DNA of 35,539 nucleotides from an uncultured Candidatus Peribacteria bacterium (GTDB lineage: Bacteria > Patescibacteriota > Gracilibacteria > Peribacterales > Peribacteraceae): positions 1 through 35,539 of the forward strand of contig CAZWVP010000004.1 of NCBI GenBank assembly GCA_964636635.1. Reading direction: 5' to 3'. The notes beneath the pieces were generated by a model that searched no databases, had not been told where the DNA came from, and saw only the letters and a list, made by a program, of their open reading frames with translations. Below, piece after piece: positions 1 through 35,539 of this stretch (positions are counted from its first letter, which is position 1; every line of letters begins with the position of its first letter). The position numbers and the translations under genes are program-made.

Positions 1-1
1 T

Positions 2-3000
2 GTGGTAGGAGATATTGTCGTCGTCAGGCCGGGTGAAAAAATCCCCGTCGATGGCACGGTGATGAAAGGACTTACATCCGTCGATGAATCGATGCTTACG
101 GGCGAGAGCATTCCCGTCGAAAAGAAAGACGGAGATCGTGTCTTTGGCGCGACGATGAATGGGAATGGCAGCATCGAATTCAGAGCAGAGAAGATCGGCA
201 GCGACACCGCATTGGCACAAATCATCCGCTTCGTGGAAGAGGCACAGGGATCCAAAGCACCCATTCAGGCTTTTGCGGACTGGGTCTCTTCGTGGTTTGT
301 ACCCGCAGTCATAGGCATTGCGATTCTCACCTTCGGAGTCTGGATGTTTATCGGAGCGGGCTTTACCTTCTCCCTGCTTTCCGCAGTCTCTGTGTTGGTT
401 ATAGCGTGTCCGTGCGCTTTGGGACTTGCGACTCCCACGGCCATCATGGTTGCTACGGGAAAGGGAGCGGAAAACGGCATTCTTATTCGCGGAGGAGAGC
501 CACTAGAGGCTGCAAAGCGAATCAATACCATTGTGTTCGATAAGACAGGCACTCTGACTAAAGGCAAGCCTGAGGTAACCGATGTCGTTGCGCTCCATGG
601 GTCACAAGATGAGCTATTACAACTGGCTGCAAGCTTGGAGCAGGGGTCAGAGCACCCACTGGCAGAGAGCATCGTCAATCACGCCAAGGCAACAGGAATA
701 GCACTCAATACCGTTGAATCATTCAACGCTATTCCAGGTCATGGCATTGAGGCATCAATCAAGGGGAAGAAGTATTTCCTTGGTAACAGAAAACTCATGG
801 AGAAGTTTCAGATTGCGGTGCAGGAGATGGAGGAAAAAATGACGGCGTTGGAGGAACAAGGAAGGACAACAATGATTCTAGCCGATGAGAAACGTGTGCT
901 CGGCATCGTGGCTGTCGCGGACACGGTCAAAGAGACGACGAAGGAAGCCATTGAGCGGCTGCGAACGATAGGCATTGAAGTTTATATGATGACGGGAGAT
1001 AACAAGAGAACAGCAGCAGCCATCGCCAGGAATTTGGGTATCCAGAATGTGTTGGCAGAGGTACTGCCAGAGCAAAAAGCAAGCGAAGTGAAGATGCTAC
1101 AGGAGCAAGGGAAACGCGTCGCCATGGTCGGCGATGGTATTAACGATAGTCCAGCTCTTGCCCAAGCCGATCTCGGGATTGCTATGGGCAGCGGCACGGA
1201 TATTGCAATGGAAACGGGCGGCATCGTGCTCGTGAAGAATGATCTGCGGGAAGTCGTGACCGCGATCAAACTCAGCCGCGCCACCGTGAACAAAATTCAT
1301 CAGAACATGTTCTTCGCGCTCTTCTTCAATGTCATCGGCATTCCCATCGCCGCACGCGCCTTTCAGCATTGGGACATTGTATTGCGACCTGAATTGGCAG
1401 GGTTCGCCATGGCGTTCAGTTCGGTGGCAGTCGTGACGAACTCACTGCTCCTGAAGGGCTTCCACCCCACAAAGCGCAACTGGCTCTCGGACGTTGCCCC
1501 GGTTCTCATGGCCATAGGCTTCACTGCACTCTTCCTCGGCTTCGCCAAACTCAGTAGCGCAGAAACCACAGACATATCATCTGCAGGCCAAAACCTACCC
1601 GAAATCAGCCTCCATGCCTCTAATCTCTCCTCTCCCCTCACGCGCAATGCCGATGGGACAGTTGTGATCAAGCTGGAAACCCGAGAAATCGTCTCGGAAC
1701 TTGCTCCCGGCACGACCTATCAGTATTGGACCTACAACGGCACGGTGCCAGGCCCTCTCCTGCGCGTCCGAGAGGGTGACACCGTGGAGGTACAACTAAC
1801 CCATGCTGCGGAAAAAGAGGTATTTCAAGACATCAGTTTCGATCTCGTTCCAGCTGCTCTTGCAGATGGCGGCAAGACGGCAGACGCGCATGCAGATAGC
1901 GGCGCAGAACATGCTGCAGAAGGCCACGCCACCCACTCCATCGACCTCCACGCAGTCACGGGGCCCGGCGGTGGCTCGGTACTGACACAGGTGAAAGACG
2001 GTGAGACGAAGATCTTCCGTTTCACTGCAAACCGCCCCGGGGTATACGTCTACCACTGCGCGAGTCCCCATGTACCAACCCACATCGCGAATGGCATGTA
2101 CGGCCTCATCATCGTAGAACCCAAGAAAGGCTTAAAACCTGTCGATAAAGAGTTCTACGTCATGCAGGGGGAACTCTATACATCCGGCGCACTCGGAAGA
2201 AAAGGGCGTCAGCAATTCTCGCGTAAGAAGCTTCTTGCCGAAAATCCCGAGTACTTCATCTTCAACGGGCGGACGGGCGCACTCGCCGGAAGCGGCGCAC
2301 TTCGGGCAAACGTCGGCGAACGCATTCGTCTCTACGTCGGCGTCGGCGGCTTCGTCTCATCGAATTTCCATGTCATTGGTACAGTATTCGACAAAGTGTA
2401 TCCCGAAGGTGATATCACCTCCCCGCCGCTGCGCAATGTGCAGACAACCATCATCCCCGCCGGAGGGGCTGCCGTCGTGGAGTTCACGGTCGATGTCCCC
2501 GGTACCTACTTACTTGTCGATCACAGTCTGACGCGCTCCGTGGATCGCGGTGCGCTCGGCGAACTCATCGTCGAAGGACCACGGAATCCCGCCGTGTTCT
2601 CCGCCGTGAATCCCGATCCGAACCACACGCATGCCGATCTGGCGATGTGGGTAGAAGGGCAAAAAATCGATCTTTCTGCAGGGAAGTATATGCTGGATGA
2701 GGAATCGAACGACCCAGAAAAAGAGACAAATCCACATCTCCATGACGGGAATGGCCTTGTCATCCATCGGCACAAGGCCGGGCAATCCCTTGGTGAATTC
2801 TTGAATGCAATTGATATCAGCGCCACGAACGAGTGCATCACCCTCGATGATCAATCTCCGCTCCGCTCGGCCGAACTAGCTCCAAAAAGTGGCAGATCTC
2901 TTTGCAACGAAGACGCGAAACTCTGGCAAATGTTTATCAACGGTACTCAGCAGCCGCTCAATCCCGCTTACATCTTCCAAGATTTGGATCAGATTCTGCT

Positions 3001-3151
3001 GACATACGGTGCTACAGATGGACAAGTGGCAGAGCAGCTGCAATCGCTATCCGATGACGCCTGCTTGTTCTCCCAGACGTGCCCCGAGCGCGGAAAGCCC
3101 CCTGTGGAGAATTGCGTTTCTGATCCATCCATTCCTTGCGTCGAAGCATGA
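2..3151 (+). CDS. 5'-truncated P1B-type copper-translocating ATPase fused in one ORF to an extra TM helix, a NirK-like copper nitrite reductase module and a Cys-rich C-terminal domain
   Basis: The ORF is open from the window edge. ATPase motifs are TGES, CPC ([13 protein letters not shown], nt 407-415), DKTGTLT (nt 539), MTGDN and [10 protein letters not shown]. After the last ATPase TM (about aa 488) comes another hydrophobic helix, [24 protein letters not shown]. NirK signatures follow: [34 protein letters not shown] (Cys codon at nt 2057-2059) and [10 protein letters not shown]. No stop codon occurs anywhere between the modules. Confidence 0.88.
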
Positions 3152-4779
3152 TCCATTCATTTTTCCTCCTCACTCTCCATATGACTGCTCGCATTCTCCT
3201 CATCGGCTCCGCTCTCCTCACACTCACCGCCTGCGTTGCCGAAAACGACACAATGGGCGGGCATATGGGAGGCATGAATCACGGCGGCATGCAGAATCCC
3301 GGCAATGAGGAAGCGGTCTTCCTGGGCAGACCAACCGACATCTCTTCTCTGCCCGAAGCCAAGCCATCGGAAATCATCGAAGTGACCGAAGGGCAAACCA
3401 TCACCCTGCAACCCATGCTGGTGAAAAAAACCATCGGAGAGACGTCCTTGGCGATGTACGGTTACAACGGTCAAATTCCCGGTCCCATGATCCGCGCGAA
3501 ACAAGGCACCACCATCACCGTCGATGTGACGAATTCCATAGATATGCCGACGACCATTCATTGGCACGGCATTCGCCTGGAAAACAGCAACGACGGCATT
3601 CCCGACGTGACGCAAGCAGCCATTCAACCGAACGGTTCATTCCGCTATACGGTGGTTTTCCCGGATGAAGGCATCTATTGGTACCATCCGCATGTCCGTG
3701 AAGATATTCAACAAGATATGGGATTGTACGGAAACTTGCTGGTTCTGCCCGAAAGCCAAGAGGCCTATGCGCCCGTGAACGATACGCAAGTGGTGGTGTT
3801 GGATGATTTGCTGCTGAATGACAACGGCACGATCGTCCCCTACGGTTCCAAAACGGCAAATTTTGCCATGATGGGCAGGTTCGGCAACACCCTGCTTGTC
3901 AACGGCGATACTTCTTTCAAACGAACCGTACCGAAGGGTTCCGTCATACGTTTCTACTTTACGAACGTCGCCAGCGCGCGACCTTTCCGTTTGCAGATTC
4001 CGGGAGCAAAAATGAAACTCGTCGGTTCGGACGTGGGACGGTACGAACGAGAAACATTCGTTGACAGCCTCACTTTGGGCCCGGCGGAACGCGGCATTGT
4101 CGACGTGTACTTTGAACAATCCGGCACGTATGCGCTTCATCATGCAAGCCCCATCCGCACGGCGGATTTGGGCACCATCGTCGTAAGCGATGAGCCAGCC
4201 ACCCCTTCGTATGCCTCCGCATTCACCGCCTTGCGTTCGAACGACGATGTAGAAACGGACATCGATGCGTTTCGTTCATCTTTTGAAAAACCCGTCGACA
4301 AAACCCTGCGACTCACCATTTCCACAAACATGATGAACGGCATGGGCATGGGTCATGGCGGCATGATGAACGAGGAACTGCATGATGGCATAGAATGGGA
4401 AGACAACATGATGAACGCGAACATGCCCGGAGACATGCTGAAATGGGAAATGGTCGATGAAGAAACAGGCAAAAAAAATATGGACATCCTCTGGGAATTT
4501 ACCAAAGGAGACATAGCCAAAGTTCGCATCATCAACGACAAGACCTCCGCCCACCCCATGCAGCACCCCATGCATTTTCACGGACAGCGCTTTCTGGTGC
4601 TGAGCATGGACGGCAAGCCGACGGAAAACCTCGTATGGAAAGACACCGTGCATATTCCGGCCGGCTCCTCGGCAGATCTGCTGTTTGACTTCAGCAACCC
4701 CGGCGATTGGATGTTCCACTGTCACATCGCCGAACACCTGACGAATGGCATGATGGGCATGCTGCGGGTGAGGCAATAG
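3148..4779 (+). CDS. Multicopper oxidase (CueO/laccase-like), probable lipoprotein with Met/His-rich segments
   Basis: Copper-ligand motifs are HWHG, WYHPH, HPMHFHG and [14 protein letters not shown]. The signal peptide has a lipobox (LLTLTAC). Met/His-rich stretches are [13 protein letters not shown] and [13 protein letters not shown]...[10 protein letters not shown]. The ATG at 3148 overlaps the upstream TGA (ATGA). Alternative starts are TTG 3136 and ATG 3181. Confidence 0.9.
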
Positions 4780-4787
4780 ACCGTATG

Positions 4788-4821
4788 AAAAAAAGGCGAC
4801 GGAGCACCCGTCGCCTTTTTT
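4788..4821. terminator. Bidirectional rho-independent terminator between convergent genes
   Basis: An A7 run is followed by stem GGCGACGG (4795-4802), loop AGCAC, stem CCGTCGCC (4808-4815) and a T6 run. The stem is a perfect 8 bp, with an A-run on one side and a T-run on the other. Confidence 0.8.
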
Positions 4822-4836
4822 GGAATGAACGCGAAT

Positions 4837-5895
4837 TTAGAACGAAGACGACTGCCAGCTCTCGGAAGAAACGGAAGAGCTGTTCCAGTCCTCCGACGAA
4901 GATGACGAAGAATCGGACGAAAATTCGGAGCTCGACCAACCGTACGAAGACGACTCGGAAGAAGAGCTGCCGGCGTTGCAGTACCAATCCCACCAGGCAC
5001 AAGCGGATGAAGATTCCGATGACCAAGCGGAAGAATACGCGTCGCTGGAGCTTGAGGAATCCGACGATGATTCACTGGAAGAAGAGTCGGATGAGTACGA
5101 CGATTCACTTGAAGAAGAATCCGATTCCGAAGAATCAGACCAGGACGAAGAAGATTCGAAACAGTTCTCGCTGCTGCTACTGCCGAAATCCCCGCCCGTG
5201 GAACCACCGGCTTCACCCTCTTCCTCGCCGCATTTCTTCTTTTTGCAGAGAACGATCTTTTGGAACGTTTTAGCCGGGAAAGACATGACCATGATGTCCA
5301 TTTCAGGCGTGCGAGCGTAGGTGTTGCCGTCGCTGAGCGTAGCCGACTTCTTCATGGCGAATGACATCGGCTGAATGGGCAAATTCAAGTAGTACTCGCC
5401 GTTGAAATCATCTTTCGTGTAGCTCAAAGCCGGACGCATGGGAACCGCCGGAGGTGCACCGGGAACCTGAACCGCCGGCACGGGCGGCAAGACCGCGGGG
5501 CGAATGTCGGGCGGTATGGATTCGTATTGCACGGGATCGATGGCGGCCTCGCCGGTGATCGTCAAGTCGACCACGTCTGCCGAATACACTGGATCCTTGT
5601 GATCTTGCTGGGTCACAATGACGCGTTCGCCATTCTCACCGCCGCCCACCAATACGTAACCGTCCGGACAGTGTTCCTGCTTGAACGTGATCTGCTTGCG
5701 ATTGATATACTTTACCGTGTACTTGCCGACGCCGACCGCTTCGCCGATTTTCTTCACCCACCCTTTCGTGCTGGAAAATTCACCGTCGGCAATATCGACT
5801 TCAGCCGGGCCGGCTGCCAAGGCAATGCCAAAACCAACTGTGGCGACAAGTAAAAGTGCGACACACACCGATGTCCAAAATGATTGTTGTTTCAT
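4837..5895 (-). CDS. Secreted or membrane-anchored hypothetical protein with a C-terminal Ser-rich low-complexity tail of about 120 aa
   Basis: The N-terminus MKQQSFWTSVCVALLLVATVGFGIALAAG looks like a signal peptide or anchor. A Pro-rich linker follows. The tail is dominated by Ser with interspersed D/E, W/Y/F and Cys (SSACAWWDWYCNAG). I chose the ATG at 5895 rather than the track start at 5946. Confidence 0.75.
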   Translation of the reverse strand: MKQQSFWTSVCVALLLVATVGFGIALAAGPAEVDIADGEFSSTKGWVKKIGEAVGVGKYTVKYINRKQITFKQEHCPDGYVLVGGGENGERVIVTQQDHKDPVYSADVVDLTITGEAAIDPVQYESIPPDIRPAVLPPVPAVQVPGAPPAVPMRPALSYTKDDFNGEYYLNLPIQPMSFAMKKSATLSDGNTYARTPEMDIMVMSFPAKTFQKIVLCKKKKCGEEEGEAGGSTGGDFGSSSSENCFESSSSWSDSSESDSSSSESSYSSDSSSSESSSDSSSSSDAYSSAWSSESSSACAWWDWYCNAGSSSSESSSYGWSSSEFSSDSSSSSSEDWNSSSVSSESWQSSSF

Positions 5896-5922
5896 GGGCT
5901 GCAGGGAAATGAGTGAGTCCAC

Positions 5923-5951
5923 ACTACATGGCTTTCCCCCATGCAAGTCAA
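5923..5951 (-). promoter_or_regulatory. Candidate sigma70-type promoter for the Ser-rich protein gene
   Basis: Read on the minus strand: TTGACT (5946-5951), 17-nt spacer, TGTAGT (5923-5928), 27 nt upstream of the ATG. This is pattern matching only. Confidence 0.25.
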
Positions 5952-5984
5952 CACATATGCCGCGAATATGATAGTCTCGGAGCG

Positions 5985-7244
5985 ATGAAAGACGACTTGT
6001 ACGACGTAGCCGTCATCGGCGGAGGGCCTGCCGGCATGATGGCCGCGGGACGCGCGGCCGAGCTGGGGGCACGGGTGGTGTTGCTGGAAAAAAACGCCAC
6101 GCTCGGGCAAAAATTACTCATAACGGGCGGCGGCCGTTGCAACATTCTCAACGCCGAATTCGATGCGCACCTGCTCACCGAGAAGTACGGCAAAAAAGGC
6201 AAATGTCTGTTTTCGGGTTTCGCGCAGTTCGATGTGCAGGCGACGGTGGATTTCTTCGCCGAACGGGGGCTACCCATAAAAGTGGAAGCCGAGAAGCGCG
6301 CGTTCCCCGTGACTGAAAAAGCGGAAGACGTGCACAAGACGATGGTGCGCTACATGGCGAAACACGGCGTGGAAGTGCGCACGGAATGCCCCGTGTCTGG
6401 GGTGGAGAAATCCGGCAAATTGATCACAAAAGTTGTACATAATTCTGGCTTTATTAAAGCGAAAAATTACGTATTGGCCACGGGTGGAAAATCTCGTCCC
6501 GAAACCGGCTCCACCGGCGACGCCTTCCCATGGCTCACAGAGCTCGGACACACCGTCACGCAACCGGACCCCGCACTGGTGCCGGTCACGCTGAAGGACC
6601 GCTGGGTGCCTGAACTTTCCGGCGTCAGCTTCAAGGGTGTGAAGCTGAGCGTGTCGCAACAAGGCAAAACGCACGACGCACGCGCGGGCAAACTGCTCTT
6701 CACGCACTTCGGCTTAAGCGGGCCGCTGGTGCTCAACATGAGCAAGGGCATCGGCGCACTCCTCAAGCACGGACCCGTTTCACTCGCGCTGGACCTCTTC
6801 CCCGCTCTGGACGAAGGCGCCGTGGACAGGATGGTTCTGGCCTCCTTTACGGAGGGGCAGAACAAACTCATCAAGAACCACTGCGGCCAATTGGTACCGC
6901 CGAAATTGGGCCATGTGCTGCTGCGACTGGCGAACATTGACGGCGAAACCCCTTTGTATCGCCTCACCCGCGAGGAGCGACAACGCTTCGCCGGGCTGCT
7001 CAAAGCCCTGCCCATGGAGGTTTCGGGTTTGCTGGGAGAAGACAAAGCGGTGGTGACGGGCGGTGGCGTCAGCCTCAAAGAAGTGGAGTTTTCCACGATG
7101 CAATCGAAACTGTTCCCCAACCTCTTTTTGGTGGGAGACATCCTCGATTTCGACCGACCCTCAGGCGGTTTCAGCCTGCAAATTTGCTGGACGACGGGCT
7201 GGGTGGCAGGCACTCACGCCGCGGGTAATCAAAGGCTTGTCTAA
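5985..7244 (+). CDS. NAD(P)/FAD-dependent oxidoreductase, YhiN/HI0933/BaiN family
   Basis: Rossmann motif DVAVIGGGPAGMMAAGRAAELG and family signature LITGGGRCNILN. Length and C-terminal GDILDFDRPSGGF...W(T/A)TG fit the family. The start is placed at the ATG just before the dinucleotide-binding motif. Confidence 0.88.
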   Translation: MKDDLYDVAVIGGGPAGMMAAGRAAELGARVVLLEKNATLGQKLLITGGGRCNILNAEFDAHLLTEKYGKKGKCLFSGFAQFDVQATVDFFAERGLPIKVEAEKRAFPVTEKAEDVHKTMVRYMAKHGVEVRTECPVSGVEKSGKLITKVVHNSGFIKAKNYVLATGGKSRPETGSTGDAFPWLTELGHTVTQPDPALVPVTLKDRWVPELSGVSFKGVKLSVSQQGKTHDARAGKLLFTHFGLSGPLVLNMSKGIGALLKHGPVSLALDLFPALDEGAVDRMVLASFTEGQNKLIKNHCGQLVPPKLGHVLLRLANIDGETPLYRLTREERQRFAGLLKALPMEVSGLLGEDKAVVTGGGVSLKEVEFSTMQSKLFPNLFLVGDILDFDRPSGGFSLQICWTTGWVAGTHAAGNQRLV

Positions 7245-7256
7245 GCCATTCAATCC

Positions 7257-7285
7257 TTGTGCAATCCCCGGGACGGTGCTATAAT
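7257..7285 (+). promoter_or_regulatory. Candidate extended -10 promoter
   Basis: TTGTGC (7257-7262), 17-nt spacer, TGcTATAAT (7277-7285). It lies directly after the YhiN-like stop and upstream of the in-frame TTG at 7293. Confidence 0.3.
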
Positions 7286-8708
7286 AAGGAGATTGAAATA
7301 CCCAAAACACCACATTCTGGCCTGGCTGCTTAGCGCCTTCTCGGTCTCGCCGTGCTTGGTGGTGGTGAGTTCGGTGCTGTACCCGGCGGTGTTCGCGTAC
7401 CATCAAGAACTCATCAGCCAATGGAAGACGGCTCCGAAAGCGCCTGCATCCGCCATCATGTCCATACCGTCCGCGGAAATCTCCCGCACGTTGGCAACAC
7501 TCAAAAAACGCATAGAAGAAAAATACGCCATCGACATCGTTACGGAAGACGACGAACGCCTGCACTCCGCCTACGACATAGCAGTGACTCCGTTTCCGGA
7601 CGAAGAACTGCCGGTGCACTTGCACAATTTGAACGAATGGCTGCGCAAGTACCCGCCGCTCTACATTCGCAACGCCGGCTTGAAAACCGTGTACCTCTTG
7701 CAAGACTGGCAAGTGGAAGGCGAAGCGTTCGGGGGATTTTTGCCGAACACTTCAAGCATCGCCATCACGTCTTCGGAATTCGTTTTTCACCATGAATTGT
7801 TCCACTTGGCCGACTTGAACGACGGCGGTTTGTTCGACGAAAATTCCGACTGGGCGCGCAACAAGTGGGGCGCATTGCCGACGGAAATACGCAAAGGCAA
7901 CGGGCTGGAGGCCATTCGTCTCATGCACCGACAAGAAGACATTTCGCGACCGCAAGGGTACGTCTCGCTCTACGGAAAACTGGGAGGCGTGGACGAAGAC
8001 CAAGCGACCATGGTGGAACTGCTGCTCACGCGGCCGCAGCAACTTTTGAAACTGAGCGAGAAAGACATCCAAATCGCAAACGGCACCTCGTACCTGAAAG
8101 AATTCTTCTACGCGCGTTCGAACGGCATGATGGATGAACGCTTCTGGAGCGATCTGATTTTGAAAAACGACGTGCCCGACGACTACTGGGACAAGCGCCA
8201 CTTCGTCGGCGATTACCGGGTGACGGAAGCCTACGAACCGGCGCGCTTGAATTATTTGGACTTGCTGCGCGCCCGCACGCTGCTTGCGGCCGGCGATACG
8301 GCGGAAGCGGAAAACGTGTACAAGAACATCATTCAACGCACTCCCAAGCGCACGAACGTCACCAGGGAATTGGGGCTCATTTACGAAAGCCTCGGGCGCT
8401 ACGCCGATGCCAATGCCATCTACCGAGCCAAAGGCGTGACCCAGCCGGACCATTTCTTCGATTTGAGCATCGCCAAAAACGAGGTGCGACTCGGCAACAT
8501 GGAAAGCGCCGTGCTGCACTACCTGCTGGCTTGGCGCAAAGAGTATCTTTCACCGGAAGAAATGACGGAATTCCAAAGCACATACGAGCGCTACGCCGTG
8601 GGTCTCGCCAAGGCCGGCAAGCGCCAAGACGCGGCGCAAGCGTATCGCATAATGCTGCGTATTTTCGGCTCCAATCCCAAGTGGGAATCGGCCGCCAAAA
8701 ACAACTGA
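7257..8708 (+). CDS. Membrane-anchored putative zinc metallopeptidase-like protein (HExxH) with C-terminal TPR repeats
   Basis: N-terminal TM ILAWLLSAFSVSPCLVVVSSVLYPAVFAY and an HExxH motif in FVFHHELFHLADLNDG. The C-terminus is TPR-like (LLAAGDTAEAENVYKNII..., LGLIYESLGRYADANAIY...). The start is uncertain between TTG 7257 (track) and in-frame TTG 7293, which would give MKYPKHH followed by the TM. Confidence 0.75.
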   Translation: MCNPRDGAIIRRLKYPKHHILAWLLSAFSVSPCLVVVSSVLYPAVFAYHQELISQWKTAPKAPASAIMSIPSAEISRTLATLKKRIEEKYAIDIVTEDDERLHSAYDIAVTPFPDEELPVHLHNLNEWLRKYPPLYIRNAGLKTVYLLQDWQVEGEAFGGFLPNTSSIAITSSEFVFHHELFHLADLNDGGLFDENSDWARNKWGALPTEIRKGNGLEAIRLMHRQEDISRPQGYVSLYGKLGGVDEDQATMVELLLTRPQQLLKLSEKDIQIANGTSYLKEFFYARSNGMMDERFWSDLILKNDVPDDYWDKRHFVGDYRVTEAYEPARLNYLDLLRARTLLAAGDTAEAENVYKNIIQRTPKRTNVTRELGLIYESLGRYADANAIYRAKGVTQPDHFFDLSIAKNEVRLGNMESAVLHYLLAWRKEYLSPEEMTEFQSTYERYAVGLAKAGKRQDAAQAYRIMLRIFGSNPKWESAAKNN

Positions 8709-8748
8709 ACACTTGCCCACCTCATCCCTGCTCCTCCACACTGATACC

Positions 8749-10173
8749 ATGTACCGCTTCGGTCTTCGTCTGCTGACGGCATCTTGCATACTCGCTCTGG
8801 CGGTGCCCGCGTTCGCTCAAACGGAAGCCGCACCGAAAAAAGTGGAAAGCGCGGTGCTGGAAAACTTGTACGAGCAGCTTCTGGCCTTACCCAACAATTC
8901 GTATTTGCAAAAACGCATCGCCGAAGAACGTCAGAACATTCGCAACCAAATAGACGACGAGCTGCAGGCCTTGGCGGACGCCGTACCTCAGGAACCGACG
9001 CAGACCGCCACCGATTTGCCGAAAACCGTCGACCGCCTGCGCACGCTCGTGAAAACGCTGCAAGACCAGCAGGAAGAGCGTCAGGTGGACAAAGACCTCC
9101 TGGAAGAAGAGGAACAAACGTACTACCTGCGACCTTCCGTCGGCACGGGCACGCAACTCCTGCCCGACGAATACCGCCTCACCAAAACGCACGCGGAATT
9201 GCTCGCGAAGAAAGCCGTGCTGGAAGAGCGCCTCGCCGCACTGCAGAACTTCCTGTTGCTGCAGCAAGACCGCCTCGCGCTTTTGGACCGTCAACAGCAA
9301 ATGCGACAATTCGAAACGGTGTTCACGTTGGGGAAATACGCCTTCGCCCTACTCTGCGTTTGGCTGGTGAACTGGCTGCTGCGAGCGTTGATCTTCTCGC
9401 AAATTCCGCAGAAAGAGCGACGCTACGTCATCATGAAGCTCTTCAGCTTCGTGCTCTACACGGTTACCGGTTTGTGGATCGTCGGCAGCTTGCTCTGGAC
9501 GTACCCGAACTTAAGCGCCGCCTTCGCCATCGTGGGCGCGGGTTTCACGTTGGCCTTCCAAGACGTCATCAAAGCGTTTCTGGGTTGGATGACCATCATC
9601 CAGAACCAACTGTTCACCAAAGGCGATCGCATTTCTCTGCAGGGCATCACGGGCGACGTCATCGACATTTCCATTCTGCGCACGGTCATCATTGAAGTGG
9701 GTCTGCCGCCGGCGAGCGTGCTGGAACGCACCGGCCGCGTGCTCTTCATTCCGAACAACCTCTTTCTCATTCATCCCGTCACGAACCACAACACCACGTC
9801 CGACTTTGCGAAAGCGGAACTGCGCTTCACGCTGACCTACGAAAGCAATTGGGAGGCGGTGAAGCCCTTGTTGGAAACCATCATCCGCGAGGAAACCGCG
9901 GCATACGTGGAACAGGAACGCCTGCAGCACGCCCAACGCACTTGGCGTTACTTCGTGCCCCACGAACCGAGCGCGGGCAAAGTGTTCGTGGAACCGGTGA
10001 CGGACGGCGTGGAAATGACGCTGCGCTTCAGCGTGCCCGTGGGCGACCGCCGCGAAGTGGGTTCGCGCATCACGCAACGCATGTTGGCCGAATTCCGCAA
10101 GCGCGACGACGTGACCTTCGCGTACCGCGTTTCACGCTCGGTGGAAGAGAAAGCCGAATCCCCCGACGCGTAG
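8749..10173 (+). CDS. Mechanosensitive ion channel family protein (MscS-like) with a long N-terminal secreted coiled-coil region
   Basis: Signal peptide MYRFGLRLLTASCILALAVPAFAQ, a Gln/Glu/Leu-rich helical region, TM helices, and the MscS beta-domain signature FTKGDRISLQGITGDVIDISILRTVIIE...FIPNN. Confidence 0.85.
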   Translation: MYRFGLRLLTASCILALAVPAFAQTEAAPKKVESAVLENLYEQLLALPNNSYLQKRIAEERQNIRNQIDDELQALADAVPQEPTQTATDLPKTVDRLRTLVKTLQDQQEERQVDKDLLEEEEQTYYLRPSVGTGTQLLPDEYRLTKTHAELLAKKAVLEERLAALQNFLLLQQDRLALLDRQQQMRQFETVFTLGKYAFALLCVWLVNWLLRALIFSQIPQKERRYVIMKLFSFVLYTVTGLWIVGSLLWTYPNLSAAFAIVGAGFTLAFQDVIKAFLGWMTIIQNQLFTKGDRISLQGITGDVIDISILRTVIIEVGLPPASVLERTGRVLFIPNNLFLIHPVTNHNTTSDFAKAELRFTLTYESNWEAVKPLLETIIREETAAYVEQERLQHAQRTWRYFVPHEPSAGKVFVEPVTDGVEMTLRFSVPVGDRREVGSRITQRMLAEFRKRDDVTFAYRVSRSVEEKAESPDA

Positions 10174-10176
10174 ATC

Positions 10177-10884
10177 ATGAAAGTGCATCGCTTTTTCACC
10201 TCATGGCACGCGCAGGGCGACACGTTGACGATTTCGGACGCAGCCGTCTGCCATCAGGCGAGTCGCGTCTTGAAACTGCGCCCCGGCGAACGCATCGCGG
10301 TTTGCGACGGCACGGGCAAGGAGTACGCATGCGACATTGCGGAAATTTCGCCGCAGGAAGTGCGTCTCACGATCATCGATGAACGTGTCTGCGCCGACGC
10401 GCATTTGCCGCACGTCACACTCTGTTGCGCGCTGCTGAAACGTGAAAACTTCGAGTGGGTGGTGCAAAAAGCCACCGAAGTCGGCGTCACGCGCATCGTG
10501 CCCCTGCTCACCGACCGCACCATTAAAACCGGACTCAAGCACGAGCGACTCGTGAAAATTGCCGCGGAAGCCGCGGAACTTTCGGGTCGCGGGCGCGTGC
10601 CGGAGATTACGGAACCTATGACGATGGAGCAGGCGTTGAAGATGTGCAATGCGAATGATCGGCACTGCTTCTATCACACGGAAAGCAAAGAGCACGTATC
10701 TGATCACTCCCCGCTCCCCGCTCCCCGCTCCGTCCTCTGGATAGGCCCCGAAGGCGGTTGGAGCGAACGAGAAGTCGCTCTCGCCAAAGAGTACGGACTG
10801 ACGTTTTCCACGCTCGGACCGCTGGTACTGAGGGGGGAAACCGCCGCGGTGGTGGCAACCTACGTGGCGGTGCACGGAGCATGA
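10177..10884 (+). CDS. rsmE: 16S rRNA (uracil1498-N3)-methyltransferase RsmE
   Basis: MKVHRFF N-terminus, PUA-like N-domain, KRENFEWVVQKATEVGVTRIVPL and IGPEGGWSEREV motifs, about 235 aa. Confidence 0.9.
   Translation: MKVHRFFTSWHAQGDTLTISDAAVCHQASRVLKLRPGERIAVCDGTGKEYACDIAEISPQEVRLTIIDERVCADAHLPHVTLCCALLKRENFEWVVQKATEVGVTRIVPLLTDRTIKTGLKHERLVKIAAEAAELSGRGRVPEITEPMTMEQALKMCNANDRHCFYHTESKEHVSDHSPLPAPRSVLWIGPEGGWSEREVALAKEYGLTFSTLGPLVLRGETAAVVATYVAVHGA
10707..10732 (+). repeat. Heptanucleotide tandem repeat (CTCCCCG)x3 plus a partial copy, inside rsmE
   Basis: Perfect copies at 10707-10713, 10714-10720 and 10721-10727, followed by CTCCG. It encodes the SPLPAPRS linker. Confidence 0.9.
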
Positions 10885-10885
10885 C

Positions 10886-10918
10886 AAAAACGGCTGCCTG
10901 GGTGAACCAAGCAGCCGT
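10886..10918 (-). terminator. Probable rho-independent terminator for the minus-strand transporter gene
   Basis: Read on the minus strand: stem ACGGCTGC / GCAGCCGT (8 bp, internal TGG/CCA extension) followed by TTTTTGT. On the plus strand no T-run follows the hairpin. Confidence 0.5.
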
Positions 10919-10976
10919 CGGCTTCGCCGATACAAAGGGCGGAGCAAATCCTTCACGATCGGAAACCCTCCTCTCT

Positions 10977-12395
10977 TTAACGGGGTAAAAACCAAAAACA
11001 GACGAATGCCACGACGGTCGGCGGCGTGGCTGCGACGAGCAACCATAACGGACTAATCCCGTTTTTAAATTTCTGCTCGAACGCAGGGTTCAGCACGGCG
11101 TACCCGGCCGGGTTGGGCGCGTTGGCAATGACCGTGAGGCCACCGCCGGTAACCGCACCCGCGACCAGAGCGTACTTCATGCCTTCGCTTAGGTCTTCCA
11201 CCTGACTGCCGAGAAACGTGAGCGCCGCGTTGTCGGTGACTGCGGTAAGGCCGGTACAACCGACGAACAACGGGAACTCCCCGAGCATGGCAAGCAACGG
11301 TTGCAGCCACCAGCTCTGCAGGCCACCCAGAGTGACGAGACCGGCTAGAAACCCGCCGACCAACATCGATTCCTTCAACTTCAACGGCTCTTGGAATTCC
11401 CGTGTTACGGCACAGAAACCCAAGAAAAACACGAACACACCCAGAAACACATCCGCATGGTGAGCCGTAAGCACCACCATGGCCATGGACCCGAGATGAA
11501 CCAACTTGACCCACCACGGCACGGGCATGGCCCCCGCGCCGGCATCGTGTCGGTCGCTATCGTCTTGCAACTGCAGTGCAGCGAGCTCCTTGCGGAAGCT
11601 CCATCCAACGACTGCGGCGTTGACGACAACGGCGACCACGGCCTTCCAGCCGAAATTACGCATCATGTACTCAATGCTCCATTCCCAAACCGCCGCTACC
11701 ATCAACACGGGCGGCGCGGCGAAATTCGTGAGAACCCCGCCGATGGAAACGTTTACAAACAACGTACCCAGCATGCAGTACATGAACCACTGACTCACGC
11801 CGGACCGACTGAAAAACTGGCGGTAGAGCACGAGCGCCGTGACCGTCATGGCCGCGGGCTCCGTAACAAACGACCCCAGTAGCGGCCCGACGACCAACGC
11901 ACTGATGAGAAAGGCTTGTGCCTCGGTGAGAAACGGCAGCACTTTCCGTAAGCCGACGCCGAAGGAGCGAATGCAAGCATCCACCACCTCAATTACAGGT
12001 CTCGTCGCCGCCATCGTCATGATGACGAAGACGAATTTCGGCTCCGTATAATTGAGGCTGCCGACGTAGGCCACGGCTTGGCTCCATCCACCGAGTGAGG
12101 CCAGACCCATAAACAGAGCCCCGGCCCACATTACGAAGACGGCTTCGGTTTCTCCCAGCAAGTGCAACAGATTCTCCATCATGCTGCCTTCGGGAAAGTG
12201 GTGAGCCCAGCTCTTGAAAAAGCCCACCATGAAGGTGTGCAATACGGCAACGGCAAAGAGCGCCGTCGCCAAGTACTGCATACCGTTCACCGGGCCATTC
12301 CAAGTAAGCGCACCGTGACCGTGCTCCTCCGCACAGGCCACCATCGGCAACGACACGATCGTCGCCAATGCAATCAACAATGTTCGAACATTCAC
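10977..12395 (-). CDS. Polytopic inner-membrane transporter, possibly a putative Na+/H+ antiporter-like family
   Basis: About 11-12 hydrophobic helices and an N-terminal signal-like segment (LIALATIVSLPMVACA). The GTG start at 12393-12395 is preceded by GGAGGTG (SD) at about 5 nt spacing. The family assignment comes from overall resemblance only. Confidence 0.8.
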   Translation of the reverse strand: MNVRTLLIALATIVSLPMVACAEEHGHGALTWNGPVNGMQYLATALFAVAVLHTFMVGFFKSWAHHFPEGSMMENLLHLLGETEAVFVMWAGALFMGLASLGGWSQAVAYVGSLNYTEPKFVFVIMTMAATRPVIEVVDACIRSFGVGLRKVLPFLTEAQAFLISALVVGPLLGSFVTEPAAMTVTALVLYRQFFSRSGVSQWFMYCMLGTLFVNVSIGGVLTNFAAPPVLMVAAVWEWSIEYMMRNFGWKAVVAVVVNAAVVGWSFRKELAALQLQDDSDRHDAGAGAMPVPWWVKLVHLGSMAMVVLTAHHADVFLGVFVFFLGFCAVTREFQEPLKLKESMLVGGFLAGLVTLGGLQSWWLQPLLAMLGEFPLFVGCTGLTAVTDNAALTFLGSQVEDLSEGMKYALVAGAVTGGGLTVIANAPNPAGYAVLNPAFEQKFKNGISPLWLLVAATPPTVVAFVCFWFLPR

Positions 12396-12591
12396 GAAAC
12401 ACCTCCGTCTGTAGAAAAAAGGGTTAGCCGACGTTGTGAAAAATCAGATTTCCCACTCCTTTGCTGCGATACAAATGCAGAAAAGAGGGGTTGGGCAGTG
12501 TAGGGATTTGACGCAAAACTACAAGGGTGCAAAATGTTATTATCCAACAAAATGCTGGTATTCCCTGTTCGCAGGAGTATGCTTGGGCTAC

Positions 12592-13857
12592 ATGGAAACC
12601 GAACATTTGACATTTGAAGGACTCGGCATCATTCCCGAAATCCTCACGCTGCTGGAAAAACACAAGCTCCAGACCCCCACCCCCATTCAGTTGCAAGCCA
12701 TCCCTTCGGGCGTGGCCGGCAAAGACATCGTGGGCATCGCCCAAACGGGTACGGGCAAAACCTTCGCCTTCGGCATTCCGTTGGTGCAGAGGTTGTTCCA
12801 GTCTCCGGGTCGAGCGCTCATTTTGGCTCCCACGCGCGAACTGGCTTACCAAATCGCCGAATCGTTGGAACGCTTGGCTCGCCCGCTGCACATTGGCATC
12901 GCGGTGTTCGTCGGCGGCGCCAGCATGGAAAAGCAACGAGGAGACCTGCGCCGCAACCCGCGCATTTTGGTGGCCACTCCCGGCCGCCTGAACGACCACT
13001 TGGAACGCCGCACGGTGAGCCTGAAGGAAGTGAACGTGCTCGTGCTCGACGAAGCGGACATGATGCTCGACATGGGCTTTAAACCGCAAATCGACCGCGT
13101 GCTTTCGTACGTGCCCATGGAACGCCAGACCATGCTCTTTTCCGCCACCATGCCGAAGGAAATTCTGCAGTTGGCGCAAACGCAAATGCGCTTGCCGTTG
13201 AAAATAGAAGTGGCGCCTCCGGGCACGGGTGCGTCCACGGTGTCGCATGAACTCTTCATGGTGCAGAAAGACCAAAAACTCTCGCTGCTCGCACACTTGC
13301 TCACGGAAGAAACCGGCTCGGTGTTGGTGTTCTCCCGCACGAAGCACGGCGCCAAGCGCATCATGCAACAGGTGAAAGCCCTCGGGCACGCCGCGGCGGA
13401 AATTCACAGCAACCGTTCGTTGGCCCAGCGCCGCGAAGCTTTGGAAGGGTTCAAGCGCGGCACGTACCGCGTACTGGTTGCCACCGACATCGCGTCGCGC
13501 GGCATTCACGTCACGAACATCGCCATGGTGGTGAACTACGACTTGCCCGCCGCTCCCGACGACTACGTGCACCGCTCCGGCCGCACGGGTCGAGCCGGCC
13601 GCGAAGGCCGTTCCATCGCCTTTGCCACGCCCGACCAAGTGCGCGACATTCGCGACATCGAGCGCCTCATGCGCAAGCCGCTCCCCCGCGGAGCCCTGCC
13701 GGCGCATTTGCCCAAACCGAACATTTCCCTGCCGCCCGAAACCTTCGAAGGATTCCGCCCGCGCCGCCCGAGCGGCGGTGGAGGCAATCGCTTCGGCGGT
13801 GGCCGTTCCGGTGGCGGCCGCTCAAGCAGTGGCGGTGGCAGAAGGTTTTCCCGCTAA
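12592..13857 (+). CDS. DEAD-box ATP-dependent RNA helicase with a C-terminal RGG-rich tail
   Basis: Q motif (TFEGLG...PTPIQ), AQTGTGKT, DEAD, SAT and HRSGRTGRAG, with tail GGGGNRFGGGRSGGGRSSSGGGRRF. Alternative start TTG 12583 sits 5 nt after AGGAG. Confidence 0.92.
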   Translation: METEHLTFEGLGIIPEILTLLEKHKLQTPTPIQLQAIPSGVAGKDIVGIAQTGTGKTFAFGIPLVQRLFQSPGRALILAPTRELAYQIAESLERLARPLHIGIAVFVGGASMEKQRGDLRRNPRILVATPGRLNDHLERRTVSLKEVNVLVLDEADMMLDMGFKPQIDRVLSYVPMERQTMLFSATMPKEILQLAQTQMRLPLKIEVAPPGTGASTVSHELFMVQKDQKLSLLAHLLTEETGSVLVFSRTKHGAKRIMQQVKALGHAAAEIHSNRSLAQRREALEGFKRGTYRVLVATDIASRGIHVTNIAMVVNYDLPAAPDDYVHRSGRTGRAGREGRSIAFATPDQVRDIRDIERLMRKPLPRGALPAHLPKPNISLPPETFEGFRPRRPSGGGGNRFGGGRSGGGRSSSGGGRRFSR

Positions 13858-13872
13858 TTCCCGTTTCCCCCT

Positions 13873-13902
13873 TTGTCTCGTAGGGACGGTTTGCGGTATG
13901 GT
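13873..13902 (+). promoter_or_regulatory. Candidate promoter for the orphan two-gene operon
   Basis: TTGTCT (13873-13878), 18-nt spacer, TATGGT (13897-13902), 11 nt upstream of ATG 13914. No SD is visible, so the leader would be very short. Confidence 0.2.
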
Positions 13903-13913
13903 ATGCGACCACC

Positions 13914-15665
13914 ATGCGCATTTCCTCTTTCGACACGCTCCGCGAACGCAATACCGCAGCCGTCGCTCACAACGAGGCCAAAGCGGCCACAGCCAAGCCC
14001 GGCCGCACGCAAAACCGTTTCCACACGCGCATCCAAACGTTGCTCGGTCAACGTGTGGAACTGGAAAATTTGGCCAGCACCCAAGATGTGCGCGACGAAT
14101 ACGGCGCCGAAGCGTGGCATGAACGCTTCATACTCTTGCGTGAATTGCCGCCCGACGAACGTGATGCCGCTTGGCTTCAACTTGCCAAATCACACTATCG
14201 CCTGTTTCAAGAACTGTTCTGCCAACCGCACCAAGCGAGTGTGCCGCGTTCGCTTCCGAAACAGCCCGGCGGCGGCGAACGCCTGACGGTGGACGGTTGC
14301 CTGCCCAGTGCCGACCGGGTGCGTCCGGATTTACTGCTCGACGTGGGCTTGCTCACGAAAGACGAATGGGAGGAAGCCGAAACGCAATTGGACAAGCTGG
14401 CTCTCATCAAAAGCAAAATCCCCGCTCTGCAACACCTGTGGAACAACGCGGAAGATTTGGAGCCCGGCAACATGCGTTGGTTGGTGGTGAAGCAGGGTCC
14501 GCACGCCGAGCACATCGAGCCGCTGGAACCACGCGTGCCGGGCTCACTGCTCTACACGCGCGAAATGCACAGCGGAGACGAAGCCGCGTTCCACCTGCGC
14601 ACCGTCCAATACTTCCCCAACGCGCTTTCGGCCTACCGCAAAACCTGGCATCAGGAAGCGGCGTACCACGAAGAAACAGACTTGCTGATGGGCCTGCATG
14701 CGGAACTGGACATGCTGCGGACGCTTCTCAACGAAGAGTGGACGCGCAATGCGCCCGAAGAGCGAAAAGCGGAACTGCGCACGCACACGCAAGAAACCAT
14801 CGCCCGCTGGACGAAAGTGCTCGCTTCATGCACGAACAAGCACAAAGCGGAGTCGTATGAATTTTTGGCGAAAGCTCTGACGTTCGAAGACAAAACCGGC
14901 AAGCCGAACGTGTCGGTGGTCATGACGCGCATCACCGGGGCGCTCGGTCGCATAGAACCCAAACGCGGCAAGGAAATGACGGGCAAGAGCGGCTACAACC
15001 AGCGCGACCGTCAAGCCCTGCACCGCCGCATCGCTCAGGAAGAAGGTCGCCTGCTCTACTTCCGCCGCGCGGTGGAAGGCGCGGCTCACGAGTTCGAACG
15101 AAACCCGTCGGCCGACGTGCGTGAACGCCTGCGTCACGCCGTGTCGGCCCTGCGCACCATCGGCCTGGCACCGTTCAACGTGTGGGCGGAAAAACTGGCG
15201 CAGGAGCATGAAGCGCTTCTGCAAACGCAGGAACCCGCGGGCATTCGGGAAAAACTCGTTTCCTTGCACGTCATCGGCAAGTTTCAGGGACTCGTGTCGG
15301 ACATTGAACGCATGAAACTGTTTTTGGCGCAGGAAAAAGACTTGAACATTCCGCGTCTCATGGAATTCGCCGAACAGGTGCGCACGGCTTTCGGCACGAG
15401 GCAGGTGTTTCCCGCCGAAACCGTGGAAGCCCTTAAGCCCGTTTTTGAAACCTTATTGAAGGAAGTGGAGCGCATGGCCACGCGCCTGCAGCACTACCAA
15501 AAACATCCGCCCATCCGCGCCGAGCGTCGCGAGGTGAAGAAGAATTTGAAGAAGTTCCTGAATGGCCTGAACGTGGAAAGCTTGCTGTCGGGCAGTCACG
15601 CGTCATCGAATGAACACGCTCCGGTCCCGCCGGTTTCGCCCGCGGAAAAACCGGTGATATCCTGA
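13914..15665 (+). CDS. Hypothetical protein (583 aa, apparently cytoplasmic and helix-rich, no motif recognised)
   Basis: Long ORF with balanced amino-acid composition and GC-rich third positions, while the antisense ORFs are Arg/Gly/His-rich shadows. No signal peptide or TM. Confidence 0.75.
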   Translation: MRISSFDTLRERNTAAVAHNEAKAATAKPGRTQNRFHTRIQTLLGQRVELENLASTQDVRDEYGAEAWHERFILLRELPPDERDAAWLQLAKSHYRLFQELFCQPHQASVPRSLPKQPGGGERLTVDGCLPSADRVRPDLLLDVGLLTKDEWEEAETQLDKLALIKSKIPALQHLWNNAEDLEPGNMRWLVVKQGPHAEHIEPLEPRVPGSLLYTREMHSGDEAAFHLRTVQYFPNALSAYRKTWHQEAAYHEETDLLMGLHAELDMLRTLLNEEWTRNAPEERKAELRTHTQETIARWTKVLASCTNKHKAESYEFLAKALTFEDKTGKPNVSVVMTRITGALGRIEPKRGKEMTGKSGYNQRDRQALHRRIAQEEGRLLYFRRAVEGAAHEFERNPSADVRERLRHAVSALRTIGLAPFNVWAEKLAQEHEALLQTQEPAGIREKLVSLHVIGKFQGLVSDIERMKLFLAQEKDLNIPRLMEFAEQVRTAFGTRQVFPAETVEALKPVFETLLKEVERMATRLQHYQKHPPIRAERREVKKNLKKFLNGLNVESLLSGSHASSNEHAPVPPVSPAEKPVIS

Positions 15666-15675
15666 TCCCAATGCC

Positions 15676-16272
15676 ATGGAAGCCACGCACACCTGTTACG
15701 TCGGCATCAGCACACCGGATGAATCCGTCATTCCGTGGAAACGTGACTTGGAAAAACGTCCACACATCCCGGGAGACTTGCAAGACCCCGCCACCATCGA
15801 CTACATGGAACTGCTGATGGATCAACTCTGCGCCGAGCCGTCCGAAGCCGAAATAGAGCCGCAGACGTCCTATGTTTCGCAGCGCATCAAAGACTACCTG
15901 GAGCGCTGGCGCGACGTGCTGTATGCACTCACGGAAGAGTGCAAAATTCCGCTCGCGTGGGACTACGTGCCGAACTTGTCCCATACCACATCGGACTACC
16001 ACGACATCGTCGTCACCTTGAACCCCGCAAAACGTGCTCAAGAAGTGGAAACCATCTTCACGCAATGCCTGCGCAATCCGCATTTGGCGGTGGTGTTGGC
16101 ACAAGACGAGGAGCCTTCGGGCATGCTCGCCGAAGTGATGAAGCACTGCAACATCGCCTGCGAACGCATCATTCACCTGCCCTTCCAAGGCGGTTGGGAA
16201 GAAGGTCTGAAACGTACCGCCGCGCATTTGCTGAGCGTTTCCTACGTGCGCAAACACGGCCTGGCTTCGTAA
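15676..16272 (+). CDS. Hypothetical protein (198 aa), probably co-transcribed with 13914-15665
   Basis: Starts 10 nt after the upstream stop. Codon third-position GC bias is consistent with coding, and no motif was recognised. Confidence 0.7.
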   Translation: MEATHTCYVGISTPDESVIPWKRDLEKRPHIPGDLQDPATIDYMELLMDQLCAEPSEAEIEPQTSYVSQRIKDYLERWRDVLYALTEECKIPLAWDYVPNLSHTTSDYHDIVVTLNPAKRAQEVETIFTQCLRNPHLAVVLAQDEEPSGMLAEVMKHCNIACERIIHLPFQGGWEEGLKRTAAHLLSVSYVRKHGLAS

Positions 16273-17958
16273 CTACGCAGGTAGAAGCAAGCGACGCAAG
16301 GCGGGCAACATGCGCAGCTTGCCGCTTTCGCGAAGCAGTCGGGACTGCACGGTTTTGGACCGAGGTTGCGCCGGCGATTCCGAAAGCAGAGGCACGGAAA
16401 GCGCGGCCTGCAATTTGCCGGAATCTTGCAACACCTTGGACACGTCGGACATGCGCAAGGCCGAAAGCTCCGGCGAACGCTCCTCTCCCGAATACACGAT
16501 GGAATAGTCGTCGGGCAGAGTCGGATCCAAGGCGTCGGTGAGGGAAAGTGTTTTCGCTTGTTCTCGCAAAAGCTGGCCCGTCATGCCGTCGGCATAAAGC
16601 AGCACGTCCATGACGGTGGCGGGGTACAGCGCGGCGTCGCGGTGTTCCAAGAAGAGCAAAATCAGCTCGCCGCCCAGTTGTCTGCCGGGAAGCGTGGCAA
16701 TGCTCTGTGCCACTTCCGGCTCCCCCGTTTCCTGCAGAAGCTGCATCCACGCTTCCTGCATACGCGGCAAATACGTAATTTGTCCCAAGCCGCCCAAGCA
16801 GTGCAGGCCGTGCTCGAAACAGCAAGTCAGGAACGTCATGAGCGTGCTCGGCATGAGTTCGCGCCGGCGCAAACGTTCGGCTATTTCCGCTGGTGTGCAG
16901 GCAAAGCGCACGGTGCCGTCGACGGAGACCAGATCGTCTCCCTCCGGCCACAGGCTCACGCGGCGCTCTTCGGGAGTGATGTGCCAAAACAGGTACGTGC
17001 CTTTCTTCCGTTCGAACGAAAACGTTTCGGGCAAATCCGCGAACAATCTGCGGAAAGATGCCGCGTAGGCGGGGTCGAACAGCGTGCGGTACAAACGGCT
17101 CGTCGGTTCCGCACAGTGTTGCTCCGCAAGCAAACGAGCAGTGAGCGTTTCAATATCGAGGTACACAAGTTCTCCCGCCTTGCGCAAACCCAACGCCGAA
17201 CGCACCGCGCGCCACAAGTGAAAATTGCTTTTGGTCACTTGCTCCGTAAAACGCAGAGCCGTTTTGCAGACACCGCCGAAAATATTCCGCACGAAGTGCC
17301 CCAAGCGCTCGCGACCGAACGCATCGCTTTCCTGCTCCACTATGCGTGCGGCATTCTGCAAATCCGCTTCGCTGTACGCGCGGAAGTTGTACACGCACCG
17401 CGAACTGACGCTGTTGGGAAAAAGCGGAATGCGCACGGGCACGGCCGGCGTAGCCGAACTGGTATACGTGACGCCGCGAGGAAAATAGCAGTTGTTGAAC
17501 GACACGCTCGCATACGCCAATGAAATGTGATGTTTCAGCAGCGGATCCGGATGCTCGTCCATCACGAGCGACGCCAACATCGTGTAGTGCAACACCCACG
17601 GGTGGTGCAAGGGCCCGAAATGGTCGGTGGTGGAAGCGCTGTAGTATTTTTCCAGTTGCGCAGCGACCGACTTCGCGGTGGAGGCATCCAAACGCTCATG
17701 CACCAAATCCTTCACCGCGGCGATGAACTGCTTCTTGCGGATCTCCTCGCGCGGGGGAGGCGTGGGCACTGTCAGATAACTCTTCACGAAATCGTACGCG
17801 GACAAGTGCCCGCTCTCGCGCAAAAGCACATCGTACCCCACGCGACGCTTTCTCACGGCCTCACGCAGTGCCGTAACCGAAGTGGGCATCCCCGCTTGTG
17901 CGGGGAGTCGTAAGAGCGGGTCCTCGGGACTTGACACTGAAGTTGAATTGTTACTCAT
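16273..17958 (-). CDS. Hypothetical protein (561 aa), no motif recognised
   Basis: Long ORF with natural composition, while the overlapping plus-strand ORF 16366-17523 is an Arg/Gln/His-rich shadow. Its stop abuts the stop of the convergent gene at 16272/16273. Confidence 0.75.
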   Translation of the reverse strand: MSNNSTSVSSPEDPLLRLPAQAGMPTSVTALREAVRKRRVGYDVLLRESGHLSAYDFVKSYLTVPTPPPREEIRKKQFIAAVKDLVHERLDASTAKSVAAQLEKYYSASTTDHFGPLHHPWVLHYTMLASLVMDEHPDPLLKHHISLAYASVSFNNCYFPRGVTYTSSATPAVPVRIPLFPNSVSSRCVYNFRAYSEADLQNAARIVEQESDAFGRERLGHFVRNIFGGVCKTALRFTEQVTKSNFHLWRAVRSALGLRKAGELVYLDIETLTARLLAEQHCAEPTSRLYRTLFDPAYAASFRRLFADLPETFSFERKKGTYLFWHITPEERRVSLWPEGDDLVSVDGTVRFACTPAEIAERLRRRELMPSTLMTFLTCCFEHGLHCLGGLGQITYLPRMQEAWMQLLQETGEPEVAQSIATLPGRQLGGELILLFLEHRDAALYPATVMDVLLYADGMTGQLLREQAKTLSLTDALDPTLPDDYSIVYSGEERSPELSALRMSDVSKVLQDSGKLQAALSVPLLSESPAQPRSKTVQSRLLRESGKLRMLPALRRLLLPA

Positions 17959-17995
17959 ATGACATTTTTCACTCTACACCCGAATGGGAAATTCT

Positions 17996-18012
17996 GAATA
18001 CAAAATGTATTC
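17996..18012. promoter_or_regulatory. Perfect inverted repeat GAATACA-AAA-TGTATTC in an AT-rich 66-nt spacer
   Basis: The 7-bp arms are read directly. The repeat lies between the stop of 18025-19068 and the start of 16273-17958. Function (operator or small hairpin) is unknown. Confidence 0.2.
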
Positions 18013-18024
18013 AACAAGAAAAAG

Positions 18025-19068
18025 TTATACCTGCTTTTCCAGCTCCGCACAGCCTTCGAATTCAAAAACACCTTGTGTATGCAAACACAGCTTCTTCATT
18101 TGACACACCACATTCTGCAACGTGCCGACCACACCTGCATGCACTCCGGGATACCCCTCGAGCACAATGCCTTTGGGCTTGCGGCTGAGCGCCCACGCCA
18201 AATGCTCGTTGTACTGATCCGGGGCCACGCTGCCGTCGGCCATGCCCTTCACGTATCCGCCGCTTATTTTCACACGTTCGATGGGCAAACCGTGTGCATG
18301 CAACACGTTGGCGTTTTGCACGGAATGCTGGTCGGGACAGTCGTCGTTGCTGGTGGGTACCATGTCGTTTATCGCCTGCAATTTGCCGATGTTATCATCC
18401 ACGCTGGCGGCAGGAATGCTCTCCAGAAGCTCCAACCCCACCGTACCCGGCTTGGCGTCTGCCTGCTGCAAAATACTCAGCGTGCGCCGCACGAAGTCCG
18501 GGTGCTCCAAGGACTCTTGACCTACGTTCACCGCCATGTGAATGGTTTTGTTCGGGTATCTTTTGCTCATGCGTCCGGAAATATCGGCACCTTGGCGTAA
18601 GCTTATTTCATATAAGGCGCGTTTCAGTCCAGGGTCTTTGTTGAACGCAGCGTAAAATTTGCCCGGACCCGCGAATTGTTCAACGCCGTCCACCACCATC
18701 AAAATGCGCGTGAGCACTTCGGCGCGCACGGTATTCATGCGGACCAGAGACGGCAGCCTATCGGTAAAATCGATGCTGCGTTTCAGGGGACGTTCCAGCT
18801 GCAGCGCCGGTCGCAAACGACCTTCTTCGATGGCAGCGCGGACCTCATCCACCGAAAGCGTATGCGGATACTCTCCGCTCGCCGCCGGATTAATGAGATC
18901 TTTCGCGCGCAAAGAGTAATACTCCAACGCATGACCGTTGAGGAGTTCTCGCGGCGGGTCCACCATGTTCACCCAATTCATCGCCGAACGCAGCTGTGCC
19001 CCCCGTAAAAGAGGAGGTTCGTCGACGGAAACAGGTCCTTCGCTTTCCTTGGTGGTAGGGGTATTCAT
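18025..19068 (-). CDS. Divergent EAL-like domain protein (c-di-GMP phosphodiesterase fold, probably degenerate)
   Basis: An ordered series of EAL-family-like blocks: HMAVNVGQESL (vsvNlS), VGLELLES (lEitE), TSNDDCPDQHS (DDFGtGyS), ERVKISGGYV (lKiDrsfv), IVLEGYPG (AEGVE) and HTQGVFEF (QGy). The eponymous EAL position reads SLV. Confidence 0.45.
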   Translation of the reverse strand: MNTPTTKESEGPVSVDEPPLLRGAQLRSAMNWVNMVDPPRELLNGHALEYYSLRAKDLINPAASGEYPHTLSVDEVRAAIEEGRLRPALQLERPLKRSIDFTDRLPSLVRMNTVRAEVLTRILMVVDGVEQFAGPGKFYAAFNKDPGLKRALYEISLRQGADISGRMSKRYPNKTIHMAVNVGQESLEHPDFVRRTLSILQQADAKPGTVGLELLESIPAASVDDNIGKLQAINDMVPTSNDDCPDQHSVQNANVLHAHGLPIERVKISGGYVKGMADGSVAPDQYNEHLAWALSRKPKGIVLEGYPGVHAGVVGTLQNVVCQMKKLCLHTQGVFEFEGCAELEKQV

Positions 19069-19082
19069 GAACGTTGCCGTAC

Positions 19083-19110
19083 TTTATACGCTTTTTTTGC
19101 AATTTTGCAA
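19083..19110 (-). promoter_or_regulatory. Candidate promoter for the EAL-like gene
   Basis: Read on the minus strand: TTGCAA (19105-19110), 16-nt spacer, TATAAA (19083-19088), 14 nt upstream of ATG 19068. A second TTGCAA lies at 19097-19102. Confidence 0.3.
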
Positions 19111-19124
19111 TGGTCGAGACCCTT

Positions 19125-20327
19125 TTATGGCCGAGCGGCTTCAGAAAGCCAATTATCACGTATTCTTGGCAGTACCAAGAGCAAAGCCGCCATGCCCAAA
19201 CACGAAAACTGCACCGGGAACGGCAACCAATGCGTGGCTCCGAGCAAACCGGCCATAATGGCGTTCAGCAGCAGGCCTGTAAGCGCGGCACCGGACTCCT
19301 GCCAACCGTTGTCGGAGAGCATGTGCAAATAGGCGCTGTCGACCAAGTTGGTGGCGGCACCCATACAAACGCCAATGACGATGGAAAGAATGACAAGCGC
19401 GGTGAACGAGGTGGTGACGAACGGAAATGCCATGACCAACACGGAAAAACTCAACGCGGCGCACCCGAACCACCAGCCTTTGCGTCGCACCAACGCCGTC
19501 AGCGCATTGCCGCCGATGGCACCCATGGCGGAAGCAAGCAACACCAAGGAGCTCGTCGACTCACTGGTGCCGAAACGCTCCTGGGCATACGGAATGGAAA
19601 TGATGCTCACGATGGTGGCGACTGCCCAAATGGTGGCGGAAGCGGAAAGCATGCACCAACCTTTGCGCAAAATGGGCAGCACGTGCCGCGAAATGTCTCG
19701 CAGTGCCTGACGCCCCGACGAACGGTGCTGATACGGCTCGTACTCCAGAAATTGCGCGGTGCCGACGATGCACAAAAGCAGCGCGACAAAGACCCAAAAT
19801 GCCACCGTCCCGTAGTCTTCGTACAGCGTCGTGCTCATGTACGCGCCACCGATGATGCCGAACATCAAGGCCATGGTCGGGACGCCGTTGACCACGGTGT
19901 CACGCAGGCCGGACTTCTGCATTTCTATGCTGATGGCCACCGAACGCACCACGGCGAACACGCCGTAGAAGAGGCCGATGGTCATGCACGTGATGGCGAA
20001 CGCCGGATACGACGCCAAAGCGATGCTGTAGTGCAAAAGCACCAAAGCGATGGCGGCCAGAGCATCGCGCATGACGATGGTGCGAAGGTTCGATACCCGG
20101 CACACCACGCCGCCCAACAGAAATGCCAGCAACCCGCCGATGCTCAAGAAGAGCAACGCCTGTTCCAGCAAATGTCCGCCCGAGCGGCCGAGTTCATCGG
20201 CGGCCAGGTTTTTAATGAGGAATTTGTACCCGCCGAAGAAGATGCTCCAAAAGAGCGTCGTGAGCACGAGCGCATTGAACGTTCTCAGCGCAGAGGGCCG
20301 TAAAGGGCAAAAGTTACGCAGGTGCAT
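19125..20327 (-). CDS. MFS-type transporter (12 TM), LplT-like lysophospholipid transporter by genomic context
   Basis: About 400 aa with about 12 hydrophobic helices. The start overlaps the PPTase stop (TGATG). It lies downstream of an Aas-like gene, as in the E. coli aas-lplT pairing. Confidence 0.8.
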   Translation of the reverse strand: MHLRNFCPLRPSALRTFNALVLTTLFWSIFFGGYKFLIKNLAADELGRSGGHLLEQALLFLSIGGLLAFLLGGVVCRVSNLRTIVMRDALAAIALVLLHYSIALASYPAFAITCMTIGLFYGVFAVVRSVAISIEMQKSGLRDTVVNGVPTMALMFGIIGGAYMSTTLYEDYGTVAFWVFVALLLCIVGTAQFLEYEPYQHRSSGRQALRDISRHVLPILRKGWCMLSASATIWAVATIVSIISIPYAQERFGTSESTSSLVLLASAMGAIGGNALTALVRRKGWWFGCAALSFSVLVMAFPFVTTSFTALVILSIVIGVCMGAATNLVDSAYLHMLSDNGWQESGAALTGLLLNAIMAGLLGATHWLPFPVQFSCLGMAALLLVLPRIRDNWLSEAARP

Positions 20328-20875
20328 CAGGCCAGAGCCAGAACGTACGAGGACTGTTCTTCTACGCCTACAGTGTACTGCTCGCCCCGAAAGCGCAAGT
20401 ACAGCGTGAGACCCTCACGACCGGTCAAACACATGTCCGGCAATCCATCCAGTGTGCAAGAAAGCTTCTTCACCAATGCTTCTTTTGCAGTCCACAAAAC
20501 ATAAAAATTGAACCAATTTTTAGTACGAAGAATCTGCCACTCGGCTTCGGTCCACTGTGCCCAAAGCAAATCGCTGCGTGGAACCGGCACTTCTATGTCT
20601 ATGCCCACTTCCGACTGCGACCAGGCCACCGCTACGAAATTCCCGGCGTGCGACAGAGACCAGTGCTTGCCCGCGCAAGGCTGCGGACTGCCGTCGACAT
20701 TGGAAAGCGGCCACTCTCCCCACTCCTTATAAAGGAGATACCTCCCCACCACGCCCAACGGCGATTTTTCCCCCACGCTCCAAGCAGGAGCGGCTCGTCC
20801 AGCTTCGGCCAGAAGCGCCTCGTCCGGTTCGGCCAGAAGCACATGCGCGCCGTTGCGGAACAATGCGATACTCAT
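20327..20875 (-). CDS. Sfp-type 4'-phosphopantetheinyl transferase
   Basis: Motifs HWSLSHAGNFVAVAWS, VGIDIE and WTAKEALVKK. The ATG at 20875 overlaps the upstream stop (ATGA). The track's longer N-terminus is Arg/Gly-rich and unlikely to be real. Confidence 0.85.
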   Translation of the reverse strand: MSIALFRNGAHVLLAEPDEALLAEAGRAAPAWSVGEKSPLGVVGRYLLYKEWGEWPLSNVDGSPQPCAGKHWSLSHAGNFVAVAWSQSEVGIDIEVPVPRSDLLWAQWTEAEWQILRTKNWFNFYVLWTAKEALVKKLSCTLDGLPDMCLTGREGLTLYLRFRGEQYTVGVEEQSSYVLALA

Positions 20876-23496
20876 ATGAGCTTCTTCAACTGTTTGTAAT
20901 CCACCTTGCCCGTGCCGAGCAGCGGAATGCTTTCCACGCGCCGCACTTCCGCGCACTTCATGAGCGGGGAAAGCCCCGCGGCGAGCAACTGCGCATTGGC
21001 GTCGGCCAAGAGAATGTCGCGACTGGTAAAGAGCACGATGCGCGCGGGGTCCTCCGTGCCCTCCACCGCCAGCACGGCCTCTTCCGGGTCACCGAAGCGC
21101 GCCAGCAGCGCCTGTTCCATGGCGGGCAAACTGATCATCTCGCCGCCGATTTTCAGGAACCGCTTCAAGCGGCCGGTTATGGTGATGACACCGTCAGGAG
21201 ACAAGCGACCCAAATCGCCGGTACGGTAGAACCGCTGCTCGTCCAGCTCCACGAACGGAGACGCTTGGTCGGTACCGAGATACCCTTCGAAGACGCTGGG
21301 CCCCGAAACGAAAAGCATGCCCTCTTCCTCCGAACCCACGGGCTCCAACGTTTGGTGATTGGCCACCGTACAACGCAAACCCGCAATGCACTTCCCCACT
21401 CCGCCCTGCATGCCGCGCGGCGTAATGCTGATGACGGGCGAACATTCCGTAATGCCGTAGCCTTCGAGAATTTGCGCTTCCGGGTGCGCCTTGGCGGCAA
21501 AGGCCTCACGGACTTCCGGCAGGCAAGCTTCCGCACCCGAAACCACGGTACGAAGCGTTGCCAGCTGCTCGGGCGAAGCCGCGCGCAGGAGCATTTTCAG
21601 AAAGGTAGGCGTGGTGGGCAGAAGCGTGGCGCCGGTGTGCGCCAGCATTTTTGCCACGGCGGAGGCATCGGTGGGGTTGGGCGTGTACGCCACCGGCAAA
21701 CCGGTGACGAGCGGCAGCACGGTCGCCACTGTGAAACCGAAACTGTGAAACGGCGGCAGGAAGCTGAGCACACGTTCGTTGCGAGAGACGGGCAGCACAT
21801 CCAGCGTGCCGGCCAAGCAGTGCAAAATGTTTTCTTCGGTGAGCGGCACGCCTTTGGGGTTGGCCTCGCTGCCGGAGGTAAACAGAATGACGGCGTGTTT
21901 CGGCTTGGCGGGCGCGGGCAACCAACGCAGACACTTCGCCACGAGAAGTGCGCGAATTTTTCGCGGCAACGTCGCCTGCTTCATCCAATCTTCCAAACAC
22001 ACGCACTTGGCAAGCAGGTGCGGAGGCAGTTGTTCCTTCACCTGCGGCAGAAACGCCTTGGCGGTGAGAATGAACGGCGCTCCTCCCAATTCGTCACAGT
22101 GCGTCAGTGCCAAAGAGCCCACCGTCCAGTTGAACATGACGGGCGTTTTACCGGCCAGCACGCAAGCGGCAATGAGCAGCGACGTGCCTTGCAGGGCGGG
22201 CAGCATGATGCCCACGCGCTCACCGGGACACTCGCGGCGAATGAGTCCGCCGAGGAGCGCGGCCCGCGTGAGAAACTGTCCGCGCGTAAGCGTGCCGCCG
22301 CGGGCGTCGTAGCAAAACGGCAACGAAGCAGACGCACTCAACGCTTCGACCATCTGCGTACGCAGCGACGAATCGGTGCGCACGCGAATGAAATCTTCGG
22401 CTTGCGGCAACGCGGCGAAACCGCAGGCCGGCAACGTCTCTTCACCCGAAAGCATGCCCTGCGCCAACAAGCACGCATGCCCCACCGTGCGAATGCTCGT
22501 GAGAGGCGCCACGCTCGCCTGCGGAAAGTGAGAACGTATGCGCTGCACCAATTCGGCGAGTGACAGAGAATCCAGGTGCACATCGGTCAGCAAATTCGTC
22601 TGCAGTTCGTACGTGGCGTTCGGCGTGTTCAGCATTTCGGCAATTTGCGCGCACACGTACTCCCTCACTTCCGGTTCCACTTGAGACACATCCACCGGTT
22701 GCGCGCGCTGCCATTCCTTCAAAGAGTATTCGATGCGCTCGGGTAACTCCCTGTGCAGAGGCTTCGAGAACCACGCGTACTTCAAAAACGACACCTGCTC
22801 TTCCCCTTGCGCGTTGAAGTATGCCTCCAAAAACCCGTTGAACTCTTCCAACGAACGGCCGGCATGACGCTTCGCGTCTTCGGTGAGATCTGTAAACGTG
22901 AGGGACACCTCTCGCTTCGGCACAAAGAACACGGCGTTGATGAGCACGTACCACGCGGCTTTGGCGTACGTCCAAAACAAATTGGGCGTGCGGCCCAGCC
23001 AAGCCCGGGACCACATGCTGCCCCACAGTCCGCGAATGCGCACGCACACCACGCGCACGTTCGGCGGCAACTGTCGAACAGTGCGGTACGCCGACTGTTT
23101 GCCGAGAATGACTTCGAACCCCTGCCCGGCGATGTTGCCGGAGGGATACAACAGAACGCTCTTGCCGGAAGCGAGTGCGACGCGAATGGAATCGAACATT
23201 TTTTCGTAATCCGTTTCACCCGCTTGCGCCATGCCGTCGGCGACCGCCACCACCCCCACGAACCGAAACAACGGAGCGAGCAACGGATGTTTTGCGAACG
23301 TTTCGGTGACCACGGGCGCCACCCAACGATGATGCAAAACGTTCGCGCAGAGAATTTGCGGGTCGACCAACGCCTGATGATTGCTCAAGAGAAGTACTGG
23401 TGTACCGTTACGCAATAACGAAATTCCTTCGACTTTCACGCGATAGCGCAAGGAGAGAATCGTGCGAAATGCCAGTGCCAGAGCCATACGCAGCAT
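20872..23496 (-). CDS. Trifunctional Aas-like protein: PlsC-type acyltransferase, acyl/peptidyl carrier domain and acyl-AMP ligase (acyl-ACP synthetase-like)
   Basis: HX4D motif (SNHQALVDP). Carrier signature DVHLDSLSLAELV with the Ser codon at 22567-22569. AMP-binding motifs are ILFTSGSEANPKG, GYGITECSPV, YRTGDLG and GKVDYKQL. With the start at ATG 23496 (MLRMALALAF...), about 40 residues precede the HX4D motif, similar to my recollection of the E. coli Aas N-terminus. The maximal ORF reaches 23640. Confidence 0.88.
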   Translation of the reverse strand: MLRMALALAFRTILSLRYRVKVEGISLLRNGTPVLLLSNHQALVDPQILCANVLHHRWVAPVVTETFAKHPLLAPLFRFVGVVAVADGMAQAGETDYEKMFDSIRVALASGKSVLLYPSGNIAGQGFEVILGKQSAYRTVRQLPPNVRVVCVRIRGLWGSMWSRAWLGRTPNLFWTYAKAAWYVLINAVFFVPKREVSLTFTDLTEDAKRHAGRSLEEFNGFLEAYFNAQGEEQVSFLKYAWFSKPLHRELPERIEYSLKEWQRAQPVDVSQVEPEVREYVCAQIAEMLNTPNATYELQTNLLTDVHLDSLSLAELVQRIRSHFPQASVAPLTSIRTVGHACLLAQGMLSGEETLPACGFAALPQAEDFIRVRTDSSLRTQMVEALSASASLPFCYDARGGTLTRGQFLTRAALLGGLIRRECPGERVGIMLPALQGTSLLIAACVLAGKTPVMFNWTVGSLALTHCDELGGAPFILTAKAFLPQVKEQLPPHLLAKCVCLEDWMKQATLPRKIRALLVAKCLRWLPAPAKPKHAVILFTSGSEANPKGVPLTEENILHCLAGTLDVLPVSRNERVLSFLPPFHSFGFTVATVLPLVTGLPVAYTPNPTDASAVAKMLAHTGATLLPTTPTFLKMLLRAASPEQLATLRTVVSGAEACLPEVREAFAAKAHPEAQILEGYGITECSPVISITPRGMQGGVGKCIAGLRCTVANHQTLEPVGSEEEGMLFVSGPSVFEGYLGTDQASPFVELDEQRFYRTGDLGRLSPDGVITITGRLKRFLKIGGEMISLPAMEQALLARFGDPEEAVLAVEGTEDPARIVLFTSRDILLADANAQLLAAGLSPLMKCAEVRRVESIPLLGTGKVDYKQLKKLI

Positions 23497-23655
23497 CACA
23501 TGCAGTGTACACCCAAGCGAAGAAAAAACCCAAACTCTGTTTTTTCCCAGTACAGAGCGAAAAATCTGTTGCGGCGTTGCGCGAATTATGTCGTCTCTTC
23601 TTGTCTTCCTCGAGAAGAAAAGATACGATGTTGACCACATTTCCCCCCTTCACTC

Positions 23656-23748
23656 ATGGCCGCAAAAAAGCCAGCGAAGAAGAAGGTCGTCAAGAAAGCA
23701 GCACCTAAGAAGAAGGCTGCAAAGAAGACGACCAAGAAGAAGAAATAG
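23656..23748 (+). CDS. Untracked 30-aa Lys/Ala-rich basic peptide (histone H1 tail-like)
   Basis: The sequence from ATG to TAG translates to MAAKKPAKKKVVKKAAPKKKAAKKTTKKKK. AAG-dominated Lys codons fit a GC-rich genome. A hairpin plus T-run terminator begins 23 nt after the stop. No clear SD or promoter was seen. Confidence 0.4.
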   Translation: MAAKKPAKKKVVKKAAPKKKAAKKTTKKKK

Positions 23749-23770
23749 TTTTGTTTCTCTCTAACAATCA

Positions 23771-23796
23771 CCCTCGCCTCGGCGGGGGTTTTTGTT
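23771..23796 (+). terminator. Rho-independent terminator after the Lys-rich small ORF
   Basis: Stem CCCTCGC / GCGGGGG (7 bp including one G-U pair), 4-nt loop, then TTTTTGTT. It sits between convergent genes. Confidence 0.6.
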
Positions 23797-24283
23797 ATGC
23801 GCGCTGCGGCACGTCACACACCTGCGGCACGTGACCGGTCGCTCGCAGAAATTTCTCGACGTCGGCGTGAGGCACGATGATCGTCGCGGTGTTGCGCAAC
23901 GGATGACACTGTATGAACGGTGCCTGCCAAATGCGTTCGTCTATCATCACCTCTACTTTCTTGTCCGCATCGCTGACGAGACCCATGAGCGTCACGGAAC
24001 CGGGCTCCACGCCCAGCAACGCCTGCAATTGCTCCGGCGAAGCAAAGCTGAGTTTGTCCGCCGCAAGCAGCGCACGCAACGCCTTGAGATCCACTCGCTT
24101 CTCGTGCCCGACCACAATGAGAAAAAATCGAACGCCTTTGCCGTCGCGCAGAAACACGTTCTTCGTCCTCGCGCCCGGCATGGGCGGCAGCACATGGGAC
24201 TCCTCGCACGTGAACACCGCCGCGTGCTCCACGTTCTCGTAGGCCACACCCTTCGCCTGCAACCAGGAGAAGATGTCCGTCAT
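23795..24283 (-). CDS. YbaK/ProX-family aminoacyl-tRNA editing (deacylase) domain protein
   Basis: MTDIFSWLQAKGVAYENVEH..., TKNVFLRDGKGVRFFLIVVGHEKRVDLKAL and GVEPGSVTLMGL are typical of prolyl-tRNA synthetase-associated editing domains. The start overlaps the mscS stop (TGATG). Confidence 0.82.
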   Translation of the reverse strand: MTDIFSWLQAKGVAYENVEHAAVFTCEESHVLPPMPGARTKNVFLRDGKGVRFFLIVVGHEKRVDLKALRALLAADKLSFASPEQLQALLGVEPGSVTLMGLVSDADKKVEVMIDERIWQAPFIQCHPLRNTATIIVPHADVEKFLRATGHVPQVCDVPQRA

Positions 24284-25074
24284 CAGCGTACGGGGCGTTT
24301 CACGTCGTGTACGCGCAGTTCGCGGTGAATGCCTTCGAGCAAACCGCCTTGCACCGCGCCGTAGTGTTCGTTTTTCACCCAAGCCGACGCCGTCATGTGC
24401 ACCGAGGAATCGGCAAGCTTGCTTATGCCCACGCTCGGAGCGGGCTGCGGCAAAATGTGCGCCTGCTGAGAAAGCACCGTCCTCACGAGCTCTTTCACGC
24501 GCTCGGCGTCTTCGCCGGCTTCCACGACGAAGTGCACGTCCACGCGGCGGTTCGGGTCGGCGCTGAAGTTGACGATGGAGCCGTTGCTCAACTGGCCGTT
24601 GGGAATGATGATGGTGCGACCGTCATCGGTTTCCAGAATGGTGTTGAAAATTTCGATTTTGCGCACGACGCCGGAAAACCCTTGCGCTTCCACCGCGTCA
24701 CCCACCGCATACGGCTTGAAGAGCAAAATGAGAATGCCGCCCGCCAAATTCGCCAAACTCCCTTGCAATGAAAGTCCGATGGCCAAACCCGCCGCACCCA
24801 GAATGGCGATGAAGGACGTCATTTCCACGCCCACCATGTTGGCGACGGTAATGAGCACCAACGCCTTAAGCGACACGGACACCATGCTTTCCAGGAATCC
24901 CGCCAACGACGCGTCCACGTTCTGCAACTTCAAAGCCTTGTCCACCACGCGCACGGCGGTACGCACCAAGGCGAAGCCCACGTAGAACGTGAGAATGGCC
25001 AACGCCAAGCGCGGGGCGTAGGAAATGAAGAGTTCGACCGCGACGTTCAGGTACTGCTGGAGAGTTTCGGACAT
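24283..25074 (-). CDS. mscS: Small-conductance mechanosensitive channel MscS
   Basis: Three N-terminal TM helices and the signature KPYAVGDAVEAQGFSGVVRKIEIFNTILETDDGRTIIIPNGQLSNGSIVNFS. About 263 aa from ATG 25074. Confidence 0.9.
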   Translation of the reverse strand: MSETLQQYLNVAVELFISYAPRLALAILTFYVGFALVRTAVRVVDKALKLQNVDASLAGFLESMVSVSLKALVLITVANMVGVEMTSFIAILGAAGLAIGLSLQGSLANLAGGILILLFKPYAVGDAVEAQGFSGVVRKIEIFNTILETDDGRTIIIPNGQLSNGSIVNFSADPNRRVDVHFVVEAGEDAERVKELVRTVLSQQAHILPQPAPSVGISKLADSSVHMTASAWVKNEHYGAVQGGLLEGIHRELRVHDVKRPVR

Positions 25075-25108
25075 AGGCAAAAGGAAGGCTGGCGGTATAG
25101 TAGCACCG

Positions 25109-26497
25109 ATGTCCTTCGTGACGCCCACCTTCCTGTTTTTCTTCCTGCCCCTCACGCTGGCCGGGCACACGCTGCTGCCGGCCTTCGCGCGCAACGCCTT
25201 TTTGCTATGCGCCAGCTTGCTTTTCTATGCTTGGGGCGAGCCTCGCCTCTGCTTGTGGCTGCTTGTAAGCATCGGCTTCAATACCGCAGTGTCTCACGCC
25301 ATCGTTCGCTCCCGTTCGCCGAACGTTTGGCTGGGTTTCGGCATTGTGACGAATGTGCTCGTGTTGGCGTATTTCAAATACACCGGGTTCCTGCTTTCCA
25401 CTTTTTCCCTTTCCTTCGCGGGGTTCGAGGTTCCGGCTCTGCCGCTCGGCATTTCGTTCATCACCTTCCATGCCATTTCCCTCCTTATAGACATAGCACG
25501 CAAGCCGGAGGCAGTCCGTCTGGGGGAAGTGGCGCTGTATTTCTGCCTGTTTCCGCAGCTCATCGCCGGACCCATCACCCGTTACCACCAAATCATCGGA
25601 CAAATTCGCGAACGCACGGTTTCGCTGCACGCGATGACGGAAGGCGTGGAACGGTTCATTGTGGGTCTCGCGAAAAAAGTGCTGTTGGCCGACATGCTCG
25701 GGCGCCTGACGGACGCCGCTTTTGCCGCACCGCCCGAACAGCTTTCCACCGCCATGGCTTGGGCGGGGGCGACGGCGTACGCCATGCAAATTTACTTCGA
25801 CTTCAGCGGCTACGCGGACATGGCCGTGGGTTTGGGACAAATGCTCGGGTTCCGTCTGCCGGAAAACTTCCGCCGTCCGTACCACGCCGCTTCCGTCACG
25901 GACTTCTGGCGCCGATGGCACATGTCGCTCACGGCTTGGTTCCGGGATTACGTCTACATTCCGCTCGGCGGCAATCGTTGCGGACTGCCGCGGAACATCC
26001 TGAACATCCTCATCGTGTTCACGCTCTCTGGCATTTGGCACGGCGCCAATTGGACGTTCATTTTGTGGGGGGCTCTGTACGGCGTGTTTCTCTCGCTGGA
26101 AAAAATCGCGAGCGTGCTGTTTGCTGCCCGCGAGCGGCCGCCCCTGCGGTCGCCCGCCTTCCGCTGCGCCGCCCATCTCTACACCTTGCTCGTCATTCTG
26201 TGTTTGTGGGTGCTGTTCCGCAGTCCGTCCGTTGCGTGGGCGACGGGCTACTTGCACAGCATGTTCACCGTTACGACGACGATGGATGTGAAAGGTGCCG
26301 CCGTCTCCTGGATGGTTCTGCCCGTGGCCGCCTGCTTGCTGTTGCCGGGATTTGACGGCGCCTACGCGCGACTCGAGAGTCTGGCGCCGCATGCCGCGCA
26401 TGCCGCGCGCCACGGCGCCATACTGACTTTGTTCCTCGCTTGCTTGATGGTGATTGCGGGTGAAACCTATCGTCCGTTTCTGTATTTCCAATTTTGA
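25109..26497 (+). CDS. MBOAT-family membrane O-acyltransferase (AlgI/DltB/PatA-like)
   Basis: FYAWGEP, GISFITFHAISLLIDI, AGPITRY, YFDFSGYADMAVGLGQMLGFRLPENFRRPY and FWRRWHMSLTAWFRDYVYIPLGGNR (catalytic His context). Confidence 0.92.
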   Translation: MSFVTPTFLFFFLPLTLAGHTLLPAFARNAFLLCASLLFYAWGEPRLCLWLLVSIGFNTAVSHAIVRSRSPNVWLGFGIVTNVLVLAYFKYTGFLLSTFSLSFAGFEVPALPLGISFITFHAISLLIDIARKPEAVRLGEVALYFCLFPQLIAGPITRYHQIIGQIRERTVSLHAMTEGVERFIVGLAKKVLLADMLGRLTDAAFAAPPEQLSTAMAWAGATAYAMQIYFDFSGYADMAVGLGQMLGFRLPENFRRPYHAASVTDFWRRWHMSLTAWFRDYVYIPLGGNRCGLPRNILNILIVFTLSGIWHGANWTFILWGALYGVFLSLEKIASVLFAARERPPLRSPAFRCAAHLYTLLVILCLWVLFRSPSVAWATGYLHSMFTVTTTMDVKGAAVSWMVLPVAACLLLPGFDGAYARLESLAPHAAHAARHGAILTLFLACLMVIAGETYRPFLYFQF

Positions 26498-26512
26498 ACC
26501 GAACGCTTCTTC

Positions 26513-27625
26513 ATGTTCCCCTCCCCGCACCATCGGCTGAGATCCGCGACGTTCTGCGCCATGTTTTTCCTGCTGCTCTTCACGGGGTTGAGCGGCATTC
26601 TGCGTCCGAGCGAAGAAACGCAGGAAAATCGCGCGCTCGCGCCGCGTCCGACTTTGGGCACGGACGCCGTGCTCTTGGACTATCCGCAACAATTCAACGA
26701 CTACGCCGCCGACCACTTCGGCGGACGCTCGTGGTTGGTGTTCGCCCTGAACACGTTCAAGCTGCGCGTCCTCGGCGTCAGCGGGCATCGCGATGTATTG
26801 GTGGGCAAGCAAGGCTGGTTGTTTTTGAGCGACGATTTGTTGGAGCGAGACATAGCGGGCGAAGCGCCGTTCACCGAAGACGAACTGCATCGATGGCAAA
26901 ACTATCTGGAAACACGACGGGATCGGCTGCGGGAAAAAGGCATCGACTACGTATTCATGATCGTGCCCGACAAGCACACGGCGTATCCGGAATTTCTGCC
27001 CGCCCGACTGCACCGCGACGGCCGAACCAGAAGGGAGCAGTTGACGGAACACATTTCTCAACGAAGCGATGTTCGCTTGCTCGATGTGACCGCCGACGTC
27101 TTTGCGGCCGATAAGCGACAACCTCTGTACTTCAAGCACGACACCCACTGGTCGGACGTGGCCGCGTACGCCGCGTACGTGCGCTTGGTACAACGACTGC
27201 AAACGCGACTGCCGGTGGGAAACGCCCTGACGCCGGATGCGTTCGACGTTTCGTTCGGCCCCGCTCCTTTGGCGGTATTGAGCCGGTTCCTCGGCATGGA
27301 AAACGCCCTGCCGGATGAATTCTCCTATGCCACGCTCAAGCCTGCGGAACCAAAAGCCACACTGACAACCATCGAAGAAGGCCAACGGGAAATTCTCCAA
27401 GGCCAAAACTCTCAAACACCGCTTACGCGCGCGTTGGTATACCGCGATTCATTCTTCGACCCGCTCGTGCCTTGGTTGGCAGAACATTTTTCCACAACCA
27501 CATTCATTCGCTGCCCGCAGGAACGCCTGTTGTCCGAAGACGATCTGCGGCGGTTCCGGCCCGATGTCGTCATTGAAGAAATCGTGGAACGAAAATTGCG
27601 CACGTTACCCGTCCCCACGCCGTGA
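26513..27625 (+). CDS. AlgJ/AlgX-like (DHHW-type, SGNH-like) O-acetyltransferase partner protein
   Basis: N-terminal anchor, IVPDKH and KHDTHWS motifs characteristic of AlgJ/AlgX-type proteins. It lies immediately downstream of the MBOAT gene. Confidence 0.8.
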   Translation: MFPSPHHRLRSATFCAMFFLLLFTGLSGILRPSEETQENRALAPRPTLGTDAVLLDYPQQFNDYAADHFGGRSWLVFALNTFKLRVLGVSGHRDVLVGKQGWLFLSDDLLERDIAGEAPFTEDELHRWQNYLETRRDRLREKGIDYVFMIVPDKHTAYPEFLPARLHRDGRTRREQLTEHISQRSDVRLLDVTADVFAADKRQPLYFKHDTHWSDVAAYAAYVRLVQRLQTRLPVGNALTPDAFDVSFGPAPLAVLSRFLGMENALPDEFSYATLKPAEPKATLTTIEEGQREILQGQNSQTPLTRALVYRDSFFDPLVPWLAEHFSTTTFIRCPQERLLSEDDLRRFRPDVVIEEIVERKLRTLPVPTP

Positions 27626-28344
27626 GAATCAGCTTCATTGTGCCGGCCCATAACGAAGAGGCATACCTTGCGGATTGCCTGAAGAGCATCGCACAATCCG
27701 CCGAAGGGCATGAACACGAAATTATCGTAGTGGATAACATGAGCACCGATGCAACGGTCCTGCTGGCAAAACAATTCCCCGACGTGCGCGTGCTCCAAGA
27801 ATCCAAGCGCAGCATCGCCGCGGTTCGTCAACGAGGACTGGAAAACGCCGTCGGCGACATCGTTGCCTCCGTGGACGCCGATTGCCGACTGTCGCCGCAG
27901 TGGGTGAACTATGCCGTGTCGCAATTTACCGCCGACCCGAAGCTGGTCTGCCTCATAGGCATGAGCGACTACTACGACATGCCCGCCTGGAAAAAATGGC
28001 TGAAACGCAACGCGGAGCGCTGCGCTCGCCGGTTGCAACGACTGCGCGGAGCGCGCGTCATACGAGCCAACGGCGGCAACACGGCGTATCGGGCTTCCGC
28101 TCTGCGGGCGGCGGGTGGGTTCGACAACGGCATTGCGCACTACGGCGAAGACGTGCAGGTGGCCATGTTGCTGCGCGCGCAGGGCATCGTTCGCTTCGAC
28201 ACGTCGCTCACCGCTCTCACTTCCGCGCGCCGTTTCAACCAGGAAGGTCTGCTGCGCGTGTTGCTTTTCTACAAAATAAACAGCATGTGGCAACAGTGTT
28301 TCGGCAAACCTCTCTGGTACGGCAATGCCGAGGTGCGTCGTTGA
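27622..28344 (+). CDS. Family 2 glycosyltransferase
   Basis: ISFIVPAHNEEAYLADCLKSI, IIVVDNMSTD and a DAD (DxD) motif. The GTG start overlaps the upstream TGA (GTGA). Confidence 0.88.
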   Translation: MRISFIVPAHNEEAYLADCLKSIAQSAEGHEHEIIVVDNMSTDATVLLAKQFPDVRVLQESKRSIAAVRQRGLENAVGDIVASVDADCRLSPQWVNYAVSQFTADPKLVCLIGMSDYYDMPAWKKWLKRNAERCARRLQRLRGARVIRANGGNTAYRASALRAAGGFDNGIAHYGEDVQVAMLLRAQGIVRFDTSLTALTSARRFNQEGLLRVLLFYKINSMWQQCFGKPLWYGNAEVRR

Positions 28345-28386
28345 GCGTCGTCGCATTCCCCTCTCACGCCACGTGCAGTAGACTCG

Positions 28387-29349
28387 ATGTGCATGAAACT
28401 GGGTATTCTCTTTCGTTCGGCCGTGGAAACGGGCATGCGCGCCGACCCTCGCGGGCCCGACGGCATCGCACGGTTTCTGCGCATGCGGAAAAAGCGCTCG
28501 ACCGCCGCCAAACAAACCGGACACCATGCACGCGGCGACGCCGATTGGAACCCGTACGCGGATTGCGCCGTTTTGCACGGCGGCGAAGACGTAAACGTTC
28601 GCACGCTGCTCGTAGGCATAGACACCGAAACACCCGAACTGCTCTTGGCGGACACGTTGCGCACGCAAGGCATGAAAGTGGACGCCGTGCTCGGGCACCA
28701 TCCCGAAGGACGCGCTCTGCTGGAGCTTTCCGAAGTGATGGACGTGCAGGTGGATATTCTCCGAGAGCTCGGCATACCGGAGCAAAAAGCCGAGATGATG
28801 CTGCGCAAGCGCACGAAACAACTCTACGGCCAACTGCACGCGCAAAACGCCCTGCGTACGGAACGCGCCGCACAACTGCTGGATATCCCCTTCCTCTGCG
28901 TACACAACGCCGCCGATCACTGCGCGGCGAAATACATCTATGACCGCGTGCTTCATGCGAAATACGACACCGTCGGCGACATCGTGGAAGCGCTGTACGC
29001 CGTACCCGAGTACGACCATTACGCACGCCAAGGCGTGCCACCTCTCATTGTGGCCGGAAGGAGTGATGCACGCGCGGGTAAAACCGCTGTCTTCGGTTTT
29101 AACGGCGGCACGGGCGGCCCCGCTGCCTTCATGCGCGAATTGGCAACGGCAGGAGTCGGCACCATTCTCTGCATGCACGCCTCCGCCGAGCAATGCGAAA
29201 TCGCCGACAAGCACCACCTCTCCGTCATTCAGTGTTGCCACATGGCCAGCGACACGCTCGGCATGAACCTCGTGCTCGACGCGCTGCAAAAAGAAGATTC
29301 CAAGCTCAAGATCGTCCCGTTTTCCGGCTTTGTGAGAATTGAACGCTAA
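28387..29349 (+). CDS. NIF3/DUF34-like dinuclear metal centre family protein (tentative)
   Basis: VDAVLGHHPEG (HHP block) and the C-terminal GTILCMHASAEQ...VIQCCHMASDTLGMN resemble NIF3 metal-binding blocks. The N-terminal region is atypical. Confidence 0.6.
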   Translation: MCMKLGILFRSAVETGMRADPRGPDGIARFLRMRKKRSTAAKQTGHHARGDADWNPYADCAVLHGGEDVNVRTLLVGIDTETPELLLADTLRTQGMKVDAVLGHHPEGRALLELSEVMDVQVDILRELGIPEQKAEMMLRKRTKQLYGQLHAQNALRTERAAQLLDIPFLCVHNAADHCAAKYIYDRVLHAKYDTVGDIVEALYAVPEYDHYARQGVPPLIVAGRSDARAGKTAVFGFNGGTGGPAAFMRELATAGVGTILCMHASAEQCEIADKHHLSVIQCCHMASDTLGMNLVLDALQKEDSKLKIVPFSGFVRIER

Positions 29350-29375
29350 GAAAAGCGTTCAGGAATCTTGCAGCA

Positions 29376-30128
29376 CTAACTGCCGAACAGCTGTTCGTAG
29401 GTTGGGAGCGGACCAAAAATCTCTTCGCCGCGGCTACGATCGCCGTTGCCAAAACCTACCGCTTCGCCATTCCCTTGCCCCAAAGAGCCGATGGGACTGA
29501 AGCGACCCGTGCCCCCGGACGTACCGGTGGAATTGTTTCCGGAACCAAACGAAAAGCCAGATCCACCGCTGCCCCCGGACGTGAAGCTCGAACCCGTCGT
29601 ACGAGAGCTGCCGACGGAAAAACCCGAAGTGCCACCGGAAGACACCGCAAAGCGCGAAGCGCCGCCGGTCGCTCCTGCGGCGGAACGTAAACCGCTCGTG
29701 CGCGTGCCGGTGGTGCCGCTGCGGAGAGACAAACCCGATCGGCTCATTTCCCAAGGAGCAGTGCCCACGGTGGCGCCGCCTTGGGCGTACGTGAACTGCG
29801 GCTCCACGGTCGTTTGCGTGTTGCGCGGATTTTCAACACTGACGTATGTGCGCTGCAAGTGATTTTGCGCTCCATAAGGTGCGAAGGCTGCGCTCCATTG
29901 GTGTGTGCCTGCACTGTACCCGCCCTGCACGCCGATGTTATAGGGAGTGCGAGCACCCGGCGCATACATGCCGGAAAGCTCCGGCCACAGCTGCATGTTG
30001 CGGTACGAATACACCGAAACGTACGGGTACTGGGGACGGTAGTTCACAGGCAAAACTCCCTCGGCCTGCACGGGAACAGCCACGACCGAAAACCACACGA
30101 ATGCCAGCGGGAAGAGTCTTTTGAACAT
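29376..30128 (-). CDS. Secreted Gly/Ser/Thr-rich low-complexity protein
   Basis: Signal peptide MFKRLFPLAFVWFSVVAVPVQA, a Tyr/Pro/Gln-rich N-domain, then a GS(T)F-type disordered region (SGGTSGFSVGSS...GGSGGSGFSFGSG). Confidence 0.7.
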   Translation of the reverse strand: MFKRLFPLAFVWFSVVAVPVQAEGVLPVNYRPQYPYVSVYSYRNMQLWPELSGMYAPGARTPYNIGVQGGYSAGTHQWSAAFAPYGAQNHLQRTYVSVENPRNTQTTVEPQFTYAQGGATVGTAPWEMSRSGLSLRSGTTGTRTSGLRSAAGATGGASRFAVSSGGTSGFSVGSSRTTGSSFTSGGSGGSGFSFGSGNNSTGTSGGTGRFSPIGSLGQGNGEAVGFGNGDRSRGEEIFGPLPTYEQLFGS

Positions 30129-30138
30129 TGGAATATGT

Positions 30139-30166
30139 ATATTATATATTTATTCTATTTTGTCAA
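30139..30166 (-). promoter_or_regulatory. Candidate strong promoter in an AT-rich patch, driving the Gly-rich protein gene
   Basis: Read on the minus strand: TTGACA (30161-30166), 16-nt spacer, TAATAT (30139-30144), 10 nt upstream of ATG 30128. This implies a leaderless or near-leaderless mRNA. The -35 box lies in the last codons of the Nudix gene. Confidence 0.4.
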
Positions 30167-30667
30167 ACTACTATCTCGTTTGTATTTTAAGAGGAAAAAT
30201 GCGCTTGGCATGCGTATTTTCGAACTGGAGAGCACTTTCTCAATCGCCTCATCAAGCGAAACGAGGTGCACCTCAATCAGCTCATCGTCATCTTGCGGCA
30301 AAGGGTCCGGCTGCAAATCGTGCGCCAGAAAAAAATGATTGGTGCTCGCCAGTGATTCCGAGTGTTTGGCGGAGCAATAATGCTTTAATTTCTCCGCACG
30401 AAAACCCGCCTCTTCACGTAATTCCCGACCGGCTGCGAGAAAAATATCCGTCTCTTTGTCCACCTTGCCGCTCGGCAACATCCAAATCCAATCACCGTCA
30501 AACGCACGATACTCTCGAAGCAACACCACCTGTTCACCATGGAACGCCAGCACATGCACCACATCCGGGTGGTACCCGCGAACGATGGATTTCGTGCGCC
30601 CATCTGGCAGGGGCGCGCTTTCGCGCACCAACTTCCACATTCCTTCATCGAACAAGACGTCGGACAT
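30155..30667 (-). CDS. Nudix hydrolase (ADP-ribose pyrophosphatase-like)
   Basis: Nudix box GKVDKETDIFLAAGRELREEAGF. The start is set at ATG 30667 (MSDVLFDEG...), because the track's 74-aa N-terminal extension looks non-coding. Confidence 0.85.
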   Translation of the reverse strand: MSDVLFDEGMWKLVRESAPLPDGRTKSIVRGYHPDVVHVLAFHGEQVVLLREYRAFDGDWIWMLPSGKVDKETDIFLAAGRELREEAGFRAEKLKHYCSAKHSESLASTNHFFLAHDLQPDPLPQDDDELIEVHLVSLDEAIEKVLSSSKIRMPSAFFLLKYKRDSSLTK

Positions 30668-30900
30668 GTCGACATCATGCCAGATTCGGCAAACATGCAC
30701 ATGGCAAACACCTTCCGAAACCGCCCTCTTAGACCCTTGAATTTCCGACGGACTTCGCTTAGGTTCGCGCGACCGTTTTTTGAAAGCACCGTACGCGAAG
30801 CAAGCAGGGAGCGCACCGCAAGTGCCCTGCCCGCTTGCTTCCATTCCACCCATTCGCAGCAAGTCGCAGCCGACGTTTCGGCAAGCCAAGGAGCATATCC

Positions 30901-31092
30901 GTGATTGTCATACTCGTTTGCATTTTCATTGTGCTGGGCCTCCTGCTGATGGCTGTAGCGGCCTTCGGCAAATCCGCTTGGGCAGTGGCGGCCGGACTGG
31001 TTCTGGCTCTGCTGCTCTTTTGCACCTGCGAACTGCTGATTGTGATTCATGGCATTCGCGCTCAGCAAGCATGGATGGAATCGCAAAAGTAG
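30901..31092 (+). CDS. Small two-TM membrane protein (63 aa)
   Basis: The GTG at 30901 is preceded by AAGGAG (30888-30893) with 7-nt spacing. There are two hydrophobic helices (IVILVCIFIVLGLLLMAVAAF and AVAAGLVLALLLFCTCELLIVI), and a terminator follows. Confidence 0.55.
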   Translation: MIVILVCIFIVLGLLLMAVAAFGKSAWAVAAGLVLALLLFCTCELLIVIHGIRAQQAWMESQK

Positions 31093-31114
31093 TGCCCGCA
31101 AAAAAAACGGCATG

Positions 31115-31143
31115 CCCCTCATCGTTCCGGCGATGAGGGGTTT
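31115..31143 (+). terminator. Hairpin terminator after the small membrane protein gene
   Basis: Perfect 10-bp stem CCCCTCATCG / CGATGAGGGG with loop TTCCGG, followed by only TTT. An A8 run lies upstream. Confidence 0.5.
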
Positions 31144-31320
31144 GAGCGTGCCAAAACGCCCTGCTTGCCAACAAGGCTATCCTATTGCCTCACTGTCTTG
31201 TAACCCGTGCGGGTACGGCCTATCCTATGTCGTCTTATGTCACGCCACCTCCACATCTTGCTCATCCCTTTGTTCGCTCTGGTCTTCCTCATCATCTGAG
31301 CGAATTTCCCCGCGTAGATC

Positions 31321-31346
31321 AGCGTCCGTAGCGACGCTTTTGTTTG
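31321..31346 (+). terminator. Terminator-like hairpin 25 nt upstream of the next CDS
   Basis: AGCGTC-cgtagc-GACGCT followed by TTTGTTTG. It could end a short transcript from 31230-31340 or act as an attenuator. Confidence 0.3.
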
Positions 31347-31372
31347 TGCTCGCATGCCTCTAGGCTGTGAGT

Positions 31373-31942
31373 ATGATCAAACACCTCTCCTGCGCCGCAA
31401 TTTTGGGTCTGGCTTGCCTGTCCCCCGCCTTTTCACACGCCGAACGATGGGTTTCCGCCGAAGACAAAGCCCAAGCGGAGTGCGAGGCTTCACTGAAACT
31501 TTCCCCCGAACAATTGCAGTCCGGCCTGCACCGCAACGAAGTGGCCATTTGCGTGCGCGGCAAAATTTTCGATGCCGATGTCGTCGATAAGCGCGACCGC
31601 ATCAGCCGTAAGACCTCACAGTTTTCCGGCGCCCTGCGCGTACGCGTACGCGACCAAGCGGAAGAAAGACTGATTGCCGAAGAGCGCGCCAAGGCATCGC
31701 TGCGAGCGCAGATGCTCGACCGCGCCACCATCAAAAAACGCCAAGCCACCCAGCAAGCCGGCGCCCGTTCCCGGGTGCGAACCGTGGAAGACTTCTCCAC
31801 GCGCGATTCCAAACGTGCGCAATCGCTTCGCTTCCGCGACTTGCAACAGCGAGCGCGCGACGCGTGTAAAACAGAGCCCCGCGGATTGAAAGATAACTGC
31901 GTCCGCGAGGCCCTGAGAGATTTGGGATCGAAACTGCCTTAG
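31373..31942 (+). CDS. Secreted basic hypothetical protein
   Basis: Signal peptide MIKHLSCAAILGLACLSPAFSHA followed by an Arg/Gln/Glu-rich helical region. The stop overlaps the stop of the convergent gene. Confidence 0.7.
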   Translation: MIKHLSCAAILGLACLSPAFSHAERWVSAEDKAQAECEASLKLSPEQLQSGLHRNEVAICVRGKIFDADVVDKRDRISRKTSQFSGALRVRVRDQAEERLIAEERAKASLRAQMLDRATIKKRQATQQAGARSRVRTVEDFSTRDSKRAQSLRFRDLQQRARDACKTEPRGLKDNCVREALRDLGSKLP

Positions 31943-33435
31943 TCTTCGATGTTGATGATCGCCGAGCTGGGCGTGGTAAGCGATACCCCCACCGGTGAAG
32001 TGAGGTTGAACGTCAGCGTTTCGATGGACGCCTCGTTGGAACCGTCCTGAGTGATTTTGACGAGCACTTCTTTGTTGGCCTCGCCGTTGCGGAACGTCAG
32101 GGTGCCGGAAACGCCCGTGTAGTCCGTGCCGCTCTTGGCCGTGCCGTCGGTGGTGCCGTAGCTCACCGTGGCCGTGCCGCTGGCGCCGCCCACGCGCTGA
32201 ATCGTCACCGCCACCGTTTCACCTTCGTACGCGTCGTAGCTGTCACGGGAAATTTTCAAGCTGCCGGAACCGTACTTGGCGGTTTCGTTGTCCACGATGG
32301 TGACGGAAGACTTCGCCGTACCGAGCACCGCACCGCCCGTGGGTGCGGAAAGCGTGAGGTTGAACGCCTTGTTGCCGCCGGTCGTCGAGTTGTCGGCCAC
32401 GATGACTTCGAACGTCTTGATGGTCTCGCCTTCGGCGAAGCTGAGCGTGCCGGAGACCGCCGAGTAGTGGTTGCCGTCGGCCGTGCCGTTGCTGGTGGCG
32501 TAATTCACACCCACCGCGCCGCTGGTGCCTTCCGTGCGTTCCACCGTAATCACCGCCTTACCCGACTGCTCGGACACGCTGTACACCACCGCAGAGAAGC
32601 CCAAGCGACCCTGGGAACCGGCGGCGGCCAAAGAACTGCTGGAGGACGAAGTGGCGGTGCCGGAGGTGGAGCCGCTGCTCGGCAAGCCGCCGTCGTTGTC
32701 CAAAATGTTGACGTTCACCACGTTGATTTTCCCGATGCCGGTTTCGCCGGTGGGGTTCTTGAGCTTCACCGTGAAACTCTCCTTGGCTTCGGGGTCTTTG
32801 TCGTTCTTCACGTTCACGTTGATGATCTTCATGGTTTCGCCGTCCGCGAAAGACAATTTGCCGCTGGTCTTGTTGTAATCCGTGTCTTCCAACGCCGTAC
32901 CGGCGACGGTTTCGTACTCGATGCTCGCGGTGCCGTCGCCACTGGCACGGACCACGGCAATGGAAGCATCTGGCGAACTTTCGCTGATGTCGAAGCTCTC
33001 TTTGGTGAAGCCCATGCCGCCGGACACGCCCTTCACGGACGTGGCCTTGCTCGAGCTGGAGGAAGACGAGCTGGAGGACTCCTCTTCATCTTCCTGCTCC
33101 TCTTCGGAGGAAGAAGAGGAAGACTTCACGCTGGAGGAACGACTGCTGCGGCTGGAGACCACGGGAGAAACGCCGCTGCCGCGAAGCAACTTGTCGTAAC
33201 GCATCATCACGGTGGCGAATTCGTCGCGCGTAATGGGCTGGCCCGCGCCGAACACGTCGCCGCGTCCGCGCATGAGGCCGTTTTCGTACACGAAGCGAAT
33301 GCCGTCCATGTGCGGACTGTCGGACGGAACGTCACGGAAAATGGCACGCAAATCCAACTGCGCGCTCACTTGCGTCACGGTGACGCCGAACGCCAAACCT
33401 ACGATGAAGACGGAAAGAAAATGTCGCATGGACAT
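31939..33435 (-). CDS. Cell-surface protein: signal peptide, one SLH-like domain, Ser/Glu-rich linker and three Calx-beta domains
   Basis: SLH-like block FRDVPSDSPHMDGIRFVYENGLMRG...PITRDEFATVMMRY. Three repeats each carry the Calx-beta signature (TA..DTDY...SGxLxFxxGExxKxxxV...D). The start is placed at ATG 33435 or 33429. Confidence 0.85.
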   Translation of the reverse strand: MSMRHFLSVFIVGLAFGVTVTQVSAQLDLRAIFRDVPSDSPHMDGIRFVYENGLMRGRGDVFGAGQPITRDEFATVMMRYDKLLRGSGVSPVVSSRSSRSSSVKSSSSSSEEEQEDEEESSSSSSSSSSKATSVKGVSGGMGFTKESFDISESSPDASIAVVRASGDGTASIEYETVAGTALEDTDYNKTSGKLSFADGETMKIINVNVKNDKDPEAKESFTVKLKNPTGETGIGKINVVNVNILDNDGGLPSSGSTSGTATSSSSSSLAAAGSQGRLGFSAVVYSVSEQSGKAVITVERTEGTSGAVGVNYATSNGTADGNHYSAVSGTLSFAEGETIKTFEVIVADNSTTGGNKAFNLTLSAPTGGAVLGTAKSSVTIVDNETAKYGSGSLKISRDSYDAYEGETVAVTIQRVGGASGTATVSYGTTDGTAKSGTDYTGVSGTLTFRNGEANKEVLVKITQDGSNEASIETLTFNLTSPVGVSLTTPSSAIINIED

Positions 33436-33490
33436 GATGAGAATTGGTAAGAGACGGGTGCCAGCATACCCACCTTGAACGTTGAGCGGG

Positions 33491-33859
33491 TCATTTTTGC
33501 GCTCTCTCGGCAAGGGAAATATTCACCTGCGCGGGCGGAGGAAAAGCCTGGTTGTCGACTGTGGTCGGAACCTGCAAACCGTCGCAAACGCGGCCGTACA
33601 TGCGTCCGAACATCATGCGAATGCCATCGCCGTGCCGCTGCACGAAGGCCGTGCAACCGGCATCGCCGATGAGCACGATGTGCTCCGGGCGTTCGCACCG
33701 GCCCACCGTAAACGTCGCCTGCAGCAGTACGCCCGGCGCGCAGGCCTGCAAACGCTCCCGCAACAACCCCACGGACACATGCAATTCGTTCGCCAAAGCA
33801 TGCAACACCTCCGGGGCGGGATGAGATGCATGCGGAGATTCGACGTAAGAGCGCAACAT
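33491..33859 (-). CDS. Hypothetical protein (about 122 aa)
   Basis: The composition looks protein-like, unlike the overlapping 213-aa Arg-rich frame. No motif was recognised and no SD was seen. Confidence 0.45.
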   Translation of the reverse strand: MLRSYVESPHASHPAPEVLHALANELHVSVGLLRERLQACAPGVLLQATFTVGRCERPEHIVLIGDAGCTAFVQRHGDGIRMMFGRMYGRVCDGLQVPTTVDNQAFPPPAQVNISLAERAQK

Positions 33860-33879
33860 GGACAAGGAAGAAGGGAAAC

Positions 33880-33914
33880 AAAAAAAACGCCCGTGTCAGA
33901 CGAGCGGAGGGCGT
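33880..33914 (-). terminator. Probable terminator downstream of ligA
   Basis: Read on the minus strand: stem ACGCCC / GGGCGT with a 16-nt loop, followed by T8 (the plus-strand A-run at 33880-33887). Confidence 0.45.
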
Positions 33915-34047
33915 ACGGATGCAAAAGGTCTTCAGCAAGCGCGCATGCCACCGATCGTCACGTTCAAGCGACAACACGGACTGGCCTGCAAACACTGGAA
34001 ACCGAACACGTCCGCAGCATAGTGACGAGCGCGACCTCAAACAAGGC

Positions 34048-35538
<1,491 letters not shown>

Positions 35539-35539
35539 C

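Follow-up and report, generated by a model that had tools for sequence, protein, structure and literature searches.

A CopA-like P1B-type ATPase, a ninth transmembrane helix and a NirK-type copper nitrite reductase module encoded as one chain in Peribacteria

Results

Organization of the locus

The window, that is, the whole stretch of 35 539 nucleotides analyzed here, belongs to an uncultured Candidatus Peribacteria bacterium (GCA_964636635.1, CAZWVP010000004.1:1-35539). Positions 2 to 3151 of its plus strand form a single open frame of 1049 codons (1049 aa) that is closed by a TGA at 3149-3151 and has no start in the window, as the frame runs off the 5' end and is cut by the contig end. It codes, in this order, for the core of a Cu-type P1B-ATPase, a ninth hydrophobic helix, an entire NirK and, at the C-terminus, a His/Cys-rich domain of 177 aa (hereafter C-ext). 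These parts and the gene that follows them are as follows:

2..271, +, A domain of the P1B-ATPase, 5'-truncated; TGES at nt 98-109; Pfam E1-E2_ATPase
284..481, +, helices M3 and M4; hydropathy peaks 2.33 and 2.35; CPC at nt 407-415 (aa 136-138)
521..1291, +, cytoplasmic phosphorylation and nucleotide-binding domains; DKTGT at nt 539-553, GDGINDSP at nt 1130-1153; Pfam Hydrolase
1304..1456, +, helices M5 and M6; N-x6-FN-x4-P in M5, MAFSS (M-x2-SS) in M6
1457..1483, +, short, positively charged cytoplasmic loop that links M6 to the ninth helix
1484..1555, +, ninth transmembrane helix (TM9), aa 495-518; hydropathy 1.85
1556..1600, +, linker of ~15 residues that begins with a conserved Ser-Ser-Ala
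1601..2617, +, NirK module of two cupredoxin domains; TIGR02376 and alignment to NirKs in the PDB
1814..1927, +, acidic/His-rich insert in NirK domain I, aa 605-642, directly before the first type 1 copper (T1Cu) ligand
2618..3151, +, C-ext, the extracytoplasmic C-terminal domain (aa 873-1049), and the stop codon
3181..4779, +, downstream lipoprotein multicopper oxidase (MCO) gene; Pfam Cu-oxidase_3, Cu-oxidase and Cu-oxidase_2

An earlier note, made from the DNA alone, had proposed that one open reading frame joins a Cu P1B-ATPase to NirK, and the open frame, motifs, profiles and orthologs all bear this out. Its description was right for the fusion core and passed over the 5' truncation and the C-terminal domain (aa 873-1049); the ~38-aa insert in NirK, the FN of M5 and His790 were likewise absent from it.

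The ATPase half

The ATPase motifs lie at the positions given in the earlier note (TGES, aa 33-36; CPC, aa 136-138; DKTGT, aa 180-184; GDGINDSP, aa 377-384). Matches to Pfam E1-E2_ATPase (aa 2-157, 8e-56) and Hydrolase (aa 174-390, 1e-40) were accompanied by NCBIfam scores above the curated cut-offs for TIGR01525 (616 bits versus 346) and for the Cu subfamily model TIGR01511 (546 versus 397), despite the truncated N-terminus. Profile searches had been proposed as a check in the earlier note; besides these ATPase models, the NirK model TIGR02376 was matched above its cut-off, as described below. The score for the Escherichia coli CopA equivalog PRK10671 was below its cut-off (510 versus 1316), as expected for a distant, partial sequence. 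Full-length orthologs carry ~255-285 additional N-terminal residues, comprising an HMA domain (GMHCxxC) and helices MA, MB, M1 and M2, and the order HMA-ATPase-NirK could be seen by Pfam in two of them (L017 and L021).

Both the CPC motif of M4 and the MAFSS motif of M6 are present in the window copy. The M5 motif reads N-x6-FN-x4-P in the window and its closest relatives, whereas the canonical form has YN, which is retained in the type B fusions (L002, L004 and L025). A possible bearing of this Tyr-to-Phe exchange on transport in the subtype found in the window was counted against the overall explanation given below.

Canonical CopAs have a cytoplasmic C-terminus after M6, as seen in solved structures. 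The protein described here resembles the CopAs of Legionella pneumophila, Archaeoglobus fulgidus and E. coli in the TGES, CPC, DKTGT, GDGIND and M-x2-SS motifs, the eight-helix core, the N-terminal HMA domain (in orthologs), the score for the curated Cu subfamily and the setting in a copper-homeostasis cluster, and differs from them in the Phe for Tyr of M5 and in a C-terminus that is predicted to lie outside via the ninth helix, bearing 530 extracytoplasmic residues. P1B-1 ATPases are defined as having both termini in the cytoplasm, and here a ninth helix follows the eight-helix core. The pump is therefore CopA-like with a non-canonical topology.

The ninth helix and the location of NirK

Hydropathy analysis confirmed the ninth hydrophobic helix after the ATPase core that had been noticed earlier (~aa 495-518, mean hydropathy up to 1.85). 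The loop in front of it is conserved as KGF-H/R-P-x-K/R-K/R-N-W in all fusions, the matching loop of L017 having 3 Lys or Arg among 13 residues, and the GFTALFL of TM9 shows no variation among the five sequences of alignment A1 and is substituted in a few of the wider set. TM9 also occurs in ATPases that terminate directly behind it. In one full-length ortholog, Lys and Arg make up 20 of the 102 helix-flanking residues on the inside and 2 of the 56 on the outside. The topology shown by these sequence patterns is N-in with nine helices and C-out, which would place everything behind TM9 on the outer face of the cytoplasmic membrane. The proposal that the extra helix puts NirK outside the membrane is thus supported by the positive-inside charge bias, the lipoprotein or signal-anchor starts of unfused homologs and the Cys-rich tail; the six Cys of the tail and the presence of DsbA-like genes in the surrounding gene island also fit an outside location.

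Behind TM9, the linker differs in length between species by in-frame indels only, and the NirK fold starts at ~aa 534, as judged by alignment to residue 9 of 6THE. The aligned fusions share a Ser-Ser-Ala (or Ser-Asn-Ala) at the end of TM9, which is a candidate signal peptidase I site. If TM9 is viewed as a signal peptide, the n-region KRNW and the Ser-x-Ala at -3/-1 are present and conserved, and the hydrophobic core of ~18 residues is longer than usual. Accordingly, the earlier suggestion that NirK is tethered to the pump holds for the fusion itself and for the predicted C-out helix, but the conserved Ser-Ser-Ala means that the tether may be lost in the mature protein.

The NirK module

The curated cut-off of TIGR02376 (296.3 bits) was exceeded by both the whole protein (310.7 bits) and its C-terminal part (313.4 bits), and the best-matching solved structures were NirKs (~1e-93; 6THE and the AniA entries 5TB7 and 1KBV). 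Residue-level alignment to solved NirKs assigned His645, Cys686, His694 and Met699 as T1Cu ligands and His650, His685 and His841 as type 2 copper (T2Cu) ligands; these numbers and that of the catalytic Asp648 (HSIDLH) agree exactly with those read by eye before, and the catalytic His790 (FHVIG) is present as well. The complete set is kept in 20 of the 21 fusion loci described below, the exception (L022) lacking the FHxIG motif of the catalytic His. The ~38-aa insert (aa 605-642) had no Pfam match, is missing from solved NirKs, against which the match falls into two parts, as well as from type B fusions, and is shared with the lipoprotein NirKs P0005, P0012 and P0015.

Unfused NirK-plus-tail homologs carry lipoboxes (LLLTAC in P0005 and FLLTAC in P0012), and every unfused homolog examined has either a lipobox or a membrane anchor. 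In other CPR lineages, the anchor of NirK is a lipobox or a fused membrane domain of the DsbD/CcdA type. The class II NirK AniA of Neisseria gonorrhoeae, an outer-membrane lipoprotein nitrite reductase, is among the closest solved relatives (1KBV and 5TB7; 3e-93) and has the same Cu ligands and catalytic residues, and its membrane tether is also formed through the N-terminus. On the other hand, the tether of AniA is a lipid in the outer membrane, whereas here a helix of the transport ATPase, a cytoplasmic-membrane protein, would take its place, and the fusion adds the His-rich insert and the C-terminal domain. The three- and four-domain NirKs of Hyphomicrobium denitrificans (2DV6), Ralstonia pickettii (3ZIY) and Bradyrhizobium (6TFD) are likewise extended forms of a sequence-related NirK core. 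Their fused domains are electron donors (cupredoxin or cytochrome c), whereas here a metal pump is fused at the N-terminus, and C-ext, at the other end, shows neither a cupredoxin nor a heme signature and has no structural neighbor.

The C-terminal domain

C-ext contains the motifs HTHAD, HLHDG and HRHK plus six Cys, and has no Pfam match even at E<=10. Most of its 148 homologs stand alone, are ~200 aa long and carry a lipobox or signal anchor. Six His are invariant in the family, and among the C-terminal Cys one is invariant and three are nearly so (at least 90%). A profile search against PDB sequences gave no match, and a Foldseek comparison of the AF2 model (pLDDT 81.5) with the PDB returned nothing significant, with only weak beta-grasp-like matches (best E 0.1). 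An electron-donor domain of the kind found in three-domain NirKs was considered and rejected, as C-ext matches neither cupredoxin nor cytochrome c and lacks a CxxCH motif. In two cases (P0126 and L038) C-ext is fused straight to the pump without NirK, and C-ext genes adjoin HMA and cupredoxin genes. Because of these associations, C-ext is most likely a copper-binding accessory, and it represents an uncharacterized, widespread family of His/Cys-rich extracytoplasmic proteins tied to copper genes. A further domain of related pumps, here called domain X, had no Pfam or PDB match.

Conservation and distribution

The database survey suggested by the earlier note revealed the same junction in a single frame in 21 species-representative genomes, all of them Peribacteria/Peregrinibacteria of the CPR. 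Twelve of the 21 reading frames are closed at both ends (1156-1324 aa) and have the N-terminal HMA domain. Two structural subtypes of the fusion could be distinguished, and some genomes contain two paralogous fusions. The ratio pN/pS was 0.15-0.22 for the ATPase, 0.19-0.53 for TM9 with the linker and 0.09-0.24 for NirK. Purifying selection acts on the junction, and the architecture is shown to be conserved and under selection across the class Peribacteria.

A missed stop codon or frameshift that merges two adjacent genes could in principle give the same picture, and two assemblies do have defects: an in-frame TAA lies in a poly-A run of the ATPase N-domain in L002, and the ATPase similarity in L001 begins abruptly, suggesting a chimeric contig. 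Both defects lie away from the junction. Its frame is intact in 21 independent species-level assemblies, which come from different studies, diverge in sequence and differ by in-frame indels. An assembly or sequencing artifact is thus effectively refuted, its remaining probability being negligible; the open frame and the comparative evidence speak for a junction free of stops and frameshifts, and ATPase and NirK are shown to be translated as one chain.

Full-length fusion proteins have exact entries in public databases, where their names cover one half only or read 'hypothetical'. OGJ57893.1 and MDO8648881.1 are examples of full-length orthologs. When representatives clustered at 50% identity were searched with the whole fusion, the clade was collapsed and ATPase-only matches dominated; two-domain proteins were not among the best 150 representative matches, which instead revealed a nine-helix clade with other cargo. 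Two loci (L052 and L080) that had been taken for fusions with an insertion turned out to be nine-helix pumps with a lipoprotein MCO encoded separately behind them; the N-terminal cupredoxin domain of this MCO is similar to NirK, and both loci were left out of the fusion count. The searchable literature (NirK, P-type ATPase, fusion, Peribacteria, CPR, cupredoxin) held no description of a pump-NirK architecture, in line with the earlier impression that it was not a known one.

Genomic neighborhood

The fusion belongs to a conserved copper island of the form HMA-DsbD_2-cupredoxin / DsbA / pump / MCO / DUF305, in which the pump occupies the same slot with or without NirK. The pump is the general copper exporter (CopA) of a conserved copper-homeostasis island and not a specialized metallation paralog. 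An MCO follows the pump in most related loci. In the window, the MCO is a Met/His-rich lipoprotein of three domains with an LTLTAC lipobox (163 bits against the CueO model, under the cut-off), and its ATG lies 29 nt behind the stop of the fusion with no terminator-like site in the gap; the two genes are probably in the same operon.

In the nine-helix CopA-like clade, the outward C-terminus bears modules that differ by species, and elsewhere these modules are separate lipoproteins encoded directly after a pump that ends at TM9. Copper proteins or His-rich domains make up most of the partners that recur in fusion with the pump or beside it (NirK, MCO, the tail domain and domain X); cargo without an obvious copper link also occurs, namely an alpha/beta hydrolase (P0148) and a beta-propeller (P0124).

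The neighborhood (HMA-DsbD_2-cupredoxin, DsbA, CDF, MCO and DUF305) contains no cco genes. With no cbb3-oxidase context, the pump is not a member of the metallating CopA2/CcoI/FixI ATPases, and a metallating role is at most inferred. The concept would be the same as for these ATPases and for CutO, since the available text of the cited sources describes a Cu(I) pump of the cytoplasmic membrane that feeds extracytoplasmic cuproenzymes (PMC8475189, PMC8456105). Those systems differ in using separate proteins together with soluble or membrane chaperones.

Neither a NirK-specific electron donor nor an NO reductase was seen in the window, and it has no tRNA or Rfam match. It does encode an SLH-domain protein, and peptidoglycan, S-layer proteins and sortase A were described for Peribacteria in a genome paper (PMC4736985). 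The host lineage belongs to the CPR and has no reported outer membrane. The earlier assumption of a cell without a periplasm is reasonable on these grounds.

Discussion

Proposed mechanism and alternative explanations

The overall explanation that we favor, and rate as somewhat better than even, is a chain of pump, TM9, NirK and tail in which an anchored NirK is loaded by exported Cu(I). The chain would be inserted via the Sec pathway, and NirK would fold and trimerize outside the membrane, so that its two Cu per subunit would have to be acquired outside the cell. In cells that lack an outer membrane, pumped copper and a soluble enzyme would diffuse away, and TM9 would therefore serve as a permanent membrane anchor in place of the lipid anchor of unfused homologs. 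It would keep NirK within a linker of ~15 residues from the pump exit, where exported Cu(I) may load NirK and probably also the neighboring lipoprotein MCO, the tail domain acting as a putative copper-binding accessory. That NirK is anchored beside the copper exit of the pump is well supported; a direct copper hand-off from pump to NirK is plausible, and we only infer it. E. coli CopA passes Cu(I) directly to the periplasmic CusF, and we know of no specific pump to which the copper supply of NirK has been tied. According to the available text of a study on Rhodobacter capsulatus, maturation of the multicopper oxidase CutO needs the CopA efflux pathway (PMC8456105). It counts against this explanation that NirK is an obligate trimer with T2Cu between the subunits, which would require three pumps to fit around a single trimer, each on a linker of ~15 residues.

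Since some cargo of the nine-helix clade has no copper link, simple anchoring could explain the fusion, and since other CPR bacteria anchor NirK differently, anchoring rather than pump proximity seems to be the common need. A stop codon lost between the pump and a downstream lipoprotein gene of a compact copper island would be sufficient: TM9 would replace the lipid anchor, and NirK would take copper from the medium like other exported cuproproteins, with no functional hand-off. Close relatives have the same pairs of genes either fused or split, some cargo domains are unrelated to copper, NirK sits on unrelated membrane domains in other CPR bacteria, and CPR genomes are compact, with overlapping or abutting genes; all of this is consistent with such a reading. 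We nevertheless hold it to be rather unlikely, because the partners are mostly copper proteins or His-rich domains, and 21 species, two subtypes and paralogous pairs argue for an advantage beyond accident; moreover, it makes metallation by the pump unnecessary without excluding it. Another reading questions the tether itself. TM9 may be an internal signal peptide (n-region HPTKRNW, hydrophobic core of ~18 residues, c-region AKLSSA) that signal peptidase I cuts after Ser-Ser-Ala, releasing NirK outside and leaving a nine-helix pump of the same form as the stand-alone ones, in which case the fusion would secure only co-expression, a 1:1 stoichiometry and co-localized export. The Ser-Ser-Ala or Ser-Asn-Ala at the helix end is conserved in the aligned fusions, and stand-alone nine-helix pumps stop at exactly the same point ('...FAKISS*'). 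There is also a precedent in the FbcH cytochrome b-c1 precursor of Bradyrhizobium, which is cut at an internal signal sequence behind an eight-helix membrane protein; both are single reading frames that combine an eight-helix membrane protein, a hydrophobic segment and an exported redox domain, but cleavage is a fact for FbcH and hypothetical for the fusion. Such processing appears unlikely to us, as cleavage would leave NirK unanchored in a cell that lacks an outer membrane, whereas all unfused homologs examined are anchored. A hydrophobic core of ~18 residues is long for a cleaved signal peptide and more typical of a signal anchor, and the core here (Asp498 to Lys517) is of that length. In addition, the Ser-Ser is retained in pumps that have nothing to cleave off, so its conservation need not reflect cleavage.

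The function of the NirK-like module may also be doubted. It might serve copper detoxification, for example by oxidizing or sequestering exported Cu(I), instead of nitrite reduction, and its place in a copper-homeostasis island beside a CueO-like, Met-rich MCO, together with the lack of a NirK-specific electron donor or NO reductase in the window, would fit such a role. NirK is also akin to the multicopper oxidases, being named as a member of their superfamily in the available text of a 2020 review of bacterial copper homeostasis (PMC7558416). Yet the curated NirK equivalog cut-off is passed, the Asp648/His790 pair, which is specific to nitrite reduction, is kept along with all Cu ligands, and the trinuclear cluster is absent, which makes detoxification an improbable function.

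Implications for copper and nitrogen metabolism

Little is understood of how NirK and other exported copper enzymes obtain their metal. In the 2020 review mentioned above, nitrite reductase is listed only among periplasmic cuproenzymes, and the available text names no delivery route (PMC7558416). A conserved exporter-enzyme fusion is 'Rosetta-stone' evidence for joint function, and it offers a self-contained construct for biochemical and structural tests of pump-dependent metallation. We also put forward, tentatively and as possible rather than probable, that Peribacteria and related CPR bacteria have a modular 'export-and-load' CopA platform whose C-terminus is exposed at the copper exit by TM9 and whose clients are swapped by fusion and fission, with Cu(I) passed on directly from the pump without a soluble chaperone. 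These clients would be NirK, an unrecognized beta-grasp-like domain that is rich in His and binds copper, and another His-rich domain. If true, this would be the first natural covalent complex of a pump and a cuproenzyme, and would add two new families of extracytoplasmic copper-handling domains. Annotation of such proteins by one half, or as hypothetical, means that the second function may be overlooked or wrongly counted in gene-based surveys. The fusion shows how bacteria with no periplasm retain at the membrane both an enzyme that is normally periplasmic and the supply of its metal, and it adds to what little is known of copper and nitrogen metabolism in the CPR.

The fusion gene and its two enzyme halves

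The open reading frame runs on the forward strand from nt 2 to a TGA at 3149-3151 and comprises 1049 codons without a stop, its 5' part being lost at the contig end. The earlier note had read it as a P1B-ATPase fused to a copper nitrite reductase (NirK), on which the open frame, Pfam and NCBIfam profile searches agreed. Pfam matched E1-E2_ATPase (aa 2-157) and the HAD hydrolase domain (aa 174-390) in the ATPase half, and both cupredoxin halves (Cu-oxidase_3 and Cu-oxidase_2) in the NirK half. The ATPase half scored 616 bits against the heavy-metal P1B family TIGR01525 (cut-off 346) and 546 bits against the copper subfamily TIGR01511 (cut-off 397), and the second half 311-313 bits against the NirK equivalog TIGR02376 (cut-off 296). 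The motifs and residue numbers of the earlier note were all exact on recheck, and its Cu-ligand assignment was upheld by alignment to the solved NirKs 6THE and AniA 5TB7/1KBV (∼1e-93), which also identified His790 as the second catalytic residue. Both halves are clear members of known families, with two caveats for the pump: a non-canonical ninth helix (TM9) and Phe for Tyr in helix M5. In the window and its closest relatives, some nine-helix pumps that stand alone among them, the M5 metal-site motif (window 1304-1345) has FN where YN is canonical; YN occurs in type B fusions, a second structural subtype (L002, L004 and L025). By gene context, the pump is not a member of the CopA2/CcoI-type pumps. 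Nor is the fusion an established three-domain NirK, because its extra domains are not electron carriers.

Three features went unmentioned in the earlier note: the ORF is truncated at its N-terminus, it ends in a conserved domain of 177 aa, and NirK domain I contains a His-rich insert. The acidic/His-rich insert (∼38 residues, window 1814-1927) lies immediately before the first T1Cu ligand. It was common to the lipoprotein NirK plus tail homologs examined (P0005, P0012 and P0015), a comparable insert occurred in the DsbD-fused P0026, and none was found in solved NirKs or type B fusions.

Occurrence of the junction

In the first homology search, two metagenomic proteins (P0001 and P0002) covered the junction with 84% and 75% identity, and it was read through in one frame in the NCBI MAG contigs L002 and L004. 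In L002 the gene had been split by the gene caller, so that 'NirK' seemed to begin within the ninth helix. When a junction-only alignment was run against a single genome for each species (GTDB representatives), the complete junction turned up in 21 genomes, all labeled Candidatus Peribacteria, Peregrinibacteria or Patescibacteria group. Twelve fusions proved closed at both ends in stop-to-stop ORFs and segment-wise searches, nine with the C-terminal domain (1281-1324 aa) and three without it (1156-1167 aa). Full-length copies have an N-terminal HMA domain (GMHCxSC) and four N-terminal helices that are missing from the window copy. In comparison with nine orthologs, the ATPase had a pN/pS of 0.15-0.22, the helix plus linker one of 0.19-0.53 and NirK one of 0.09-0.24, with synonymous sites near saturation, and linker lengths differed by in-frame indels only. 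An assembly artefact was excluded as the source of the fusion by the 21 genomes, pN/pS and the in-frame indels.

Some copies showed irregularities: L002 has an in-frame TAA in a poly-A run of the ATPase N-domain (nt 515-535); L001 begins with unrelated sequence (nt 1-330) before an abrupt start of ATPase similarity, which suggests a chimera or truncation; and the L022 fusion, whose NirK domain II has lost a portion with the catalytic-His motif, may be decaying.

Public databases already hold full-length fusion proteins, named after one half or unnamed: a JGI entry is called 'Cu+-exporting ATPase', and OGJ57893.1 and its relatives 'hypothetical protein'. The earlier note had not recognized the architecture as described, and likewise no account of it was found among the ∼8 million open-access papers and preprints searched.

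Topology

CopA structures show that P1B-ATPases contain eight helices and have cytoplasmic N- and C-termini. Here M6 leads into a basic loop and a hydrophobic helix 20-24 residues long, then a ∼15-residue linker and, from ∼aa 534, the NirK fold. In the full-length ortholog L017, Lys/Arg made up 20 of 102 residues flanking the nine helices on the predicted inside and 2 of 56 outside. The unfused NirK plus tail-domain homologs P0005 and P0012 carry N-terminal lipoprotein signals, stand-alone tail-domain homologs carry N-terminal signal anchors or lipoboxes, and the tail has six cysteines at a locus with DsbA-like genes. Because of this charge bias, these signals and anchors, and the tail cysteines with DsbA-like genes, sequence analysis places NirK outside the membrane in a nine-helix topology, as the earlier note had proposed. 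Its 'cell without a periplasm' also seems reasonable from the literature: the Peribacteria lineage is described as making peptidoglycan, S-layer proteins and sortase, and an outer membrane is not mentioned (PMC4736985). An SLH-domain protein is also encoded in the window.

The nine-helix pump clade

An exhaustive representative search and a genome scan revealed that the ninth helix marks a clade of CopA-like pumps, with P0121-P0126 among its members, whose external C-terminus varies.

Modules following the ninth helix
Nothing ('...FAKISS*'): L052, L063, L064, L069, L080, L081, L084
Tail domain alone: P0126, L038
Second His-rich module (domain X): P0121
Tail domain plus domain X: P0122
Repeated unknown domain: P0149, P0157, P0162
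Beta-propeller: P0124
Alpha/beta hydrolase: P0148
NirK: window and the 21 fusion loci

Pumps that stop at the ninth helix are often followed directly by a gene for a lipoprotein form of a cargo module: L052, L063 and L080 have a multicopper oxidase there, and L064 has domain X. Two paralogs may share a genome, either both fusions (L013 and L021) or a fusion with a plain nine-helix pump (L019 and L052), and the L004/L024 genome has a fusion and a separate lipoprotein NirK with tail domain. By sequence comparison, pumps and downstream extracytoplasmic partners have evidently undergone repeated fusion and fission. In the nine-helix pump P0157, Trp occupied expected Gly positions (WDWINDSP for GDGINDSP). 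This reflects translation of UGA as Trp for a lineage in which the codon probably encodes Gly (Gracilibacteria/Absconditabacteria-type recoding), and the clade would accordingly extend to such CPR groups.

The copper island

The pump is located in a conserved, co-directional copper island.

Members of the island
HMA-DsbD_2-cupredoxin membrane protein
One or two DsbA-like proteins
The pump
In some loci, a CDF transporter and small proteins
Met/His-rich three-domain multicopper oxidase, a lipoprotein
DUF305 protein

In the window, the multicopper oxidase begins 29 nt past the fusion stop, and no terminator-like site was found in between. The pump's slot is unchanged with or without an attached NirK. 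Most of L008-L025 have the conserved ∼470-aa membrane protein 5' of the pump (L017 4375-5793; L023 6169-7515). Its parts are an HMA domain on the cytoplasmic side, a DsbD_2 domain within the membrane and an extracytoplasmic cupredoxin. Such a protein could carry electrons or copper through the membrane, and it could be the electron donor that NirK otherwise lacks. Another recurrent downstream set, which replaces the multicopper oxidase in several loci, comprises DUF2933, an F510_1955-family BNR-like protein and a ∼154-aa protein without family match (L004/L024 2280-3830; 3' of the pump in L025, L038 and L018).

Elsewhere in the window (12424-17958, 25205-29289 and 31939-33513) lie several long ORFs (426-735 aa) that Pfam did not match and a surface protein with SLH and Calx-beta domains, which fits published accounts of large extracellular proteins in Peribacteria. 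AT skew flips at 25-27 kb and again at 32-33 kb, over blocks of the minus strand.

The C-terminal tail domain

The tail domain had no match in Pfam, and no significant PDB neighbor by fold (best E 0.1, beta-grasp-like) or by profile, and its AlphaFold model was confident (pLDDT 81.5, pTM 0.80). Its 148 homologs are mostly stand-alone proteins of ∼200 aa, with six invariant His (HTHxD, HLHD and HRHK) and four conserved C-terminal Cys, one invariant and three nearly so (at least 90%). The motifs in the tail-domain alignment (A2) read [11 protein letters not shown]...HLHDGNG.VIHRHK...C..C..C..C.

Tail-domain coordinates
Window 2618-3148
L085 5001-5564
L087 2116-2739

Stand-alone genes neighbor an HMA gene, or seem to share an operon with a cupredoxin gene and have a DsbD_2 gene nearby. 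The domain belongs to an uncharacterised family whose members are extracytoplasmic and mostly stand alone; a copper-binding accessory role would be the most economical reading of the domain.

Possible mechanism and significance

Pump and NirK form one polypeptide, whose association with copper-handling genes is conserved. The ninth helix would take over from the lipid anchor of unfused NirKs and hold NirK beside the pump exit, where exported Cu(I) could load it. The adjacent multicopper oxidase may also be supplied by the pump, as in Rhodobacter, where CopA is reported to feed the multicopper oxidase CutO (PMC8456105).

The helix might instead merely anchor NirK with no specific copper hand-off, a reading favored by the lack of a copper link in some of the clade's cargo, by the tethering of NirK in other CPR bacteria through lipid or DsbD/CcdA-type membrane-domain fusion, and by the pump being the island's general exporter, not a specialized paralog. 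Another alternative, a cleaved polyprotein, draws on the conserved Ser-Ser-Ala behind the ninth helix, where the cut would fall; it is weakened, since a cell without an outer membrane requires an anchor for NirK and the hydrophobic core of the helix is long. Closely related NirKs of Parcubacteria (for example, Wolfebacteria) carry an N-terminal DsbD/CcdA-type membrane domain (PF02683; ∼705-776 aa; P0026, P0028, P0048, P0050, P0057, P0058, P0067, P0072, P0076, P0078, P0084 and L029), so that in CPR bacteria NirK is tied in a second, independent way to a membrane protein with several passes.

The fusion bears on the metallation of extracytoplasmic cuproenzymes, and our analysis brings to light a clade of modular nine-helix pumps as well as a copper-linked domain family that is uncharacterised.

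Follow-up and report, generated by a model that had tools for sequence, protein, structure and literature searches.

The three minus-strand genes at positions 19125-23496 of the window, i.e. the 35,539-nucleotide stretch of DNA analysed here, probably constitute a self-sufficient Aas/LplT-type module for lysophospholipid re-acylation, adapted to a CPR cell devoid of fatty-acid synthase (FAS) and of free ACP or AcpS. This function is suggested by the domains and motifs of the encoded proteins, the overlaps between the genes, their synteny and a linkage to a phosphopantetheinyl transferase (PPTase) found only in CPR bacteria. If true, the module would offer a concrete and testable route by which FAS-less CPR bacteria, with their tiny genomes, build membranes from scavenged fatty acids. 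The initial annotation had put forward this trio, to which the present analysis adds a Peribacteria-like source, a widespread enzyme family with a CPR-only PPTase linkage, and a separate MFS subfamily.

Operon layout and the Aas-like enzyme

The ORFs are read in the same direction in the order Aas-PPTase-MFS and encode an Aas-like acyltransferase-carrier-adenylation protein (20872-23496, 874 aa), an Sfp-type 4'-phosphopantetheinyl transferase (20327-20875, 182 aa) and a 12-helix MFS transporter (19125-20327, 400 aa); matching gene calls of 874, 182 and 400 aa already exist in a public protein collection, that of the Aas-like gene being identical. Direct reading of the DNA bore out, with exact coordinates, both overlaps claimed for the trio: an ATGA in which the stop codon of the Aas-like gene (TGA, 20872-20874) overlaps the ATG of the PPTase gene (20873-20875), and a TGATG in which the last letter of the PPTase stop codon (TGA, 20327-20329) is also the first letter of the MFS start codon (ATG, 20325-20327). 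The N-termini of the Aas-like homologues all coincide with the ATG at 23496, so this end is correct, as are the other coordinates given in the initial annotation. A longer Aas-like ORF of 922 aa extends up to 23640; the residue ranges of Pfam matches follow its numbering, while all other residue numbers refer to the 874-aa protein. No promoter or terminator signals bounding the operon were found. In E. coli, aas likewise adjoins and overlaps an MFS gene in the aas-lplT operon. Compared with this arrangement, the window operon has an additional PPTase gene placed between the other two, and its MFS does not belong to the LplT family.

As in E. coli Aas, an N-terminal acyltransferase domain with an HX4D motif and a C-terminal acyl-ACP-synthetase domain are combined in one polypeptide. 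The PlsC/LPLAT-type acyltransferase domain (residues 19-153; 23038-23442, minus strand) matches Pfam Acyltransferase (PF01553, E=4.9e-10, residues 67-201 of the 922-aa ORF), and its HX4D motif, NHQALVD, lies at 23362-23379 (His40...Asp45), with N39, H40 and D45 invariant among 20 homologues. The adenylation domain (residues 397-874; 20875-22308, minus strand) belongs to the ANL superfamily and resembles acyl-ACP synthetases; it matches Pfam AMP-binding (E=1.1e-54, residues 445-788 of the 922-aa ORF) and contains the core motifs TSGSEANPKG, EGYGITE, YRTGDLG, GRLKRFLKIGGE and GTGKVDYK, all invariant among homologues. These domain matches are far above chance level. The top NCBIfam matches of the whole protein are all of Aas type, among them PRK08633 (E=8.6e-136) and the long-chain fatty acid-ACP ligase model PRK06334 (E=5.3e-97). 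The LplT-Aas fusions (PRK08633/PRK06814, about 1140 aa) are the best NCBIfam family for both the acyltransferase and the adenylation regions, the score against PRK08633 being 454 bits and thus below the equivalog cut-off of 1221. The two ends of the protein agree with its description as Aas-like: the adenylation domain shares 33% identity with the C-terminal domain of E. coli Aas (E=7e-63), and the acyltransferase domain alone matches best, within NCBIfam, the corresponding segment of PRK08633 (E=1.7e-18). The similarity of this last domain to the N-terminus of E. coli Aas is weak (24% identity, E=4e-4).

The putative acceptor of the acyltransferase domain is a lysolipid. We regard as unlikely a scenario in which the same in-cis acyl-carrier chemistry serves the O-acylation of a lyso-aminolipid, glycolipid or lipoprotein precursor. 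Such an acceptor would be consistent with a weak match of the domain to the lyso-ornithine-lipid OlsA model (E=0.002) and with its atypical block III (YPSG versus the usual FPEG); however, the match to the LplT-Aas fusions is the strongest by 16 orders of magnitude, and neither OlsB-like nor other aminolipid genes were found in the window.

Internal carrier domain and adjacent PPTase

Sequence profiles and structural modelling indicate that a genuine ACP-type carrier sits between the acyltransferase and adenylation domains (residues about 275-345; 22462-22674, minus strand), with Ser310 as the predicted phosphopantetheine site, in line with the initial annotation. The segment exceeds the gathering cut-off of Pfam PP-binding (23.1 versus 20.8 bits, residues 327-373 of the 922-aa ORF), and the profile of the carrier family matches FAS-II ACPs across the whole ACP length with the DSL aligned (best E=2.4e-14). 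The Asp-Ser-Leu motif is encoded by GAT TCT CTG (Ser codon 22567-22569), and both D309 and S310 are invariant among homologues of the Aas-like protein. AlphaFold2 places carrier helices at residues 275-289, 310-323 (helix II, which begins at Ser310) and 338-345.

No carrier segment is present in the PRK08633 model, whose acyltransferase part ends near 562 and whose adenylation part starts near 611. Likewise, E. coli Aas (719 aa) is without a carrier domain of its own and depends on AcpP from FAS II, whereas the window enzyme has a built-in ACP domain of about 155 extra residues. AcpP of E. coli is modified by AcpS. In E. coli Aas, the acyl group is carried by an ACP that the enzyme binds tightly (PMC13170283). 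The domain order of the window enzyme is that of an acyltransferase-PP-binding-AMP-binding family to which it belongs and whose members, annotated as 'AMP-binding protein', are found in Bacteroidota, Planctomycetota, Chlamydiota and others. With at least 555 genome loci, this family is widespread and apparently uncharacterised; its members share 35-48% full-length identity with the window enzyme, the HX4D, DS and adenylation motifs being invariant.

The assignment of the next gene to the Sfp-type PPTases is supported by a Pfam ACPS match (E=1.3e-9, 38.5 bits versus a cut-off of 25) and by the sole PDB sequence match of the protein, B. subtilis Sfp (1qr0, E=2.8e-4), which spans the GIDIE and WxxKE motifs. 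Among 8 operon-linked homologues, the motifs WS-SH, GIDIE and LWTAKEA-K are conserved. The hallmarks of Sfp/AcpT-type (group II) PPTases, an ACPS domain and three signature motifs, are all present. In contrast to these enzymes, which count about 195-230 aa, the window PPTase has 182 aa, and its weak NCBIfam matches to AusB and AcpT lie far under the equivalog cut-offs (30.7 versus 225 bits). Its genomic position dedicates it to a carrier of lipid metabolism and not to a secondary-metabolite synthetase.

Among loci with the Aas-like enzyme family, 7/9 in CPR bacteria and 0/71 elsewhere encode an adjacent PPTase (Fisher p=1.1e-8), and four further contigs also have one. The linkage of the PPTase to the Aas-like enzyme is a conserved feature of CPR bacteria and is specific to them. 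Unrelated contigs share the layout of the window. The complete trio recurs at seven loci with differing flanks (L007, L014, L017, L018, L081, L087 and L090), in the order PPTase-MFS-Aas at L018, and the best MFS homologue (P0243, 42%) shares an operon with the best enzyme homologue (P0002, 48%). One operon carrier is the closed chromosome CP065009.1.

It is very improbable that this linkage is incidental or decayed, with the carrier a relic or structural linker, the PPTase serving another carrier and the MFS an unrelated neighbour. Decay might be read from a PP-binding score barely over its threshold, from a PPTase that is short and divergent and for which a word-based search found no relatives, and from a frameshift that breaks the Aas-like gene in one closed genome; yet an intact copy of this gene (P0007) exists in another sample, and the Asp-Ser and flanking ACP helices are invariant across phyla. 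Furthermore, no other ACP-like ORF was found in the 35.5-kb window, start and stop codons overlap, the trio persists in differing surroundings across enzymes only 35-48% identical, and fusions of the MFS to the enzyme exist.

The partner transporter

The third gene encodes, as anticipated, a 12-TM MFS protein: it matches Pfam MFS_1 (E=8.6e-11), and its AlphaFold2 model has 12 transmembrane helices arranged as 6+6 (pLDDT 91). Its membership of the LplT family by sequence was rejected, since BLASTP against E. coli LplT gave E=0.08, the LplT model PRK11195 was not matched and the TM1 Asp motif is absent; the MFS part of the PRK08633 model was matched at E=0.022 only. The TM1 Asp is essential in LplT, the D30A variant being inactive (PMC13170283). 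By sequence comparison, the protein belongs to a small separate subfamily ('type A'), related to LplT demonstrably only at the superfamily level; a search of 1.84e9 representatives yielded just 93 relatives at E<=1e-3. Because similarity to LplT goes no further and the TM1 Asp is missing, the substrate of the transporter is a guess from context.

The likeness to LplT claimed in the initial annotation does not extend to sequence and holds for the genomic position. Within the enzyme family, a canonical LplT-type MFS is adjacent at 13 loci and fused at 3 (16/80), and the MFS type of the window is adjacent at 4 loci and fused at 4. The subfamily of the window takes the slot that, in other phyla, canonical LplT occupies beside this enzyme family; there the partner transporter, if present, is usually of LplT type. 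Among the 93 relatives, 14 measure about 1256-1311 aa with the MFS at the N-terminus; all five of the longest that were scanned (1279-1311 aa) are MFS-acyltransferase-AMP-binding fusions, four of them with PP-binding. As in the LplT-Aas fusions, transporter and enzyme thus form one unit.

If the acceptor were not a lysolipid, the MFS would either carry the product out of the cell or take up another substrate, e.g. free fatty acid. The lack of specific similarity to LplT, the nearest solved folds being generic DHA1-type drug and amine transporters, and the heavy investment of Peribacter genomes in modified surface molecules (PMC4736985) would suit such a role. However, the bona fide LplT-type transporters beside or fused to the enzyme at 16/80 loci tie the enzyme family as a whole to lysophospholipids.

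Lipid supply and proposed function

The best named matches of the LigA encoded in the window are all from Peribacteria or Peregrinibacteria, and closed Peribacter genomes are without FAS II, only fabG being present (PMC4736985). The source cell is therefore probably devoid of fatty-acid synthase, which the initial annotation had raised as a condition. A survey of 675 CPR genomes reported CPR fractions rich in lysolipid and no ACP-related enzymes (PMC7242380); the source cell probably has no free ACP or AcpS either, both absences being extrapolated to its genome.

A more modest role, in which the module repairs the cell's own lysolipids arising from lipoprotein maturation or phospholipases, as E. 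coli Aas/LplT do, and the in-cis ACP and the PPTase merely stand in for lost trans factors, seems to us rather unlikely. The carrier-containing enzymes are common among free-living members of the Bacteroidota, Planctomycetota and other phyla, which generally encode FAS II and would hardly depend on the enzyme as their main source of lipid. The module is also missing from some CPR bacteria and cannot be a universal CPR solution: the gracilibacterial loci L016 and L030 encode the enzyme but neither PPTase nor MFS next to it, one close homologue of the MFS has no operon partners, and neither aas nor a PPTase is obviously listed in the gene table of Ca. Peribacter riflensis. Acquisition and remodelling of foreign lipids are nevertheless favoured by the fact that a FAS-less cell gets every acyl chain from outside (PMC4736985, PMC7242380), so that any fatty-acid-activating enzyme there uses scavenged substrate. 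The CPR-specific addition of the PPTase likewise indicates that selection has maintained the function of the module beyond the loss of the FAS machinery.

Compensation for the loss of ACP and AcpS is the best reading of the module. In the proposed scheme, the Sfp-type PPTase would convert Ser310 of the internal carrier from apo to holo with CoA as donor. The adenylation domain would use ATP to activate a free fatty acid of exogenous origin and would load the acyl group as a thioester onto the in-cis phosphopantetheine arm, from which the PlsC-type domain, through its HX4D motif, would pass it to a lysolipid on the cytoplasmic side of the membrane. The MFS would move the lysolipid across or into the membrane, the role of LplT in E. 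coli. Each of these chemical steps is inferred, as are the identity of the acceptor and what the MFS transports and in which direction. To our knowledge, neither an in-cis carrier nor an operon-encoded PPTase has been described for AasC and LpaT of Chlamydia trachomatis or for soluble acyl-ACP synthetases, which are separate proteins using free ACP. These systems nonetheless resemble the proposed module in that a host-dependent bacterium scavenges fatty acids through acyl-ACP synthetase chemistry.

Gene order and the Aas-like enzyme

Three tightly packed genes were called on the minus strand of the window between 19125 and 23496. They encode an Aas-like enzyme of 874 aa (20872-23496), a PPTase of 182 aa (20327-20875), and an MFS transporter of 400 aa (19125-20327), and identical products, all without a name, are already present in a public protein collection. 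Reading of the DNA agreed in every detail with the coordinates, gene overlaps, and Ser codon of the initial annotation. Indeed, the Aas-like gene ends with CTC ATA TGA, and the ATG of the PPTase gene begins one base ahead of this TGA (ATGA overlap, 20872-20875, minus strand), while the PPTase gene ends with GCC TGA and shares the A of its stop codon with the ATG of the MFS gene (TGATG overlap, 20325-20329, minus strand). On the same strand, the HX4D acyltransferase motif (NHQALVD) is encoded at 23362-23379, and the Asp-Ser-Leu codons GAT TCT CTG occupy 22564-22572, with the Ser codon at 22567-22569. An alternative start of the Aas-like gene at the upstream ATG 23640 (922 aa) was discarded since the homologues and the public gene call begin at the position of 23496. 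A scan of the window for promoters and terminators gave no signal above background.

Judging from its domains and closest families, the large protein is Aas-like and of a distinct, carrier-containing architecture. Pfam domains occur in the order Acyltransferase (PF01553, PlsC/LPLAT, E=4.9e-10), PP-binding, and AMP-binding (E=1.1e-54). This sets it apart from E. coli Aas, which has a two-domain architecture and uses a separate ACP in trans, whereas the PP-binding/ACP domain of the window enzyme lies between the catalytic domains. The four top NCBIfam families of the adenylation half all describe Aas or acyl-ACP ligases: PRK08633 (E=8.6e-136) and PRK06814, which are LplT-Aas fusions, PRK06334, a long-chain-fatty-acid-ACP ligase, and PRK08043, the E. 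coli-type Aas. Furthermore, this domain is 33% identical to residues 236-711 of E. coli Aas (E=7e-63). The equivalog cut-offs for Aas are missed (234 bits vs 886 for PRK08043 and 454 bits vs 1221 for PRK08633), and no Aas structure was found among the PDB sequence or fold matches, generic ANL enzymes dominating the Foldseek search of the whole model. In an alignment of 20 sequences with identities of 40 to 48%, the catalytic HX4D is present with NHQALVD invariant, the invariant residues include N39, H40, D45, D309, and S310, and the adenylation motifs TSGSE.PK, EGYGITE, Y.TGD, GR..RF.KI.GE, and GTGK.DY have invariant cores.

The carrier resides in a stretch of about 155 residues between the catalytic domains that has no counterpart in E. 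coli Aas. This segment passes the Pfam PP-binding threshold (23.1 bits vs a gathering cut-off of 20.8), and a 15-sequence profile of it aligns from end to end with FAS-II ACPs, DSL motif against DSL motif; 6lvt is the best match (E=2.4e-14), and E. coli AcpP scores about 2e-9. In the AlphaFold2 model of the enzyme (pLDDT 82), helices 275-289, 310-323, and 338-345 fall within the carrier, and because the second of them begins at Ser310, this residue would form the N-terminal end of helix II, just as it does in ACPs. The carrier domain with a DSL site initially annotated between the acyltransferase and ligase domains is therefore upheld by Pfam, the ACP profile, and the predicted helices.

The chemistry implied by this domain order would follow the usual course of ANL-carrier systems and of Aas. 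A fatty acid and ATP would yield an acyl-adenylate, the acyl group would then be moved to the phosphopantetheine as a thioester, and the HX4D acyltransferase would hand it over to a hydroxyl acceptor. Within the overall model of a lysolipid re-acylation module, we hold this loading chemistry to be very likely and a lysophospholipid to be a fairly probable acceptor. A different acyl acceptor, which we judge unlikely, has to be set beside the profile matches of the N-terminal 265 residues taken alone: in NCBIfam they match the acyltransferase segment of PRK08633 best (E=1.7e-18), by a wide margin over OlsA at 0.002, E. coli Aas at 0.005, and PlsC at 0.019. With this match and that of the adenylation domain, the kinship with Aas initially annotated is found at both ends of the protein. 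Since E. coli Aas already binds ACP and keeps its acyl-ACP bound (PMC13170283), fusion to an ACP would be a small mechanistic step.

The PPTase and the MFS transporter

On its motifs, the 182-aa product is an Sfp-type PPTase, short and very divergent. It matches PF01648 (ACPS) with 38.5 bits against a threshold of 25, has weak NCBIfam matches to the Sfp-type AusB and to AcpT, and finds in the PDB a single sequence match, B. subtilis Sfp (1qr0, E=2.8e-4), which spans the equivalents of FNISHSG, GIDIE, and WSMKES. The group II signature, (W/F)S-SH, G(I/V)D(I/V)E, and (W/F)xxKE(A/S)xxK with the Mg-binding Asp and Glu, is present, and WS.SH, GIDIE, and LWTAKEA.K are kept in eight operon-linked homologues. 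With 182 residues vs about 220 to 240 for the pseudo-dimeric two-lobe fold, the protein has a short and poorly conserved N-terminal half. Among 5.8 billion proteins, a word-indexed search returned no match except the PPTase itself, and homologues were recovered from operon neighbours via jackhmmer and HMMs. The Sfp-type PPTase gene annotated next to the enzyme gene, with its ATGA overlap, is in line with PF01648, the Sfp motifs, and the DNA.

The 400-aa product belongs to the MFS (MFS_1, E=8.6e-11), and its AlphaFold2 model (pLDDT 91) has 12 helices arranged as 6+6. It had been described as LplT-like, a claim that is supported by its genomic slot, adjacent or fused to an Aas-type enzyme, and contradicted by its sequence. 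Canonical LplT is ruled out on the latter: the match to E. coli LplT reaches only E=0.08 (BLASTP), PRK11195 gives no match at E<=1, and the MFS part of PRK08633 gives E=0.022 only. As positive controls, LplT-type neighbours of the enzyme at other loci, including those of Bacteroidota, reached E values of 1e-21 to 1e-31 with PRK11195 and of 1e-60 to 1e-75 with PRK08633. Searches for other kin confirmed the MFS fold and were uninformative beyond that: Foldseek returned MFS structures only, with generic DHA1, SV2A, and GLUT folds at about 1e-7 and no LplT structure among the matches, the family profile found a marginal match to MCT2 in the PDB (E=0.0035), and hhalign of the family against single sequences of E. 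coli LplT, LacY, MdfA, and GlpT gave weak scores throughout (13-24) that do not separate LplT.

We refer to the subfamily of the window transporter as type A and to the canonical LplT-type MFS as type B. An exhaustive phmmer search of 1.84 billion cluster representatives recovered 93 type A relatives at E<=1e-3, so type A is a small, distinct MFS subfamily. Its alignment shows N147 and N327 as invariant and K35, E135, and E344 as nearly so. TM1 reads GGxKF in 24 family members, where Lys35 is conserved and an Asp is not, whereas TM1 of E. coli LplT bears the essential Asp30 in a G/N-D-N motif, the correspondence being one of helix order with no confident alignment; the D30A variant of E. coli LplT is inactive (PMC13170283). 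Fourteen of the 93 relatives are about 1256 to 1311 aa long with the MFS at the N-terminus, and the five of these that were scanned (1279-1311 aa) combine an MFS or MFS-like part with acyltransferase and AMP-binding domains, PP-binding being found in four; two shorter matches consist of MFS and acyltransferase. The role of the transporter is inferred solely from this position, that is, from the LplT slot next to this enzyme family or in fusion with it, and within the overall model lysolipid transport has slightly better than even chances.

Many database homologues of the MFS (P0249-P0280, alignment A3) have a Trp in place of the family Gly, as expected of code-25 genes from Gracilibacteria or Absconditabacteria read with a table in which TGA is Trp; much of the MFS family would thus come from CPR genomes. 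Such sequences are slightly wrong in public collections.

Distribution of the operon and the lipids of CPR bacteria

The enzyme family is widespread. A word-indexed search returned 617 matches, nearly all of 875 to 892 aa, most of which carry precomputed Acyltransferase, PP-binding, and AMP-binding domains with 'AMP-binding protein' as the best annotation. With one genome per GTDB species, the enzyme is encoded at at least 555 loci in Bacteroidota, Planctomycetota, Chlamydiota, Kiritimatiellota, Lentisphaerota, Verrucomicrobiota, Bdellovibrionota, Cloacimonadota, and CPR groups. In a corrected NJ tree, which has no bootstrap support and is a rough guide only, the CPR enzymes group with those of Bacteroidota.

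Partners were surveyed at the best 80 of the at least 555 loci, translated with code 25 where needed, using HMMs for the PPTase and for both MFS types; the phmmer locus survey recovered the Gracilibacteria operons with code 25 and missed them with table 11. Among these 80 loci, a PPTase gene adjoins the enzyme gene at seven of nine from CPR (L004, L007, L014, L017, L018, L019, and L037) vs none of the 71 others (Fisher p=1.1e-8). An adjacent PPTase was also seen in the contigs of further homologues (P0002/P0243, the best enzyme and MFS homologues, which share one operon, P0003, and P0004) and in the closed 1.56-Mb chromosome CP065009.1. Type A MFS genes adjoin the enzyme gene at the CPR loci L007, L014, L017, L018, L081, L087, and L090 and are fused to it at four non-CPR loci (L024, L048 Opitutia, L068 Victivallales, and L080 Cloacimonadota). 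Type B genes lie immediately upstream of the enzyme gene at 13 loci (Bacteroidota, Chlorobiota, Kiritimatiellota, Desulfobacterium, and one gammaproteobacterium) and are fused to it at three. The survey of the three-domain order and of PPTase linkage that the initial annotation had called for thus returned a broad enzyme family with the linkage on the CPR side.

The gene trio itself recurs elsewhere. The Peribacteria MAG locus L007 has the layout of the window, with a gene for an 879-aa enzyme, a 182-aa PPTase gene overlapping it by four bases, and a 394-aa MFS gene starting at the next base, between flanks unrelated to those of the window; at L018, the order is PPTase-MFS-enzyme. An incidental or decayed linkage of the three genes is, beside such recurrence, very improbable in our estimate. 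At L090 (CP065009.1, GCA_016699755.1, 4824-7453), the trio is present with the Aas-like gene split by a frameshift after ...SGSAILF. Either the assembly is wrong at this point or the gene has recently become a pseudogene, and an intact 876-aa version of it (P0007) occurs in another sample. There are exceptions to the arrangement: neither partner adjoins the enzyme at two Gracilibacteria loci, and one close MFS homologue stands alone. Furthermore, the gene table of Ca. Peribacter riflensis has no clear aas or PPTase among the entries listed and a 392-aa MFS gene that is unlinked, which argues that the operon is not universal in the class.

A gene for a CPBP/Rce1-like intramembrane protease lies between the Aas-like and PPTase genes in the closest relatives of the window (P0002/P0243 and P0003), and an Rce1-like gene is also found beside a type A MFS gene in another contig; coordinates of such genes are 10278-10997 at L081, 8080-8796 at L087, and 1740-2429 at L091. 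This protease may be a recurrent fourth partner.

The window comes from a Peribacteria-like CPR bacterium. The partial LigA at the end of the window is 58-64% identical to hundreds of proteins, the named ones being all from Candidatus Peribacteraceae, Peribacteria, or Peregrinibacteria, and the GC content of the window (0.52-0.63 in 1-kb windows) is near the 58.5% of Ca. Peribacter riflensis. CPR/Patescibacteria genomes are reported to be devoid of fatty-acid and phospholipid synthesis. In the five closed Peribacter genomes, fabG is all that there is of fatty-acid synthesis, and the source of the membrane fatty acids was called unclear by their authors (PMC4736985). In a lipidomic and metagenomic study, CPR-size fractions were enriched in lysolipids, no ACP-producing or ACP-requiring enzymes were found in 675 CPR genomes, and lysolipid uptake from other cells was proposed for CPR (PMC7242380). 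CPR papers of 2021, 2025, and 2026 give host dependence as the only lipid source and name no Aas-type enzyme.

A lineage reported without FAS II would have no need for AcpP or AcpS, so that an enzyme relying on ACP in trans would be stranded. An ACP in cis and an operon-encoded Sfp-type PPTase would render the module autonomous, compensating for the lost ACP and AcpS, and the confinement of PPTase linkage to CPR lineages matches what such compensation predicts and is the strongest single evidence for it. A purely housekeeping role, which we consider improbable, would have to be reconciled with this confinement, the wide occurrence of the enzyme outside CPR standing on its side. The reading we favour, with some confidence, is that the operon encodes an autonomous lysolipid re-acylation module. 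More speculatively, and with doubts that outweigh our confidence, this module could be a principal route to diacyl membrane lipids in Peribacteria, Gracilibacteria, and related CPR bacteria without FAS, which would build them from lysolipids and free fatty acids scavenged from a host. It would work through an enzyme-internal carrier and its own PPTase, as an ACP-autonomous minimal machine for lipid assembly, and type A transporters would be a hitherto unrecognised family of lysolipid importers replacing LplT.

The module resembles the Aas/LplT pair in its proposed working mode and differs from it by the scores below equivalog cut-offs, the extra carrier domain, and an MFS outside the LplT family. 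No published description of a carrier-containing Aas, of its linkage to a PPTase, or of its presence in CPR was found in a search that left out most subscription journals, and an earlier description is possible. How CPR/Patescibacteria obtain and maintain their membranes is an open question, and the operon is of interest because it turns this question into experiments on three clonable genes, a specific candidate set of ACP-carrying enzyme, activating PPTase, and partner transporter. The model predicts self-acylation of the enzyme at Ser310, acylation of lysolipids by the enzyme, and uptake of lysolipids by the transporter. Two uncharacterised families are flagged as well, the widespread acyltransferase-ACP-adenylation enzymes and the small MFS subfamily that seems to stand in for LplT.

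Other features of the window

Downstream of the operon, a weak EAL-like protein, possibly degenerate and just over the cut-off with 32 bits, is encoded at 18025-19068 (minus strand), 56 nt after the MFS stop, and is followed by a 561-aa ORF (16273-17958, minus strand) that matches neither Pfam nor NCBIfam models; L007 does not share these neighbours. On the other side and divergent from the Aas-like gene, a 30-codon ORF (23656-23748, plus strand) encodes the Lys/Ala-rich product MAAKKPAKKKVVKKAAPKKKAAKKTTKKKK, which is reminiscent of small basic proteins or of the tail of histone H1, and a GC-rich hairpin with a T-run follows at 23770-23789. Two MscS-type mechanosensitive channel genes lie within the 35 kb (8713-10173, plus strand, and 24283-25194, minus strand), one of them just upstream of a gene for a YbaK-like deacylase, which itself precedes the operon.

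About 1.5 kb from the lipid operon and on the opposite strand, three consecutive genes (25025-28344, plus strand) encode a 490-aa MBOAT membrane O-acyltransferase, a 370-aa AlgX-like SGNH protein, and a 240-aa GT2 glycosyltransferase, an arrangement suggestive of a system that O-acylates a surface polymer. Further along, the gene at 31939-33513 (minus strand) encodes a 524-aa protein, probably located at the cell surface, in which three Calx-beta domains accompany an S-layer homology domain. Lastly, the ORF entering at the window start (2-3151, plus strand) joins in one frame the C-terminal portion of an E1-E2 (P-type) ATPase and short Cu-oxidase_3 and Cu-oxidase_2 segments, and directly after it comes a complete three-domain multicopper oxidase (3136-4779, plus strand); the two might handle copper as a pair or represent an unusual fusion.
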